DNA of 64,000 nucleotides from an uncultured delta proteobacterium (GCA_963782055.1 CAWAIF010000003.1:3040001-3104000), one strand, 5' to 3'; shown: positions 1-64,000, counted from the stretch's first letter. Numbers and translations are program-made. Notes: generated by a model not told the origin, from the letters alone.

Positions 1-138
1 AGCCTCATCGTCGACCCCTGGGGAGACGTGCTCGCGCAGTGCGGGGAAGGGGAGGGCGTCGCCGTCGCCGACCTGGACTTCGCCTACCAGGACAGGGTCC
101 GCGCCGCGCTGCCGTCCTTGAAGCACCGCGTGCTGTAG
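1..138 (+). CDS. C-terminal end of carbon-nitrogen hydrolase (Nit1/nitrilase-like), 5' partial
   Basis: Frame 1 reads SLIVDPWGDVLAQCGEGEGVAVADLDFAYQDRVRAALPSLKHRVL*, the typical Nit-family C-terminus (IVDPWG...R..LP...HR); TAG at 136-138. Confidence 0.85.
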   Translation, partial: SLIVDPWGDVLAQCGEGEGVAVADLDFAYQDRVRAALPSLKHRVL

Positions 139-154
139 ATGCGGCGGGGGCGGC

Positions 155-1243
155 TCAGTCCCAGTTGCTGGTGAGCCACATCGACCAGTCCTTCACCGTG
201 CCGGTCTCGCCGGTCACCGTGTCGGTGACCTCCAGGGTCCAGGTGCCGTTGACCATGTTGTCGCCCTCGATCCCGGGCGGGTTGGTGATGGTGGTGGGCG
301 GGTTGGCCTGGTGGTCCCAGAGCACGGCGTAGGCGCCGCCCGGCTGGTGGAGGCCGACGACGAGATCCTGCGGGCGCGGGTGGTCGATGTGGAGGGTGAC
401 GACGACGTCCAGCGGTACGGTGGCCTGGCCGCTCACCAGGATGTCGCTGGTGACGGGCGTCCCGTCGTCCGGGATGGCGAGCGCGCCGCTCGACTGGAAG
501 GTGCCCTGCATCCACGACTCCAGGCAGAAGCCCTCCGCCCAGAGCGTCAGGCCGCCGCAGAGGCCGCTCTGGCACTCCGCGCTGGCGGTGCACTGGTCGC
601 CGGTCACCTTGGTGCCGCCGTGCGTCTTGGGGTACTCGCGCAGCTTGAGCATCGCCGAGTGGCCGACGTAGTAGAGGCCGGAGAGCTGGAGCACGCTGGC
701 GATGGGCCGGGCGGCGAGGATGGAGTCCACGGCGCGGCTGTCGAGCCCTGCGTCGACGTCGAGCGTGTCGTGGGAGGCGGCGTTGACGAAGTCGAGCGTC
801 GCGTTCGCCTCGTCCACGGTGAAGGCGACGCTGTCGTAGACGCCGAGCACGTCCCCGCCGCTCGGCACGTAGCCGTGCGCCTCGGCGTAGGCGAGCAGGG
901 CGGACATCGCCGCCGGGCCCACCCACGGGACGTCGTCCACCTCCGTCATGTCGTCGAAGGGATCGTCGTCGCCGGTGCCGCGGACGCCATCGGCGCCGTC
1001 GCGGTGGGCGATCAGGTTCTGCGCCGCGCGCTTGTCGAGCGGGACGTCATCGTCCAGGACGGCGACCGTCGTCTCCTTGGCGTCCAGGAAGGCGAGCACG
1101 CCGACGGCCTCGGGCGTGCCGTCCTCGATGGCGCTCTGCCCGGTGCCCGTCTGCTCCGGAGGGCTGCCCGGAGTCACCGCGCAGCCCGCGGCGAAGAGGG
1201 CGGCGGTAACGAGGAGGCGGCCGGGGTGGCTCAGGTAGCTCAT
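155..1243 (-). CDS. Lipoprotein with two helix-hairpin-helix (ComEA-like) repeats, a Cys-rich linker and a C-terminal proprotein convertase P-domain
   Basis: Start MSYLSH at 1243; lipobox AAGC; repeats LDDDVPLDKRAAQNLIAHR..VPWVGPAA and LDVDAGLDSRAVDSILAAR..LYYVGHSA; P-domain AIPD..IDHP..DL..GTWTLEVTD..TGTVKDW. Confidence 0.75.
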   Translation of the reverse strand: MSYLSHPGRLLVTAALFAAGCAVTPGSPPEQTGTGQSAIEDGTPEAVGVLAFLDAKETTVAVLDDDVPLDKRAAQNLIAHRDGADGVRGTGDDDPFDDMTEVDDVPWVGPAAMSALLAYAEAHGYVPSGGDVLGVYDSVAFTVDEANATLDFVNAASHDTLDVDAGLDSRAVDSILAARPIASVLQLSGLYYVGHSAMLKLREYPKTHGGTKVTGDQCTASAECQSGLCGGLTLWAEGFCLESWMQGTFQSSGALAIPDDGTPVTSDILVSGQATVPLDVVVTLHIDHPRPQDLVVGLHQPGGAYAVLWDHQANPPTTITNPPGIEGDNMVNGTWTLEVTDTVTGETGTVKDWSMWLTSNWD

Positions 1244-1297
1244 GAGGGTATAGTTACCACATGAGCCCACATCATACGACCCATAAGAAATGAATGA

Positions 1298-1310
1298 TAT
1301 CAATCGTTTG
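1298..1310 (+). promoter_or_regulatory. IHF-type binding site
   Basis: TATCAATCGTTTG matches WATCAANNNNTTR exactly and follows an A/T tract (1284-1297) in otherwise very GC-rich DNA; about 55 bp upstream of the 1243 start. Confidence 0.55.
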
Positions 1311-1365
1311 CCAAAACACCGAGGGCGGAACGCCTCACCCTCCTCCCATCGGTCCCAGCCCCAGG

Positions 1366-1397
1366 CGTCGGATTGCTAGCATGCTTGCACTCCGACG
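1366..1397. repeat. 32-bp imperfect palindrome, REP-like, copy 1
   Basis: CGTCGGATTGCTAGCA|TGCTTGCACTCCGACG (2 mismatched pairs); 26/32 identical to 45624-45655. Confidence 0.7.
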
Positions 1398-1451
1398 AAT
1401 GAGCCGGAGACCGTTGGCCCCTCCCCCCCCACGCTCGCCGGCCGGGCGGCC

Positions 1452-2459
1452 TCAGAGGTGCTTGCGGGCGATGTCCGCCCAGGTGCCGTGCGGCTCGAGC
1501 TCCAGGTAGCGGCGCCAGTGCACGCGCGCCTTGCCGCGCTCCTCCAGCTGCTCGTACGCCATCGCCAGGTTGAAGTGGGCGTCGGCGAAGCGCGGGTCGC
1601 GGGAGAGGGCGTTCTCGAAGTGCTCGGCGGCGCCGGCGGCGTCGCCGCGCTCCAGCATCACGTAGCCCAGGTTGTAGTGGGCCTCCGGCTGGTGCTCGTC
1701 GATGGAGATGGCCTTGCGGTACGCCGCCTCGGCCCCGCGGTCGTCCCCGCGGCGGAAGAGGATGTTGCCCAGGTTGGTGTGCGCGATGGAGAGCTGCGGG
1801 TCGAGCTCCACCGACTTGCGGTACAGGGCCTCCGCCTCGTCGTAGGTGGAGGGGTCCTCGTCCAGCGTGCTGGCCCGCACGTACAGCTCGTAGGCGGTGC
1901 GCGCCTGGGCGGACGGGGTGTCCGGTCGCAGGACGCGCACGACGTCGCTGCGCAGCGCGCCCACGTCGAAGTCCATCACGAGCTGACCTGTCAACGGCTC
2001 GAACGCGCCCTCCTGGGCGCGCACCACCACGCGGCGGCCGTCGCTGACGATGCGCAGCTCGTGGAGCGGGCGCGTCACGCGGGGCAGCGTCTGCCGCAGG
2101 GCGCCGATGGCCCGCGCGACGTCGCGGATGCCCACGTCCTTGGACAGCATGAGCGTCGCGCGCAGGGCGATGAGATCCTGGAAGGTGTAGGCGCGGCGGC
2201 CGCTCTTCTCCCCCGACGGCGAGACGATCGCCTTGCGGTCGAGGGTCCGCAGCCGCGCCTCGGTCAGGCCGAGGAGCTTGGCCACCTCCCGGGCGGAGAA
2301 GAGGTCGGTCACCGGCTCGCGGGAGAGGGGCTCCGCCTCCGGCGCCGAATCGGGCGGGGGCGGCAGCCGGCCGCCGCCGGGGCCGAAGTGGACGTGGATG
2401 ACGTTGTCGTCTCCGCGCCCCTTGCGTTTGCTTTGCTTGGGCGTGCGCTTCTGGTTCAT
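1452..2459 (-). CDS. MerR-type HTH protein with C-terminal TPR repeats
   Basis: FSAREVAKLLGLTEARLRTL..GRRAYTFQDL (MerR HTH); TPRs AHTNLGNIL, AHYNLGYVM, AHFNLAMAY. Confidence 0.85.
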   Translation of the reverse strand: MNQKRTPKQSKRKGRGDDNVIHVHFGPGGGRLPPPPDSAPEAEPLSREPVTDLFSAREVAKLLGLTEARLRTLDRKAIVSPSGEKSGRRAYTFQDLIALRATLMLSKDVGIRDVARAIGALRQTLPRVTRPLHELRIVSDGRRVVVRAQEGAFEPLTGQLVMDFDVGALRSDVVRVLRPDTPSAQARTAYELYVRASTLDEDPSTYDEAEALYRKSVELDPQLSIAHTNLGNILFRRGDDRGAEAAYRKAISIDEHQPEAHYNLGYVMLERGDAAGAAEHFENALSRDPRFADAHFNLAMAYEQLEERGKARVHWRRYLELEPHGTWADIARKHL

Positions 2460-2481
2460 CAGGAGAGGGGGGGCGCCGGCT

Positions 2482-2967
2482 TCAGGGACTGGACCGGGCG
2501 CGACGCCTCTCTATCAAAGGCGCCTGCACGTCGACGTCAATCCTCAACCCCTCCGGCGCCGGGAGGAAGCGCAGCTCGCAGGAAACGCGGCCCAGCGCGC
2601 GGGGTGCCCGGAGGCTCGCCTCGCGGTGCGCGAGACGGACCACCCGCGCGCGCACGTGCAGGTCGTGTCGGGCGACGGCGCAGAAGCGGGTGCGCTCCTC
2701 CTCCGGCACGCCGCCCAGGCGCAGGATGACGCTGGTGGAGCCGTACCAGACCCAGCCCGCGGCCTCCTGGAGAGCCTTGCCCTCCGTCATGACGTCGGCG
2801 CGCTCGAGCAGCTCGCGCAGGCGGCCGTCGACCGCGCGCGCGACCTGAAGGCGACGCGCCTGCACGAGCGGCGGGCGAGGTGCCTTGCGCAACCCCGGTC
2901 GCGCGCGGGCGGGGGCTGTGGACAAACCGGGGCTCTCGGGGGGAGGGCCCCCGGTCTTGGCGCTCAT
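2482..2967 (-). CDS. Hypothetical protein
   Basis: ATG at 2967 (MSAKTGG); fills the gap upstream of the MerR-TPR gene with plausible composition; the longer ORF-track extension is antisense to 3047-3697. Confidence 0.6.
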   Translation of the reverse strand: MSAKTGGPPPESPGLSTAPARARPGLRKAPRPPLVQARRLQVARAVDGRLRELLERADVMTEGKALQEAAGWVWYGSTSVILRLGGVPEEERTRFCAVARHDLHVRARVVRLAHREASLRAPRALGRVSCELRFLPAPEGLRIDVDVQAPLIERRRARSSP

Positions 2968-3046
2968 GCGAAGGTGATCGTGCCTGGGTTCGGGACGCGG
3001 GCGCAAGTTTCGGCGATCGGATACGCTCGCCGGCGCGAGGTGCGTC

Positions 3047-3697
3047 ATGGCGTCGAAGAAGAAGAGCGCGAAGGCCGCGGCAAAGAAGGGGGCGACGAAG
3101 AGCCCGAGGGCGAGCGTCAGCGCGCGCGCGAAGGGGAAGGCGAAGACGAAGCCGAGCACGAAGAAGCGCGCGGTCGCGAAGAAGCCGAGCACGAAGAAGC
3201 GCGCGGTCGCGAAGAAGCCGAGCGCGAAGAAGCCGAGCGCGAGCGCGGCGAAGGCGGCGGCGCCGGCGCCGGTGAGGAAGGCGCCGGGGCTGGAGCTCGC
3301 CACCATCGTGCAGGAGGAGACGTTCGACGCGCCCCCCGACCTCATCTACGCGGTCTACGTCGACGGACAGAAGCACGAGGAGTTCACCGGTTCGCCGGCG
3401 ACGAGCGAGCCGTACGAGGGCGGGCGCTTCACGGCGTGGGAGGGCTACATCGAGGGGACGCACGAGAAGCTGGTGCCCGGGCGGCGCATCGTGCAGGCCT
3501 GGCGGGCTTCGGACTTCCCGCCCGGCCATCCGGCGTCGCGGCTGGAGCTGGAGCTGGAGCCGCAGGCGGGCAACCCCAACCGCACGCGGCTGCGGCTGAC
3601 GCACAGCGGGGTGCCGAAGCGCCAGGCGAAGGAGTACGAGGCGGGGTGGGTGGAATACTACTGGGAGCCCCTGCGCGAGTTCCTGCGCCGCCGCTGA
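3047..3697 (+). CDS. SRPBCC/AHSA1 (Aha1-like) domain protein with N-terminal Lys/Ala-rich histone H1-like tail
   Basis: About 80 aa K/A/S-rich N-terminus, then FDAPPDLIY..GGRFTAWEGYIEG..LVPGRRIVQAWR..LTHSGVP..GWVEYYWEPL. Confidence 0.85.
   Translation: MASKKKSAKAAAKKGATKSPRASVSARAKGKAKTKPSTKKRAVAKKPSTKKRAVAKKPSAKKPSASAAKAAAPAPVRKAPGLELATIVQEETFDAPPDLIYAVYVDGQKHEEFTGSPATSEPYEGGRFTAWEGYIEGTHEKLVPGRRIVQAWRASDFPPGHPASRLELELEPQAGNPNRTRLRLTHSGVPKRQAKEYEAGWVEYYWEPLREFLRRR
3148..3213 (+). repeat. 33-bp perfect tandem duplication encoding KPSTKKRAVAK
   Basis: gaagccgagcacgaagaagcgcgcggtcgcgaa at 3148-3180 and 3181-3213, followed by partial copies. Confidence 0.9.
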
Positions 3698-3723
3698 CCA
3701 AACCCGACGCTACCCTCGGGCGT

Positions 3724-4407
3724 TCACATCGCTCGCAGCGGCACGAGGATGGGCTCCACCATGAGGCCGCTGGGAGTGCTCTCGATCCAGGTGGCGTGAG
3801 CGACCTTCGGCGCGTCGCGCGGGTTCTCCAGGCCGTCCGGGGCCTCGCCCACGCTGCCCACGTTGATGATCCGGACGTCGGCCACCTCGCGGTCGAAGGG
3901 GGTGTGGCTCATGCCGCAGACCACCACGTCCGCCGGGTCGTCGGCCATCAGGGCGAGGAGCTCCTCGTCGGTCATGTCGAAGGTCATCGCCTCGGAGGGA
4001 TCGGCGGGAGAGCCGTGGACGAGCACCAGCTCGCCGCCATCCTCCAGCGGGATGCGCACCTGCGGCGGAAGGCGGCGCAGCCGCTCGATGACCAGCTCCC
4101 CCAGCTCGGTGGAGACCGTCTTCATCCGCTCCACCATGGTGCGCTCGTGCTCGCTGGACACCGCGATGTGCTCCGGCTCCAGCGTGGCCAGCGCGCGGTC
4201 GGTCACGCCCTGCACCATGACCGCGCCCGCGGCGGTGAGACGCCGCCAGACCTCCAGCGGCCTGGCCGCGCTGGCGTCGGCCGCGCCGGGGAAGACGATG
4301 TCTCCGGCGACGAGCAGCTTGTTGAAGGATCGCTTCTCCGCCGTGGCGAGGACGGCGGTGAGCGCGTCCAGGTTGCCGTGTACGTCGGAGAGGCAGAGCA
4401 TTCGCAT
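3724..4407 (-). CDS. Metallophosphoesterase (calcineurin-like, YfcE type)
   Basis: LSDVHGN, AGDIV, VHGSP, CGMSHTP, INVGSVG motifs; GN-x-D appears as GVTD and GHTH as GMSH. Confidence 0.85.
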   Translation of the reverse strand: MRMLCLSDVHGNLDALTAVLATAEKRSFNKLLVAGDIVFPGAADASAARPLEVWRRLTAAGAVMVQGVTDRALATLEPEHIAVSSEHERTMVERMKTVSTELGELVIERLRRLPPQVRIPLEDGGELVLVHGSPADPSEAMTFDMTDEELLALMADDPADVVVCGMSHTPFDREVADVRIINVGSVGEAPDGLENPRDAPKVAHATWIESTPSGLMVEPILVPLRAM

Positions 4408-4418
4408 GGGTGCGCAGC

Positions 4419-5252
4419 CTACCTCACTCGGTCCGCGTGTGCCGCCGCGTCGACGCCCTCGCGCAGCTCACGGACGAGCCGGGTCACCGCCGCCACGCGC
4501 GCCGTCAGAGTGGTTGCATTCTGCACGCATCGCACCAGGGCCGTCCCCACGATGACGCCGTCGGCGTGCGCGGCGGCCGCGCGCGCCCGCTCCCGCCCGT
4601 CGACGCCGAAGCCCACCAGCACCGGCGCGCCCAGCGCCTCGCGCAGCTCCCCCGCCCGGGCGCTCGCCGCCGCCAGCGGGGCCGCCGCGCTGCCCGTCAC
4701 GCCCGTCAGCGACACGTAGTAGACGAAGCCGGGGTCGCACGCGGCGATGGCCTCGCGCGTCCGCTCCACCCGCGGCGCGGCGCTCGTCGGGGTCAGCAGC
4801 GGCAACACGGAGAGCCCGTCCTCCTTCGCCAGCGCGCGCAGGGGCCCCGCCTCCTCCACCGGCAGGTCCACCACCAGCAGGCCGTCCACGCCGGCGCGCT
4901 TCGCCTCCGCCACCACGCGCGCCTCGCCGTGGACGAAGATGGGGTTGTAGTAGCCGAACAAGACGATGGGCGTGTCGGTCCGCGCGCGCACCGCCGCCGC
5001 CGCCCGCAGCGTCGCCGCGAGGCCGCCGCCGCGCTCCAGCGCGCGCTGGCTCGCGGCGGCGATGACCGGGCCGTCGGCCGTGGGATCGCTGAAGGGCACG
5101 CCGAGCTCCAGCACGTCAGCGCCCGCCGCCGCGCAGGCCAGCGCGAACTCCGCCGACTCCTCCACGCTCGGGTCCCCCACGCACAGGTACGCGACCAGCG
5201 CCTTCTTCTTCGCCGCGCGGAGCGCCGCCAGCTTCTCGTCAAGGCGCGACAC
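4419..5252 (-). CDS. trpA: Tryptophan synthase alpha chain
   Basis: [41 protein letters not shown]; overlaps the end of trpB. Confidence 0.97.
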
Positions 5253-6462
5253 GGCTCGCCTCGCGCAGGTAGGTGTCCAGGTCCTTGTCGCCGCGGCCGG
5301 AGAGACAGAGCGCGACGTGCACCGCGCGCCCGCGCCGCTCCGCTTCTCGCGCGGCGACGTCCGCCACCCGCGCGAAGGCGTGGGCCGTCTCCAGCGCCGG
5401 GAGGATGCCCTCGGTGCGGGCGCAGAGCACGCCGGCCCGGAGGGCCTCCTCGTCGGTCGCCGAGAGGTACGTCGCGCGGCCGGACTCCTTGAGGAAGGCG
5501 TGCTCCGGGCCGACGCCGGGGTAGTCCAGGCCGGCGCTGATGGAGTGCGCCTCCTGGATCTGCCCGCCCTCGTCGCACAGGACGTACGAGCGCGATCCGT
5601 GGAGCACGCCCACGCGCCCTGCGCCGAGGGTGGCGGCGTGCTTGCCCGTCGCGATGCCTGCGCCCGCGGCCTCCACGCCGTAGAGCGCCACCTCCGGGTC
5701 GCCGAGGAAGGCGCGGAACATGCCGATGGCGTTGGAGCCGCCGCCCACGCAGGCGACGACCGCGTCGGGCAGGGCGCCGTGCGAGGCGAGGAGCTGGGCG
5801 CGCGCCTCGTCGCCGATGACGCGCTGGAGCGTGGCGACGAGCTCGGGGTACGGGTCCGGCCCGGCGGCGCTCCCCAGGCAGTAGTAGGTGGTCGCGACGT
5901 TCGTCACCCAGGCGCGCAGCGCCTCGTTCATCGCGTCCTTCAGGGTGCGCGAGCCGCTCGTCACCGGGATCACCTTCGCCCCGAGCAGGCGCATGCGGCC
6001 GACGTTGGGCGCCTGCCTCGCCAGGTCCAGCTCGCCCATGTACACCTCGCACGGCAGGCCGAGCAGCGCGCACGCGGTGGCCGTGGCCACGCCGTGCTGA
6101 CCCGCGCCCGTCTCGGCGATGACGCGCGCCTTGCCCATCTTCTTCGCCAGCAGCGCCTGGCCGAGGGCGTTGTTGATCTTGTGCGCGCCGGTGTGGTTGA
6201 GGTCCTCCCGCTTCAGCCACAGCGACGCGAGCGTAGCGCGTGACGCGTCGATCGCCGCGGCCAGGCGCCCGGCGCGGGAGAGCGCCGACGGCCGCCCGAC
6301 GTAGCTCGTTAGCAGGCCCCGCCACTCCTGCTGGAAGGCCTCCCCCAGGACAATCTCCCGGTGCGCCGCCGCCAGCTCCTCCAGCGCGGGCACCAGCGTC
6401 TCGCTGACGAAGCGCCCGCCGAAGGCGCCGAAGTAGCCGGGCCGTGAAGCGCGCTCCTGCAT
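5239..6462 (-). CDS. trpB: Tryptophan synthase beta chain
   Basis: [69 protein letters not shown] at 6462. Confidence 0.98.
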
Positions 6463-6467
6463 GGCGA

Positions 6468-7490
6468 CTACTTCTTGGGATGCGCGGTGAAGAAGTCCAG
6501 CACTTCCTGCCCCCACACGAAGGCCGTCGGGGGCTTGCAGGCGAGCTGGTCCCACACGGTGCTGGTGGCCGGCGTCGCGCCCGGCACGCAGTGCCCGGCG
6601 TTCGCCGCGAGCGCGCCCTGCGGGTCGGTGGTGTAGTCCTCGGTGAAGAAGTCGAGGGTCGTGCCGTCGCCCGCGGTGTAGCGATCGTGCGTGTAGTGAC
6701 CGTCACCGGCGATGGTCTGCTTGCTGGAGAGCGCCCACGCGGCGACGACCGCGTCGCGCTCGGCGGTGGAGCACGCGTAGGGCACCAGGGCGTCCTTCTG
6801 CGCGGCGAGGTAGAGCAGCGGCAGCTCGCGCGAGGGCTCGCCCTGCGCCGTGAAGGGGCAGCTCCCGTTGAAGTTGCCGTTCGGACACTTGTCGCTGCCG
6901 GCGAGCGCGGGCGCTGCGGAGGCGAAGAGGTCGGCGTGCTCGCACACCAGCCGCCAGGTCATGTACCCGCCCTGCGAGAGGCCGGTCACGTGGACGCGCG
7001 CGGTGTCGGCGCCCCAGACCTTCACCACCTGCATGAGCGCGTCGTAGACGGCGGCGTCGTCGGAGTCCTCCCACATCGGCCCGTAGGGCGAGCGGTCAGC
7101 CGGCGCGGTGGGCTGCACGACGACGTAGCCGGCCGCGCCGCCCTTCGCGCGCAGGTCGGTCATCGCGTCCTCCAGGTCGGCGTTCATGTACAGGCCGTGG
7201 ATGTCCAAAATGACGCCGCAGGCCGTCGTCGCGCACGCCGCCGGCGCGCTCACCGTGACCGAGACGCCCGGGCACGCGTAGGTGTGCGTCCCGGTCTCCC
7301 TCGCGGTGATGCACGAGGCGGTCGAGCCGTCGACGCCGGACTCGCCGGTGGTGCCCCCGTCGGCGGTCTGCGACGCGTCCCCACCGGCCGAGCCGTCCGG
7401 CCCGCCCCCCGTCGCGGGGGAGCTCCCGCACGCGGCGAGGACGAGGGCGCAGGCGATCGGCGGCGAGGCGTACTTCAAGGCGGACAGCAT
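6468..7490 (-). CDS. Lipoprotein esterase, PHB-depolymerase/LpqC-like alpha/beta-hydrolase
   Basis: Lipobox LAAC; ILDIHG oxyanion region; [13 protein letters not shown] lipase box; [18 protein letters not shown]. Confidence 0.75.
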
Positions 7491-7553
7491 GGATCACATC
7501 CCTCTCGGGGTTGAATGGCCCGGCCCGCGGGGGCACCGGATGAGAGCGAACCG

Positions 7554-8012
7554 ATGAGACTTTCCCTCGTGCTCGCCGCGTCTCTCGTCCTGGCGCTGCC
7601 GGCCCTCGCCCGGGCCGACGGCGATCTGCGCGCCCGGACGGGCGCGACGCTCGCCACGATGAAGGGCGACGCCCAGCGCATCGCCTCCATGCTGGCGCAG
7701 GCGCGCCGCGGCGGCACGCCGGAGCAGCGCCGGTGCCTCGACCTCGCGCTCAGCGAGGCGGACGCCGCGGTGCGCACCGGGAGCGACGACGTGACGGCCG
7801 CGCGCGCCGCGGCGAAGGCCCGCGACAAGGCCGCCGCCTCCCGGGCGATGGCGAGCCTCGCGGTGAAGCGCGCCGCCGCTCGCGCGGCGGTCTTCGCCGC
7901 CGACGCCTGCGTCGCGCCGCCGGGCGCCGTCGTGGGGCCGCGCGACGCGACGGTGGTGCGCGTCTTCGTGGACCCGAACCTCCCGCCCGACTCCGCCCTC
8001 TTCGGTCACTGA
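7554..8012 (+). CDS. Secreted alpha-helical hypothetical protein
   Basis: Signal peptide MRLSLVLAASLVLALPALARA; two Cys; Ala-rich helices. Confidence 0.65.
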   Translation: MRLSLVLAASLVLALPALARADGDLRARTGATLATMKGDAQRIASMLAQARRGGTPEQRRCLDLALSEADAAVRTGSDDVTAARAAAKARDKAAASRAMASLAVKRAAARAAVFAADACVAPPGAVVGPRDATVVRVFVDPNLPPDSALFGH

Positions 8013-8090
8013 CGGCTCCTGTCGATTCTCGCCCACCGCGACCTCGGTCGGCTTGGTGATGTCGACAATCGCCACGCCCCGCCTCCTGCC

Positions 8091-8651
8091 TCAGCGCCCG
8101 CCGGAGCGGCGCGCGCGCTTCTTGCCGCCCTCGACGCTCTTCTTCAGCTCGGCCAGCTCGCGCCGCAGCTCGGCGATGTCCGACTGCGACGAGGGCGCGT
8201 CCGGCACGGGGGAGGGAGGCGGCTGCGGGTTCCACGGCACCGGCGCGCGATCCACCCCGGACGACCCGAGCAGCAGCCGCGCGAGCGCGCCGCCCACGTC
8301 GAAGGGCATCTGCGCGAAGGGGCTCACGCTCGCCGCGCGCTGCTTGACGGCGAAGTACACCTCCAGCGCCCAGGTCATGTAGCGGCCGTAGAACTCGGCC
8401 AGCGCGTCGTCCCCCATCCGCACGAGCTGCAGCAGGAGCGGCACCGGCAGGAGGTGGGCGCGGTTGCCCTCGATGAGGAGCTGCACCAGCGTCGGCTGGG
8501 TGAGGTCGTCCTCCGTCTTGGCGTCCAGCACGCGCACGTCGCGGCCGCCGCGCACGCGCTCGGCGAGCTCCTCCATGGTGATGTACCGGCTCTCCTCCGT
8601 GTCGTAGAGGCGGCGGTTCGGGTATTTCTTGACGGTCAGAACGGGGCCCAC
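8091..8651 (-). CDS. phaR: PHA synthesis regulator PhaR
   Basis: VKKYPNRRLYDTEESRYIT..VLDAKTEDDLTQPTLVQ..LPVPLLLQLVR is the PhaR N-terminal DNA-binding domain; GTG at 8651 with an AAGGA RBS. Confidence 0.9.
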   Translation of the reverse strand: MGPVLTVKKYPNRRLYDTEESRYITMEELAERVRGGRDVRVLDAKTEDDLTQPTLVQLLIEGNRAHLLPVPLLLQLVRMGDDALAEFYGRYMTWALEVYFAVKQRAASVSPFAQMPFDVGGALARLLLGSSGVDRAPVPWNPQPPPSPVPDAPSSQSDIAELRRELAELKKSVEGGKKRARRSGGR

Positions 8652-8674
8652 GGCGGTCCTTGTAGCGCGCGGCT

Positions 8675-8711
8675 GGTTGCACTGCAACAAATCCTATGTT
8701 GCGCCGCACCA
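8675..8711. promoter_or_regulatory. Tandem putative PhaR operators in the divergent phaR/operon intergenic region
   Basis: GGTTGC-ACT-GCAACA (8675-8689) and TGTTGC-GCC-GCACCA (8697-8711), 22 bp apart. Confidence 0.75.
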
Positions 8712-8718
8712 ATTTTCC

Positions 8719-8747
8719 TTGACGACCTCCGGGGCCGCGGGTAGGTT
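8719..8747 (+). promoter_or_regulatory. Sigma70-type promoter of the PHA operon
   Basis: TTGACG (8719-8724)-N17-TAGGTT (8742-8747); GGAGGAG RBS before ATG 8796. Confidence 0.65.
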
Positions 8748-8795
8748 CCGCGTCGCCTCGCGGGCGGTGCCGCGTCCGGGGGCGGAGGAGTCGTC

Positions 8796-9746
8796 ATGCA
8801 ACACGCGCGGATGGGGGCCTTGGTCGCGGTGCTCGGCGCCGCATGCGTGGTCGCCGCGGGGTGCTCCAGCGCGCCGGCGGTCACGTGCAACGCGGGCGCG
8901 GACTGCGCGTCCGGCGTCTGCAACTCCGACGGCCGGTGCGCCCCGGTCACGAGCCCGGGCGACGACGCAGGCAACCCTGGCGACGACGGTGGCGCCGGGG
9001 ACGCCTCGCCGGGCGGCGACGCCGCGTCGGACGCGAAGGTCCCCGGCTGCACGCCCAACCAGGACGGCACCATCGAGGCCGCGGAGGTCCCGCTCCAGGC
9101 CGGGCTGCACGCGACCTTCCGCACCGCCACCAGCGCCACGGTGGACACCGCCGGCAAGGCGGGGCAGGGCGGCGCGCGCGACTGGGACTTCTCCGGCGCG
9201 CTGTCCGGCGATCAGGACGTCGGCGTGGATACCCTCTCCCCCGGTGGCGCGTGGTACGCGCAGAGCTTTTCCGGCGCGACGTACGCGGCCCGCCTCTCGT
9301 CGACCTCCGACCTGCTCGGCGTCTTTCGCGTGGGCGGCAACCAGCTCGCCCTGCAGGGCGTCGTCTCCCCGGCGAGCGGCGTGACCCAGACCAACGTGGC
9401 CTACCAGCCGGAGGCCGTGGCGATGCAGTTCCCCCTCAAGATGGGCAGCGCGTGGAACAGCACGTCCACCGTCTCCGGCACGGCGAACGGCGTCGCCGTC
9501 TACTACACCGAGGCGTACGACTCGCAGGTCGACGCCCACGGCAGCCTGAAGGTCCCCTTTGGCACCTTCCAGGTGCTGCGCGTGCGCACGGTGCTCACGC
9601 GCACGGTCGGCGTGGTGGCCACCGTCGCGCGCACCTTCGCCTTCGTCACCGAGTGCTTCGGCACCGTGGCCACCGTCACCTCGCAGCCCAACGAGCCCAA
9701 CGTGGAGTTCACGAGCGCCGCGGAGATCCAGCGGCTCGCGCCATGA
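8796..9746 (+). CDS. Beta-rich lipoprotein A (paralog of 12297-13145)
   Basis: Lipobox AAGC; Cys-rich N-terminus; C-terminal FVTECFGTVATVTSQPNE..FTSAAEIQRL; ATGA overlap with the next gene. Confidence 0.75.
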   Translation: MQHARMGALVAVLGAACVVAAGCSSAPAVTCNAGADCASGVCNSDGRCAPVTSPGDDAGNPGDDGGAGDASPGGDAASDAKVPGCTPNQDGTIEAAEVPLQAGLHATFRTATSATVDTAGKAGQGGARDWDFSGALSGDQDVGVDTLSPGGAWYAQSFSGATYAARLSSTSDLLGVFRVGGNQLALQGVVSPASGVTQTNVAYQPEAVAMQFPLKMGSAWNSTSTVSGTANGVAVYYTEAYDSQVDAHGSLKVPFGTFQVLRVRTVLTRTVGVVATVARTFAFVTECFGTVATVTSQPNEPNVEFTSAAEIQRLAP

Positions 9747-10747
9747 TCCGCGGCAGGCTCCTGCTCATCCTCATCATGCTGATGCCGCTCCTCGCAGGCT
9801 GCTTCTCCTTCCACACCGGCGCGATGCCCGGCGAACCGAAGGACGCCACCTTCGCGCGCGTCCACGGCGTGCGCGTCCGCTACGTCGACCGCGGCACCGG
9901 CCCCGCGGTCGTGCTCGTCCACGGCTTCGCCTCCTCGCTCGACGCGTGGAAGGACCTGATGCCGGTGCTGGAGGCGAAGGGCTTCCGCGTCATCGCGCTC
10001 GACCTCAAGGGCTTCGGCTGGACCGACAGGCCCCAGGGCGACTACTCCCCGGTGGCCCAGGCGCGCCTGGTCTTCGGGTTGCTCGACCAGCGGGGCGTCC
10101 GGCGCGCGGCGGTGGTCGCGCACTCCTGGGGCTCCTCGGTCGCCCTCGCTGCTGCACTGCAACATCCGGAGCGCATCACGCGCCTCGCCCTCTACGACGC
10201 GTGGGTCTACGAGGAGCAGCTCCCCACCTTCTTCCACTGGGCGCGCGCCGATGGCCTGGGCGAGATGATGTTCGCCCTCTGGTACAAGGAGCGCCCGGGC
10301 GACAAGATGGCGCAGGCCTTCTACGATCCGAGCCTCATCACCGAGGCGTTCGTCGAGCAGGTGGAGGCCGCCCTCGACCGGCCGGGCACCGTCGCCGCGG
10401 CGCTCGCGGCGGTGCGCGGGCAGCGCTACGCCGAGGTCCAGCGGCGCTACCACACCATCAAGCAGCCGACGCTGCTGCTCTGGGGGCGAGAGGACCGCGT
10501 CACCTCCCTGCGCTACGGCGAGCGGCTGGAGAGCGAGCTGCCCGACGCGCACCTCGTCGTCTACCCGCGCTGCGGCCACTTCCCGATGATCGAGGCGAAG
10601 GCGGCGTCGACGCGCGACGTGGTGGACTTCCTCGCCGCCGACCTGCCGGCGCGGACCGCCGCGGCGTCTCCGCCGCCCGCGCCTCCCCCGCCCGCGGCGA
10701 CGGGTGCGGCCGCCTCCCCGACCGCCGGCGCGACGGACGGCGAGTGA
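9743..10747 (+). CDS. Lipoprotein alpha/beta-fold hydrolase
   Basis: Lipobox LAGC; LVHGFASS, DLKGFGWT, AHSWG nucleophile, LLLWGRED, CGHFP. Confidence 0.9.
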   Translation: MIRGRLLLILIMLMPLLAGCFSFHTGAMPGEPKDATFARVHGVRVRYVDRGTGPAVVLVHGFASSLDAWKDLMPVLEAKGFRVIALDLKGFGWTDRPQGDYSPVAQARLVFGLLDQRGVRRAAVVAHSWGSSVALAAALQHPERITRLALYDAWVYEEQLPTFFHWARADGLGEMMFALWYKERPGDKMAQAFYDPSLITEAFVEQVEAALDRPGTVAAALAAVRGQRYAEVQRRYHTIKQPTLLLWGREDRVTSLRYGERLESELPDAHLVVYPRCGHFPMIEAKAASTRDVVDFLAADLPARTAAASPPPAPPPPAATGAAASPTAGATDGE

Positions 10748-12297
10748 AGCGCGCGGTCGTGCTCCTCGGCGCCATGGTGGCGATCGCCTCCGCGATCGTC
10801 CCGGCGGAGGCGCGCGCCACCGGCTTCACCGACATCGGCCAGGACATCACCCCCCGCGACAAGTTCGAGGCGAAGCTGGACGGCTACCTGCGCGCGCGCG
10901 GGGAGGGCCTCTACAACCTGGACCTGGACCGGGGGCTGCTGCCCGACGGTCAGCCGCTGTTCCCGGTGCCCCTCGGCAACCCGAAGGGGCAGTGGCTCAC
11001 CCACGCCGACATGCGCCTCCGCACCGACCTCTCGGTGTACGCGCCGGGCGGCGGCGTCGCGGTGAAGGTGCGGCTGGACACGCTGGACAACGAGGCGCTC
11101 GGCTCCATGCCGGAGGGCCTGCCGTACGCCTCGCTCACGCAGCGGCCGGAGGGCGCCCTCTTCTCCCTGCGCCGCGCGTACGGCGAGGCGCTCACGCCCT
11201 TCGGCCTCATCGCCGTCGGCCGGATGGGCAACGACTGGGGCCTGGGCATGTACGAGAACGGAGGCGACTGCATCGACTGCGACGCCGGCGACTCGGTCGA
11301 CCGCGTGGCCTTCCTCACGCCGCTCTTCGGTCACGTCTTCGCGGTGGCCTACGACTACTCCGCGACGCTCGCGCTGGCGCCGCGCGCCGACAACCGCACC
11401 ATCTCCATCGCGCCCTTCTCCAACGTGCGCTCGGTCACCTTCGCCGGGCTGCACTTCGAGACCGACCTGGCGCGGGAGCGGCGCCGGAAGGCGGGCAAGA
11501 CGACGCTGGAGTACGGGCTGCTCGGGTCGTACCGCTGGCAGGACGGCGACGTGCCGGCCGCGTACCTGCCCACCCCGGCGAACGGCCCGGTGGCCCTGGA
11601 CCCCGCGCAGGTCATGGGGCGCGGCGCGAAGGGCTGGGTGGTCGATGGATGGGCGCGCCTGACGCACCCTGCGTTTCACGTGGCCGCGGAGGCGGCGTAC
11701 GCGGGCGGCCAGGTCGACGACGCGTCGCTCGTCCCCGGCGTCCTCTCGCGGCGGCCCATCCGGTCGACCCAGCTCGGCCTCGCGCTGGAGTCGGAGGTGG
11801 GCGGGCCGACCTCGCCCTTCGGCGTCGGCCTGGACGCCGGCTACGCCTCCGGCGACCCGGGCGCGACCCTCGGCGCGGTGCCGGTGCCGCCCCCCGGCGA
11901 TCGCATCGACTCCTTCCGCTTCCACCCCGACTATCACATCGACCGCATCCTCTTCCGGGAGATCGTGGGCACCGTCACCGGCGCCTTCTACCTCCGGCCG
12001 CACGCGCGCGCGCGGCTCTTCAAGGTCGCGACCGGCGAGCTGCGCGCCGACGTGGCGGTCGTCGCCTCCTTCGCCGCCGCGGACGACTGGTCCCCCAGCG
12101 GTGACCGCGGCCTGGGCGTGGAGGTGGACCCCGGCCTCACCTACCACAGCCGCGACGGCTTCTTCGTCGCCCTGGACTACGGCGTGCTCTTCCCGCTCTC
12201 CGGCATGGATAACCCGGCCGCCGGGCTGAAGGCGCAGCTCGCCGAGTCCATCCGCCTGCGCCTCGCCTTCCTCTTCGGCGGGGGGAGGAGCTCCTGA
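10744..12297 (+). CDS. Outer-membrane beta-barrel protein, TIGR04551-like (family name from recall)
   Basis: GTG at 10744; signal peptide; LDGYLRARG, GRMGNDWGLGM..NGGDCIDCD, FRFHPDYHIDRILF; alternating beta-strand pattern ending LRLAFLF. Confidence 0.7.
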   Translation: MKRAVVLLGAMVAIASAIVPAEARATGFTDIGQDITPRDKFEAKLDGYLRARGEGLYNLDLDRGLLPDGQPLFPVPLGNPKGQWLTHADMRLRTDLSVYAPGGGVAVKVRLDTLDNEALGSMPEGLPYASLTQRPEGALFSLRRAYGEALTPFGLIAVGRMGNDWGLGMYENGGDCIDCDAGDSVDRVAFLTPLFGHVFAVAYDYSATLALAPRADNRTISIAPFSNVRSVTFAGLHFETDLARERRRKAGKTTLEYGLLGSYRWQDGDVPAAYLPTPANGPVALDPAQVMGRGAKGWVVDGWARLTHPAFHVAAEAAYAGGQVDDASLVPGVLSRRPIRSTQLGLALESEVGGPTSPFGVGLDAGYASGDPGATLGAVPVPPPGDRIDSFRFHPDYHIDRILFREIVGTVTGAFYLRPHARARLFKVATGELRADVAVVASFAAADDWSPSGDRGLGVEVDPGLTYHSRDGFFVALDYGVLFPLSGMDNPAAGLKAQLAESIRLRLAFLFGGGRSS

Positions 12298-13145
12298 TGT
12301 TGCATCGCACCATTGCGCTCGCGCTGCTCGCCCTGGCTGGCGTCGCCGTCGGCTGCGGGGACAACCGCACGCCGCAGCCGACACACCCCGACTACGACGC
12401 CGGCGGCCTGCCGCAGCTCTCCTGCATCCCCAACCTGGACGGCCGCATCGACGCCGACGAGCTCGGCCCGGCGCTCGGCGTGCCGGTGCACTACCTGGTG
12501 TCGCCCTCCGGCAAGACGCGCGCGGTGGACCTCGCGGGGAGCGTCGACGCCCAGGGGCACACGGTGTGGGACTTCGGCGCGGACTACGCCGACAATCAGG
12601 TGGCGACGATCGAGGCCTCCTCGGTCTCCGGCAAGTGGTACGCGGGCAGCTTCCCCGGGGCGACCTTCGTCGCGCCGGTGGACGCGGGCGACACCCTCGA
12701 GGGCGCCTACACCTACTCGCAGGCGGGGGTCACCCTGCGCGGCATCGCCTCGCGCGATCCCGACGGCCCCGGCGGCAAGACGCTCCTCGTCTACGACCAG
12801 CCGGTCACCGTCTACCGCTTCCCCATCGTGGTCGGCGACTCCTACGTCTCGGTGGGCAACGTCACCGGCGGCACGCTACGAGGTCTGCCCTACGCCGGCA
12901 AGGACACCTACCAGGTCTCGGTGGACGGCTCCGGCGAGGTGACCCTCCACGACTACGACTTCACCCAGGCGCTGCGCGTGCGCACCACCGCGACGGTCGA
13001 GCCCTCCGCGGGCGCGGCCGTCGTCACGCGGCAGACGTCCTTCCTCTTCGAGTGCTTCGGCGAGATCGTCCGCGCGACGAGCCAGCCGGGGGAGACGAGC
13101 GACGACTTCACCACCGCCGCCGAGCTGCGGCGGCTGGGGCAGTGA
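12297..13145 (+). CDS. Beta-rich lipoprotein B (paralog of 8796-9746)
   Basis: Lipobox [17 protein letters not shown] vs [44 protein letters not shown]. Confidence 0.75.
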
Positions 13146-13168
13146 CCAGGCAGTGGACGGAGGCAGCC

Positions 13169-13441
13169 ATGTTCGATCAGTTCAAGAAGGGGTTCGACGC
13201 GTGGGAGATCGCCACGGCCAAGGTCGTGGAGGCGTGGATGAAGAGCCCGCTGGTGCTCAAGCCGTCCGGCGCCATGCTGACGAGCCTGATGCGCATGAAG
13301 GCGGCGAGCGACAGCGCCGCGGCGATGTGGTGGGCCTCGCTCGGCCTGCCCACCAAGCGCGATCAGGAGCGCACGCTCCACGCGCTGCACAAGCTGGAGA
13401 GCCGGCTCAACAATCTCGAGGACAAGCTCGAGGACAGGTGA
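13169..13441 (+). CDS. phaE: Small PhaE-like PHA synthase subunit (90 aa)
   Basis: [35 protein letters not shown] resembles the PhaE C-terminal LxLPTR...coiled-coil motif; same operon as class III phaC. Confidence 0.65.
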
Positions 13442-13467
13442 CCCGCGCGCGGGTGGGAGAAGAGAAG

Positions 13468-15171
13468 ATGGACGTCTCCAGGTACATGGATCTCCAGATC
13501 GCGCCGCGCGCGGTCTTCGACGCGCTCGAGGAGCGCAAGGACCGGCCGCGCTTCTTCCTGCGCGACGCCGGAGGCAGGTGGTCGCCGGTCACGTGGCAGG
13601 ACTTCGCCGACCAGGTGCGCGACGCCGCGCTCTTGCTGGCGAGCGCCGGGCTGAAGAGCGGCGACCGCGCCGCGGTCTTCGCGCCCAACCGGGTGGAGTG
13701 GGCCGCCGCCGCGCTCGGCATCCAGGCCGCCGGCGGCGTGATGGTGCCCGTCTATGCGGCGAGCACCGCCGAGCAGCTCGCCTACGTGCTCGGCCACTCC
13801 GACGCGCGCGTCCTCTTCGTCGACACGCCGGCGCTCCTCTCCCGCGTGCTGGAGGCGTGGCCGGGGCTGCCGTCGCTGGAGCGCGTGGTCGTGCTGTCCG
13901 ACGGCGTGGACCCGAAGCGCGTCGCGCAGAAGCTCCGGGAGGCGGGCAAGCCCGCGCCCGCCGACGCGCAGATCGAGGAGCGCGTGCTCGGCTGGTCCGC
14001 CGCGCGCGCCATCGGCGCCGCGCGCCACGCCGCCGACCCCGGCGAGCTCGCGCGCCGGATGGACGCGGTGACGCTCGATCAGATCGGCCTGATGCTCTAC
14101 ACGAGCGGCACCACCGGCAACCCGAAGGGCGTGCCGCTGTCGCACGCCAACGTGGCGCACAACGGTCGGGACTGGCTGACGTGCAACGCGCCGCTCCTGG
14201 AGGAGGGCGCGGTGGACGTGCTCTGGCTGCCCATGAGCCACATCTTCGGCTTCGGAGAGATGTGTCTGGGCAACACGCTGGGGTGGGTCTCCTACATGAG
14301 CGACCCCCGCGAGGTGCTCGATCGCCTGCCGGAGGTGCGGCCGCAGGTCTTCATGAGCGTGCCCTCGCACTGGGAGAAGATCGCCTCCGGCGCGCTCGGC
14401 GAGCCCGACGCGAGCAAGCGCAAGGCCGCCATCACCGAGGCGACCGGCGGCCGCCTGCGCTTCTGCCTCTCCGGCGGCGCGGGCCTCAAGCGCCAGGTGA
14501 AGGAGGTCTTCCACGAGAGCGGCGTGCTCATCATCGAGGGCTACGGGCTGACCGAGACGTCCCCCACGCTCACCCTCAACCGCCCCGACGCCTACCGCTT
14601 CGACAGCGTGGGCAAGCCGCTCCCCAGCGTGGAGCTGAAGCTCGCCGAGGACGGGGAGATCCTCGCCCGCGGCCCCAACGTCTTCGGCGGGTACCACAAG
14701 GACGAGGCGGCGACGCGCGAGATCTTCACCGCCGACGGCTGGCTGAAGACGGGCGACGTCGGCCGGTGGACGGAGGACGGCTTTTTGCAGATCGTCGACC
14801 GCAAGAAGGACATCCTGGTCACCGCCGGCGGCAAGAACGTGCCGCCCGCCAACATCGAGATGCGCTTCGCCGGGGACCCGCTCATCGCTCACGTGGTGGT
14901 CTACGGCGACGGGGAGAAGTACCTGGTCGCCGGCCTCTGGCCGAACGAGGACGCCGCCCGCGCGATGAGCGAGGACGAGGTGAAGAAGGCCCTCGGCGAG
15001 CGGGTGGAGCGCGTCAACCGCGAGCTGCCCAGCTACGAGACCATCAAGCGCTTCGCCGTCGTGCGCACGCCGCTCAGCGTGGAGGCGGGCACGCTGACCG
15101 CGTCGCTCAAGGTGCGCCGCAAGAAGATCTACGAGACCTTCCGCGACGTCTTCCGCGGCCTGTACGCGTGA
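13468..15171 (+). CDS. Long-chain fatty acid--CoA ligase (AMP-binding, FadD15-like)
   Basis: [57 protein letters not shown]. Confidence 0.92.
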
Positions 15172-15176
15172 GCGCG

Positions 15177-16241
15177 ATGGAAGCGCGGCGCGGCATCAAG
15201 CGGCTCTTCAACCTGGCGGCGCTCCCGGCGCGCGGCAAGCCGCTCGTCGGGCGGACGCCGGCGGACGTCGTCTTCTCGGAGAACAAGTGGCGCCTGCTCC
15301 GCTACCGCGCGCGGGCGGAGGGGCTCGCCCACCCGCTGCCGGTGCTGCTGGTGCCCTCCCTCATCAACCGCCACTACGTCCTCGACCTCATGCCGGGCAA
15401 GAGCTTCGTGCAATCCCTGGTCGCGCAGGGCTACGACGTCTACTGCATCGACTGGGGCACGCCGGGGGACGAGGACCGCTACGTCACCTTCGACGACGTG
15501 TGCGACGGCGTCATCGGCCGCGCCATCCGCCGGGCGGCGCGCACCTCCGGCGCGCCCAAGGTGCACCTGCTCGGCTACTGCCTGGGCGGGACGCTCACCG
15601 CCATCCATGCTGCGGTGCACGAGGAGCGCATCGCCTCGATGGTCGTGCTCGCGGCGCCGGTGCGCTTCGACCAGGACGGCCTGCTGGAGGCCTGGACGCG
15701 CACCCCCACCTTCGACGTGCGCGCGCTCGTGCGCGGGGCGGGCAACGTGCCGTGGCAGCTCATGCAGGGCGCCTTCCAGATGCTGCGCCCGACGCTCGGC
15801 CTGTCGAAGGCGGTGCACATGGTGGACCGCGCGTGGGACGACGAGTTCCTGGACGGCTTCTTCGCGCTGGAGACGTGGGGCAACGACAACGTGTCCTTCC
15901 CCGGTGAGTGCTACGTCCGCTACATCGAGGAGCTGTACCGCGGCGACGCGCTGGCGAAGGGGACCTTCACCCTGAGCGGCAAGCCGGCGCGGCTGGAGAA
16001 CCTCACCTGCCCGCTGCTGGTGGTGTCCTTCCAGCACGACAACATCGTGCCGGAGGGCGCGGCGGCGGCGCTGGTGGAGATGGCCGGGTCGAAGGACAAG
16101 CGGCACCTGCGACTGCCCGGTGGGCACGTGGGGGCGGTGGTGTCGCGGTCGGCGAGCCAGCGGCTCTGGCCGGTGATCGAGGGGTTCTTCGCGGAGCACG
16201 AGGGGGCGCGGGGTTGCGTCCCGAACGCCACCTCCTCATGA
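15177..16241 (+). CDS. phaC: Class III-type PHA synthase subunit PhaC
   Basis: GRTPADVV, PVLLVPSLINRHYVLDL, IDWG, GYCLGG (catalytic Cys), HDNIVP (Asp), GGHVG (His); about 354 aa; alternative GTG at 15168. Confidence 0.88.
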   Translation: MEARRGIKRLFNLAALPARGKPLVGRTPADVVFSENKWRLLRYRARAEGLAHPLPVLLVPSLINRHYVLDLMPGKSFVQSLVAQGYDVYCIDWGTPGDEDRYVTFDDVCDGVIGRAIRRAARTSGAPKVHLLGYCLGGTLTAIHAAVHEERIASMVVLAAPVRFDQDGLLEAWTRTPTFDVRALVRGAGNVPWQLMQGAFQMLRPTLGLSKAVHMVDRAWDDEFLDGFFALETWGNDNVSFPGECYVRYIEELYRGDALAKGTFTLSGKPARLENLTCPLLVVSFQHDNIVPEGAAAALVEMAGSKDKRHLRLPGGHVGAVVSRSASQRLWPVIEGFFAEHEGARGCVPNATSS

Positions 16242-16248
16242 TGCCCGG

Positions 16249-17526
16249 GTGCTGCTCCGCGTCGTGCTGGTGATCCCTCTCTGCGCCTGCCTCGCGGGTT
16301 GCCCGAAGCATTCGCTGGCTGCCGCGAAGACGGACGGCGGCGGCCTCGCAGACGCGGGGATGGACGCGCCGACGGGGTCCGCACGAGCCGCCGCATCGAG
16401 CGCAGAGAGCTCGCCCCGGCCGAAGGCCCCGACCGTTGCGAAGGCCCCGCTGTCGCCGGCCGAGCGCAAGGCCGTGCTCGCGGCGCTCGGCGCCGGCCGC
16501 AAGAAGTCACTGGCGAAGGACTACGAGGGGGCGCTCGTCGCCTACGACCGCGCGCTCGCGATCGCGCCCGACGACGCGACGGTGCTGGCCGAGGTCGGCT
16601 GGGCCGCCCTTCAATCGGGTGACCTGGCGCGCGCCGAGGACGCCAACAGACGCGCCCTCCTCCACGCGCTCGACCCGAAGCTGCGCGCGCAGATCCTCTA
16701 CAACGCGGGTCGCGTCGCCGAGGCGAAGTCCGACCCGGCGGCGGCGCGGACGGCCTACGCCGCGTCGCTCGCGCTGCGCGAGAACGCGGCGGTCCGGCGG
16801 CGCCTCGCGGCCGTGTCGGCGTCGAAGACCGGGTCGGGCGAGGCATCGCCGTCCCTTCCGTGTGCGGCCGGGGCCGCCACGTCGAAGGCGCTCTGCGACT
16901 GCTTGATGGCGAAAAAGGATGATCTCGAGGCGATGACCCGCCTTCCGGGGGACGCGCCGACGTGCACCACCGTCCCCGCGTCCCTCGGGACCCCGCGGCT
17001 CGCGGTGATTCGCTGGGGCGCAGCGAGCGGCGGCGAGAGCCGCTACCTCCTCGCGGCGCGCGATGGCTCGACGCTCCGACCCGTCGCCGATCTCGGCAGG
17101 GACTACGAGCCGGGTGTGTTCGGCGTCACCGACACGGCGACGATCGAGGGCGGCGTGACGCGCACGCTCGGCGCCCGCACGGTGCATGTCGTCCACTCCG
17201 CGCAGCACGACGTCGACACCAACATGGCCGGCCTGGAGGCGTGCTTCCACGACGTCGAGCGCGAGACGGTCTGCGCGCTCGCGGGCGCCGGCGGCACGAC
17301 GCGCTGCCAGACGGTCGACGTGAAGACGACGTCCGGCTGCGGGCCGGGCGTCGTCGACCCCGACCTCGACCCCGACACGAAGGCCGCCCTCGACGAGAGG
17401 AAGAAGGACTGGGGCACCAAGACCTCCGGGCGCGCGTGGTCGCTCGACGCCGACGGGGCCCTCGTGGTCAAGGAGGCCGGAGCTGGAGGCAAGACCGTGT
17501 CGAAGACCCCGCTCTTCGATCGGTAG
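16249..17526 (+). CDS. TPR-containing lipoprotein
   Basis: Lipobox LAGC; TPRs ALVAYDRALAIAPDD, ILYNAGRVAE; Cys-rich C-terminal domain. Confidence 0.7.
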   Translation: MLLRVVLVIPLCACLAGCPKHSLAAAKTDGGGLADAGMDAPTGSARAAASSAESSPRPKAPTVAKAPLSPAERKAVLAALGAGRKKSLAKDYEGALVAYDRALAIAPDDATVLAEVGWAALQSGDLARAEDANRRALLHALDPKLRAQILYNAGRVAEAKSDPAAARTAYAASLALRENAAVRRRLAAVSASKTGSGEASPSLPCAAGAATSKALCDCLMAKKDDLEAMTRLPGDAPTCTTVPASLGTPRLAVIRWGAASGGESRYLLAARDGSTLRPVADLGRDYEPGVFGVTDTATIEGGVTRTLGARTVHVVHSAQHDVDTNMAGLEACFHDVERETVCALAGAGGTTRCQTVDVKTTSGCGPGVVDPDLDPDTKAALDERKKDWGTKTSGRAWSLDADGALVVKEAGAGGKTVSKTPLFDR

Positions 17527-17620
17527 CGTGGACACGACGCGCTGCCCGATACGCGTCGGCTCGTTGCCCGCGCCCCGCTCCTCTCTCCACCAGAGAGAGG
17601 AGCGCCCGGGGGCGTGAGCC

Positions 17621-17869
17621 TCAGCCTGCCTTCTTCATCGCCTCCATCGTCAGCTTGCGCCACTCGGCGGCGAGCTGGCCGGCGTAGGCGAAGGACTCGC
17701 GGGTGAGCCTGGAGACCTCGTCGACCATGGTCGCGGCCTGCTCCACGCCCTGGCCCTCCAGCCTGGCCCACTCCTCGGTGGCTGCCTGGAAGCGAGTCAT
17801 GTTGTCCTCGGTCGCCTTCTTCCAGAAGTCGATCCACTGTTGCGGTGCAGCAAAGACCTGGTTGGACAT
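17621..17869 (-). CDS. Small phasin-like protein (82 aa)
   Basis: Strong AAAAGGAGG RBS; amphipathic helical sequence; PHA locus; putative PhaR boxes in its promoter and 5' coding region. Confidence 0.65.
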   Translation of the reverse strand: MSNQVFAAPQQWIDFWKKATEDNMTRFQAATEEWARLEGQGVEQAATMVDEVSRLTRESFAYAGQLAAEWRKLTMEAMKKAG

Positions 17870-17891
17870 GGTGTCCTCCTTTTCTCGCCGG

Positions 17892-17941
17892 AAGATAAGC
17901 TCGGCGGCGGAGGCGTCAAGGGATTTTGTTGCGTTGCAACA
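17892..17941 (-). promoter_or_regulatory. Promoter and putative PhaR box of the phasin-like gene
   Basis: Box TGTTGC-GTT-GCAACA (17927-17941); minus-strand TTGACG (17919-17914)-N16-TATCTT (17897-17892). Confidence 0.7.
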
Positions 17942-17962
17942 TGGGCGGCGCGGGGGGCGGGG

Positions 17963-18733
17963 TCACTCCCGGCGCCAGGCGGGCTTGCGGCGCGCGAAGT
18001 AGGCCTCCACCGCCTCCACGTGGTCGGGGCTCGACCAGGTCCGCACGAAGGCCTCCCGCTCCAGCGGGCGGACGGCGGCGTAGAGGGCCTGGCCCGCGGC
18101 GCGCAGCAGCGCCTTGGTCTCCCGGACGGCGTCGGGGGCGCCGGCGGCGATCTCGGCGCACCATGCGAGCGCCGTGACCATGGCCTCGCCGGGCGCGGTG
18201 CACAGATCCACCAGGCCGAGGGTCCGCGCCTCGGCGCCGGCCACCTCCGCGGCGGTGTAGAGGAGGCGCGCCGCGGCCGACGGGCCGACCAGCGCGACCA
18301 GCCGCGGCAGCAATCCCCACGCCGTCGTCACCCCCATCCGCGCCTGCTTGAAGCTGATGCGCGCCGTCTCGTCGGCCACGCGCAGGTCGCACGCGAGGGC
18401 GAGCTCGGCGCCGCCGCCGAAGGCGACGCCGCAGACCACCGCCACGACGGGGAAGGGGAGCTCGCCCAGCCGGCGGCAGACGTGCTCCCCGGCGTCGGAG
18501 AGGGCCGCGGCGTCGTCGGGGGAGTGGCGGCCGCGCAGCTCGCGCAGGTCCCCGCCGGAGGCGAAGTCGCCGCCCGCGCCGGTGAGGATCGCCGCGCGCA
18601 CGCCGGGGTCGTCCGCGGCGGCATCCATGGCGGCGTTCAGCGCGCCGAGCGTCGCGGCGTCGAGCGCGTTCTTCGTCGCCGGACGGTCGAGCGTCCAGAC
18701 GGCGACGGCGCCGTCACGCTCCTCGCGCAGCAT
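17963..18733 (-). CDS. Enoyl-CoA hydratase/isomerase (crotonase) family protein
   Basis: TLDRPATKNAL, FASGGDL, AFGGGAELALACDLRVA, RRKPAW. Confidence 0.9.
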   Translation of the reverse strand: MLREERDGAVAVWTLDRPATKNALDAATLGALNAAMDAAADDPGVRAAILTGAGGDFASGGDLRELRGRHSPDDAAALSDAGEHVCRRLGELPFPVVAVVCGVAFGGGAELALACDLRVADETARISFKQARMGVTTAWGLLPRLVALVGPSAAARLLYTAAEVAGAEARTLGLVDLCTAPGEAMVTALAWCAEIAAGAPDAVRETKALLRAAGQALYAAVRPLEREAFVRTWSSPDHVEAVEAYFARRKPAWRRE

Positions 18734-19688
18734 GGCGCTTTCCGACAGGGAGCCGGCGCGCGCGGCGCTCCGCCTCCAGCACGGGGTCCTTCTTCTGCTG
18801 GCGCCGCCGCCGCCGGCGCAACATCCGCTCGGTGTGGGCGATGATCGCGCCGGCGACGTCCACGCCGCTGGTGCGCTCGATGCCCTCCAGGCCCGGGGAG
18901 CTGTTGATCTCCAGGATCTTCGGGCCGTCCTTGGCCTCCAGCATGTCCACGCCGGCGACCTCCAGGCCCATGACCTTGGCCGCGGCCACCGCCGCCGCCG
19001 CGTAGCGCGTGTCCAGCTTGACGCGGACGCCGGCGCCGCCGCGGTGGAGGTTGGAGCGGAACTCCCCAGCGCGCGCCTGCCGCCGCATCGCCGCGATGAC
19101 GCGGCTGCCCACCACGATGGCGCGCAGGTCGCGCCCGCGCGACTCGGCGATGTACTCCTGCAGGATGATGTCCTGGCCCATGGCCCACAGCGTCTCGAGC
19201 AGGGAGCTCACCGCCTGCGGCGTCTCGGCGATCATGGTGCCGATGCCCTGCGTGCCCTGCTGCAGCTTGACGATGGCGGGCGTGCCGCCCACGAGGCTCA
19301 GCGCGAACTCCACCGCGTCGGGCGTGCGGGCGCAGACGGTGGTGGGCACGTCGATGTCCTTGCGCGTGAGGAGCTGCATCGCGCGGAGCTTGTCGCGCGA
19401 GCGGGCGATGGCGACGGCGGTGTTGAGCACCGGCACGCCCATCATGTCGAACTGCCGCACCACCACCAGGCCATAGTTGGTGATGGAGGCGCCGATGCGC
19501 GGGATGACCATGTCCACCTCCGGCCTGGGCTGATCGCCGAGGTAGAGGGAGGGCCGCCCGCGCGAGACGACGACGTGGAAGTCCAGCGGGTCGGCGACCA
19601 TCACCTCGTGACCGCGCGCCCGCGCGGCCAGCACGAGACGGCTGGTGGAGTAGAGCGTGGCGTTGCGGGAGAGGACGAGGAGTCGCAT
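18714..19688 (-). CDS. rimK: RimK-family alpha-L-glutamate ligase
   Basis: LYSTSRL, IPRIGASIT, SRDKLRAMQLL, GTQGIG, QEYIAE..GRDLR, FRSNLHRGG, EINSSPGLEGIE; ATG at 19688. Confidence 0.93.
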   Translation of the reverse strand: MRLLVLSRNATLYSTSRLVLAARARGHEVMVADPLDFHVVVSRGRPSLYLGDQPRPEVDMVIPRIGASITNYGLVVVRQFDMMGVPVLNTAVAIARSRDKLRAMQLLTRKDIDVPTTVCARTPDAVEFALSLVGGTPAIVKLQQGTQGIGTMIAETPQAVSSLLETLWAMGQDIILQEYIAESRGRDLRAIVVGSRVIAAMRRQARAGEFRSNLHRGGAGVRVKLDTRYAAAAVAAAKVMGLEVAGVDMLEAKDGPKILEINSSPGLEGIERTSGVDVAGAIIAHTERMLRRRRRRQQKKDPVLEAERRARRLPVGKRHAARGA

Positions 19689-19747
19689 CGCGCGGAGGGT
19701 GCAACGTACGGGGCCCGCGTCCCGGGAGCAATCCCCACGCCCACACC

Positions 19748-20512
19748 TCAACCTTGCGGCTTCGGCTGCCCCCACCGGGCGGGCCAGTACGGCGGCTCGC
19801 GGTCGGGCACCTCGGTGGAGCCAGCGCGCTTGCGGCCGCCCTGGATCATCTCGAACACGCGCGTCGCGCCCACCGGCTTGCCGTTGCGTCCGACCACGCC
19901 CATGTCGCGGAGCGCCTCGACAATCTCGCGGATCTTGCGGCCGCTCTGGCGCATGGCGCGCACCACCGCGATGACGTCCTGCTCGCGCTCGTCGGGGACG
20001 AGCGTCTTCTTGTCCTCGCCCAGGCGGTAGCCCCAGGGGCAGCGGCCGGCGGCCTCCCCGCGGGCGCGCTTCATCGCCACCGCGGCGCGGCTGCGCAGGC
20101 GCGCGGCGGCGCGCTCGAACTCGGCGAAGGCGCCGACAAGCTTCGCCGCTTCCTCGGGCGTCTCGCGATCGCCTCGAGCCCACTGCAGCCGCGCGCCGTG
20201 CCTGGCCGCGAGGTGCGCGATGAGCGCGAGGGTCACCGGCGTCCGCGCCAGCCTGTCCCGGGAGGCGACCACCAGCACCGGCGCCTGCTTCGTCTTGAGG
20301 GCGAGCACCGCGGCGAGCAGTCCCTTGCGCTCGTCGACGGGCGCCGCGTCGTCCTGCCCGTCGTCCAGGTGCCACGCCACGATGCGCGCGCCGGTCGTCC
20401 TGGCCCAGCCGCGGATCGCCTCCCGCTGAGCCTCGGAGGAGGGGGAGCGCTCGCCCTTTCCGGTCCTCAGGTAGGCGATGGCCGGGGTGGCGGTGAGCTC
20501 GGGCGCGGGCAC
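19748..20512 (-). CDS. Serine recombinase (resolvase) family protein with degenerate active site
   Basis: AYLRTG in place of YxRVS; VASRDRLAR; AFAEFER; GRCPWGYRL..LVPDEREQ (recombinase-domain start). Confidence 0.8.
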   Translation of the reverse strand: MPAPELTATPAIAYLRTGKGERSPSSEAQREAIRGWARTTGARIVAWHLDDGQDDAAPVDERKGLLAAVLALKTKQAPVLVVASRDRLARTPVTLALIAHLAARHGARLQWARGDRETPEEAAKLVGAFAEFERAAARLRSRAAVAMKRARGEAAGRCPWGYRLGEDKKTLVPDEREQDVIAVVRAMRQSGRKIREIVEALRDMGVVGRNGKPVGATRVFEMIQGGRKRAGSTEVPDREPPYWPARWGQPKPQG

Positions 20513-20553
20513 GGCTCATTGTACGAGCCGCCGGCTGCGCTAGGCTAGCGCCA

Positions 20554-21579
20554 ATGGTCGCCGCGCCGGAGGTCGAGGAAGAGCTGCTGCTGCCGCCGGC
20601 GGACGGCGACGAAGACGACAACGAAGCGCTCGGCGACGCCGAGGACGCCGACGACGTCACCGTCCCGGGCGACGCGCACGACCCCTACGACGATGCCCTC
20701 GCCGACGAGAGCGCCTTCGCCGACCCGATCGACGTCGTGGAGGAGGCGAGCGCGCTGGGCGACGACGAGACGGGCGTCGGTGACGACGCGGGGGACGCGG
20801 TCGCCGCGCGCGAGGAGACCGGCCTGCTCGGCGATGACGACCCGCTCGGCGTGGAGGGCGAGGACTTCGGCCTGGAGGAGGACCCGCGCGACGGCGAGAA
20901 GGACTCCGGCGAGGAGGGCTTCGAGGAGGCGGAGGAGGAGCTGCGCGCCGAGGACCTGCCCGACCTGGACGCCGACGAGGAGGGCGAGGCGGAGGACGAC
21001 CTCTTCTTCGAGGACCTGCCGCGGGAGGGCGAGGGTCTACCGTGGGACGACCGCGGGTGGGACGTCGCCTTCGCCGGCGCCATCGGCAACGTGACGCGCC
21101 TGCGCGTGCACGCCGCCGTGGAGGCGTGGCTCGCCGACGGGCGGATGCTCCGGCTGCGCGACGCGACCGCCACCTTCACCACGGCCGACGATCAGGAGCC
21201 CGAGCCCCACGACGATGCGCTGGTGGTCAAGGGCCGCGTCCGGGCGATGCTCCGGGAGGGCACCGGCGTGCTGCGCGCGCTCGGTGAGGGCCCGCTCGTG
21301 CCGCTCGCGGGCACCGCGGAGGCGACGGGCTTCGACCTGCGCGGCAACGACGGCGAGGTGGTCGCGGCGGTGCCCGCGCCGGAGGGCCGCGTGCTGCTCA
21401 TCCTGATCAGCGCGGAGGGCGACACGCGCGTCGTGGCGGACGTGAGCGCCACCGCCGACGCCGCGGGGGAGGACGCTCGCGTGGCGGCGGTCGCGGCGGA
21501 CGCCCGCGGCAAGGTGTGGGTCGGCGGCCCCTTCGGCGTGCTGGCCTTCGTGCCTCGCCCGCGTCGCGCGCCGCAGTAA
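20554..21579 (+). CDS. Hypothetical protein with a very acidic N-terminal half
   Basis: First ~165 aa dominated by D/E; beta-strand-like C-terminal domain; TAGGCT 7 nt before ATG. Confidence 0.7.
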   Translation: MVAAPEVEEELLLPPADGDEDDNEALGDAEDADDVTVPGDAHDPYDDALADESAFADPIDVVEEASALGDDETGVGDDAGDAVAAREETGLLGDDDPLGVEGEDFGLEEDPRDGEKDSGEEGFEEAEEELRAEDLPDLDADEEGEAEDDLFFEDLPREGEGLPWDDRGWDVAFAGAIGNVTRLRVHAAVEAWLADGRMLRLRDATATFTTADDQEPEPHDDALVVKGRVRAMLREGTGVLRALGEGPLVPLAGTAEATGFDLRGNDGEVVAAVPAPEGRVLLILISAEGDTRVVADVSATADAAGEDARVAAVAADARGKVWVGGPFGVLAFVPRPRRAPQ

Positions 21580-21618
21580 GTTGTTCCTGCTCGCCCGGGC
21601 GTGATACCGCGTCGTCCC

Positions 21619-22806
21619 ATGGCCATCATCGTCCAGAAATACGGGGGATCGTCGGTGGCGGACGTCGAGAAGCTCGGCCAGGTCGCCGACAAGGTGGTCG
21701 CCACGCGTCGCGCCGGCTTCGACGTCGTCGTGGTGGTCAGCGCGATGGGCAAGACCACCGACGAGCTCATCGCCCTCGCGCGTCGCGTGTCGAAGGACCC
21801 GCCGCGGCGCGAGCTGGACATGCTGGTGACCACCGGCGAGCGCGTCTCGATGGCCCTGCTCGCCACCGCCATCCACGCCCGCGGCGAGGCGGCCATCAGC
21901 TTCACCGGCAGCCAGTCGGGGATCATCACGAGCGATCGCCACTTCGACGCGCGCATCATCGAGGTGCGCCCCCACCGGATCGAGGACGAGCTCGACCGCG
22001 GCAAGGTGGTCATCGTCGCCGGCTACCAGGGCATGAGCTACAAGCGCGAGATCACCACGCTCGGCCGCGGCGGCTCCGACACCACCGCCGTGGCCCTCGC
22101 CGCGGCGCTGGGGGCCGAGCGCTGCGAGATCTACAGCGACGTGGACGGCGTCTACTCCGCGGACCCGCGCGTGGTGGCGGAGGCGAAGCACCTGCCGGAG
22201 GTGGACCTCGCCATGCTGCAGGAGATGGCGGAGGCCGGCGCCAAGGTGCTCAACGCGCAGGCGGTGGAGTGGGCGCGCCGCGCGAAGGTGGCGCTCTTCG
22301 CGCGCAGGACGGCGGACATGATCGGGCCGAGCGGCCACCCGGCGAAGCAGACGGTCGCGCGGGAGATCGCCCCGCCGAAGGACCACCTGGCGCGCGCGGT
22401 CGTCGGCATGGACCGCGTCGTGCGGATCACCTGCGCGACCCTCCACCTCGCGCGCTTCGCCGAGGCCGCCGCCGCGCTCGAGCTTCCCCTCCTCGACGTG
22501 AGCGCCGCCGGCGCGGAGGCGACGGCCCTCGTCCCCCTCCTCAACGTGCCCGACTGGGACCACCGCCGCGCGCGGCTGGAGCAGGAGCTGGGCAAGACGG
22601 TGGCGCTGCAGGAGGGCTGCGCGGTCGCGAGCGTGGTGGGAAACGGCCTCACCGCCGGCGGCGGGCTGGGCCGCTTCCTGGCCGTGCTGGAAGGCGCCGG
22701 CGCGCCGTGCTCCTCCGTCTTCGCCGGCCCGCTGCGCCTCGCCGCCACCATCCCCTCCGAGAAGCTCGGCGACGTCCAGCGCGCCCTCCACGCCGCCTTC
22801 GTCTGA
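21619..22806 (+). CDS. lysC: Aspartate kinase
   Basis: [57 protein letters not shown]. Confidence 0.93.
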
Positions 22807-22901
22807 TCCGGGCTCTTTCTCGGCCTCCGCTGCGTCCGCGGAGGGGGCGCGGGGGGTGGTCCTTGCGCGGGGTGTCGGGCCGCGGTAACACGCCCGAGCC
22901 C

Positions 22902-23816
22902 GTGGCCGAAGCCCCCCTCAAGAAGAAGAAGAAGCGCAGCGCGGCCGCCGTCCAGAAGGAGCTGCGCGAGCTCTCCAAGCCGTCCGATCGCCCGCCGGTC
23001 GACCTGAAGAAGCTCTACGTCCGCGTCGGCGCGGGGATCGTGGTGGGCTGGATCATCGCCATCGGCCTCTGGTCGTGGCTGCGCAGCGGCTGGCCGCTCA
23101 TCGTCGCCGCGGCGGCGACCGCCGGCGTGATCGGCGTGGGCATCTGGCTCGTCCGCTACACCAAGAAGAGCGAGGCGCTCGGCGCCATCCTGCGCTCCGC
23201 CGAGACGGACGAGGGCCGCAAGGAGGCGCTCAAGCGCCTGGAGACCGACTTCAAGAAGGGCGACACGCAGGCCACCATCGCCCGCGCGCAGCTCGAGATG
23301 CAGGACGACCCCCGCAAGGCGCTGGAGACGCTCGAGGGCATCAACCTGGACAAGATCATGACGCCCATGGCGGACCAGGTGCGCGCGCTCCGCGCGATGA
23401 TCCACCTCACCGTGGGCGAGACCGCCAAGGCGCGCGCCCTGGCCGATCAGCTCGAGCTGGGCAAGCAGCAGGAGCCGAAGACACGCGCCATGTTCGCGAC
23501 CGTGGCGGGTGAGGCGTGGGCCCGCACCGGGGCGGCGAAGAAGGCGGTGGAGACGCTGGAGCTCTTCAACCCGGAGGACCCGGGCAACGAGGAGATGCGC
23601 ATCCAGATGTGGCGCGCCCGCGCGTTCGCCTACGCGGCCAACGGGGACATGAAGGCCGCCGAGCGCGCCCTCAAGAAGCTCGCGGAGGCGAACCCGCACC
23701 TGCTCGCCATGTTCGTGGGCAACAAGAAGGTGCACCCGCTGCTGGAGCGCGCCGCCAAGCAAATCCTCATGCGCAGCGGCGCCGTCCCGCGCAAGATGGT
23801 CCGCCAGCGGATGTAG
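22902..23816 (+). CDS. Membrane-anchored helical-repeat (TPR-like) protein
   Basis: GTG at 22902; basic N-terminus, two TM segments, helical C-terminal domain. Confidence 0.7.
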   Translation: MAEAPLKKKKKRSAAAVQKELRELSKPSDRPPVDLKKLYVRVGAGIVVGWIIAIGLWSWLRSGWPLIVAAAATAGVIGVGIWLVRYTKKSEALGAILRSAETDEGRKEALKRLETDFKKGDTQATIARAQLEMQDDPRKALETLEGINLDKIMTPMADQVRALRAMIHLTVGETAKARALADQLELGKQQEPKTRAMFATVAGEAWARTGAAKKAVETLELFNPEDPGNEEMRIQMWRARAFAYAANGDMKAAERALKKLAEANPHLLAMFVGNKKVHPLLERAAKQILMRSGAVPRKMVRQRM

Positions 23817-23978
23817 TCACCCGCGCTCGCGCGCGGTCGGCACGCGACGCCGCGGCAGCGCCCCGGCGAGGAGCGTGACGGCGCGGGCGATCTCCTGCTC
23901 GTCGAGCGGCGCGAAGCCCAGGCGCAGGTACGGCTTCGGGCGCCCGTCGAAGGTGAAGCGGCTCGCCGCGTGCACGAG
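23817..23978 (-). pseudogene. 3' remnant of a MocR/GabR-family (PLP aminotransferase-like) regulator
   Basis: Minus strand reads LVHAASRFTFDGRPKPYLRLGFAPLDEQEIARAVTLLAGALP..* (typical MocR C-terminus); the upstream bulk of the gene is absent. Confidence 0.7.
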
Positions 23979-23986
23979 GTCGCGAG

Positions 23987-24843
23987 GTGGTGGTCTCCGC
24001 CGAGGAGGTCGTCGCCCCCATCCCGAGCTACTTCGTCGATCCCCGCCGCGCCTGCCCGGCCACGACGCTGTACCGCTCGGTGCAGGTGCACGGCGTGCTG
24101 CGGGAGGTGACGGGCGGCCCCGCGAAGGCGGCCGCCCTGCGCGCCCTTCTCGCGAAGCACCAGCCGGAGGGCGGCTTCGTCCCGGTGCACGAGGAGGACC
24201 CGCTCTACGCGAAGACCATCGCCGGCCTGCTGGTGCTCGCGGTCTCTCTCGAGCGGCTGGACGGCAAGCGGAAGCTCGGCCACAACCGCACGCCTCCGGA
24301 GCGCGCGCGGATGGTCGAGCACATGTGGCGGCGCGGCGCGCCGGGGGACGCGCGGGCGATCGACCTGGTCCTGGACGCGTGCGACGACACCCCGCTCCCC
24401 GCCTTCCTGCGCGGACCCGACGGCGTACGCCTGCGATGCGCCCTCCGACCAGAGGACGCGGGCGAGACCGCCGCGCTGCTGGAGGGTGCGTACTGGAACA
24501 ATCGCTTCACCCGCGCCGAGCTCGCGCGTGCCCAGTCGGGGTCGGTCGCGTGGGTCGGCGCGCGCGACGCGACCGGCGCGCTGATCGCGTCGGCGCGCGC
24601 CATCTCCGACGGCGCCAAGCACGCCTGGTCTACGACGTGATCGTCGCTCCGTCGTGGCGTGGCCGGCGTCTGGGCGACGCGGTGCTGCGTCTGCTCCTCG
24701 ACCACCCCGCCGTCCGCGGCTGCCGCTTCGTGCACCTGGGCACCCGCGACGCCCAGGGGTTCTACGCGCGCCTCGGCTTCCGCCCGCGCGACGAGCTGCC
24801 TCCGCGCCTCTACCCGACGACGACGATGACCCTGGTGCGATAG
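23987..24843 (+). pseudogene. 5'-truncated FMN-binding split-barrel (PNPOx/PaiB-like)-GNAT acetyltransferase fusion with a frameshift near 24627
   Basis: ACPATTLYRSVQVHG..GKRKLGHNR; GNAT SARAISDGAKHAW continues in another frame as VYDVIVAPSWRGRRLG..QGFYARLGF; tggtc would need to be tgggtc. Confidence 0.75.
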
Positions 24844-24849
24844 GCCGCA

Positions 24850-24876
24850 CAACGCTCCTCCACCCCGGGCCGAAGG
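24850..24876 (+). promoter_or_regulatory. Sigma28 (FliA/WhiG)-like promoter
   Basis: CAAC-N15-GCCGAAGG versus consensus TAAA-N15-GCCGATAA; AGGAGGT RBS at 24884-24890. Confidence 0.45.
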
Positions 24877-24895
24877 GCGGGGCAGGAGGTATCCC

Positions 24896-25708
24896 ATGAG
24901 CAACGTTTCCGGAGTGCGGCAGGCCAACGCGTACGGCGATCAGGACATCGACGGGATCGCGGGCAACGAGCAGGTGTCCACCAACACCGCCATCAACAGC
25001 ATCGCCAACCACGCCGGCGTCGGTCGCGATGTGAGCGTCCGCGGCGACGACAGGTCGGAGCGAGAGATCCACGCCGAGCACAAGCGGGAGCAGGGCAAGG
25101 ACGGCGCCGAGGAGCTGGCGGCGCATGGCGTATACGAGTACGGGGTCACCCCCCTGGTCGGGCACGTCCTGGGCGCCGTGGCCGAGGGGGCGCTGTTGCC
25201 CGCCGGCCTCGTCGTGGCCGGCGCGATGATGATGATGAACGTGGGCGAGGACGGCCAGGTCGGCGCGGAGCGCGCCAACGCCAACGTGCGCGATCAGATG
25301 CACGTGATGATCCTCGGCACCCTGAACGGCCTGCCGCAGGCCTACGTCGACAAGGAGATGGGCCGCTACACCGCCGACCAGAAGAACAGCAGCTTCGTCG
25401 GCCGGATGAACGCCGACCTCGGCAAGAACGTCGCCGACCAGCAGGCGATGGCGGTCATCCAGCTCCATGGCGATCAGGGGATGAACGCCGCCCGGCAGAT
25501 GTGCGACGCCAGGACGGACAAGGATGCCTACATGAAGGCGCACCCCGACGTGGCCAAGCGCTACGCCCAGGACGCAGCCTTCCGCTACGGCTTCGACGGC
25601 GTGGTCTTCGCCCAGCAGCAGGGGCCTGACGCCTACAAGGACGTGATCGTCGGCCTCCAGGCTCGCGACGCGCGCTACACCGCGCACCACGTGGCGGTGC
25701 AGGGATGA
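24896..25708 (+). CDS. Hypothetical protein, possible type III-secreted substrate
   Basis: Strong RBS; polar S/N/Q-rich N-terminus with no Sec signal; central hydrophobic segment; 270 aa. Confidence 0.75.
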   Translation: MSNVSGVRQANAYGDQDIDGIAGNEQVSTNTAINSIANHAGVGRDVSVRGDDRSEREIHAEHKREQGKDGAEELAAHGVYEYGVTPLVGHVLGAVAEGALLPAGLVVAGAMMMMNVGEDGQVGAERANANVRDQMHVMILGTLNGLPQAYVDKEMGRYTADQKNSSFVGRMNADLGKNVADQQAMAVIQLHGDQGMNAARQMCDARTDKDAYMKAHPDVAKRYAQDAAFRYGFDGVVFAQQQGPDAYKDVIVGLQARDARYTAHHVAVQG

Positions 25709-25980
25709 CCTCCGCGCAGCCCTGGCTGGGTCCGAAGATGCGACGTCTGGGCCGCAGCCTGCTCGTCGGCAGCGCCCTGTACATCTGGGCCGAAAGGTCC
25801 TGGTGGATGGTTGCCGTCTGCGGAATCGTCGCTGCAGCCTACGCCGTGCTTGCGGTGTTCTCCCCCGCGATGGCGTCGGACTGGGCGCCGGGGCGCGCGT
25901 GGCTCCGGTGGCGCGAGCGCCGGCTGGCGCTGAAGGTGGCGGCGATGGAGCGCCGGCTCACCACGCTGGAGGTGCGGTGA
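25705..25980 (+). CDS. Small membrane protein (paralog 1)
   Basis: ATGA overlap; two hydrophobic segments; WAPGRAWLRWRERR motif. Confidence 0.65.
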   Translation: MTSAQPWLGPKMRRLGRSLLVGSALYIWAERSWWMVAVCGIVAAAYAVLAVFSPAMASDWAPGRAWLRWRERRLALKVAAMERRLTTLEVR

Positions 25981-26390
25981 TGGTCGACACAGTCGTCGTC
26001 GGCTGGCTCATGCGCCACGGCTGGTCGGAGCGCTGGCATGTCTGGTCACTCGACCACGCCGGGCTGATGGTGCTCGCGTCGGTGGGGTGCTTGCTCGTGT
26101 CGATGATCCTGCACCTCCTCCTGTCGCCGCCGCTCGTGCGGCGAACGTGGCTCGGCCGCGCGTGGCTCCGGTGGGAGCGCGAGCGAGTCGGGGCGGAGGC
26201 GCTCGCCCTCGAGCAATCGGTGATCGGGGTTCGGGTGCCGGCGATCCCCGGCAGCTCCGGCTCGGTGTACCGCACACCCTCGGTGCCCGCCGACGCCATG
26301 CTCCCGCCGGCCCCGCCGGGCGCTCCTCACCCGGCGTGGCGCGCGCGCCGTCACGCACAGACGCGCGCGCTGCTGAACCGGGGGCGCTAG
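25980..26390 (+). CDS. Small membrane protein (paralog 2)
   Basis: TGATG overlap at 25978-25982; TM segment; WLGRAWLRWERER motif. Confidence 0.6.
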   Translation: MVDTVVVGWLMRHGWSERWHVWSLDHAGLMVLASVGCLLVSMILHLLLSPPLVRRTWLGRAWLRWERERVGAEALALEQSVIGVRVPAIPGSSGSVYRTPSVPADAMLPPAPPGAPHPAWRARRHAQTRALLNRGR

Positions 26391-26400
26391 CCCGCGCGGG

Positions 26401-28365
26401 TCAGCCGATGCCGGCCAGGTTCGCGCGGGCGAGCGGGCGCAGCGCGACCTCCGGGAGCAGCTCGGCGAAGCTCACCACCGTCAGCTCGGGCATCTCGGCG
26501 TCCACCAGCTTGCGCACGAAGCGCCGGATGTCCGGCTGCGTCAGCACCACCGCCGCGCCCCGCTCGCTCTCCGCGCGCGCCTCGGTCACCGCGCGTCGCA
26601 CCGAGGCGATGACGTCGCGCGCCGCCGCCGGCGCCAGCGTGAGGAAGGCGCCGTTGGGCGTGCGGGTGATCGCGCGCCGTACCGTGTCCTCGATGGTCGG
26701 GTCGATGAGGATGACGCCCAGGTGGTCCGAGCCGCGCGTCAGCTTGAAGGTGATGGCGCGCCGGAGCTGCGCGCGCACGAACTCGGCGAGGTTGAGCGGG
26801 TCCTTCTCGCTCCCGGCGACGACCGAGAGCGCCTCCAGGATGGCGCGCAGATCGCGCACGCTCACGCGCTCCTCCACCAGCCGGCGAAGCACGTCGGCCA
26901 GCAGCGTGAGGGAGACCGGCTTGGGCACGACGTTGCGCACGACGGCCGGAGTGTACTGCTCCAGCTCGTCCAGCAGCCGCTGCGTCTCGTTGAGGCCGAG
27001 GAAGTCCGCGGCGCGCGCGCGCAGGAGCCCCGCGACGTGGTCGGCGACGACGCCGGGCACCTCCTCGTCGGGCACCTCGTCGGGGATGGGCAGGAGCTTC
27101 GCCGGGACCTCGTGCAGCGAGACGACGACGTGGCGCGCGGGCAGGCCGCTCACCGCGCGCACGCGCGGGGCGGGCAGGGGGACGCCCAGCTCGCCGAAGA
27201 CGCTCTCGCGCAGGGTGAGCACGCGCCCCCGGATCCCCGGGGCCTCGCCCTCGCTGGTGCTCACCGGCTCCAGCAGGGCGACCAGGTCCTCGCTCACCTC
27301 CACGCTCCACGGCACCACCACCGGGACGAACTGCGGGCCGCGCCGCGTCTGCGGCTGGGGTGTCGGCTCGGTGGCGGCGCGCTGCGCCTCCCGCGCGAGC
27401 TGCTTCGTCCGGCTGCGCGCGATGAGGAAGAGGATGACGGCGAGGAGCAGGAAGGGCGCCGTGGGCAGCCCGGGGACGATCGCCAGGCCCAGCACGAAGA
27501 AGGAGGCGACGCGGATGGCCTTGGGGGTACCGAAGAGCTGGCGCGAGAGCTCCTCGCCGAGCGGGGTGTCCGGCTCTTCGCTCGCCGTGCGCGTCACGAG
27601 CACCCCCGCGGCCGTGGAGAGCACCAGCGCGGGGATCTGCGAGACCAGGCCGTCGCCGATGGTCAGCAGGCCGTAGCGCTTGAGGGCGAAGACGGCGGAG
27701 AGGTCCTTCTGCCCGACGCCGATGGCGAGGCCGGCCAGGATGTTGATGACGGTGATGACGAGCGACGCGATGACGTCGCCCTTGACGAACTTCATCGCCC
27801 CGTCCATCGACCCGTAGAACTGGCTCTCGCGAGCGAGCAGGCGGCGGCGGCGGCGCGCCTCGTTGCCGTCGATGGAGCCGCTGCGCAGCTCTGCGTCGAT
27901 GGCCATCTGCTTGCCGGGCATGGCGTCCAGCACGAAGCGCGCCCCCACCTCGGCCACCCGCTCGCCGCCCTTGGCGATGACGACGAACTGGATGACGGTG
28001 AGCACCAAGAAGACGACGGCGCCCACGACGTAGTTGCCCCGCACCACGAAGTTGCCGAACGCGCGGATGACCTCCCCGGCGTTGGCCTGCAGGAGGATGA
28101 GCCGGCACGATGAGACGTTCAGCCCCAGCCGGAAGAGGGTGGTGAGCAGCAGGACCGTGGGGAAGGTCGCGATGGCGATGGCGTCCGGCACGTAGAGAAC
28201 GACCAGCAGGATGGCGACCGACATGGAGAGGTTGGTCGCGATGAGAATGTCCAGCAGCCACGTGGGCAGCGGCACGATCATCATGGCCACGACGGCGATG
28301 ACGAGGACCGCCAGGGCCACGTCCGCCATTCCGAGACCCTTGCCCCCGCGGGAGAGGAGCGCCAT
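26401..28365 (-). CDS. flhA: Type III export gate protein FlhA/SctV (FHIPEP family)
   Basis: FPTVLLLTTLFRLGLNV, IQFVVIAKGGERVAEVGARFVLDAMPGKQMAIDAEL, ESQFYGSMDGAMKFVKGDVIA, TIGDGLVSQIP; flagellar vs injectisome type unresolved. Confidence 0.93.
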   Translation of the reverse strand: MALLSRGGKGLGMADVALAVLVIAVVAMMIVPLPTWLLDILIATNLSMSVAILLVVLYVPDAIAIATFPTVLLLTTLFRLGLNVSSCRLILLQANAGEVIRAFGNFVVRGNYVVGAVVFLVLTVIQFVVIAKGGERVAEVGARFVLDAMPGKQMAIDAELRSGSIDGNEARRRRRLLARESQFYGSMDGAMKFVKGDVIASLVITVINILAGLAIGVGQKDLSAVFALKRYGLLTIGDGLVSQIPALVLSTAAGVLVTRTASEEPDTPLGEELSRQLFGTPKAIRVASFFVLGLAIVPGLPTAPFLLLAVILFLIARSRTKQLAREAQRAATEPTPQPQTRRGPQFVPVVVPWSVEVSEDLVALLEPVSTSEGEAPGIRGRVLTLRESVFGELGVPLPAPRVRAVSGLPARHVVVSLHEVPAKLLPIPDEVPDEEVPGVVADHVAGLLRARAADFLGLNETQRLLDELEQYTPAVVRNVVPKPVSLTLLADVLRRLVEERVSVRDLRAILEALSVVAGSEKDPLNLAEFVRAQLRRAITFKLTRGSDHLGVILIDPTIEDTVRRAITRTPNGAFLTLAPAAARDVIASVRRAVTEARAESERGAAVVLTQPDIRRFVRKLVDAEMPELTVVSFAELLPEVALRPLARANLAGIG

Positions 28366-28473
28366 CCTGCTGGATTTCGCCACGGCCGACCAAGGTAGCT
28401 GGGCTTGGGTACGGAGCCAAGCTCGGGTGAAAGTCACGAGCTCGGGGCGTTCTTGGCTATACTGGACCTTCGC

Positions 28474-29280
28474 ATGACCGTCCGGCGCCGATCGAGCCAG
28501 CGCATGCCACAGGTGCGCGCTCCGCTCTTCCAGTGGACCTCGTTCGGCGGGACCGACGTGGGGCGCAAGCGTGCGAGCAACGAGGACGCCTTCTTCGTCG
28601 ACGACAAGATGGGCCTCTTCGTCGTGGCCGACGGCATGGGCGGACACGCCGCCGGTGAGGTCGCCAGCCAGGAGGCGGTCGACACCGTCTACGGCATGGT
28701 CAAGCGAGGCGTGGCGGACCTGCGCGAGCTGTACGACCCGCTGGACGACGACGAGGTGCGGAAGGCCTGCCGCCTGATGGAGAGCGCGGTGCAGGCGGCG
28801 ACGTACATGGTCTACTCCATGGCCGAGCTCGACCGCGGCAAGAGCGGAATGGGCACCACCATCAGCGCGATGCTGCTGCGCGGGGCGTACGCGATCACCG
28901 CGCAGGTGGGCGACAGCCGCATCTACCGCGTCGTGGGCGACCAGGTGGAGCAGCTCACCGAGGACCACACCCTCATCGCGTGGCAGCTCAAGCAGGGGCT
29001 CATCACGCCGGCGGAGGCGAAGACGTCGCCGCACCGCAACGTGATCACGCGGGCGGTGGGCAACCGCGAGTACGTGGAGGTCGACACGCGCCTCATCGCC
29101 CTCGAGAAGGGGGACCGCTTCCTGCTGTGCAGCGACGGCCTGCACGGCTACCTGCGCGACGTGGACGTGGCGCCCATCGTGAAGCTGGGGGGGCAGGACG
29201 CGGTGAAGCGCTTCATCGAGCTGGCCAACGAGCGAGGCGGCAAGGACAACATCACCGCGGTGCTGGTGGAGCTGGACTAG
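28474..29280 (+). CDS. PP2C-family Ser/Thr phosphatase (Stp1-like)
   Basis: TDVGRKRASNEDAF, VADGMGGH, GMGTT, VGDSR, RNVITRAVG, LCSDGL, DNIT. Confidence 0.95.
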   Translation: MTVRRRSSQRMPQVRAPLFQWTSFGGTDVGRKRASNEDAFFVDDKMGLFVVADGMGGHAAGEVASQEAVDTVYGMVKRGVADLRELYDPLDDDEVRKACRLMESAVQAATYMVYSMAELDRGKSGMGTTISAMLLRGAYAITAQVGDSRIYRVVGDQVEQLTEDHTLIAWQLKQGLITPAEAKTSPHRNVITRAVGNREYVEVDTRLIALEKGDRFLLCSDGLHGYLRDVDVAPIVKLGGQDAVKRFIELANERGGKDNITAVLVELD

Positions 29281-29509
29281 GGGCGCGGCCGCGCGTGCCG
29301 CCCCCGGAGAGCGGCCCCCGAAAAGTTGTATGCGTGTTGGCCGGCCTGCTAGGGGGTGATGCCAGAGTGCGTCGAACTTTCCTCTCCGCGGGCGCGAGGG
29401 CGCAGGGGCGTGGTCTTTGGGACACGTCACCGGCGGCGCCGGGGGCGGAAAGATGCGGTTTTTTGCCGGGCGCGCGGCGTGCAACGGCACGGCCCAGCGA
29501 GGAGAGACG

Positions 29510-30523
29510 ATGAGCGGACGTCGAGTCGGGGTCATCATGGGTGGGCTGAGCGCGGAGCGGGACGTGTCGCTCCGCACGGGCGAGGGTGTGGCGAAGGCGC
29601 TGGAGGAGCGCGGCCACGACGTCGTGCGCGTCGTCTTCGGTCCGCAGACGGCAGGCATCGACGAGCTGGTGCGGCAGGCCCGCATCGACGTCGCCTTCCT
29701 GGCGCTGCACGGGCGCGGGGGCGAGGACGGGTGCGTGCAGGGCCTGCTCGAGCTGCTCGGCGTGCCGTACACCGGCTCCAGCGTGCTCGGCTCCGCCCTG
29801 GCGATGGACAAGCTGAAGGCGAAGGAGATGTTCCGCCTCCACAACGTCCCGACGCCGCCGTACTACGTCGCGGGCGAGGAGGACCTGGCCGATCTGGAGG
29901 AGCTGCACGGCAGCTTCGGCTTCCCGGTGGTGGTCAAGCCGCGCGGGGAGGGGTCGAGCGTCGGGATGAGCAAGGCGGGCAGCCTCTCCGAGCTGGCGCT
30001 CGCCATCGAGAAGGCGCTGGAGCACGACGACTCGGTGCTCGTCGAGCGCTTCATCAAGGCGACCGAGGTGCACGTGGGCATCCTGGACGGCCGCGTGCTC
30101 GGGGCGATCGAGGTGGTGCCGAAGAGCGGCCTGTACGACTACCACTCCAAGTACACGGCGGGGGCGACCGAGTACATCAGCCCGCCGCGTATCCCGGGGA
30201 CGCGCGCGCGCGGCGTGATGATGCTGGCGGAGCGCGCGGCGCGTGCGATCGGGTGCACCGGCGCGTGCCGCGTGGACGTGCTCGTGACCGAGGGGGAAAA
30301 CGAGTACGTGCTGGAGGTCAACACCCTGCCCGGGATGACGCCGACGTCGCTCTTGCCGAAGATCGCCGCGTCCGCGGGCATCGACTACGGCGCCCTGTGC
30401 GAGACCATCCTCGCCGGCGCGCGCCTGCACGCGGGGCTTCGCCCCAAGGCGGCCCCGTCGTCGGCGTCGAGACCGGCGCTCCCGGAGGAGACGCCCGCGG
30501 AGCTCCGCCGCGTCGCGAGCTGA
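29510..30523 (+). CDS. ddl: D-alanine--D-alanine ligase
   Basis: GGLSAERDVSL, LHGRGGEDG, AMDK, GSSVG, YDYHSKY, LEVNTLPGMT. Confidence 0.96.
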   Translation: MSGRRVGVIMGGLSAERDVSLRTGEGVAKALEERGHDVVRVVFGPQTAGIDELVRQARIDVAFLALHGRGGEDGCVQGLLELLGVPYTGSSVLGSALAMDKLKAKEMFRLHNVPTPPYYVAGEEDLADLEELHGSFGFPVVVKPRGEGSSVGMSKAGSLSELALAIEKALEHDDSVLVERFIKATEVHVGILDGRVLGAIEVVPKSGLYDYHSKYTAGATEYISPPRIPGTRARGVMMLAERAARAIGCTGACRVDVLVTEGENEYVLEVNTLPGMTPTSLLPKIAASAGIDYGALCETILAGARLHAGLRPKAAPSSASRPALPEETPAELRRVAS

Positions 30524-30575
30524 GGAGAAGAGGAGGGAAGCCCCGCACCCCGAACCAGGAGGGGCCACGCCTTCT

Positions 30576-30782
30576 TCAGTCCCTGTGGAGCAGCTTGTTC
30601 AGCTCCTGAAACCGGGCCTCCTCCTCGTCGTCCCGCGCGTCCTCGCCCTTCTCCTCCAGCGCCCGCTGCTCCGTGTCCGCCGCCTCGAAGGCCGCTGCGT
30701 CGATCGGCTTGCCGCCCTTCGCGCCGAAGTAGGCGTGGAGCTCGCGGTAGTGGAGGAAGCGCTTGTGCACCTTGGGGTCCAT
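30576..30782 (-). CDS. Small hypothetical protein (68 aa)
   Basis: MDPKVHKRFLHYRELHAYFG..; GC-ending codons; TAGGAT 7 nt upstream of ATG. Confidence 0.7.
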   Translation of the reverse strand: MDPKVHKRFLHYRELHAYFGAKGGKPIDAAAFEAADTEQRALEEKGEDARDDEEEARFQELNKLLHRD

Positions 30783-30787
30783 CGCCC

Positions 30788-30810
30788 GCATCCTACACGG
30801 TGTAGGATGC
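30788..30810. promoter_or_regulatory. Perfect 23-bp palindrome forming a symmetric divergent promoter/operator
   Basis: GCATCCTACAC-G-GTGTAGGATGC; TAGGAT on each strand 7-8 nt before each start codon. Confidence 0.7.
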
Positions 30811-30816
30811 CGCGCC

Positions 30817-33231
30817 GTGCGGGCGCTCTGGGTGGTCCTCCTGTCGTGGGTCGCGGTCGCGGTCCTCGCCGGGACGGCCTGGGCCGCCGGGGAGGTCCGG
30901 CCGCCGGTGGTGAAGACGCCGGCCACCCCCGTGTACCCGGACGCGACAGCCGGGCTGACCCGCGAGGTCGACGTCGTGGTGACGATCGATGTGCAGGGGC
31001 GGGTGCAGGACGCGGCGCTGGTGGCGCCGTCGGGCGACGCGCTGGACGCGGTCGCGCTGGACACCGCGCGCCGGTACGTCTTCGAGCCTGCCACGGAGGA
31101 CGGCAAGCCGGTGGCGAGTCGGATCAAGCTGCGCCTCGCGCTGCGCGGCCCGCCGGCGGAGATCGTGGACGCGGGCGCGCCGGCCGCCGACGCGGCGCCG
31201 CCCGACGCGGCGGTGCAGGTCGCCAGCGCCCCCGACGCCGGCGTGACGCACGCGGCCGCCCCCGACGCAGGCGCGCCGGCCCCCGCTCCGGCCCCCGAGG
31301 AGGTGCGCGTCCGCGGACGGCGCCCTGACGAGAGCCCCACACGACGCACGCTGGACCGCCGGGAGATCGAGGACGTCCCGGGGACCGGCGGGGACGCGCT
31401 CCGGTCCATCGAGACGCTCCCCGGCGTGGCGCGCGCGCCCGCCTACAGCGGCCTCGTCATCCTGCGCGGGTCCTCCCCGCAGGACTCGCAGGTCTTCATC
31501 GACCGCGCCGCGGTGCCGCTCGCCTTTCACTTCGGCGGGTTCGCCGCCGTCGTCCCCACCGAGCTCATCGACACCATCGACGTCTACCCGGGCAACTACG
31601 ACGTGCAGTACGGGCGAGGCATCGGCGGCATCGTGGACGTGCGGCTGCGCAGCCCGCCGCGCGACCGCATCCACGCCATCGCCAAGATGAACCTGATCGA
31701 CGGGCGCGCCATCGTGGAGGGGCCGCTGCCCTTCGACGAGCACACCCGCTTCTTCGTCGGCGCGCGGCGGAGCTGGATCGACGCGTGGTTCCCGACGGTC
31801 GCCGACCTGGTGTCCCTCGGCGTCACCGCGTCGCCCGTCTACTACGACTACCAGGCGATGCTGGAGCGCGACTTCGGCGAGCACACCACCCTCCGGCTGA
31901 CCTTCCTCGGCTCCGACAATCGCGTGTCGGTCTACCTGCCGCCGTCCACCTCCACCGACCCCGCGTACTCCGGGGATCTCTCCAGCGCGACCGACTTCTG
32001 GCGGCTGCAGCTCCAGGGCGAATCGAAGGTCGGCAAGGCGCACCTCTTCTCGCAGCTCTCGGTGGGGCAGGACGACTTCGACCTCTCCCTCGGCTCCCTG
32101 CTCGACGGCCACAGCACCGCCACGAGGGTGCAGGGCAGGGCGCAGGTGGACGTGGGGCTGGCCCGCGGGGTGAAGCTCTTCGGCGGCATCGACGCCGACG
32201 GCGGCGACCTCGACTATGCGCTGTCCTTCCCGGCCATCCCGGTGCCCGACGAGCCGGACACCGGTCCGAGCTTCGGGCGGCGGCGGCTGACCACCTCGCG
32301 TCAGGTCGGCTACTTCGACCCTGCGGCCTTCGCCGACCTGGAGGTCTACCCGACGCCGCGCGTGCGTGTCGTCGCGGGCGCGCGGGTGGAGACCTTCGCG
32401 CAGACCGCCGGCGCGTACGTCGAGCCGCGGGCGAGCGTGCGCTGGGCGGTGCACGCCGAACAGCCGAAGACGACGCTCAAGGCGGCGGTGGGCCTGTACG
32501 CGCAGCCGCCGCAGATCCAGGAGGTGGACCCGGTGTTCGGCACGCCGGGGATCTCCGCCAACCAGGACGTGCAGCTCTCCGCCGGTATCGAGCAGCAGAT
32601 CGGCCGGCGGCTGGAGCTGTCCATCGAGCCCTTCTACAAGCAGCTCTTCGACCTGGTGTCGCGGCGGCCGGACGCGGCCTCGCCCAGCGGCTTCCGCTAC
32701 GGCAACGAGGGGAGCGGCTTCGCCTACGGCGCGGAGGTCATGCTCAAGCTGCTGCGCGACGCCCGGTGGATGGGCTGGCTCGCCTACACCATCTCCCGCA
32801 GCGAGCGGCGCGCGCTGCCGGAGGACGACCTTCGCCTCTTCGAGTACGACCAGACGCACGTGCTCTCCGCGCTCGCCAGCTACCGACCCGGTGGCGGCTG
32901 GGAGGTGGGCGCGCGCGTGCGCTACGTGACCGGAGACCCCTACACCGCCATCGGCGGCGGCTACTTCGACGCCGACGCCGGGGACTACGGCCCGGTCGAC
33001 CTGCTGCCCTTGTATTCTGCACGTTATCCGGAGTTCTTCTCCCTGGACGTGCGCGTGGAGAAGCGCTTCCGCATCCTCCGGGACTCCACGCTCGCGGTGT
33101 ACCTGGACATCATGAACGCCACCAACAAGCGCAACGTGGAGAGCCTGACCTACAGCTTCGACTACGGCGCGACGTCGTCGGTCGGCGGCCTGCCCATCCT
33201 CCCCACCCTGGGCGTGAGGCTGGAGCTGTGA
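30817..33231 (+). CDS. TonB-dependent receptor with N-terminal TonB C-terminal-like domain
   Basis: Signal peptide; VTIDVQGRV..FEPATEDGKPV; plug DALRSIETLPGV..GNYDVQYGRGIGG; barrel ending LPILPTLGVRLEL. Confidence 0.9.
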   Translation: MRALWVVLLSWVAVAVLAGTAWAAGEVRPPVVKTPATPVYPDATAGLTREVDVVVTIDVQGRVQDAALVAPSGDALDAVALDTARRYVFEPATEDGKPVASRIKLRLALRGPPAEIVDAGAPAADAAPPDAAVQVASAPDAGVTHAAAPDAGAPAPAPAPEEVRVRGRRPDESPTRRTLDRREIEDVPGTGGDALRSIETLPGVARAPAYSGLVILRGSSPQDSQVFIDRAAVPLAFHFGGFAAVVPTELIDTIDVYPGNYDVQYGRGIGGIVDVRLRSPPRDRIHAIAKMNLIDGRAIVEGPLPFDEHTRFFVGARRSWIDAWFPTVADLVSLGVTASPVYYDYQAMLERDFGEHTTLRLTFLGSDNRVSVYLPPSTSTDPAYSGDLSSATDFWRLQLQGESKVGKAHLFSQLSVGQDDFDLSLGSLLDGHSTATRVQGRAQVDVGLARGVKLFGGIDADGGDLDYALSFPAIPVPDEPDTGPSFGRRRLTTSRQVGYFDPAAFADLEVYPTPRVRVVAGARVETFAQTAGAYVEPRASVRWAVHAEQPKTTLKAAVGLYAQPPQIQEVDPVFGTPGISANQDVQLSAGIEQQIGRRLELSIEPFYKQLFDLVSRRPDAASPSGFRYGNEGSGFAYGAEVMLKLLRDARWMGWLAYTISRSERRALPEDDLRLFEYDQTHVLSALASYRPGGGWEVGARVRYVTGDPYTAIGGGYFDADAGDYGPVDLLPLYSARYPEFFSLDVRVEKRFRILRDSTLAVYLDIMNATNKRNVESLTYSFDYGATSSVGGLPILPTLGVRLEL

Positions 33232-34134
33232 GCCCGCCCAGGTCCACGCGCGCGCGCGCGGCGTTCGCGGTGACGGCGGCCATGGCGGTCTTCGCGGCGT
33301 CGTGCGAGCCGTCCGGCTACGAGCCGCAGAGCGAGGTCGACACCCTCCGCGTCCTCGCCGTGAAGGCGGATCTGCCGTTCGCGCAGCCGGGCGAGAAGGT
33401 GCACCTGACCGCGCTGGTGGCCGACCCGCTCGGCGACGGGCGGGCCGTCTCGATGGCGTGGGGGACGTGCGAGAACCCGGGGTCCGGCGGAGATCCCGGC
33501 GTGCGAGGCGAAGGTGTCCGGGTACACCCTCGGCACGAGGTCTTTCGACGTGACCGTGCCCGCCGACGCGCTGGAGGGGCTGCCGCCGGAGGCGCCTGTC
33601 GGCGAGGTGGGCGTCGTCTTCGCGGCGTGCGCCGGCACCCTGCTGCCCGCGCCCACGCAGACGTCGCCCGTCTCCTGCGTCGACGCCCAGGGCGGCGCGG
33701 TGGGGCGCCAGGGCTTCCTGTGGGGCGGCAAGCGCATCGTGGTGGTGCCCGGGGTGCGCAACCAGAACCCCGCCATCGTCCGCGTGCGGCTAGACGGCGT
33801 GATCTGGAGCGAGTCCTACGTACCGGTCATCGACGGGTGCCCCCGCGCCACGCTGGACGACTGCCCGGACGCCCTGCAGCACGTCTTCACCGTGGAGGTG
33901 ACGCCGGAGAGCCGGGAGACCTACGGCGACCAGACGGAGGACCTGGTGGCGTGGTTCTTCGTCTCGCAGGGCGAGGTGCAGGACGACTACCTCCGGCCGG
34001 GGGACGACTTCGCCGCGGCGACGGCCTTCGCGCCCACCGCGGCGGACCCCTCGCGCCCGGTCGAGGTGTGGTTCGTCGTCCGCGACGACCGGGGGGGCGT
34101 GGACTTCACCCACCGGTCGATGCGCCTGCGATGA
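33228..34134 (+). pseudogene. Receptor-associated lipoprotein with a +1 frameshift near 33489 (or a sequencing indel)
   Basis: GTG at 33228, lipobox AASC, LRVLAVKADLP; frame switches at ggcggagatc into EIPACEAKVSG..RNQNPAI..WFVVRDDRGGVDF. Confidence 0.7.
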
Positions 34135-34168
34135 CGCCGTCCGGCCGCGGATTTGCTACGGTCGCGGC

Positions 34169-35659
34169 GTGACGACCCTGCGCCTCGTCGAGGTGGAGAA
34201 GCGCTTCGGATCGCTCGTCGCGGTCACCGGGGCGAGCGTGACGTTCGAGCCCGGGCGCATCCACGCGGTGGTCGGCGAGAACGGCGCGGGCAAGAGCACG
34301 CTGCTGCGCGTGGCGGCGGGCACGCTGGCGCCGGACGCGGGGCACGTGGAGATCGACGGCGTGCGGCTCGCCCCTCACACGGCCGCGCAGGCGATCGCGC
34401 GCGGGGTGGGGATGGTGGAGCAGCACTTCCTGCTCATCGACGCGCTCACCGTGCTGGACAACGCGATGCTGGGGGTGGAGCCCACGCGCGGGGTGCGCCT
34501 GGACCGCCCGGCGGCGGCGAGGAAGCTCGACGGCGTGCTCGCCGAGCTGGGCGCGACGCTCGACACGCGCGCGCGGGTGGCGGAGCTCGGCGTGGGGGAG
34601 CGGCAGCGGCTGGAGATCGCGCGCGTCCTCTTCCGCGACGCGCGCGTGGTGATCCTGGACGAGCCCACCGCGGTGCTGACGCCGCAGGAGGCGGAGGCGC
34701 TGTACGCGACGCTCCGCAAGCTGGCGGCCGCCGGGCGCGCGGTCGTCGTGGTGACGCACAAGCTGGACGAGGTCTACGATCACGCCGAGGCGGTGACCGT
34801 GCTCCGCCGCGGCCGGCTGATCGAGACGCGCCCGGTGCACCGGGGGACGCGCGCGGAGGACATGCGCGCGCTCGGGCGCGACGTGATGGGCGCGGAGGCG
34901 CCGGAGGAGGCGCCCACGGCCGCGGCCCCGGCGGGCGAGACGGTGCTGGCGGTGAACGGGCTGGCGTGCGGGCGTGCGCTGCGCGGGGTCACGCTCTCGG
35001 TCGCGCGCGGGGAGATCGTGGGCGTCGCCGGGGTGGAGGGCAACGGCCAGCGGGAGCTGGTGCACGTCCTCGCCGGCCTCGTCGAGGCGACGGCGGGGGA
35101 GGTGCGCGCGTCGGCGCCTGTCGCGGTGGTGCACGAGGACCGGCAGGAGGAGGGGCTGGTGCTGGACGCGTCCCTCTTCGACAACGCGCTACTCGGCGAT
35201 CTCGCGCGCTTCGCCCGCGGCGGGCTGCTGGCGATGGGGCGCGCCGGGGCGGAGGCGGAGCGGCGCCTGCGCGACGGCGGCGTGCGGCCGCGTGATCTGG
35301 AGCTGCCCGCGGTGGCCCTCTCCGGCGGCAACCAGCAGAAGATCGTGGTCGAGCGGGCGATGGCGCGGGCGGACGCGACACGCGGCGCGGCGGCGGCGGG
35401 CGTGCTGGTGCTCGCCCACCCGACGCGCGGCGTGGACCTCGGCGCCGCGCGAGCCATTCGCGCGCGCGTGCGGGCGGCCGCCGCGGCGGGGGCGGGGGTG
35501 CTGGTCTTCGGCGCCGACCTGGACGAGCTGCGCGTGCTCTGCCACCGCATCCTGGTCATCGCGCGCGGTCGCATCGCCGGCGAGCTGCCGCCGAGCGCTA
35601 GCAACGAGGCCATCGGCGCGCTCATGCTCGCGGGCGCGGCGACAGGGGGCGCGGCGTGA
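34169..35659 (+). CDS. ABC transporter ATPase with two NBDs (CUT2 nucleoside/monosaccharide type)
   Basis: GENGAGKST, ILDEPT, GVEGNGQREL, LSGGNQQK, HPTRGVD. Confidence 0.92.
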   Translation: MTTLRLVEVEKRFGSLVAVTGASVTFEPGRIHAVVGENGAGKSTLLRVAAGTLAPDAGHVEIDGVRLAPHTAAQAIARGVGMVEQHFLLIDALTVLDNAMLGVEPTRGVRLDRPAAARKLDGVLAELGATLDTRARVAELGVGERQRLEIARVLFRDARVVILDEPTAVLTPQEAEALYATLRKLAAAGRAVVVVTHKLDEVYDHAEAVTVLRRGRLIETRPVHRGTRAEDMRALGRDVMGAEAPEEAPTAAAPAGETVLAVNGLACGRALRGVTLSVARGEIVGVAGVEGNGQRELVHVLAGLVEATAGEVRASAPVAVVHEDRQEEGLVLDASLFDNALLGDLARFARGGLLAMGRAGAEAERRLRDGGVRPRDLELPAVALSGGNQQKIVVERAMARADATRGAAAAGVLVLAHPTRGVDLGAARAIRARVRAAAAAGAGVLVFGADLDELRVLCHRILVIARGRIAGELPPSASNEAIGALMLAGAATGGAA

Positions 35660-36744
35660 GCGCGCGGCGCGCCAGCGGCGCGGCGTGGGAGGCGGACCTG
35701 CTCTCCATGCTGACCGGCGTGCTCGCCGCATGGATCGCCTTCTCCCTGCTGGTGTGGGCCTACGGCGAGTCGCCGCGGGCGATGGGCGCGCTCGTCCTCT
35801 CCGGCACGTGGGGCAGCGCGTACGGCCTCGGCCAGGTGCTCTTCAAGGCGACGCCGCTGCTCTTCTCCGGGCTCGCGGTGCACTTCGCGCTGCGCGCGGG
35901 CCTCTTCAACATCGGCGCGGAGGGTCAGCTCATGGTCTCCAGCCTAGCGGTGGCGACGCTCGGGGCGCGCCTCCCGCCGGGGACGCCGGCCGCGCTCGCC
36001 TGGCCGCTGCTCTTCGTGGTGGCGGCCGCCGCGGGGGCGATCTGGGCCGCGCTGCCGGCGCTGCTGCGCGCGCGCTACGGCGCGCACGAGGTCATCTCCA
36101 CCATCATGATGAACAGCATCGGCAGCGCGCTCGTGGGCTTCCTGCTCGGGCTGGGGCTCGCGCAGAAGGACACCGTGCGCACACCGGACATCGTGCCCGG
36201 CGCGCGGCTGCCGAAGCTGGACCGCTGGGTGGGGGCGCTGCACGGGAGCGCGGCGAGCGTCGCGCTGTTCTTCGGACTGGCGCTGGTGGTGGCGGTGATG
36301 CTCCTGCTGCCGCGCACGCGCGCGGGGCGCGAGCTCGCGCTGGTGGCAGAGAACCCGGTCGCGTGCCGCGCGGAGCGCGTGCCGGTGCGCGCGCGGCTCT
36401 TCCAGGCGCTGGTCGTGTCGGGCGCGCTGGCGGGGCTGGGTAGCCTGCCGACGGTGCTGGGGTACAAGGGCTACTTCGAGCAGGGGCTCGGCGCGGGCGC
36501 AGGGTTCGCCGGGCTGGCGGTGGCGATCCTCGGCCGGGGGCGGATCGCCGGCGTCATCTTCGCCGCGCTGCTCTTCGGGACGCTGGCGCAGGGCGGGCTG
36601 GCGATCAACGCGCACGTCCCCATGGAGGTGATGGACGTCATCCAGGGCGTGGTGGTGGTGGCGGTGGCGCTGGGTGACGCGAGGGTGCGCGCGTGGCTCG
36701 TCGACCGCATGCGCGGGGCGGCGCGACCGGAGGAGGCCTCGTGA
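35656..36744 (+). CDS. ABC transporter permease (nucleoside type)
   Basis: ATPLLFSGL, GLFNIGAEGQ, HEVISTIMMN, GFAGLAVAILGR. Confidence 0.9.
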   Translation: MSARRASGAAWEADLLSMLTGVLAAWIAFSLLVWAYGESPRAMGALVLSGTWGSAYGLGQVLFKATPLLFSGLAVHFALRAGLFNIGAEGQLMVSSLAVATLGARLPPGTPAALAWPLLFVVAAAAGAIWAALPALLRARYGAHEVISTIMMNSIGSALVGFLLGLGLAQKDTVRTPDIVPGARLPKLDRWVGALHGSAASVALFFGLALVVAVMLLLPRTRAGRELALVAENPVACRAERVPVRARLFQALVVSGALAGLGSLPTVLGYKGYFEQGLGAGAGFAGLAVAILGRGRIAGVIFAALLFGTLAQGGLAINAHVPMEVMDVIQGVVVVAVALGDARVRAWLVDRMRGAARPEEAS

Positions 36745-37667
36745 GCGCGCTCGGTGCGGTCTTGTCCCTGGCGATGCTCGGGCAGACCGTGCGCGCGAGC
36801 GTGCCGTACGTGCTGGCGGCGCAGGGCGGCGTGTGGAGCGAGCGCAGCGGCGTGGTGAACATCGCGCTGGAGGGGATGCTCCTGGCCGGCGGGCTCGCCA
36901 GCGTCGCGGTCTCGGTCGCCACGGGGAGCGCGGTGCTCGGCCTGGTGGGGGCGGCGGCGGCGGGGGTGCTGCTCGGCCTGCTCCACGTCACGGTGGTGGA
37001 GCGCGGCCGGGTGGACGCCATCATCAGCGGGCTGGCCATCAACCTCATCGCCGCGGGCGGCACGCGCGTGGTGCTCCGTACCCTGTACAAGTCCAGCTCC
37101 AACTCGCCGGCGATCGAGGGCTTCCGCCGCGTGGCGAGCGGCGGCGTGGGCGCGCTCGTCTCCGCCCTCGTCGACCCCATGACGCTCCTCTGCGTCGCCG
37201 CGGTCGCGGTGACCGTGCTCACCCTGAAGGAGACGCGCCTCGGCCTGCGCGTGCGCGCGTCGGGCGAGGGGCCGGTCGCCGCCGCGGGCGCGGGCGTGCC
37301 GGTCGTCCGCGTCCGCACGCTCGCGGTGGCGATCGGCGGCGCGCTGGCCGGGCTGGGCGGCGCGGCGCTCGCGTACGATCAGCACCAGTTCCAGAGCGGG
37401 ATGAGCGGCGGGCGCGGCTTCATCGCCCTGGCGGCGGTGGTGCTCTCCGGCTGGCGCGCGGGGCGCGCGGCGGCGCTCTGCGTCGCCTTCGCGGTGCTCG
37501 ACGCGCTGCAGGTGGCGCTGCAGGGTCAGACGCGCGCGCTGCAGGACGTGGTGCAGATGCTCCCCTATGCCGCGGCGCTCTTCGCGCTGGGGGCGCTGGC
37601 TCGACCCGGACGCACGCGCCTCTTCGGCGGCCCGCCGCCCGCCGGGCTGGGCAAGCACGCCTCCTGA
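36741..37667 (+). CDS. ABC transporter permease (nucleoside type)
   Basis: SERSGVVNIALEGMLL, GRGFIALAAV, MLPY, PAGLGK; GTG at 36741. Confidence 0.9.
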   Translation: MSALGAVLSLAMLGQTVRASVPYVLAAQGGVWSERSGVVNIALEGMLLAGGLASVAVSVATGSAVLGLVGAAAAGVLLGLLHVTVVERGRVDAIISGLAINLIAAGGTRVVLRTLYKSSSNSPAIEGFRRVASGGVGALVSALVDPMTLLCVAAVAVTVLTLKETRLGLRVRASGEGPVAAAGAGVPVVRVRTLAVAIGGALAGLGGAALAYDQHQFQSGMSGGRGFIALAAVVLSGWRAGRAAALCVAFAVLDALQVALQGQTRALQDVVQMLPYAAALFALGALARPGRTRLFGGPPPAGLGKHAS

Positions 37668-37697
37668 CCCCGCCGCCGGGCTGATATAAAGGACGGG

Positions 37698-38894
37698 ATG
37701 CCCGAGCTGTCCGACGTCGCCCGCGCCATCCGCACCGGCGTCTTCGCCGAGCTGGAGGGCGCCATCGCCGAGCGGCGCGGGCGGGGAGGGGACATCGTGC
37801 CCCTTCACATCGGCGACACGCACCGGGCGCCGCCGGCGCAGGCGCGCTACGAGCGAGCCATCGAGGGCGCCACCGACGAGGCGCTCTACGCCTACGGCGC
37901 GACCGCCGGCGTGGCGGAGCTTCGCGACGCGATCGCCGCCGGGCTGGAGGCGCGCGGCCGCGGGCTGCCCGGCATGAGCGGGGAGGCGCACGTGCTCGTC
38001 GGCGCGGGGGCCACCCACGCCCTCTCCTGCGCGGTGCGCGCCGTCGTGGGGCCGGGCGACGAGGTGGCGCTGGCGTCGCCGTACTGGCCGCTCGCCCACG
38101 GGATCCTGGCGAGCGCGGGGGCGCGCATCCGCGAGGTGCCGCTCACCTCCCGCCTCTACGAGGACCCCTCGCTGGACGCCGCGGAGATCCTCGCCGCCGG
38201 GCTCGGCCCCCGGACGCGCGCCCTCTACCTCATCACCCCCAACAACCCCGACGGCAAGGTGCTCTCCGCCGCGCAGCTCGCCGCGGTGGCGCGGCTGGCG
38301 GTGGAGCGCGACCTGTGGGTGATCGCCGACGAGGTGTATGCAGACTACACGTATCAGGGGGAGCACGTGTCGGTCGCCCGGCTTCCGGGGATGGCGGAGC
38401 GCACCATCACGGCGTACTCCCTCTCCAAGAGCCACGCGCTGGCGGGGGCCCGCATCGGCTACGCGGTCGCGCCGGCGGAGGTGGTGCGCGCGGCGCGGCG
38501 CGTGTCGGTCCACAGCGTCTTCAACGTGCCTGTGGTGGCGCAGCGCGCGGCGCTGGGGGCGGTGCGCTCCGGCGCGGCGTGGATGAGCGAGGCGCGGCAG
38601 GACTACGTGGCGGCGCGCGACGCGGCGGCGGCGGCGCTGGAGGGCTCCGGAGTGCGCTTTCACCTCGCCGAGGGAGGGGTGTACCTCTTTCTGGATTTCC
38701 GGGAGCTGCTGGGAGACCGGCCGCTCCGGGCGCTGATGGAGCCGGCGATCGAGCGCGGGGTGCTGCTCGCGCCGGGGGAGGCGTTCGGGGCGGGGTTCGA
38801 GCGGTTCGCGCGGCTGTGTTACACGAGCGTGCCGCGGGCGCGGGTGGTGGAGGGGATCCGGAGGCTGCGGGAGGCGCTCGGGGCGCTGGGGTGA
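37698..38894 (+). CDS. PLP-dependent aminotransferase class I/II
   Basis: ITPNNPDG, IADEVY, YSLSKSHALAGARIGY. Confidence 0.9.
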   Translation: MPELSDVARAIRTGVFAELEGAIAERRGRGGDIVPLHIGDTHRAPPAQARYERAIEGATDEALYAYGATAGVAELRDAIAAGLEARGRGLPGMSGEAHVLVGAGATHALSCAVRAVVGPGDEVALASPYWPLAHGILASAGARIREVPLTSRLYEDPSLDAAEILAAGLGPRTRALYLITPNNPDGKVLSAAQLAAVARLAVERDLWVIADEVYADYTYQGEHVSVARLPGMAERTITAYSLSKSHALAGARIGYAVAPAEVVRAARRVSVHSVFNVPVVAQRAALGAVRSGAAWMSEARQDYVAARDAAAAALEGSGVRFHLAEGGVYLFLDFRELLGDRPLRALMEPAIERGVLLAPGEAFGAGFERFARLCYTSVPRARVVEGIRRLREALGALG

Positions 38895-38941
38895 GATCGT
38901 GGACGTGAGCGCGCACGCGCCTCCACTCGTGGGAGGAGCGG

Positions 38942-40528
38942 CTAGCGGGCGGGGATGAGGGACGTGGCGCGCTCCGCCAGGGCGGTGATGGTGAGCGAGG
39001 GGTTCACCCCCGGGTTGGCCGACACGGCGCTGCCATCGATGACGTAGAGGCCCTCGTAGCCGAAGACGCGGTGGGCGTGGTCGATGACGCCGTCGGCGGC
39101 GCCGGAGCCCATGCACGCCCCGCCCAGGATGTGCGCGGTGGAGGGGACCCCGAGGAGCGTCTCGGTCAGCATCGTCGCGGGGACGCCACCCACCTTCTCG
39201 GCGAAGCGCCGCGCCAGGTCCACCGCCTCCGGCATGTTGGCCTGCGGGGCGTGCGCGGGGTCGTCCAGCACGGTCACGAGGCCGCGGCGGAAACCGGTGC
39301 GCGCCCCGCGCCCCAGGCGCATGCGCAGGCTGCCCTCCAGCGTGCGCATGTACAGCAGCACCTGGCTCTGCCTGGCGAAGTCGGCCACGGCGTACGCCTT
39401 CGCCCAGCGCACCGGGTGGGTGATCAGGCTGCGCATCGCGTTGCCCATACGGCCGATCGCGTGCGCGCCCTCCGCCTGCGGCAGGATCATGGTGCGGAAG
39501 AAGCCGGACCCCGCGGCGTAGCGCACCGGCTCGATGTGGCTGTGGTCGTCGGTGTGCAGGATGGAGGTGATGGCGACGCCCTTGGAGAAGTCGGCGTCGC
39601 GGTCCGGGACGATGACGCCGCACAGCGCCTCGCTGTTGGTGCGCACCGCGTCGCCCACGCGATCGGACAGGTGCGGGAGGCCCTCGGGGTCCTCCTTCAT
39701 CGCGAGCAGCAAGGGCACGGTGCCCATCACGCCCCCGGCGAAGATCACGCGGTCCGCCGTGACCGCCTCCTCGCCGCGCGCGCCGCGGGTCTCGACGCGG
39801 TACGGCCCGCGACCCCCGGTACCGGAGCCCCCGGCGGACCCGGGCCGGACCGCCGTCACCTCCGTCTCGGCGCGCACCTCCGCGCCACGCTGCTGTGCAA
39901 GATACAGGTAATTCCAGTCCAGCGTGTTCTTCGCGCCCACCCGGCAGCCGGTCATGCACGCGCCGCAGAAGATGCAGCCGACGCGGTCGGGGCCCTCCCC
40001 GCCGAAGTAGGGATCCGGCACCCGCTTGCCCGGCTCGCCGAAGAAGACGCCGACGTCGGTGGGGTGGAAGTGCTCCTCGCGGCCGAGATCGCGGGCGATC
40101 TCGCGCAGGACCTCGTCGCCGCGGGTCATGAGCGGGTTGCGCGCCGCGCCCAGCATGCGCCTGGCGGTGGCGTAGTGCGGGGAGAGCTCGTCCTTCCAGG
40201 GCGCCAGGCGCGCCCAGGAGTCGGCGGCGAAGAAGTCGTCCTTGGGGACGGGCAAGGTGTTCGCGTAGACGAGGGAGCCGCCGCCAACGCCCACGCCGTG
40301 GAGCACCGTCACGTGCTCCAGGAAGGACATCTGGAAGATGCCGCGCATCCCCGCGGAGGGCATCCACATCCACTTGCGCAGGTCCCAGTTGGACCTGGGG
40401 AAGTCCTCCAGCGCCCAGCGCTTGCCCTTCTCCACCACCAGGACGCGCCAGCCCTTCTCTGCCAGGCGCAGGGCGGAGACGCTGCCGCCGAAGCCGGACC
40501 CGATGACGATGACGTCGAAGTCGCTCAT
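38942..40528 (-). CDS. GMC oxidoreductase, cholesterol oxidase (ChoD)-like
   Basis: IGSGFGGSVSALRL, GVGGGSLVYAN, CGACMTGCRVGAKNTLD, TAHILGGA, NPGVNPSLTITALAER. Confidence 0.88.
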   Translation of the reverse strand: MSDFDVIVIGSGFGGSVSALRLAEKGWRVLVVEKGKRWALEDFPRSNWDLRKWMWMPSAGMRGIFQMSFLEHVTVLHGVGVGGGSLVYANTLPVPKDDFFAADSWARLAPWKDELSPHYATARRMLGAARNPLMTRGDEVLREIARDLGREEHFHPTDVGVFFGEPGKRVPDPYFGGEGPDRVGCIFCGACMTGCRVGAKNTLDWNYLYLAQQRGAEVRAETEVTAVRPGSAGGSGTGGRGPYRVETRGARGEEAVTADRVIFAGGVMGTVPLLLAMKEDPEGLPHLSDRVGDAVRTNSEALCGVIVPDRDADFSKGVAITSILHTDDHSHIEPVRYAAGSGFFRTMILPQAEGAHAIGRMGNAMRSLITHPVRWAKAYAVADFARQSQVLLYMRTLEGSLRMRLGRGARTGFRRGLVTVLDDPAHAPQANMPEAVDLARRFAEKVGGVPATMLTETLLGVPSTAHILGGACMGSGAADGVIDHAHRVFGYEGLYVIDGSAVSANPGVNPSLTITALAERATSLIPAR

Positions 40529-40544
40529 CCCTCTGCCCTCTCTC

Positions 40545-41759
40545 TCAGGCTCCGAAGATGGGGTCGCCGTCGCGCAGGACCAGGGCCGCGCGCGGCGTGC
40601 CCCACGGCTGCACGATGGCGATCTCGTGCGGAAGGTCCCACGCCACCAGATCCGCGGGCGCCCCGGCCCGCAGCACGCCGGTGCCCTCGGCCAGGTCCAG
40701 CGATGCCGCCGCGTCTCGCGTCGCCGCGATCAGCGCCTCCTCGGGGGTGAGGCCGTAATGACGCACCGCCAGGGCGAGGGCGAGGGGCAGGCTCTCCGTC
40801 GGGGCGGTGCCCGGGTTGGCGTCGCTGGCGACGAAGAAGCGCACGCCGGCGGACCGCAGGAGCGCGACGGGCGGCGGGGGCTGCGCCAGGGTGAAGCTGG
40901 CGATGGGCAGCAGGCCGGCGACGGTGCCGCTCTCCGCCAGGGCGCGCGCGCCGGCCTCGCCGAGGTGCTCCAGGTGATCGGCGGACCGGGCGCCGAGCTC
41001 GGCGGCGAGCTCCGCACCGCCCACGTCGGAGAACTGCCCGACGTGCAGGCGCACGCCCAGGCCGTGCGCGCGCGCCGCCTCGCCGAGGGCGCGTGCCTCC
41101 GGCACGGTGAAGGCGTGGGCGTCCACGTAGGCGTCCACGAACCGCGCGAGGCCGTCGCGGGCGACCTCCTCCACCATGGCGATCATCTCGGCGACGTAGC
41201 CGTCGCGGTCTTCCTTGCGTGACGGGGGGATGGCGTGCAGGGCGAGGAAGGTGGGCACGACACGCGGCAGACCGGCGCGCGCGGCGACGCGGGCGATGGC
41301 GCGCAGCTGCTTGCGCTCCAGCGCGGGCAGCAGCCCGTAGCCGCTCTTGACCTCCACGGTGGTCACGCCGAGCGCCGCCATGCGCCGCAGGCGCGCCTCG
41401 AGGGCCGCGGCGATCTCGTCCTCCGTCGCGGACTCCACCGCGCGGTGGGTGCTGAGGATGCCCCCTCCCGCCGCGGCGATGGCGACGTAGTCCCCGCCGG
41501 CCATGCGCACCGCGTACTCGGCGTGGCGCGAGCCCGCCCACGCCGCGTGGGTGTGGGCGTCCACCAGCCCGGGGGTGACGAGGTCGAAGGTGCGTGCAGA
41601 GTGCACGTGTTCCGCGGGGAGCTCGGCGCGCGCACCGACCCACGCGACGCGGCCGTCCTCGCCCACCACCAGGGCAGCGTCGTCGAGGGAGGCCCCAGCG
41701 GCGAGGGCAGGGTCAGAGGTGCAGAGGCGCCTCGCCAGAAGGACGTGGCGGGCGGTCAT
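40545..41759 (-). CDS. hutI: Imidazolonepropionase
   Basis: PGLVDAHTH, GGGILST, VEVKSGYGL, SADHLE, SDANPGT; ATG at 41759. Confidence 0.9.
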   Translation of the reverse strand: MTARHVLLARRLCTSDPALAAGASLDDAALVVGEDGRVAWVGARAELPAEHVHSARTFDLVTPGLVDAHTHAAWAGSRHAEYAVRMAGGDYVAIAAAGGGILSTHRAVESATEDEIAAALEARLRRMAALGVTTVEVKSGYGLLPALERKQLRAIARVAARAGLPRVVPTFLALHAIPPSRKEDRDGYVAEMIAMVEEVARDGLARFVDAYVDAHAFTVPEARALGEAARAHGLGVRLHVGQFSDVGGAELAAELGARSADHLEHLGEAGARALAESGTVAGLLPIASFTLAQPPPPVALLRSAGVRFFVASDANPGTAPTESLPLALALAVRHYGLTPEEALIAATRDAAASLDLAEGTGVLRAGAPADLVAWDLPHEIAIVQPWGTPRAALVLRDGDPIFGA

Positions 41760-42820
41760 CCGGTGGCCTCGGCGATCGCGCGCTCCAGGTCCCGGGCCTC
41801 CGCCGCGTTCATCGCGGCGGCGAGCGTCTCGCCGGCGAGCGGCGCCGGCGGGCAGGACGCCGCCATGCGCGTCACGCGGGCGTGGGCCTCCTCGCAGCGC
41901 GCGCGGAAGGCGGCGTCGGCGGCGGCGCGGGCGGCGAGCGCGTCGAGCGCTGCGTGGCGCGCCTCCGCGTCGGAGCAGACGAGCAGCGCGTCGCACCCCG
42001 CCTCCACGGCGCGCACCGCGGCGTCGCCGTATCCGTAGCGCGCGGCGACGGCCTTCATCTCCAGATCGTCGGACACCAGCACGCCCTCGTAGCCGAGCTC
42101 ACCGCGGAGCAGCTCGGTGGCGATGCGGTGGGAGAGCGTCGCCGGCACGTCGTCCAGCGCGGGGTAGAGCACGTGGGCGGTCATCATCGAGGGCAGGCCG
42201 GCGCGCGCGGCCTCGCGGAAGGGCAGGAGCTCGACCGCCTCGAGGCGCGCGCGGTCGTGGGTGACGACGGGCAGCTCCAGGTGCGAGTCGGTGGCCGTGT
42301 CGCCGTGGCCGGGGAAGTGCTTGCCGCAGGAGAGGAGGCCGCCGCGCGCCATCCCGCGGGCGAAGGCGAGCGCCACGCGCGCCGCCGCCGCCGGCTCGGT
42401 GCCGAAGGCGCGATCGCCGATGATGGGGTTCGCGGGGTTGGTGTGCACGTCCAGCACCGGAGCGAAGTTCAGCGTGAAGCCGAGGGCGCGGAGCTGGCGA
42501 GCCAGCACCTCGCCGGCGCGCTCGGCCAGCGCCTCCCCGCCGATGCGCGCGAGCTGCAACATGGGCGGGAGGCGGAGCACCGGCGCCCCGACGCGCGCGA
42601 CGCGCCCGCCCTCCTGGTCCACCGCGATGACGGTGGGACCGCTCGCCGCCGCCGCGATGGCGGCGTTGAGGGCGGCGAGCTCGGCCGTGTCGCCCGTCAG
42701 GTTGCGCTTGAAGAGGATGGCTCCACCCACCTCGCCGCGCTGGAGGTCGCGGGCGAAGGCGGCGGGGAGCGCCGTCCCGTGAAACCCGCCGACGAGGAGG
42801 CGACCGCAGAGCTCGCGCAC
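41756..42820 (-). CDS. nagZ: Beta-N-acetylhexosaminidase (GH3)
   Basis: ILFKRN, VDQEGGRVAR, NFAPVLD, KHFPGHGDTATDSH, MMTAHV, SDDLEM. Confidence 0.93.
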   Translation of the reverse strand: MRELCGRLLVGGFHGTALPAAFARDLQRGEVGGAILFKRNLTGDTAELAALNAAIAAAASGPTVIAVDQEGGRVARVGAPVLRLPPMLQLARIGGEALAERAGEVLARQLRALGFTLNFAPVLDVHTNPANPIIGDRAFGTEPAAAARVALAFARGMARGGLLSCGKHFPGHGDTATDSHLELPVVTHDRARLEAVELLPFREAARAGLPSMMTAHVLYPALDDVPATLSHRIATELLRGELGYEGVLVSDDLEMKAVAARYGYGDAAVRAVEAGCDALLVCSDAEARHAALDALAARAAADAAFRARCEEAHARVTRMAASCPPAPLAGETLAAAMNAAEARDLERAIAEATG

Positions 42821-42875
42821 CCGCTCCTTGTATCATGATTACCAACGGTCCCGCCCCGTGCTAACCCGATGGATC

Positions 42876-43877
42876 ATGCGACGCGTCGCGGTCCTCGCGC
42901 TCTTCCTCGCGGCCTGCGGCGGCCACGCCACACCCGCCGTCGCGTCGGCCGCGGCGGGCGCGTCCTCGCAGGGCGGGCCCTCGAAGGCAGGCAGCGCGTC
43001 GCCGCCGTCGGCGACGGGTGGCGCGAGCGACGCGCGGCCCTCGGGTCCGGTCGCGCTGGCCGACGCTCGCCGCTACATGCTGCGCCTCATCAACCGCGAT
43101 CGCGCCACCGCGGGGCTGTCGCCGGTCACGCTGGACACCGGGCCGGCCACGCGCGCCGCGCAGCAGCACGCGAGCGACATGGCCCACCTCGCCTACCTGG
43201 GCCACTGGGGGAGCGACGGCTCGGTGCCGGAGCAGCGGCTCACCGCCGCCGGCGGTGCCGACATGGTGCTGGAGAACGCCTTCTGCGTGACCGACGAGAA
43301 GAAGCGTGTGCTCGACCCTTCGCCGCGCATCGACCCGGCCGACGTGGAGAAGGCGGAGAGCATGTTCTTCAACGAGAAGCCTCCCAACGACGGCCACCGG
43401 CAGAACATCCTCAAGCCGCACCACACGAGGGTGGGGATCGGCATCGCCCTGGCGCGGCCGAGCGGCAACGAGATCCTCACGCCCTGCATCGTGCAGGAGT
43501 TCGTCGACGTGCTGGGGACGTACGCGCCGCTCCCGGCCGCGGTGAAGGTGGGCGCCACCATCCACGTCGCGGGCACGCTCGTCGCGGGGGTGCAGGTCGG
43601 CGCGGTGGGGCTGACGCGGCTGCCGGCGCCCAGGCCCATCCCGGTGGACGAGCTCAACCGCCGGCGCTCCTACCCCGTGCCGAAGCCGTACGTGATGTAC
43701 TGGCCGAAGGGTTACGAGACGCCCATCCCGCTGATGGTCAAGGGGCAGTCCTTCTCCATCGACGTGCCCGTCTCCGACGGTGGCAAGCCGGGCCTCTACG
43801 AGGTGAGCGTCTGGGGCAAGCGCCCCGGCGACGCCGACTTCGCGATGGTCAGCCTGCGCACCCTCCACGTCCGGTGA
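42876..43877 (+). CDS. CAP (SCP-like) domain lipoprotein
   Basis: Lipobox LAAC; LINRDRATAGL, AQQHASDMA, GHRQNILKPHHTRVGIG. Confidence 0.85.
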   Translation: MRRVAVLALFLAACGGHATPAVASAAAGASSQGGPSKAGSASPPSATGGASDARPSGPVALADARRYMLRLINRDRATAGLSPVTLDTGPATRAAQQHASDMAHLAYLGHWGSDGSVPEQRLTAAGGADMVLENAFCVTDEKKRVLDPSPRIDPADVEKAESMFFNEKPPNDGHRQNILKPHHTRVGIGIALARPSGNEILTPCIVQEFVDVLGTYAPLPAAVKVGATIHVAGTLVAGVQVGAVGLTRLPAPRPIPVDELNRRRSYPVPKPYVMYWPKGYETPIPLMVKGQSFSIDVPVSDGGKPGLYEVSVWGKRPGDADFAMVSLRTLHVR

Positions 43878-43922
43878 GGCTGGGCCTTCGGGCGGACCAG
43901 CGGAGGGACCGTTGCCATGCTC

Positions 43923-45485
43923 TCAGTTGGGCAGGGTGCCGTGGTTCGCCTTCGCGGCGCCCTTGCTCGCGAAGCTGGGGACGTTGGGGGCGGTGACCTG
44001 ACCGACCCAGGTGCCGGCGAAGGCGTCCGGCTCGGCGTACTCGCCGACGGTGACGGGCGCGCTGGCGGTGATGGCGACCTTCATGGAGTCCTGCTGGGAG
44101 ACCGCCACGGCGGAGGACCAGCGTGACGCGAGGCCGTCGGAGCAGAGCCCGGAGACGCACGAGGCGTCGCACTGGCCGTACGCGTATCCGTTGCCTGCGA
44201 GGGACTTGCCGAGCACGTCGCAGTCGATGAGCGTCGCGAGGGCGTCGGGGACGCCCTGCGCGCTGGGCGCGTCGATGTGGGCGCGGATGTCGGCGGCCGC
44301 GCCGACCATCCGCGACGGCGTGATGGCGATGCCGCCCTGGAGATGCACGACGTCCTCGGTGTCGCCCTGCCACGCGAAGGGCGCCGGCGCGGTGACGCCG
44401 GCGTCGGCGGCGTCCATCGGACCGAGGTTGTACAGGGAGAGCAGCGCCTCCCCCTTGTTCTGTCCGGTGACGAGGTGGGCGGTCAGGTTGCCGAGCGTGC
44501 TGGGCAGGCCGTCGGCGAGCCAGGTGGCGACGCGGTCGTGGATCGTCGGGAGGTGCGCGCCCAGGTGGGCGCCCACCGTGGTGTCCCACCCGTTCTGCTG
44601 TCGCGCGGCGGTGAACGCCGACGCGTCGTTGCCCGCCGCGGCAGCCATCGCGTCCAGCAGGACCGCCGACTCCTGCTGCTGCGACGGGAGGAAGCTGGCC
44701 AGCACGCTGTCCGACGCGCTGGACGCGACGGCGAGCCAGGCCGCCTTGTCCGCGGGGGCCGGCGTGAAGGTGAGCAGGGTCTCCAGGTCGGTGCTGGCGA
44801 GGTCGAGGGGGAGGTCGACGACCTTCACCGCGACGTCGCGGGTGGTGTCGGGGACGAGGCTGTCGAGGTCCACGCAGCCGACGGCGTAGTGGCCGATACG
44901 CACCTGCACGGCGACGTGGCCGTCGGCGGGGACCTTGTCGATGACGAGCGGCTCCAGGCCGCTGACCGGCACCAGCGGCGCGCCGTCGGTGACGGTCTTG
45001 CCGCTCAGGTCGGAGCAGACCTTCGCGAGGAAGGTGCTCGCCGCGACGACGGCGACCGGGCGCGAGCCACCGTAGGTCGGGGTGACGCGGAGGGTGACGA
45101 AGCCGTTGTTGCTCACCGACACGTCCAGTCGCGCGGCGGCCACGCCGGCTACCGCGACGATGGAGAAGGTGGCCGCCTGCGTCGGCGCGTGGAGCGTCAC
45201 CGAGGCGTGGCCGTCCTTCGTCGCGGCCTGGTTGCGATCGAGCGCGGCGTCGGCGTAGTCGCCGAGCAAGGTGAGCTGGACGGCCTGAACGCCGGCCGAT
45301 GCGGTGATGCCGATGGGCACGATCTCGCCCGGCTTGGCGGTCAGCACGCCCTGCTCGTCGAAGCTCACGGTCCCGGCGGCGCCGGCGTCCGGCGCGGGGA
45401 GGGGCAGGGCGTCCGCCTTCACCGAGCACGCCGCCAGCCCGAGCAGCACGACCGGCAGGCAGCGCCGGACGAAAGACAAGACCAT
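43923..45485 (-). CDS. Large lipoprotein of unknown function
   Basis: Lipobox LAAC; beta-rich, Cys-containing; TATACT 7 nt before ATG. Confidence 0.75.
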   Translation of the reverse strand: MVLSFVRRCLPVVLLGLAACSVKADALPLPAPDAGAAGTVSFDEQGVLTAKPGEIVPIGITASAGVQAVQLTLLGDYADAALDRNQAATKDGHASVTLHAPTQAATFSIVAVAGVAAARLDVSVSNNGFVTLRVTPTYGGSRPVAVVAASTFLAKVCSDLSGKTVTDGAPLVPVSGLEPLVIDKVPADGHVAVQVRIGHYAVGCVDLDSLVPDTTRDVAVKVVDLPLDLASTDLETLLTFTPAPADKAAWLAVASSASDSVLASFLPSQQQESAVLLDAMAAAAGNDASAFTAARQQNGWDTTVGAHLGAHLPTIHDRVATWLADGLPSTLGNLTAHLVTGQNKGEALLSLYNLGPMDAADAGVTAPAPFAWQGDTEDVVHLQGGIAITPSRMVGAAADIRAHIDAPSAQGVPDALATLIDCDVLGKSLAGNGYAYGQCDASCVSGLCSDGLASRWSSAVAVSQQDSMKVAITASAPVTVGEYAEPDAFAGTWVGQVTAPNVPSFASKGAAKANHGTLPN

Positions 45486-45623
45486 GGCAGCCAGTATAGC
45501 AACGAACCCCCCGCGCGGCAGGTTCCCCCTCTCTCTCCTGATCCACCCCTCCCGTCCCGCTCTTTCCCTGCCCGCTTCGCTCCCTGTCCCCCCTGTCCCC
45601 CCTCCCTGTCCCGGGACACCAAA

Positions 45624-45655
45624 CGTCGAACCGCGAGCGTGCTAGCACTCCGACG
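45624..45655. repeat. 32-bp imperfect palindrome, REP-like, copy 2
   Basis: CGTCGAACCGCGAGCG|TGCTAGCACTCCGACG with AAA/TTT flanks; related to 1366-1397. Confidence 0.65.
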
Positions 45656-45684
45656 TTTCCCGCGGAATCGTGGGAGGGGTGGGG

Positions 45685-45700
45685 TGGCATGGGGCGTGCT
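45685..45700 (+). promoter_or_regulatory. Sigma54 -24/-12 promoter of the MarR gene
   Basis: TGGCATGGGGCGTGCT (GG-N10-GC); predicted +1 falls at or next to ATG 45712. Confidence 0.55.
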
Positions 45701-45711
45701 GCATGGGGGGT

Positions 45712-46308
45712 ATGGACCCTGTGTTCTTCACGATCAAGCGGGCGTATTACGCGACGCTGCGACTCACGCGGCGGGCGCTTCGGGCGATGGGCCTCACGGC
45801 GGCGCGGTTCGACCTTCTCGATGCGCTCTACCGGCTCGGGACGCACACCATCTCCCTTCAGAGCCAGCTCCGGCGGGCGCTGGGTGTCGCGCGCTCCACC
45901 ATCAGCCGCATGATGCAGTCGCTCGAGCAGCTGGGGCTCGTGACGCGGCGGCGCGACGGGCGCGATTGCATCGTCGCGCTCACGCCGCAGGGGCGCCGCA
46001 GCGTCCGCCGTGCCTTCTTCGGGCTGGTGCTCGTCGGGCACGTCGGGCTCGCGCTGGACGGCGCGCTCGCGCCGGGTGAGCGCCGCTGGCCGGCGGCGCG
46101 CGTCTGCGCAGGCGCCCGCAGACACCTCGAGGCGCTCTGCATGCGCATTCGCGTCGGCTTCGGGGACGAGGCCACCCTCGACCGGCTCACCGAGTACGGC
46201 TTCTGGGTCCTGCGGGAGGAGGAGCGCGTGCGCCGCGCGCGCCGTCATGGGGAGCGCTGGCAGCGCGATGTCGACCGCGCGCTGGCCTCCGCGCTGAATG
46301 AAGAATAA
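45712..46308 (+). CDS. MarR-family transcriptional regulator
   Basis: GLTAARFDLL..QSQLRRALGVARSTISRMMQSLEQLGLV..DGR..LTPQGR. Confidence 0.85.
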   Translation: MDPVFFTIKRAYYATLRLTRRALRAMGLTAARFDLLDALYRLGTHTISLQSQLRRALGVARSTISRMMQSLEQLGLVTRRRDGRDCIVALTPQGRRSVRRAFFGLVLVGHVGLALDGALAPGERRWPAARVCAGARRHLEALCMRIRVGFGDEATLDRLTEYGFWVLREEERVRRARRHGERWQRDVDRALASALNEE

Positions 46309-46364
46309 TCGAGCCCCGCACCATTCCCGCGGCAGGGCAGCGGTAGCCGGGTCGGGCCAACCGA

Positions 46365-47294
46365 TCAGCGCACCGCGGCGCGGGACGCGGCGAGCGCCGC
46401 CGTCCAGTCGGCGGCGCACCTGAGCGGGTCGTCCCCGGGTCGCAGGCCGGCGCAGGCGAGCGTGTCGCGGCGCGGGGCGAGGAGCATGTACTCGCCACGC
46501 GTCACGAAGGGGTAGGTGCCGCGCCAGCCCAGCTCGATCACGGCCTGGTCGTGCTGGGCCCGCTCGCGCACGTCGCTCGCGTGCAGCTCGGCCAGCTTGG
46601 CGGCGATGCCGGCGCGCGTTTGCGGGTCGTCCGCCAGCGCATAGGCGCGCTCCAGCCCGACGATGGCGGCGTTGCGCTGCCCCTGCCGGTCGAGCAGGTA
46701 GGCCGCGCTGATGGAGTGCGACGGGTCGTCGCCCAGCTCCACGGCCCGCGACAGGGCGTGGGCCCCGTCCGCGCGCCAGCGCTCCGCCTCCGCCTTGGAG
46801 GAGAGATACGTCGGCGCCATGAACGCCAGAAACTGCCCGTAGTGCTCCCAGACCTCGTAGTCGTCCGGTCGCTCGCGTGTGCCCCGCTCCAGGATGCGCC
46901 GCGCGGTCCGCACGTCCTGCTCGGTCCCGACAGGGTAGTGATAGACCAGCAGCGTGTCGGCGTAGTGGTAGACCGGCGCGTAATCCGGCTCCAGCTCCAG
47001 GATGGCGTCCATGTAGCGAGACGCGTCCGGGAAGGTGCGCTTCTCCGCCCAGTGCATGCCGTACTCCACCCGCAGCTTGGCCCAGAGCATGTCCACCGTC
47101 GCGGCGTCGTAGCCCAGCGTGGCGAGCTTGAGCTCGGCGGGCGGAGGGAAGAGGTAGACGTCCTGCCGCTCCTTCGTCTCGTGCAGCGTCGTCGCGAGGC
47201 CCGGCTGCGTCGCCGCCACCACCGCCCCGCCAGTCAGCAGGATGAGCACCAGCGCCGGCACCGCGCTCGGCTCGTGCCTCGCGGCGGCGGTCAT
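46365..47294 (-). CDS. Pilin-locus TPR-like accessory protein (possibly PilG/XapA-like)
   Basis: N-terminal hydrophobic segment; LGYDAATVDMLW, ILELEPDY, LERGTRERPDDY; ATGA-coupled to the upstream pilin. Confidence 0.6.
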   Translation of the reverse strand: MTAAARHEPSAVPALVLILLTGGAVVAATQPGLATTLHETKERQDVYLFPPPAELKLATLGYDAATVDMLWAKLRVEYGMHWAEKRTFPDASRYMDAILELEPDYAPVYHYADTLLVYHYPVGTEQDVRTARRILERGTRERPDDYEVWEHYGQFLAFMAPTYLSSKAEAERWRADGAHALSRAVELGDDPSHSISAAYLLDRQGQRNAAIVGLERAYALADDPQTRAGIAAKLAELHASDVRERAQHDQAVIELGWRGTYPFVTRGEYMLLAPRRDTLACAGLRPGDDPLRCAADWTAALAASRAAVR

Positions 47295-47827
47295 TCGAGC
47301 TCCGCCTCCACCCGCATGCCGGGCAGCACGCGCGCGCCCCTGGCGTCGTCCACGCCGTCGATCGCGAAGCTGCTCGTCGTGCCGTCGCCGTCCAGATCCC
47401 CGTGCGCGTGCGCCGAGAAGTGAGCCTGCGTGGCGTCGTGGCTCGCGTCCAGCTCGAAGGAGAAGGCGTGGGGTACGCCGTCCGGTGCAGGCTTGAACCC
47501 GAGCGCCTTCCATGTCGGGTGTTCCCAGAGCGCCGGCGGGTCCGCCACCGGCTTGCCACGCGGCGGCACGGCGGGAGTGAGCGGGGCGGAGCCTGGGAAC
47601 GCCTCGTTCGGCCCCTTGCCCTGCGCGCCCGCGACCGCGGCCTCCCCGATGCGCTTCAGGCCATCCACCGGCTCCGAGAGTCGCGACGCGTGCAGGTTGC
47701 GCACGAAGGCGGGCACCGAGACCGCCAGCAGCGAGCCCACGAGGGCGAAGCCGATGGCCGCCTCCAGCGCCGTCAGGCCTCGCTGCCGGCCGCGCCGGCG
47801 CAGGACGACGATGCGCGCCCTCCGCAT
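47291..47827 (-). CDS. Type IV pilin-like protein (minor)
   Basis: Class III signal RG|LTALE plus hydrophobic helix; AHGDLDGDG motif. Confidence 0.8.
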   Translation of the reverse strand: MRRARIVVLRRRGRQRGLTALEAAIGFALVGSLLAVSVPAFVRNLHASRLSEPVDGLKRIGEAAVAGAQGKGPNEAFPGSAPLTPAVPPRGKPVADPPALWEHPTWKALGFKPAPDGVPHAFSFELDASHDATQAHFSAHAHGDLDGDGTTSSFAIDGVDDARGARVLPGMRVEAELE

Positions 47828-48381
47828 CACTCCTCCGGGTCGATGCGCTCGATCGCCGGGTCCACCTTCGCGGTGAGGGTGGAGTCCGCCGAAACGTGCG
47901 CGCGGAAGGTCGACGTCCTGCCGTTTCCGTCCAGATCGCCGTGGGCCTCGGCCGTGCCCTGCGCGGACGGCCCGCTCCCGCGCGACTCGAACGAGTAAGC
48001 GTAGTACTGCGGCGTGGAGATGGAGAAGCGCATGTCCAGCCACGGAGAGACCGACCAGTCCGCCACGGCGCTCTGGTAACGCTTCCCCCGCACGTCGGTG
48101 AGGTCCGCGGGGACGCTCGCGCGCGAGGACGGCGGGAAGTGCCGCATCGCCTTGGCGGCGTCCGGCTTGGTGCCCGCCGGCTGCAGGCTGTCCGACTCGT
48201 CGTAGTAGACGGCGGCGGCCTGCGCGATGCCCGTCGTCGAGCCCACCGCCTCCGCCGTCTTGCTGTGGCGTACGTAGCGGGCCAGCCCGTACATCGCGAG
48301 CGCCGCGAGCAGGGCGGTGAGGCCGATAAGGTTCATCAGCTCGAGCATGCTGAAGCCTCGCGCGCGGGAGAGCGCGGGCAT
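47827..48381 (-). CDS. Type IV pilin-like protein (minor)
   Basis: RG|FSMLE; SKTAEA; PQYYAY; AHGDLDGNG; ends DPEE. Confidence 0.85.
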   Translation of the reverse strand: MPALSRARGFSMLELMNLIGLTALLAALAMYGLARYVRHSKTAEAVGSTTGIAQAAAVYYDESDSLQPAGTKPDAAKAMRHFPPSSRASVPADLTDVRGKRYQSAVADWSVSPWLDMRFSISTPQYYAYSFESRGSGPSAQGTAEAHGDLDGNGRTSTFRAHVSADSTLTAKVDPAIERIDPEE

Positions 48382-48478
48382 GTTAGGACGGTACGCAGGC
48401 GCCGGCACGGAAGCCACGAAGCTACCATAGCGCGGGCCCCCGTCGCCAAGAAGCGCGGCCAGGCCCGCGCCGAGCCCG

Positions 48479-50683
<2,205 letters not shown>

Positions 50684-50705
50684 TCGGCGACGGGCGAGCG
50701 CGATC

Positions 50706-52334
50706 TCACGGGGCGGCCGGGGGGGCGGGGGCGTGGCGCGCCTTGTCCAGCGTCCTTCGCGCCTGCGCGACCTCCGGCGACGATGCGAGCTCCGGGCCCC
50801 AGTCGTCCAGCGCGGCCTGGACGGCGTCCAGATCGCCCGCGGCGAAGAGCGCCGCGAGGTAGGTCCGCCGCGTCGCCGGGTCCGCGAGGTGCTCGTAGGT
50901 GTAGCTGCGCAGGTAGGGGATCGCCTCCTTCGTCTTGCCCTTGCGCAGCAGGCAGGACGCGATGCACCCGTCGGCGCGCCCGGAGGAGGGGAGCTGGTCC
51001 TTGTAGGCCTTGCACAGCGGGTAGGCGTGCTCCACGTCGCCGATGGTGAGCAGCCGGGAGCCCTCCGCGAACTTGGACTGCGGGTCCTCGGGGCGGTCCA
51101 GATACATCTGCCGCTGCAGCGTCGGCTCGTTCACCCAGGTGGCCACGCGCGCCCAGCACGCGGGCGTCGCCACCGCGGCGAAGGCGAGGGGCAGCGATGG
51201 CAGGAAGCGCAGCAGCGGGCTGGGGTCGGAGCGCGCGCCGGCGAGCGACCGGTACGCCGCCTCGGCGAGCGGCGCGCCCAGCAGCGCCGCCGCGAGGACG
51301 GCGCCGTAGGCGTAGCGGTCGGAGACGAAGTCGAAGCGCAGCGCGACCGGGGCGTGCACCGCGGCGGTCCCCCAGAAGAGGGCGAGCGCGCCCAGCGCGA
51401 GCCCGCGGCGGGCGGCGAGCTTGCCGCGCAGCGCGCGCAGCACGAGCACCGGGCTGGCCACCAGCAGCAGGAAGGACAGGACGATGCCCGGCACCGAGAC
51501 GTGCGGCAGGGTGAGGTCGACCACCAGATCGGTGGGGGCCACCACGTCCTTGAGGAGCCGGAAGGTCATGCCCGCGAAGGCCTCCGCCCAGTGGTCACTG
51601 CTCCCCCCGTGGGAGGGCATGGAGAGTCCCACGCCGACCAGCTTGCGCACGAGGAAGACGAGCGCCGCCGCCCCCACGGCGGCCCCGGCGACGAGGCCCG
51701 CCTTGCGCCTGTCGAGGCGACCGTCCGCGGGGCGCAGCGCGGCGACGAGCACCAGCGCGGGCGCCGCGATGACGAAGGCCTCGCGGGAGAAGACGGACAG
51801 GGTGATGCCCGCCAGCGCGGCGCCCATCACGGCGGGCGCCGTCTCCAAGCGACGCACCAGGCGCCAGGCCCCGAGCAGCAGCAGCCACCCCAGCATGTCC
51901 TGCCGTCCGCCGACATACGCCACGATGTCCGCCGTCGCCGGGTGCACGGCGAAGAGCGTCGCCGCGCCCACCGCCGCCTTGCGAGGGACGCCTTCGCCGA
52001 GCAGCACCGCGACGACCAGCGCCGCCACGCCAGCGTGCATCGCCACGTTGAGGGCGTGCTGCGCCGGCGCGCTCGCGTGGAAGAGGTGCCAGGAGACCCA
52101 GTAGAGCAGCGAGGAGAGCGGCCGGTAGTAGTCGGTGCGGATGGGCTGCGCCGCCGTGGCGAACAGGCTGTGCTCGAGCATGGCGCCGAGGCCGGCCCCG
52201 GTGCGCACGTAGGGGTTGTGGACGAGCAGGGTGGCGTCATCCAGCACGAAGCCGTTGCGCAGGGAGAGCGCGTGCGCCACCACCGCCGCCGCGACGGGGA
52301 CGAGCCACGCCGGTCGCTCGCGTCTCGCCATCAT
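50706..52334 (-). CDS. TMTC-like GT-C glycosyltransferase with C-terminal TPR-like region
   Basis: NGFVLDD..NP, YYRPL, NVAMH, FAVHP..VAYVGGRQD, SRE, SDRYAY, W.N...L. Confidence 0.75.
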   Translation of the reverse strand: MMARRERPAWLVPVAAAVVAHALSLRNGFVLDDATLLVHNPYVRTGAGLGAMLEHSLFATAAQPIRTDYYRPLSSLLYWVSWHLFHASAPAQHALNVAMHAGVAALVVAVLLGEGVPRKAAVGAATLFAVHPATADIVAYVGGRQDMLGWLLLLGAWRLVRRLETAPAVMGAALAGITLSVFSREAFVIAAPALVLVAALRPADGRLDRRKAGLVAGAAVGAAALVFLVRKLVGVGLSMPSHGGSSDHWAEAFAGMTFRLLKDVVAPTDLVVDLTLPHVSVPGIVLSFLLLVASPVLVLRALRGKLAARRGLALGALALFWGTAAVHAPVALRFDFVSDRYAYGAVLAAALLGAPLAEAAYRSLAGARSDPSPLLRFLPSLPLAFAAVATPACWARVATWVNEPTLQRQMYLDRPEDPQSKFAEGSRLLTIGDVEHAYPLCKAYKDQLPSSGRADGCIASCLLRKGKTKEAIPYLRSYTYEHLADPATRRTYLAALFAAGDLDAVQAALDDWGPELASSPEVAQARRTLDKARHAPAPPAAP

Positions 52335-54145
52335 CGCACCTGTGCCGCGGGCCACGCGGCGCCCGGGTCGAAGGGGACGAGCGCGAACTGTCGCTCGCCT
52401 GTCGTGACGAAGTGCCGGTAATCCATCCGCAAGACCAGGCTGGAGGTGGCGTGGAGGTGCGCCATCGCCGCGTCGTACTCCGCGCGGCTCTCCGGGAAGA
52501 AGAGGTGGGCGGTGCCGCCGCCGCTGGGGATCTCGTACGGGTAGCCGTAGCCCCAGCCGGCCGCGCCGCGCGCGCGGATCGACGGGACCACCACCGCCGC
52601 GTCACCGGTGCCGGCCTGCGCGATGAAGTCCCACGGCGCCTGGATGGCGGCGGCGAGATCGGTCAGCCGCGCCAGTCGCAGCGGCGTGACGGTGACCGCG
52701 CCGATGGCCACGAAGGCGACGAGCCCCCACTGCAGCCGCTCCTGCGCGCCCGGCCCCATGCCGCCGCAGATCGTCCACGCGCGGTGCAGGCCGCGCACCG
52801 CGAGCGGGATCAAGACGGGGACCAGGACGAAGGCGTAGGTCGGCCCGAAATCCCACGTCCCCGGCGCCGGGACCAGGACGTACGCGACGACGAAGCCGGC
52901 GAAGCACGCGCGGAGCAGCGCATCCCCCGGGGTGGCGTCGCGGCGCAACAGGCCGGCTGCGACGAGCGCGATCCCCCCGGGCAGACCCCAGAGCCACCCG
53001 TCGCAGCGCACGAGCATCGTCGCCTCGATCGCCGCGGCCTGCGCCGCCGTGTGGACGTAGGGGCCGTTGAACGACCGCTGGAAGCCCAGCCGGATGGGGT
53101 TGGGGTCCAGCGCGTAGCCGGTCTTCCAGAAGGAGCCGGTGAGGGCGTGGTCGTACCACGGCACCATCCACGCGACCGCAGCGAAGCCCGCGGCTGCCAG
53201 ACCGATCGCCGCCCATGGCACGCGCCGTCGCCACGCCTGGGCGACGAGCCAGAGCCCCGCAGGCGCGCCCAGCGCCACCGCGTCGTACGGCCGCGTGACG
53301 AAGAGCAGGCCCAGCGCCAGGCCGGCGAAGACGGTAGGGCGCGCCCGCCCGGTCCGCGCCGTCCGCGCCAGGGCCGCGAGCATCCCGGCGAACGCCGCCG
53401 CCGCAGTGCCGAACGCCAGCAATGACGCGTCGACGCACCAGACGAAGGGCGAGAGCGCGGTGAGGCACGCCGCCAGCTCGGCCTGCCGCCGGCCGAACGC
53501 GTCGCGCGTGAAGGACCAGACGGCGAGCACCGTCGCGCCGGCGAGCAGCGGGTGCACGACGTACGGCACCCCCGCGAGCACCCCGAGCGCGAGCACCGCG
53601 GCGTTGCCCGGGAAGTACTTACTGGCCAGCAGCGGGTGCACGATGAACATCTGGTTGCGGAAGGCGGCGGGCAGCCCGGGCTCGCTCACCTTGCCCGCGG
53701 CGAAGAGGTGCGCCTGGAAGAGGTACGCGCGCTCGTCGTCCAGGATGGCGGCCTTCTGGACGAGCGCGTAGGCGACGAAGGCTGCCAGCGCCACCGCGGC
53801 GGCGGCCGCGAGCACCGGCACCGCGCGCTCGTCCTCGCCCAGCGCCGCCTCCAGCCGGGCGAGCGGCGCCGGGTGCCGCCGGAGCGCCGCGGCGGCCAGC
53901 CAGACCGCGGGGAGCAGGAAGAGCGCGGCCACGAGCATCATCGCCGTCTCGTGCGGCGCGAGGAAGCGCGAGGAGTCCATCGTGCGGGGCGCGTCGATGG
54001 GCCGCATCAGGTACGGCGCGTCGAGGAACCAGCCGCACGCCTTCGCCGCGGCCCAGAAGAGGCCCACCAGCGCGATCGCCGCGCCCACCAGTGTGCGCGC
54101 GCGCAGGGGCGATGGTTCCCTTCGGTCGGCGGCCGGATCGGTCAA
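52331..54145 (-). CDS. GT-C glycosyltransferase (PMT/ArnT-like)
   Basis: TTG at 54145; ILDDERAYLFQA acidic loop motif, SKYFPG, ALSP, TRPYD, LTGSFW; many TM segments. Confidence 0.7.
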   Translation of the reverse strand: MTDPAADRREPSPLRARTLVGAAIALVGLFWAAAKACGWFLDAPYLMRPIDAPRTMDSSRFLAPHETAMMLVAALFLLPAVWLAAAALRRHPAPLARLEAALGEDERAVPVLAAAAAVALAAFVAYALVQKAAILDDERAYLFQAHLFAAGKVSEPGLPAAFRNQMFIVHPLLASKYFPGNAAVLALGVLAGVPYVVHPLLAGATVLAVWSFTRDAFGRRQAELAACLTALSPFVWCVDASLLAFGTAAAAFAGMLAALARTARTGRARPTVFAGLALGLLFVTRPYDAVALGAPAGLWLVAQAWRRRVPWAAIGLAAAGFAAVAWMVPWYDHALTGSFWKTGYALDPNPIRLGFQRSFNGPYVHTAAQAAAIEATMLVRCDGWLWGLPGGIALVAAGLLRRDATPGDALLRACFAGFVVAYVLVPAPGTWDFGPTYAFVLVPVLIPLAVRGLHRAWTICGGMGPGAQERLQWGLVAFVAIGAVTVTPLRLARLTDLAAAIQAPWDFIAQAGTGDAAVVVPSIRARGAAGWGYGYPYEIPSGGGTAHLFFPESRAEYDAAMAHLHATSSLVLRMDYRHFVTTGERQFALVPFDPGAAWPAAQVR

Positions 54146-55833
54146 CGCGGTCCTCCGTCGAGCTTGGCTAGCAGATCCCGCGCGCCGGCGTGGCCCGGAT
54201 CGTCGGCGAGCGCCGCCCGCGCCTCCGCCCGCGCCTCGTCCAGTCGCCCCATGTTCGCCAGGGCGAGCGCCTTCACGTAGTGGCCGTCGGCATAGTGCGG
54301 CTTGTGCTCCAGCGCGTGGTCGGCGTCGTGGAGCGCGGCGGCGTAGTGGCGCTGCACCAGCCGCGTGTAGCCCAGGTTGATCCACGCGCGCGGGTCGTTG
54401 GCGTTCCACGCCAGCGCGGTCTTGCACTCCGTCACCGCGTCGTCGGGGCGGTTCTCGTTCAGGTACACGTAGCAGAGGGCCACGTCCATGCGCCACGGCA
54501 CCGAGGCGTCTGCCTTGGCGCGCAGCAGCTCCGTCTCCGCCTCGCCGTAGCGTCCCTGCTTCGCGCGCAGCTCCCCGAGCAGCAGCCGCGCCCAGTAGCG
54601 CGACGGGTCGCGGGCGAGCTCCGCCTCGTAGAGCCGCTCCGGCGAGCGCCACTCGTCCAGGCGCGCCGCCAGGATGGGCACGAAGGACGCCGCCGCGCTC
54701 ACCGCCGCGACCGAGAGCAGCGCCCGCGCGCGCCGCCCCAGCGCGCTCGCCCCCGCGAAGAGCACCATGAGCAGGCCGATGGACGGAAAGTAGGCGTAGC
54801 GATCGCCGAGCTGGAAGAGGTGGGGCGCGCCGAGCCCGGCGGGCAGCAGCGCCGCGAGCGTCCACAGCCACCCGAGGAGGGCGACGCGACCGAGGGTCCC
54901 CGGCCCGCCGCGCGCGCTCAGCCGCAGCGGGCCGACCCGCCCCCACGCGGCGAGCAGGAGGGTGACCGCGAGGAGGGCGGCGGCGCCGGCGGCCACGACC
55001 CCGGCGGTCGACGGGCGGTAGACGTGAAAGAGGGAGAGCGTCGCCGGGTCCAGCGTGGCGCGCCCCAGGATGCCGACCGTCACCACGTAGCTCCCCACCG
55101 CGCCCCACAGCGTGCTGCCGGCGGTGACGGAGTCGGAGACGACGTGCAGCACGCGCCGCACGCCGAAGTAGAGCGCCGTGGTCACGACGAGCGCGGCGTA
55201 CTTGGTGAGCATGTCGGCGGAGCGCCGGCGCAGCACCAGCACGTCGTCCAGGAAGAGGAGCGCCGGCACCATCAGGTACGGCTCCTTGCACAGGATGGCG
55301 CCCGCGTAGGAGAGCACCACCAGCCCCACGCGCCCTTGCCGCCGGTTGGCCAGCAGGGCACACACCGCGAGGAGGGTGCCGAGCAGATCGAAGCGGCCGA
55401 CGATCCAGACCACCGCCTCCGAGTTGACCGGGAGCAGGGCGAAGACCAGCGCGCACGCCCACGGCAGCGCGGAGCGCGCGTGGCCTGCGAGCGAGGAGAG
55501 CCAGCGTCGCACCGCGACGGCGCACGCGGCGTGGAGCAGGATGTTACCCAGGTGGTACGAGGCGGAGGTGTTGCCGCCGATCCAGCGGTTCAGCGCGAGG
55601 GAGATCGCGCCGAGGGGCCGGTAGTACCCGCTCGCCTCGCCCTTGGCCGAGGCCACCCAGAGGTCGGAGGTCGCCAGGTGCCAGAGCCCGCCCGCCGAGG
55701 AGAGGTAGGGGTTGCGCGTGGCGATGAACTCGTCGTCCCACACCGGGGCGGCGTGCAGCGCGTGGGCAAAGGCGGCCACGGTGACCGCCGCCAGCAGCAC
55801 ATCCCCCATCGTCGCCTTGCTCGGTGCACGCAT
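54142..55833 (-). CDS. TMTC-like GT-C glycosyltransferase with TPR repeats
   Basis: VWDD..NP, YYRPL, YHLGNILLH, EAVVWIVGRFD, CKE, GDRYAYFPS, WRSPERLY, TPRs (AWINLG). Confidence 0.8.
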   Translation of the reverse strand: MRAPSKATMGDVLLAAVTVAAFAHALHAAPVWDDEFIATRNPYLSSAGGLWHLATSDLWVASAKGEASGYYRPLGAISLALNRWIGGNTSASYHLGNILLHAACAVAVRRWLSSLAGHARSALPWACALVFALLPVNSEAVVWIVGRFDLLGTLLAVCALLANRRQGRVGLVVLSYAGAILCKEPYLMVPALLFLDDVLVLRRRSADMLTKYAALVVTTALYFGVRRVLHVVSDSVTAGSTLWGAVGSYVVTVGILGRATLDPATLSLFHVYRPSTAGVVAAGAAALLAVTLLLAAWGRVGPLRLSARGGPGTLGRVALLGWLWTLAALLPAGLGAPHLFQLGDRYAYFPSIGLLMVLFAGASALGRRARALLSVAAVSAAASFVPILAARLDEWRSPERLYEAELARDPSRYWARLLLGELRAKQGRYGEAETELLRAKADASVPWRMDVALCYVYLNENRPDDAVTECKTALAWNANDPRAWINLGYTRLVQRHYAAALHDADHALEHKPHYADGHYVKALALANMGRLDEARAEARAALADDPGHAGARDLLAKLDGGPR

Positions 55834-55845
55834 CACGTCACGCAC

Positions 55846-55890
55846 AAAAGCACGACGCGCCGCGGGCCGAAGCCCGCAGCGCGCCGAGTG
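55846..55890 (-). terminator. Hairpin with short U tract downstream of pilA
   Basis: Minus strand gcgcgctgcgggc-TTCG-gcccgcggcgcgt then cgtgcttttg. Confidence 0.65.
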
Positions 55891-55914
55891 GTGTACTTCG
55901 CAGAGCGAGCGCGC

Positions 55915-56499
55915 TCACTCCTCCGGGTTGGTCTCCAGGGCCTTCGGGGCCACGACGAGCTGGCCGCTCGTGGCGTCCACGTTGCCGGTCAGCACGAACG
56001 AGGACGTCGTGCCGTTGCCGTCCAGGTCGCCCTGGGCGATGGCGGAGAAGGTGGTGCCGATCGTCTGAGCGGCGCAGTTGCCGTCGGACTGGTAGTCGTA
56101 CTGGTAGTACTGCGGCTGCTCGATGTTGTACTTCAGGCAGGTCCAGCCGTTGAGCGAGTCGCCGGTGGCCCAGTCGGACGCCGCCGAGGTGTACTTGGAG
56201 CTCTTGGGCACGGTCGCCGGAACGGGGGACGCCGCCTTGCCGCAGAGGCACTCGTTGATCGGCGTGGTGCCGCCGGCCGACACGAAGGAGCCGGACATCT
56301 TCTCGCGCGTGAACGCTTCCTGCGCGTTCTTGGCCATCTGGCCGACGTTGTTCGTGGCCTCCGCCGTCTTCGACGTCTTGAGGTACTTGCTGACGCCGTA
56401 GATGGCGAGCACCGCGAGGATGCCGATGATCGCGACGACGATCATCAGCTCGATGAGCGTGAAGCCTCGCCGTTTCGCGTTACCAAACATTGCGTTCAT
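55915..56499 (-). CDS. pilA: Type IVa pilin, probable major pilin
   Basis: RG|FTLIELMIVVAIIGILAVLAI; strong AAGGAG RBS; followed by terminator; four Cys; AQGDLDGNG. Confidence 0.88.
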   Translation of the reverse strand: MNAMFGNAKRRGFTLIELMIVVAIIGILAVLAIYGVSKYLKTSKTAEATNNVGQMAKNAQEAFTREKMSGSFVSAGGTTPINECLCGKAASPVPATVPKSSKYTSAASDWATGDSLNGWTCLKYNIEQPQYYQYDYQSDGNCAAQTIGTTFSAIAQGDLDGNGTTSSFVLTGNVDATSGQLVVAPKALETNPEE

Positions 56500-56564
56500 C
56501 CTGATCTCCTTTCGAGGTCCACACTCTTCGCGACACATCCCGACACACTCGAGATACGTCACAT

Positions 56565-57122
56565 TCACTCGCCGTCTTTATCGATGAAGATTTCTTTTTG
56601 CCACGAGGTGCCCACCGCGGTGCAGTAGACGCCGTTGCCGTCCATGTCGCCCATCGCCGAGACGACGAACCAGTCGGAGGTCATGTCGCTGGCGGCGGGG
56701 AAGGTGATGGTGCTCACCGGCGGCGCGGGGAGGTTGGCGCCGAGCGGACCGGCCATCGTCGCGTAGCCGAAGCGCACCGGCCCGTTGGCGTGCACCGGGA
56801 GGCGCCTCCACCCCTGCGGGTCCGCGCACCAGGAGCAGTCCGCGCCCCAGCCGGTGGCGATGCCGGGGTCGGCGTTGGCGCGCGGGTACAGGTTGCCGAG
56901 GCCGAGGCCGTTGGAGATGTTGGCGTACTGGCCCGTCTCGGCGTGGTACGTCTCCTGGGCGACCTTGATCGAGTTGATCATCTCGGTGGCTTCGGCGGTG
57001 TGGGACGAGGTAACCAGCTTGCGGTAACCGACGACCGCGAGGAACGCGAGGATCGCGATGATGGTCACCACGACCATGAGCTCCACCAGGGTGAAGCCGC
57101 GATCCGCTCGACTGCGTGTCAT
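56565..57122 (-). CDS. Type IV pilin
   Basis: RG|FTLVELMVVVTIIAILA; AQETYHAETGQY; AMGDMDGNG; ATG at 57122. Confidence 0.88.
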   Translation of the reverse strand: MTRSRADRGFTLVELMVVVTIIAILAFLAVVGYRKLVTSSHTAEATEMINSIKVAQETYHAETGQYANISNGLGLGNLYPRANADPGIATGWGADCSWCADPQGWRRLPVHANGPVRFGYATMAGPLGANLPAPPVSTITFPAASDMTSDWFVVSAMGDMDGNGVYCTAVGTSWQKEIFIDKDGE

Positions 57123-57135
57123 CGGTCGAGGCACA

Positions 57136-57151
57136 TGCAGCGGTCGTGCCA
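57136..57151 (-). promoter_or_regulatory. Sigma54 promoter of the pilin genes
   Basis: TGGCACGACCGCTGCA, near-consensus -24/-12. Confidence 0.85.
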
Positions 57152-57204
57152 GAGGCATCTTCCCCCGGATTTCGCGGCAGGTTGGGGCTCCGAGGGGCTC
57201 CGAC

Positions 57205-57241
57205 TGACAATTTCCGTCACCCCGCCCAACAAAGATCGTCA
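57205..57241. promoter_or_regulatory. Putative PilR enhancer sites
   Basis: TGAC-N7-GTCA (57205-57219) and a degenerate CAAC-N7-GTCA 22 bp away (57227-57241), about 80-115 bp upstream of the sigma54 start. Confidence 0.5.
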
Positions 57242-57250
57242 CTCGCCGCA

Positions 57251-58735
<1,485 letters not shown>

Positions 58736-58870
58736 CGTCTCAGACTAGCGCCCTGGCGCCGGCGGGGAAAAGCTTTCCTCGGGGGAGCGGGGCACGGTCG
58801 AGGCCGGCGTTTTGCCAGGCCTCAGCTTCCAGATCGAGCGGGGAGGCGGCTTGTGCCGCCGGGAGGTCTT

Positions 58871-61800
58871 CTAGTCCAGGTGGACGATGACGTTCTTGTT
58901 CTCGCCGGCGCCCACGCTGACGTGGACCACCTTCTTCAGGCTCTTGCCGGGGTTGATGAAGATGAGGGTGTGCGACCCGGCCGAGACGGACACGTTCTTC
59001 TTGGGCACCGCGCCGAGCGGCTTGCCGTCCAGCACCACGACCGTACCGCCCATCGGCAGGGCGTTGATGACCGCGAGCTTGGCGCCGCCCGAGGGGGTGA
59101 CGTGGGTCGTCGTGGTGTGGGTGGTCGTGGTGTGGGTCGTGTGGGTGGTCGTCGGGTGGTACGTGGGGGCGGCGCCCTTCGCCTGCAGCTCGACGTTGAA
59201 CACCTTCTCTGCCTGCCCGTCGTCGAAGCTGATGGGCAGCTTGGCTTCCTCGTAGCCGAACTTGGAGGCCTCGATCGTCCAGGTCGCCTTGCTGGTGTCG
59301 ATGTCCACCGAGATCGGGAAGGTGGTGACGTTGCGGCGATCGCCGGTGGAGGACACCAGCGTCACCTTCGCCCCGGGCGTGCCGAGGGTGATCGTCGCCT
59401 TGCCGATGAGCACCTTGAGGGTGACGCTGTCGAGGTCGGTGACCTCGCCCTCCTTCACCGTCACCGTCTTCTCGAGCGGCTCGTAGCGCTGGACCTCCTT
59501 GTGGGTCTTGGCGTCCACCTCCGGCTTGCCGACGAACTTCAGCTGGTGGTCGCCCGGTTTGAGATCGTGCAGCTCCTGCGGGAGGCTGCCGACATCGCTG
59601 CCGTCCACCAGCAGCTTCACGCCGGGCTGCGTGCCGGTCACCTTGAACCCGGTGCCGGCGGCCGCGCCGCCGGAGAGGGCGAAGTCGATCTGCGCGGTCT
59701 TGCCCGACTCCACGGCGATGAGCTTCGGCGCGGGGGTGTCGTAGCCCTTCGCCGTGACCTTCACCTCGTGGGAGCCCGTCTTCACCTTGGTCACCGAGCA
59801 CGGGGCGTGATCGCACACTGTCTTGCCGTCGACGGTGACCTCCAGCGAGCTCACCGCGCCGCCCTTCGAGTCGGCGACGTTGATGGCGATGTTGCCGGTG
59901 TGCGGCATGAGGAACATGTACCCGCCCACGGCGCCGGCGATGACGAGCACCGCCACGAAGAGGCCGATGATGAGGCCGGCCTTGCTGGAGCTCGGCGGGC
60001 GCACCAGCGCCGTCGCCTCCATCGTGCGGGGGGCCTGCTGCATCATCTGCTGCATCTGCGGCTGCTGCATGCCCTGCTGCATCTGCGGCTGCTGCATCTG
60101 CTGCTGCATGCCCTGCTGCGGCATGCCCTGCGCAGGCTGCGTCATCTGGAAGGCGGCGCCCGGTGGGGGCGGCGGCGCCGCCGACGGCGGCCGCGGCGGC
60201 ATCTGCAGCGGCTCGGTGTGGACCTGGCCGGCGAGGTTGCCGACGGGCGGCGCCTGGCCGAGCGGCATCGTCATCCCGTGTGGGTTGATGAGCGGACGCG
60301 GGTCGATCGTGGGCGGGGGCGGCGCCATCGCGCCGGCCGGCGCGGAGGACGCGCGGGCGAAGGCGCTGCCGACCGACGAGGCCGGCGGCGGCGGGGGCAT
60401 CGCGCCGGGCGGCGGGGGCGGCGGCGCGTTCATGGCCATCGTGCGCTGGAAGCCCATGTTGTTGCCGGGGGGCGGGGGCGGCGGCGCGGACTTGTTGAGG
60501 AGGGGCGCGGTGGCCGGCGGCGGGGGCACGGCGCGGGCGCCGGCCGCGGGACGGCCGGCGGCGGGGGCAGGCGCGGGCCCGGCGTGGGAGCCCTCGCTGT
60601 CCTTGTCGAAGATGTGGGTCGCCTCGTCGTCGTCGTCCCAGTCCATGTCCATGCCGCCGCTCGGCGCGGCGGCGTACGGGGCGGGACGTGTGGAGGCGGG
60701 GGGAGGAGCGCTCTTGCTGGGCGGCGGCGCGACGGCGGGCAGGGACCCACGGCCGGCGCCGGGCGGACCGGACCGCGGGGGCGGCACGACGGGCGGGTGG
60801 CCGATGCCGGTCTGCGGCGCAGCGATGCCGAGGAGGGTCTTCTTTCCGAGATCTCCGCTCGTGGGGGGCGGCGGCGGTGCGCCGCGCGAACCCGGAGGCG
60901 GCGGCACGCGTGAAGGTGCGGGCGGGCCGGCAGAAGGACTCTTCTTTCCGAGCCCCTCGAAGATGTCGAGGTCCGAGCCCTTGTTATCAGCAGCCATCGG
61001 TGTCTCCTGCCCTCTTGGGGGCGCCCCTGCGTTATAGCTCATGCCGGCGCCGGAAGCGCGAGAAGCTTGTACGGATCCCGGGGCTTGCGGTTGCCCTCGG
61101 GGTACCTGAGGTGTGGGCCTCGGACCGGAGTGCGAGCCCGGGTCCAGCCCGGTCTTGTCCGCGGCCTCCGCAAAAGCGCGACGCATGTATGCGGCGACCT
61201 CTTCCCGTGCGGCCACCGCCGAGGCGCTCTCGGCGAGGGCGTTGAGATCGCGGTAAAGCTCCTTCGCCGACCGGTAGCGGCCGTCCAGGTCCTTGGAGAG
61301 CGCCTTAAGCACGATGCGGTCGAGCTCGGGCGGCACGGAGGCGTCGAGCGACGACGGCGGCGGGATCTTCAGGTTGCGGATCTTCTCCAGGACGAGGATC
61401 TCGTTCTCGGCGGCGAAGAGGCGCTGCAGCGTGAGCAGCTCCCACATGCTGATGCCGAGGGAGAAGATGTCGGTGCGCTGATCCACCTCCATCCCGCGAA
61501 CCTGCTCGGGGCTCATGTACCCGAACTTGCCCTTGATGGTGCCGACGGCGGTGCGGCTCAACTTCCCGGCGGCCTTGGCGATGCCGAAGTCGATCAGCTT
61601 CACGTCGCCGTCGAACGACACGACGATGTTCTGCGGGCTCACGTCGCGGTGCACGATGGAGACCGGCGCGCCGCTGGCGTCTCTCCGGGCGTGCGCGTAG
61701 GAGAGCCCCTCCCCGATGCGCGCGAAGACGTAGAGCAGGAAGGACAGGGGGATGCGCTCCTTCAGCCGCACCGCGCGCTCGTAGATGGCGCGCATGTCCT

Positions 61801-62080
61801 TGCCGTTCACGTACTCGAAGGCGATGTAGTAGCTCTGGTCGATGGTGCCGAAGTCCAGCGTCCGCGCGATGTGCGGGTGCTCCAGCTGCGAGGCGATGCG
61901 CGCCTCGTCCTCGAACATCTGGATGAACTCCTCGTCTTCCGCGATGTGCGGGAGGATCTTCTTCAGCGCCACCACCTGGCCACCGCGCCTGGCGTCGCGC
62001 GCACGAAACACCTCGGCCATCCCGCCCGCGCTGATGCGATCGAGCAGCTCGTAGCGGCCGAAAGGCTGGGGGCGGTTCAC
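58871..62080 (-). CDS. Ser/Thr protein kinase with Pro-rich linker, TM helix and PEGA domains
   Basis: GTG at 62080; GGMAEV, ALKK, HRDVSPQN, DFG, YMSPEQ; TM GLIIGLFVAVLVIAG; PEGA repeats. Confidence 0.92.
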   Translation of the reverse strand: MNRPQPFGRYELLDRISAGGMAEVFRARDARRGGQVVALKKILPHIAEDEEFIQMFEDEARIASQLEHPHIARTLDFGTIDQSYYIAFEYVNGKDMRAIYERAVRLKERIPLSFLLYVFARIGEGLSYAHARRDASGAPVSIVHRDVSPQNIVVSFDGDVKLIDFGIAKAAGKLSRTAVGTIKGKFGYMSPEQVRGMEVDQRTDIFSLGISMWELLTLQRLFAAENEILVLEKIRNLKIPPPSSLDASVPPELDRIVLKALSKDLDGRYRSAKELYRDLNALAESASAVAAREEVAAYMRRAFAEAADKTGLDPGSHSGPRPTPQVPRGQPQAPGSVQASRASGAGMSYNAGAPPRGQETPMAADNKGSDLDIFEGLGKKSPSAGPPAPSRVPPPPGSRGAPPPPPTSGDLGKKTLLGIAAPQTGIGHPPVVPPPRSGPPGAGRGSLPAVAPPPSKSAPPPASTRPAPYAAAPSGGMDMDWDDDDEATHIFDKDSEGSHAGPAPAPAAGRPAAGARAVPPPPATAPLLNKSAPPPPPPGNNMGFQRTMAMNAPPPPPPGAMPPPPPASSVGSAFARASSAPAGAMAPPPPTIDPRPLINPHGMTMPLGQAPPVGNLAGQVHTEPLQMPPRPPSAAPPPPPGAAFQMTQPAQGMPQQGMQQQMQQPQMQQGMQQPQMQQMMQQAPRTMEATALVRPPSSSKAGLIIGLFVAVLVIAGAVGGYMFLMPHTGNIAINVADSKGGAVSSLEVTVDGKTVCDHAPCSVTKVKTGSHEVKVTAKGYDTPAPKLIAVESGKTAQIDFALSGGAAAGTGFKVTGTQPGVKLLVDGSDVGSLPQELHDLKPGDHQLKFVGKPEVDAKTHKEVQRYEPLEKTVTVKEGEVTDLDSVTLKVLIGKATITLGTPGAKVTLVSSTGDRRNVTTFPISVDIDTSKATWTIEASKFGYEEAKLPISFDDGQAEKVFNVELQAKGAAPTYHPTTTHTTHTTTTHTTTTHVTPSGGAKLAVINALPMGGTVVVLDGKPLGAVPKKNVSVSAGSHTLIFINPGKSLKKVVHVSVGAGENKNVIVHLD
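59095..59165 (-). repeat. His/Thr low-complexity coding repeat
   Basis: Encodes TYHPTTTHTTHTTTTHTTTTHVTP. Confidence 0.7.
60034..60143 (-). repeat. Gln/Met-rich coding repeat
   Basis: Encodes QGMPQQGMQQQMQQPQMQQGMQQPQMQQMMQQ. Confidence 0.75.
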
Positions 62081-62234
62081 TCTCGCCTCCCGCCCGCGGG
62101 CGCCCGCTGGCAATGAACCCTGACCACGCTTTCCCTGGGATTTTTTGTACCGGCCCGTTCGGGGCCCGGTCAATCGAAAGTCTCGCACAGGGCCGGGATT
62201 TTCGCAGGCTCGAGCGTGCCTTCGACGTCGCGCG

Positions 62235-64000
62235 TCATGGTGTCGCGCCCGTGCCCAGCGAGCGGGAGCCCGATCCCGAGCCTGTTCCGGAGCCTGTCTC
62301 GGCCCCCCCTTCCGGTGCGCCGGCGTCCTTGGGCTTGGGATGGCTGAAGTACCGGACCCGTTGCATCTGCAGCGGCTGCCAAACGCCCGGCCCGACCGGC
62401 GGGGTGTCGAAGAACAGCCGCGCGGCGGGCGTGGAGCCGCGCACCAGCCGAGCCACCAGGCCTTCGGGCGGCACCACCGGGTTGCCTGCGGCGTCCAGCG
62501 TCCCGCCCAGCAGCGCGCGGGCGTCGCCGTCGACCGCCGCGCGCGCGGTGCAGTGCAACGCGTCGAGCAGCGCGCCCATCGCCGCGCGGGTGGAGGCGTC
62601 GGGCGTGGCGTTGGGCGGCAGCTCCACCCAGGCGAGCATGCCGTCCTGGTCGTCGATGCCCACCGCGGCGCGGGGAGGCGGCCCGGCGCCGATCGGCCGT
62701 GTCCGCGCGAGCGCCAGCGCGTGCGGCGAGGGCGGGCCGCCGGCGAGCGCGAAGCGCGACCCGGAGAGCCACACCGCGGGCCCCGGCTGCAGCAGCGCGC
62801 GCGCGCCGGTGAACACCGCGATCGTCGGCGTGGACTCGGTGGTGCCCTCGCTACCCGCCGGCAGCACCGTGCGCGGATCGATGCGCACCACGCGCATCGC
62901 GGCGTCGGCGCGCGCCAGCGACGGTCGTACGGTGGTGATGGCGAGCGCATAGGGGAACCCGTGCTGCGGCAGGCCCTTGGTGCGCCACGCGCCCTCGCCC
63001 GGCTGCGCGGGCGTCACCAGCGGCGTGACGTCGCGGCCCGGCAGCTCCGGGCGGCGCGTGAGGTAGAAGAAGTCGCGCCCGTTCAGGTGCATGTACTCCG
63101 GGAAGTTCTGCTCCGACATCCCGCGGATCATCCGGCGCGCGCGGTAGTGGAAGCCGGGGAGGTGGCTGATGGTGCTCTCGTGCTCCCAGTCGCTCTGCAG
63201 CGGCCGCCCCAGCGGCTTCCACGTGTCCGACGTCTCCACGTCGTAGAACTCGAAGCCGACGAGCCCGGGGTTCATGTCCAGGTGCATGCCGTACTCGCAG
63301 CGCGCCCGGATCATCGCCGCGGCGAGCGCCTGTGCGGAGAGCTCGTTGCCGAAGAAGTACCCGACGAAGTGGTCCTTCGTCATGCAGATGCCGCTGCGCG
63401 TGGTGTGGATGGTGTCCTGCCAGCCGGGCGGCGTGCCTCCCCACCACGTGCGGCGCCACGGGTTGAAGGTGCCGTGCTCCACCAGCGCGGTCAGGTTCTG
63501 CCGGTAGCTCAGGATGTCGGGCGGCACGTCGGTGGTGCCGGGCCACGACCCGAAGGCGGTCGCGCCGTCGCGCAGCTCCATCACCGTGGCGGCGTACGGC
63601 TTGGGGGGCAGGTAGAGCACGCCGTTCGCCTGCATGCCGTACTCGCCGTGCATCGCCTGGAAGCCGCCGTTGAAGCCGCCGACCACCTCGCGCATCACCT
63701 CCGGCTTGCGCGGGATGCACCCGGGGCCCGCCTCGCCCGTCGCGCTGAGCGGCTCCACCGTCCCCGCTTCCATGTGCAGCGCGATCTGCCGCGGGTCCCA
63801 CATGGTGATGTACACGCGCGTCGTCTGCTGATCCCTGTCCGGGCGCAGGAAGGTGGTGACGAAGGCGCCCGGCACGCCCGGCTGCGGGGTGATGAAGGGA
63901 TCGTCGTCCAGGGAGATCCACTTGCCCTCGCCGGCGATCGCCGGGTGGAGCATCGGCGCGATGGGCGCGGGCGGCCAGCCGATGTCGGGGTCGGTGAAGG
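62235..64000 (-). CDS. Hypothetical protein, phosphodiester glycosidase (NAGPA)-like, 5' partial
   Basis: Open frame to the window edge; GFNGGF, RSGIC, MHLDMN resemble NAGPA-type motifs. Confidence 0.6.
   Translation of the reverse strand, partial: FTDPDIGWPPAPIAPMLHPAIAGEGKWISLDDDPFITPQPGVPGAFVTTFLRPDRDQQTTRVYITMWDPRQIALHMEAGTVEPLSATGEAGPGCIPRKPEVMREVVGGFNGGFQAMHGEYGMQANGVLYLPPKPYAATVMELRDGATAFGSWPGTTDVPPDILSYRQNLTALVEHGTFNPWRRTWWGGTPPGWQDTIHTTRSGICMTKDHFVGYFFGNELSAQALAAAMIRARCEYGMHLDMNPGLVGFEFYDVETSDTWKPLGRPLQSDWEHESTISHLPGFHYRARRMIRGMSEQNFPEYMHLNGRDFFYLTRRPELPGRDVTPLVTPAQPGEGAWRTKGLPQHGFPYALAITTVRPSLARADAAMRVVRIDPRTVLPAGSEGTTESTPTIAVFTGARALLQPGPAVWLSGSRFALAGGPPSPHALALARTRPIGAGPPPRAAVGIDDQDGMLAWVELPPNATPDASTRAAMGALLDALHCTARAAVDGDARALLGGTLDAAGNPVVPPEGLVARLVRGSTPAARLFFDTPPVGPGVWQPLQMQRVRYFSHPKPKDAGAPEGGAETGSGTGSGSGSRSLGTGATP

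Follow-up and report, generated by a model that had tools for sequence, protein, structure and literature searches.

In a 64,000-nt stretch of DNA from an uncultured delta proteobacterium (GCA_963782055.1 CAWAIF010000003.1:3040001-3104000; here called the window), the operon at 8091-16241 probably encodes an import line under PhaR control, through which external esters would supply acyl-CoA and PHA synthesis. The computed basis of this reading consists of the parts of the locus, their conserved linkage, the fold of the barrel, the operators, and a modeled contact between the barrel and lipoprotein B.

All eight genes of the locus are present. On the minus strand, phaR (8091-8651; probable GTG start behind AAGGA, longest ORF to 8690) encodes a PHA-responsive repressor that matches Pfam PHB_acc_N PF07879 above the cut-off (85.4 bits) and TIGR01848 below it (89.3, cut-off 109). 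The plus strand carries lipA for lipoprotein A (8796-9746) and the genes for a lipoprotein alpha/beta serine hydrolase (9743-10747), an outer-membrane beta-barrel (10744-12297), lipoprotein B (lipB; 12297-13145), a mini-PhaE (13169-13441), an acyl-CoA ligase (13468-15171), and PhaC (15177-16241; alternative GTG start at 15168). The overlaps ATGA (9743-9746), GTGA (10744-10747), and TGATG (12295-12299) are followed downstream by gaps of 23 and 26 nt and then a possible GTGA overlap, and these coordinates bear out the eight-gene block with overlapping ends described in a previous sequence-only reading of this DNA. That reading also had phaA and phaB missing from the window, and none of the scanned window genes encodes a thiolase or PhaB-like protein (37 proteins, with a few others recognized from sequence only). 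A gene for a TPR lipoprotein at 16249 is not conserved among related loci.

Based on its motifs and best family match, PhaC is a class III-type PHA synthase. The 354-aa protein has intact Cys-Asp-His motifs (GYCLGG at 133, FQHD at 285, and GGHVG at 315), its best NCBIfam match is class III PhaC TIGR01836 (265.6 bits, below the cut-off of 365.3), and it can be aligned with PhaC catalytic domains of known structure (E 8e-35). The 90-aa mini-PhaE resembles the C-terminal part of PhaE; it covers only PhaE positions 232-318 of a model of ~310-320 aa, and its matches to PF09712 (E 2e-4) and TIGR01834 (E 6e-5) are weak and below the cut-offs. The ligase contains an AMP-binding domain (PF00501, 241 bits; PF23562) and is of the long-chain type by family, with a best NCBIfam match to FadD11/PRK06187 below the cut-off and nothing at E 1e-45 among solved structures; in other loci, it is swapped for a second ligase subfamily. 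A gene for a FabG-like reductase adjoins 23 of 60 loci, and the source genome encodes elsewhere an ortholog of this reductase, five thiolases, and two MaoC dehydratases, such that the route may not bypass monomer supply in the cytoplasm. Outside the operon, an 82-aa protein (17621-17869, minus strand) is probably a phasin based on synteny; in relatives, its gene heads a phaC2-reductase operon beside phaR. This protein has no firm Pfam match, and Phasin_2 was matched by 1 of 16 members (E 0.011).

The earlier claim of PhaR control of the operon is supported by conserved predicted operators. Two putative PhaR-type operators map to the divergent promoter region, i.e., site 1 at 8674-8690 (score 21.8) and site 2 at 8696-8712, 84 nt upstream of lipA (score 23.6). 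The operator core TGCRNYGCA agrees with the palindromic PhaR motif YGCRNYGCR given in the available text of PMC12542648. Site 1 ranks within the top 10 of the 714 core matches genome-wide, and the best site of the genome (rank 1/714, score 27.7) is the predicted operator ahead of the 82-aa gene (17926-17942). The core was present in 99 of 114 phaR-upstream regions compared to a mean of 6.5 and a maximum of 12 in 50 simulations; it also immediately precedes the module in loci without an adjacent phaR (e.g., L082-L084, L099, L185, and L187). The putative operators at 8674 and 8696 could serve phaR autoregulation alone. PhaR-like sites at 10149, 12297, and 17837 fall in coding sequence, and a high-scoring PhaR-like site inside coding sequence at another locus (L231) was treated as chance.

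Of 301 genomes from the phylum, 73 carry the block of lipoprotein A, serine hydrolase, barrel, and lipoprotein B genes (type I module), the gene order of which is far above chance. Among 60 type I loci examined, which span many families, all 60 contain the barrel gene and 57 have phaC adjoining, while ligase, phaR, and mini-PhaE genes were found in 54, 49, and 46, respectively, and the linkage to phaC and the ligase gene persists across several different gene orders. In this synteny comparison, which the sequence-only reading had proposed, the envelope genes stay beside phaEC and the ligase gene phylum-wide, also through rearrangements; a lack of conservation of the barrel and lipoprotein genes next to phaEC elsewhere, named there as evidence against the idea, was not observed. 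A type II module, with a different barrel, lipoprotein, and hydrolase clade, is present in 39 genomes, with phaC adjoining in 26 of 39 loci, and has homologs among Bacteroidales proteins. A close phaC was found in 105 of 110 genomes with either module vs 15 of 191 without, counts that are not independent because the genomes are kin. Where no phaC was detected, the module is still accompanied by a ligase or thiolase gene (L071/L100 and L057/L101). The barrel profiles of the two types align only at E 0.019, the lipoprotein profiles do not align at all, and the hydrolases form separate supported clades in a quick tree. A common origin of the two modules was unsupported by the profile comparison. 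The two modules, although barely related, share the same logic and neighbors. Genes for FabH-like, MBOAT, and GDSL proteins are present in a few loci.

The AlphaFold2 model of the barrel (pLDDT 94.3) has 18 strands and no plug. Its fold matches are AlgE (Z 26.0, rmsd 4.1 Å over 356 residues), MOMP (24.9), and OccK/OccD (~21-23), the last of which are import channels; by model comparison, it shares the 18-strand monomeric fold of AlgE/OprD-type channels at ~10-13% sequence identity to AlgE and OccD/OccK. With 16 conserved Arg/Lys vs 11 Asp/Glu on the pore side, the modeled pore is polar and arginine-rich, and the barrel is not FadL-like. The barrel had no Pfam match, including none to Alginate_exp or TonB receptor, and its profile had no match in a sequence search of solved structures. 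It has full-length similarity to TIGR04551 (277.8 bits, below the cut-off of 300), and an over-cut-off member of that family (532.2 bits, 709 aa) is encoded elsewhere in the genome in an unrelated context. Databases name these barrels "TIGR04551 family protein." The possibility that the barrel is a canonical TIGR04551 protein was ruled out; it belongs to a separate paralogous clade, and the previous suggestion that the locus would give the TIGR04551 family a function was not borne out. We also ruled out that the barrel is a FadL protein based on the 18 strands, the AlgE/Occ-like fold, and no PF03349 match, while six PF03349 matches, not including the barrel, are encoded elsewhere in the genome. 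Of the families that the sequence-only reading had named for an HMM search of 10744-12297, TIGR04551 gave a below-cut-off match, and FadL and Alginate_exp gave none. A FadL-type barrel for long-chain lipids is unsupported.

Lipoproteins A and B are paralogs (33% identity; hhalign 100%). Lipoprotein A consists of a lipobox, a Cys-rich segment with a linker, and the domain in common with lipoprotein B, which forms a tandem triple domain in some genomes; the lipobox Cys was aligned in 40 of 40 homologs, and no Pfam or NCBIfam family was found. Lipoprotein B has two invariant Cys residues (24 and 234) and is modeled with pLDDT 94.6 as a soluble all-beta barrel-like fold. Its best fold match is BDI_3050 (Z 9.3), while the remainder, i.e., DUF1849 (7.8), YmcC (7.5), LmcA (6.2), and LolA (5.4), are below 8 and within background. 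Foldseek gave E 0.01, a sequence search of solved structures returned only E 0.06 or worse, and 47 homologs had no Pfam family. Multimer modeling of the barrel with lipoprotein B, as previously proposed, gave a score of 0.62 compared to 0.00 for the best control; the mark used was reached by 116 of 157 solved pairs and 2 of 215 mismatched pairs. At least 93% of the contacts are shared between runs, and the pLDDT of the partner is at least 84. In the model, lipoprotein B contacts the long barrel loops after strands 9, 11, and 13 and not the periplasmic turns, the outer side of the loops being inferred from standard topology, and the residues at the barrel interface show no above-average conservation (0.57 vs 0.63). 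Lipoprotein B is predicted to dock as a lid on the outer loops of the barrel.

The operon hydrolase (PF00561, 119.8 bits) has the lipobox LAGC, an HGF motif, an AHSWG nucleophile motif, and Asp and His motifs, and its catalytic residues are invariant in 45 sequences. It belongs to its own supported clade and scores below PHA depolymerase cut-offs (i_nPHAscl, 69.3 vs 300; TIGR02240, 36.3 vs 250.6). Among 80 type I loci, 11 encode an extracellular scl-PHA depolymerase above the NCBIfam cut-off, and in L206 and L207, the gene for such an enzyme immediately precedes that of the type II barrel; none of 60 sampled type I loci encodes a strong one. Genome-wide, strong extracellular PHA depolymerases were found in at least 10 of 301 genomes, seven of which are module-positive, a lower bound with eight candidates scored per genome; this scarcity weighs against the import reading. 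A hydrolase with a lipase box is encoded in 28 of the 39 type II loci and in 5 of 60 of type I, and most of these proteins carry a MYXO-CTERM-like tail; the MYXO-CTERM tag has been reported to direct proteins to the cell surface. Comparison of this surface hydrolase with Bacillus-type lipases gave E 3e-12 and with PhaZ7 E 1e-3; the closer match to the lipases, together with the long-chain family of the ligase, fits lipids rather than PHB. A gene at 6468-7490 on the minus strand encodes a secreted lipoprotein esterase weakly like extracellular PHA depolymerases (NF050058, 65.9 bits, below the cut-off of 150). It is one of three such genes in the genome, its place is not conserved in relatives, and it is uncertain whether it is part of the system.

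Of 58 genomes that carry one particular solute:sodium symporter clade, 57 are among the 110 with a module, including two without a phaC match, and 1 is among the other 191; 53 of the 110 lack this clade. A symporter or MFS gene lies near the module in 15 of 60 and 20 of 80 loci. The direction of transport proposed in the sequence-only reading has independent support from this association, the surface-anchored hydrolases, and the predicted outer-face lid, and the interpretation given there is, as a whole, supported in part.

In the import line as we envision it, a surface enzyme would degrade a polyester or another ester outside the cell to acidic, soluble fragments; this could be the MYXO-CTERM-tailed depolymerase or lipase where present and otherwise prey or community enzymes or the operon hydrolase. 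Lipoproteins A and B would bind or gate the fragments at the outer face, and the fragments would cross the arginine-lined 18-strand channel and be cut to monomers by the lipoprotein hydrolase. A sodium symporter or MFS carrier would move the monomers over the inner membrane, the ligase would form the CoA thioester, and PhaEC would polymerize an (R)-3-hydroxy acid thioester directly or, alternatively, after beta-oxidation and a FabG-type reductase. Granules would titrate PhaR and, in this way, turn on import as storage starts. Because the source genome has no symporter of this clade, no MFS2 ortholog, and no surface lipase, it has no linked gene for the first cleavage and for inner membrane transport. 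As for the substrate, we tentatively propose PHA oligomers or hydroxy acids, and it is less probable that other lipids or esters are imported; specifically, PHA oligomers are likelier than long-chain lipids.

The best structural match of the barrel is an exporter (AlgE, Z 26.0 vs ~23 for OccK), the alginate-export family is its neighbor in the ESM Atlas (0.97), and lipoprotein B is similar to YmcC/GfcB, which comes from a capsule locus (Z 7.5 for YmcC). The barrel and lipoproteins might accordingly export to the surface a polyester or oligoester made by PhaC, with the hydrolase trimming the chains, a combination of synthase, hydrolase, and barrel that we take to mirror synthase-dependent secretion. 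We consider this rather improbable, because no ABC, RND, or membrane-bound synthase family recurs in the mapped loci, the carriers found are of symporter and MFS types, PhaC is of the soluble type, and phasin-like and PhaR genes are typical of cytoplasmic granules. Moreover, lipoprotein B docks in the model on the inferred outer loops, and loci in which phaC was not found still combine the module with a ligase or thiolase gene.

It is also improbable, if slightly less so, that products of the cell's own granules or of lysed kin are recaptured or exchanged within the swarm rather than harvested from prey. PhaR control links the module to the granule state of the cell itself, a gene for a PhaZ-like paralog adjoins several loci, and Sinorhizobium PhaR has been reported to repress depolymerase genes; however, the same operons encode depolymerases and lipases of the extracellular type with surface tails, which would fit an insoluble substrate outside the cell. 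The lowest probability falls to a role of the four genes in remodeling or trafficking outer-membrane lipid, with the proximity to pha genes reflecting a common response to acyl-CoA surplus. The weak likeness of lipoprotein B to lipid-carrier and envelope folds (DUF1849, LmcA, and LolA), the FabH-like, MBOAT, and GDSL genes, and the Bacteroidales homologs of type II would fit such a role, but the absence of the module from 191 of 301 genomes rules out a general housekeeping function, two unrelated modules have arrived at the same set of neighbors, the pore is polar, and the symporter tracks the module.

The new element is the envelope module; the pha genes themselves are variants of familiar types. 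As in class III PHA operons, the locus has a class III-type PhaC with an intact triad, a PhaE-like subunit, and PhaR with TGCRNYGCA operators; unlike in those operons, PhaE has 90 aa, the ligase gene lies between phaE and phaC, the operon has no phaA or phaB, its transcript would begin with four envelope genes, and related loci often carry two PhaC paralogs. SusCD loci of Bacteroidota encode a surface hydrolase, a lipoprotein lid, a second hydrolase, an inner-membrane carrier, and a local regulator. The import line is similar in logic, with hydrolases, a lipoprotein predicted to cover the barrel's outer loops, a carrier, and a local regulator, but it has no TonB-dependent 22-strand barrel with plug and no SusD fold, it uses esterases instead of glycosidases, and it is coupled to storage-polymer synthesis. 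The barrel shares the 18-strand fold and basic pore of AlgE and the OccD/OccK (OprD-family) carboxylate channels but has dedicated lipoprotein partners, and, unlike in AlgE-type export, no glycosyltransferase or conserved TPR scaffold was found among the families shared by the 60 loci. As in FadL-FadD uptake, an outer-membrane channel has a genetic link to an acyl-CoA ligase; FadL itself is a 14-stranded barrel with a hydrophobic path, whereas this barrel has 18 strands in the model and a polar pore. Bdellovibrio bacteriovorus uses the depolymerases Bd3709 and Bd2637 to degrade prey PHA to monomers and oligomers, and the available text of that report (PMC4834554) describes depolymerases only and no channel, lid, symporter, or re-polymerization operon. 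In the open-access literature, we found no paper linking a pha operon to an envelope machine and none answering how PHA breakdown products cross the outer membrane.

Possibly, Myxococcota have twice built a "polyester utilization locus," in which a TonB-independent, lid-gated channel of the AlgE fold, surface and envelope esterases, and a symporter would convert PHA of prey or dead cells into the cell's own granules. The import idea is directly testable because a cultured carrier exists, i.e., Labilithrix luteola DSM 27648 (L130), which has a gene for an over-cut-off extracellular depolymerase right after phaC. What the locus provides is a candidate channel and a new family of lipoproteins whose partner is predicted, along with a twofold convergence in 110 of 301 genomes. 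Bradymonas sediminis has been described to accumulate PHA during predation, and the proposed locus, if true, would account for predators filling storage granules while feeding. With approximately one-third of the sampled genomes carrying either version, myxobacteria would then be major unrecognized recyclers of natural and industrial PHA, would join bioplastic turnover in soils and sludge, and would provide parts for PHA recycling.

Based on the ORF list and the sequence, phaR (8091-8651, minus strand) lies beside seven codirectional genes at 8796-16241, bearing out the tight run with gene overlaps next to a divergent phaR described in the sequence-only reading. In family scans, PhaR matched PHB_acc_N, the lipoprotein hydrolase Abhydrolase_1 and the ligase AMP-binding; a 90-aa protein matched PhaE weakly, and class III PhaC was the best family match of the synthase. 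No family was found in these scans for lipoproteins A and B, which are paralogues of each other. The catalytic motifs of the hydrolase, ligase, and PhaC are all intact. Relatives 78-79% identical carry the label Polyangiaceae, from which we infer that the genome probably belongs to Myxococcota. Elsewhere in the window, 47294-58735 holds two pilin-like genes, a gene for a PilR-type sigma-54 regulator, and several for large membrane/TPR proteins; together they probably make up a type IV pilin cluster that includes modification genes. At ~26400-28400 (minus strand), the translation alone points to a type III export gate sequence of the FlhA/SctV kind, and a lone resolvase-domain gene at 19748-20512 (minus strand) separates rimK from an acidic protein gene.

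To follow the type I module (lipoprotein A, the hydrolase, the barrel at 10744-12297, and lipoprotein B at 12297-13145), we searched 301 genomes of the phylum with lipoprotein B. Of 76 matched genomes, 73 were kept and those with weak single matches (G008, G271, and G296) dropped. A barrel profile (E 1e-100) also matched 76 genomes, 72 among these 73 and 4 weaker, barrel-only ones. The synteny across Myxococcota that the earlier reading had proposed as a check was found in the 60 of 73 loci fetched for gene content: the module stays with phaC in 57/60 and the ligase in 54/60, together with the barrel (60/60), two lipoprotein domains (58/60), phaR (49/60), and mini-PhaE (46/60), several misses lying at contig ends. 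A strict filter retained the hydrolase in 58/60 loci, and it appears in the locus map of the remaining 2. The order hydrolase-barrel-lipoprotein B is invariant, but the placing of ligase and phaC varies (downstream, upstream, or divergent), and either of two ligase subfamilies occupies the ligase slot. In a second, partially overlapping set biased to close relatives (the best 80 of 539 confirmed matches in species genomes), phaC was present in 69/80 loci and in 35/38 of those of at least 20 kb.

Several loci depart from this scheme. In L079, L082, L083, and L084, lipoprotein A has three tandem lipoprotein-domain copies in a single chain of 886-982 aa. PhaC of L033, L081, and L086-L090 (426-540 aa) has a long N-terminal extension, possibly a fused PhaE or phasin. 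Two modules without detected phaC (L101:6484-15718 and L100:2573-15218) neighbour thiolase, flavin oxidoreductase, and TetR genes, or lie between symporter, reductase, and ligase genes; they may have a role in catabolism alone. Elsewhere in the window's genome, a 965-aa fusion protein (L093:4071-6965; G000:C3, ~1.772-1.775 Mb) joins a PhaC-like hydrolase domain to an AMP-binding domain, which recalls the pairing of ligase and synthase.

Genome G204 shares phaR, mini-PhaE, ligase, and phaC with these loci but lacks lipoprotein B; next in its operon come a different lipoprotein, a 531-aa protein, a lipoprotein hydrolase, and a symporter. The 531-aa protein, a putative barrel whose homologues are annotated as alginate-export domain proteins, defines a type II module with its barrel in 39/301 genomes. 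The 39 loci contain the hydrolase (38), lipoprotein (33), ligase (28), surface hydrolase (28), phaC (26), phaR (24), and symporter (5). The barrel profiles of the two types align weakly and only at the C-terminus (E 0.019), the lipoprotein profiles do not align, and a quick tree places the hydrolases of the two types in separate, supported clades. The types are nearly exclusive, occurring together in only 2/110 module genomes. phaC (E 1e-45) was found in 105/110 genomes with either module versus 15/191 with neither, which is a description and not a test because these kin genomes are not independent; of the 5 exceptions among module genomes, 2 carry a weaker phaC next to the module (L066 and L222). 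In examples such as L099:104-11197 and L184-L228, a small lipoprotein, alginate-export-like barrel, and lipoprotein hydrolase, often with surface lipase and symporter, lie in pha operons. Type II barrel homologues extend to Bacteroidales and Paludibacter.

A palindrome with the core TGCRNYGCA was present in 99/114 phaR-upstream regions versus a simulated mean of 6.5. This core agrees with the PhaR motif reported for Sinorhizobium (PMC12542648) and, likewise, with the Bradyrhizobium GCN3GC core (PMC10888616). When the window's own region was left out of the matrix, 6 of the 10 top-scoring sites in the genome fell within 8674-17942. In type I, 38/59 and 48/69 loci have a core site in the 600 bp before the first module gene, versus 13% of random windows; in type II, where the module is usually mid-operon, only 6/38 loci do. 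Sites are also present ahead of modules that have no phaR next to them, so that the predicted PhaR sites probably do not serve autoregulation alone. The third-best palindrome of the genome (12297-12313) overlaps the lipoprotein B start codon and is possibly an internal operator, or chance.

In its model (pLDDT 94.3), the barrel comprises 18 long strands and resembles AlgE (Z 26.0, rmsd 4.1, 356 residues), Campylobacter MOMP (Z 24.9), and OccK/OccD channels (Z ~21-23). Two of the families named for checking in the earlier reading did not hold: TIGR04551 membership failed with a score just under the cut-off, and FadL membership failed, the six FadL-family matches in the genome all lying away from the locus. 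Tests of the locus as an AlgE-type export system also failed. The polar side of the strands, as judged by hydropathy, has 16 conserved Arg/Lys and 11 Asp/Glu; such a modelled pore would suit soluble acids rather than long-chain lipid. The all-beta lipoprotein B model (pLDDT 94.6) matched BDI_3050 best (Z 9.3), with the next rows, including DUF1849, YmcC, and LolA, below 8. Predicting the two as a complex gave 0.62 versus 0.00 for the best control, with contact agreement of at least 93% and partner pLDDT of at least 84; 116/157 solved pairs and 2/215 mismatched ones reach the mark, counts that are only rough for the alignments used here. The prediction supports an interaction of lipoprotein B with the barrel. 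Predicted contacts involve barrel residues 246-264, 303-312, and 357, in the long loops that follow strands 9, 11, and 13, which we take to be extracellular by standard topology. Interface conservation (barrel, 0.57 versus 0.63 overall; lipoprotein, 0.59 versus 0.52) adds little. A third TIGR04551/alginate-export-like barrel gene (L102:4598-7296; G000:C3, ~5.11 Mb) is directly followed by one for a lipoprotein without known family, and barrel-lipoprotein pairs may be a wider theme. A true TIGR04551 member (L091:7255-9381; 532 bits) lies between GT2 glycosyltransferase and sigma-54 response regulator genes, upstream of queA.

A solute:sodium symporter or MFS carrier accompanies 15/60 and 20/80 type I loci, one of 12 symporter hits being only 26% identical. 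The symporter clade occurs in 58/301 genomes, 57 of them module positive; two of these 57, G256 and G268, gave no phaC match. In the 80-locus set, 13 ORFs were picked out as depolymerase-like by a profile search, and 11/12 tested exceeded the extracellular scl-PHA depolymerase cut-off; several of these directly follow phaC and have C-terminal sorting tails. Ahead of type II barrels, 2/2 tested exceeded the cut-off and 2 more passed the broader TIGR01840. By contrast, no such depolymerase was found in the 60 sampled type I loci, and only 10/301 genomes, a lower bound, had a strong match. The commoner surface hydrolase is nearer Bacillus-type lipases than PhaZ7, and in most copies its C-terminus is a MYXO-CTERM-like tail (one scored 19.7 versus a cut-off of 20), a surface-sorting tag according to PMC11980579. 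Unannotated secreted hydrolases of ~590 aa with an xHSKGG lipase box and such a tail (L192:11609-13465, L204:5869-7674, and L085:4413-6287), weakly similar to Bacillus lipases and PhaZ7, are candidate new depolymerases. The window's genome was found to lack the symporter clade, surface lipase, and a second phaC, and had no PhaB or 3-hydroxybutyrate dehydrogenase above cut-off; a FabG-like reductase, five thiolases, and two MaoC dehydratases are encoded elsewhere in it.

We consider import the most likely mechanism, and a reasonably probable one, although we infer every step: under PhaR control, material would be hydrolysed outside the cell, captured by the lipoproteins, passed through the barrel, trimmed by the lipoprotein hydrolase, taken up by symport, activated to CoA, and polymerised. 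The module would work like a SusCD locus, none of whose parts were found in it. Tentatively, PHA oligomers are favoured as the substrate because of the polar pore, the PhaR link, and the depolymerases; other esters, to which the ligase family and the lipase-like surface enzyme point, are favoured to a lesser degree and appear rather unlikely. Three functions compete with import, and we regard all as improbable: exchange between kin, then export, and, least probable, envelope housekeeping.

The accessible parts of three papers note PHA genes in Myxococcota in bulk (PMC11821767), PHA storage by Bradymonas during predation (PMC7460792), and degradation of prey PHA by Bdellovibrio (PMC4834554), and do not mention the module. 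In the open-access literature, we found no papers on TIGR04551, myxobacterial class III synthases, or oligomer transport, and none on the module as judged by title and start of abstract. The envelope module linked to these PHA operons is real, widespread, assembled twice, and apparently undescribed.
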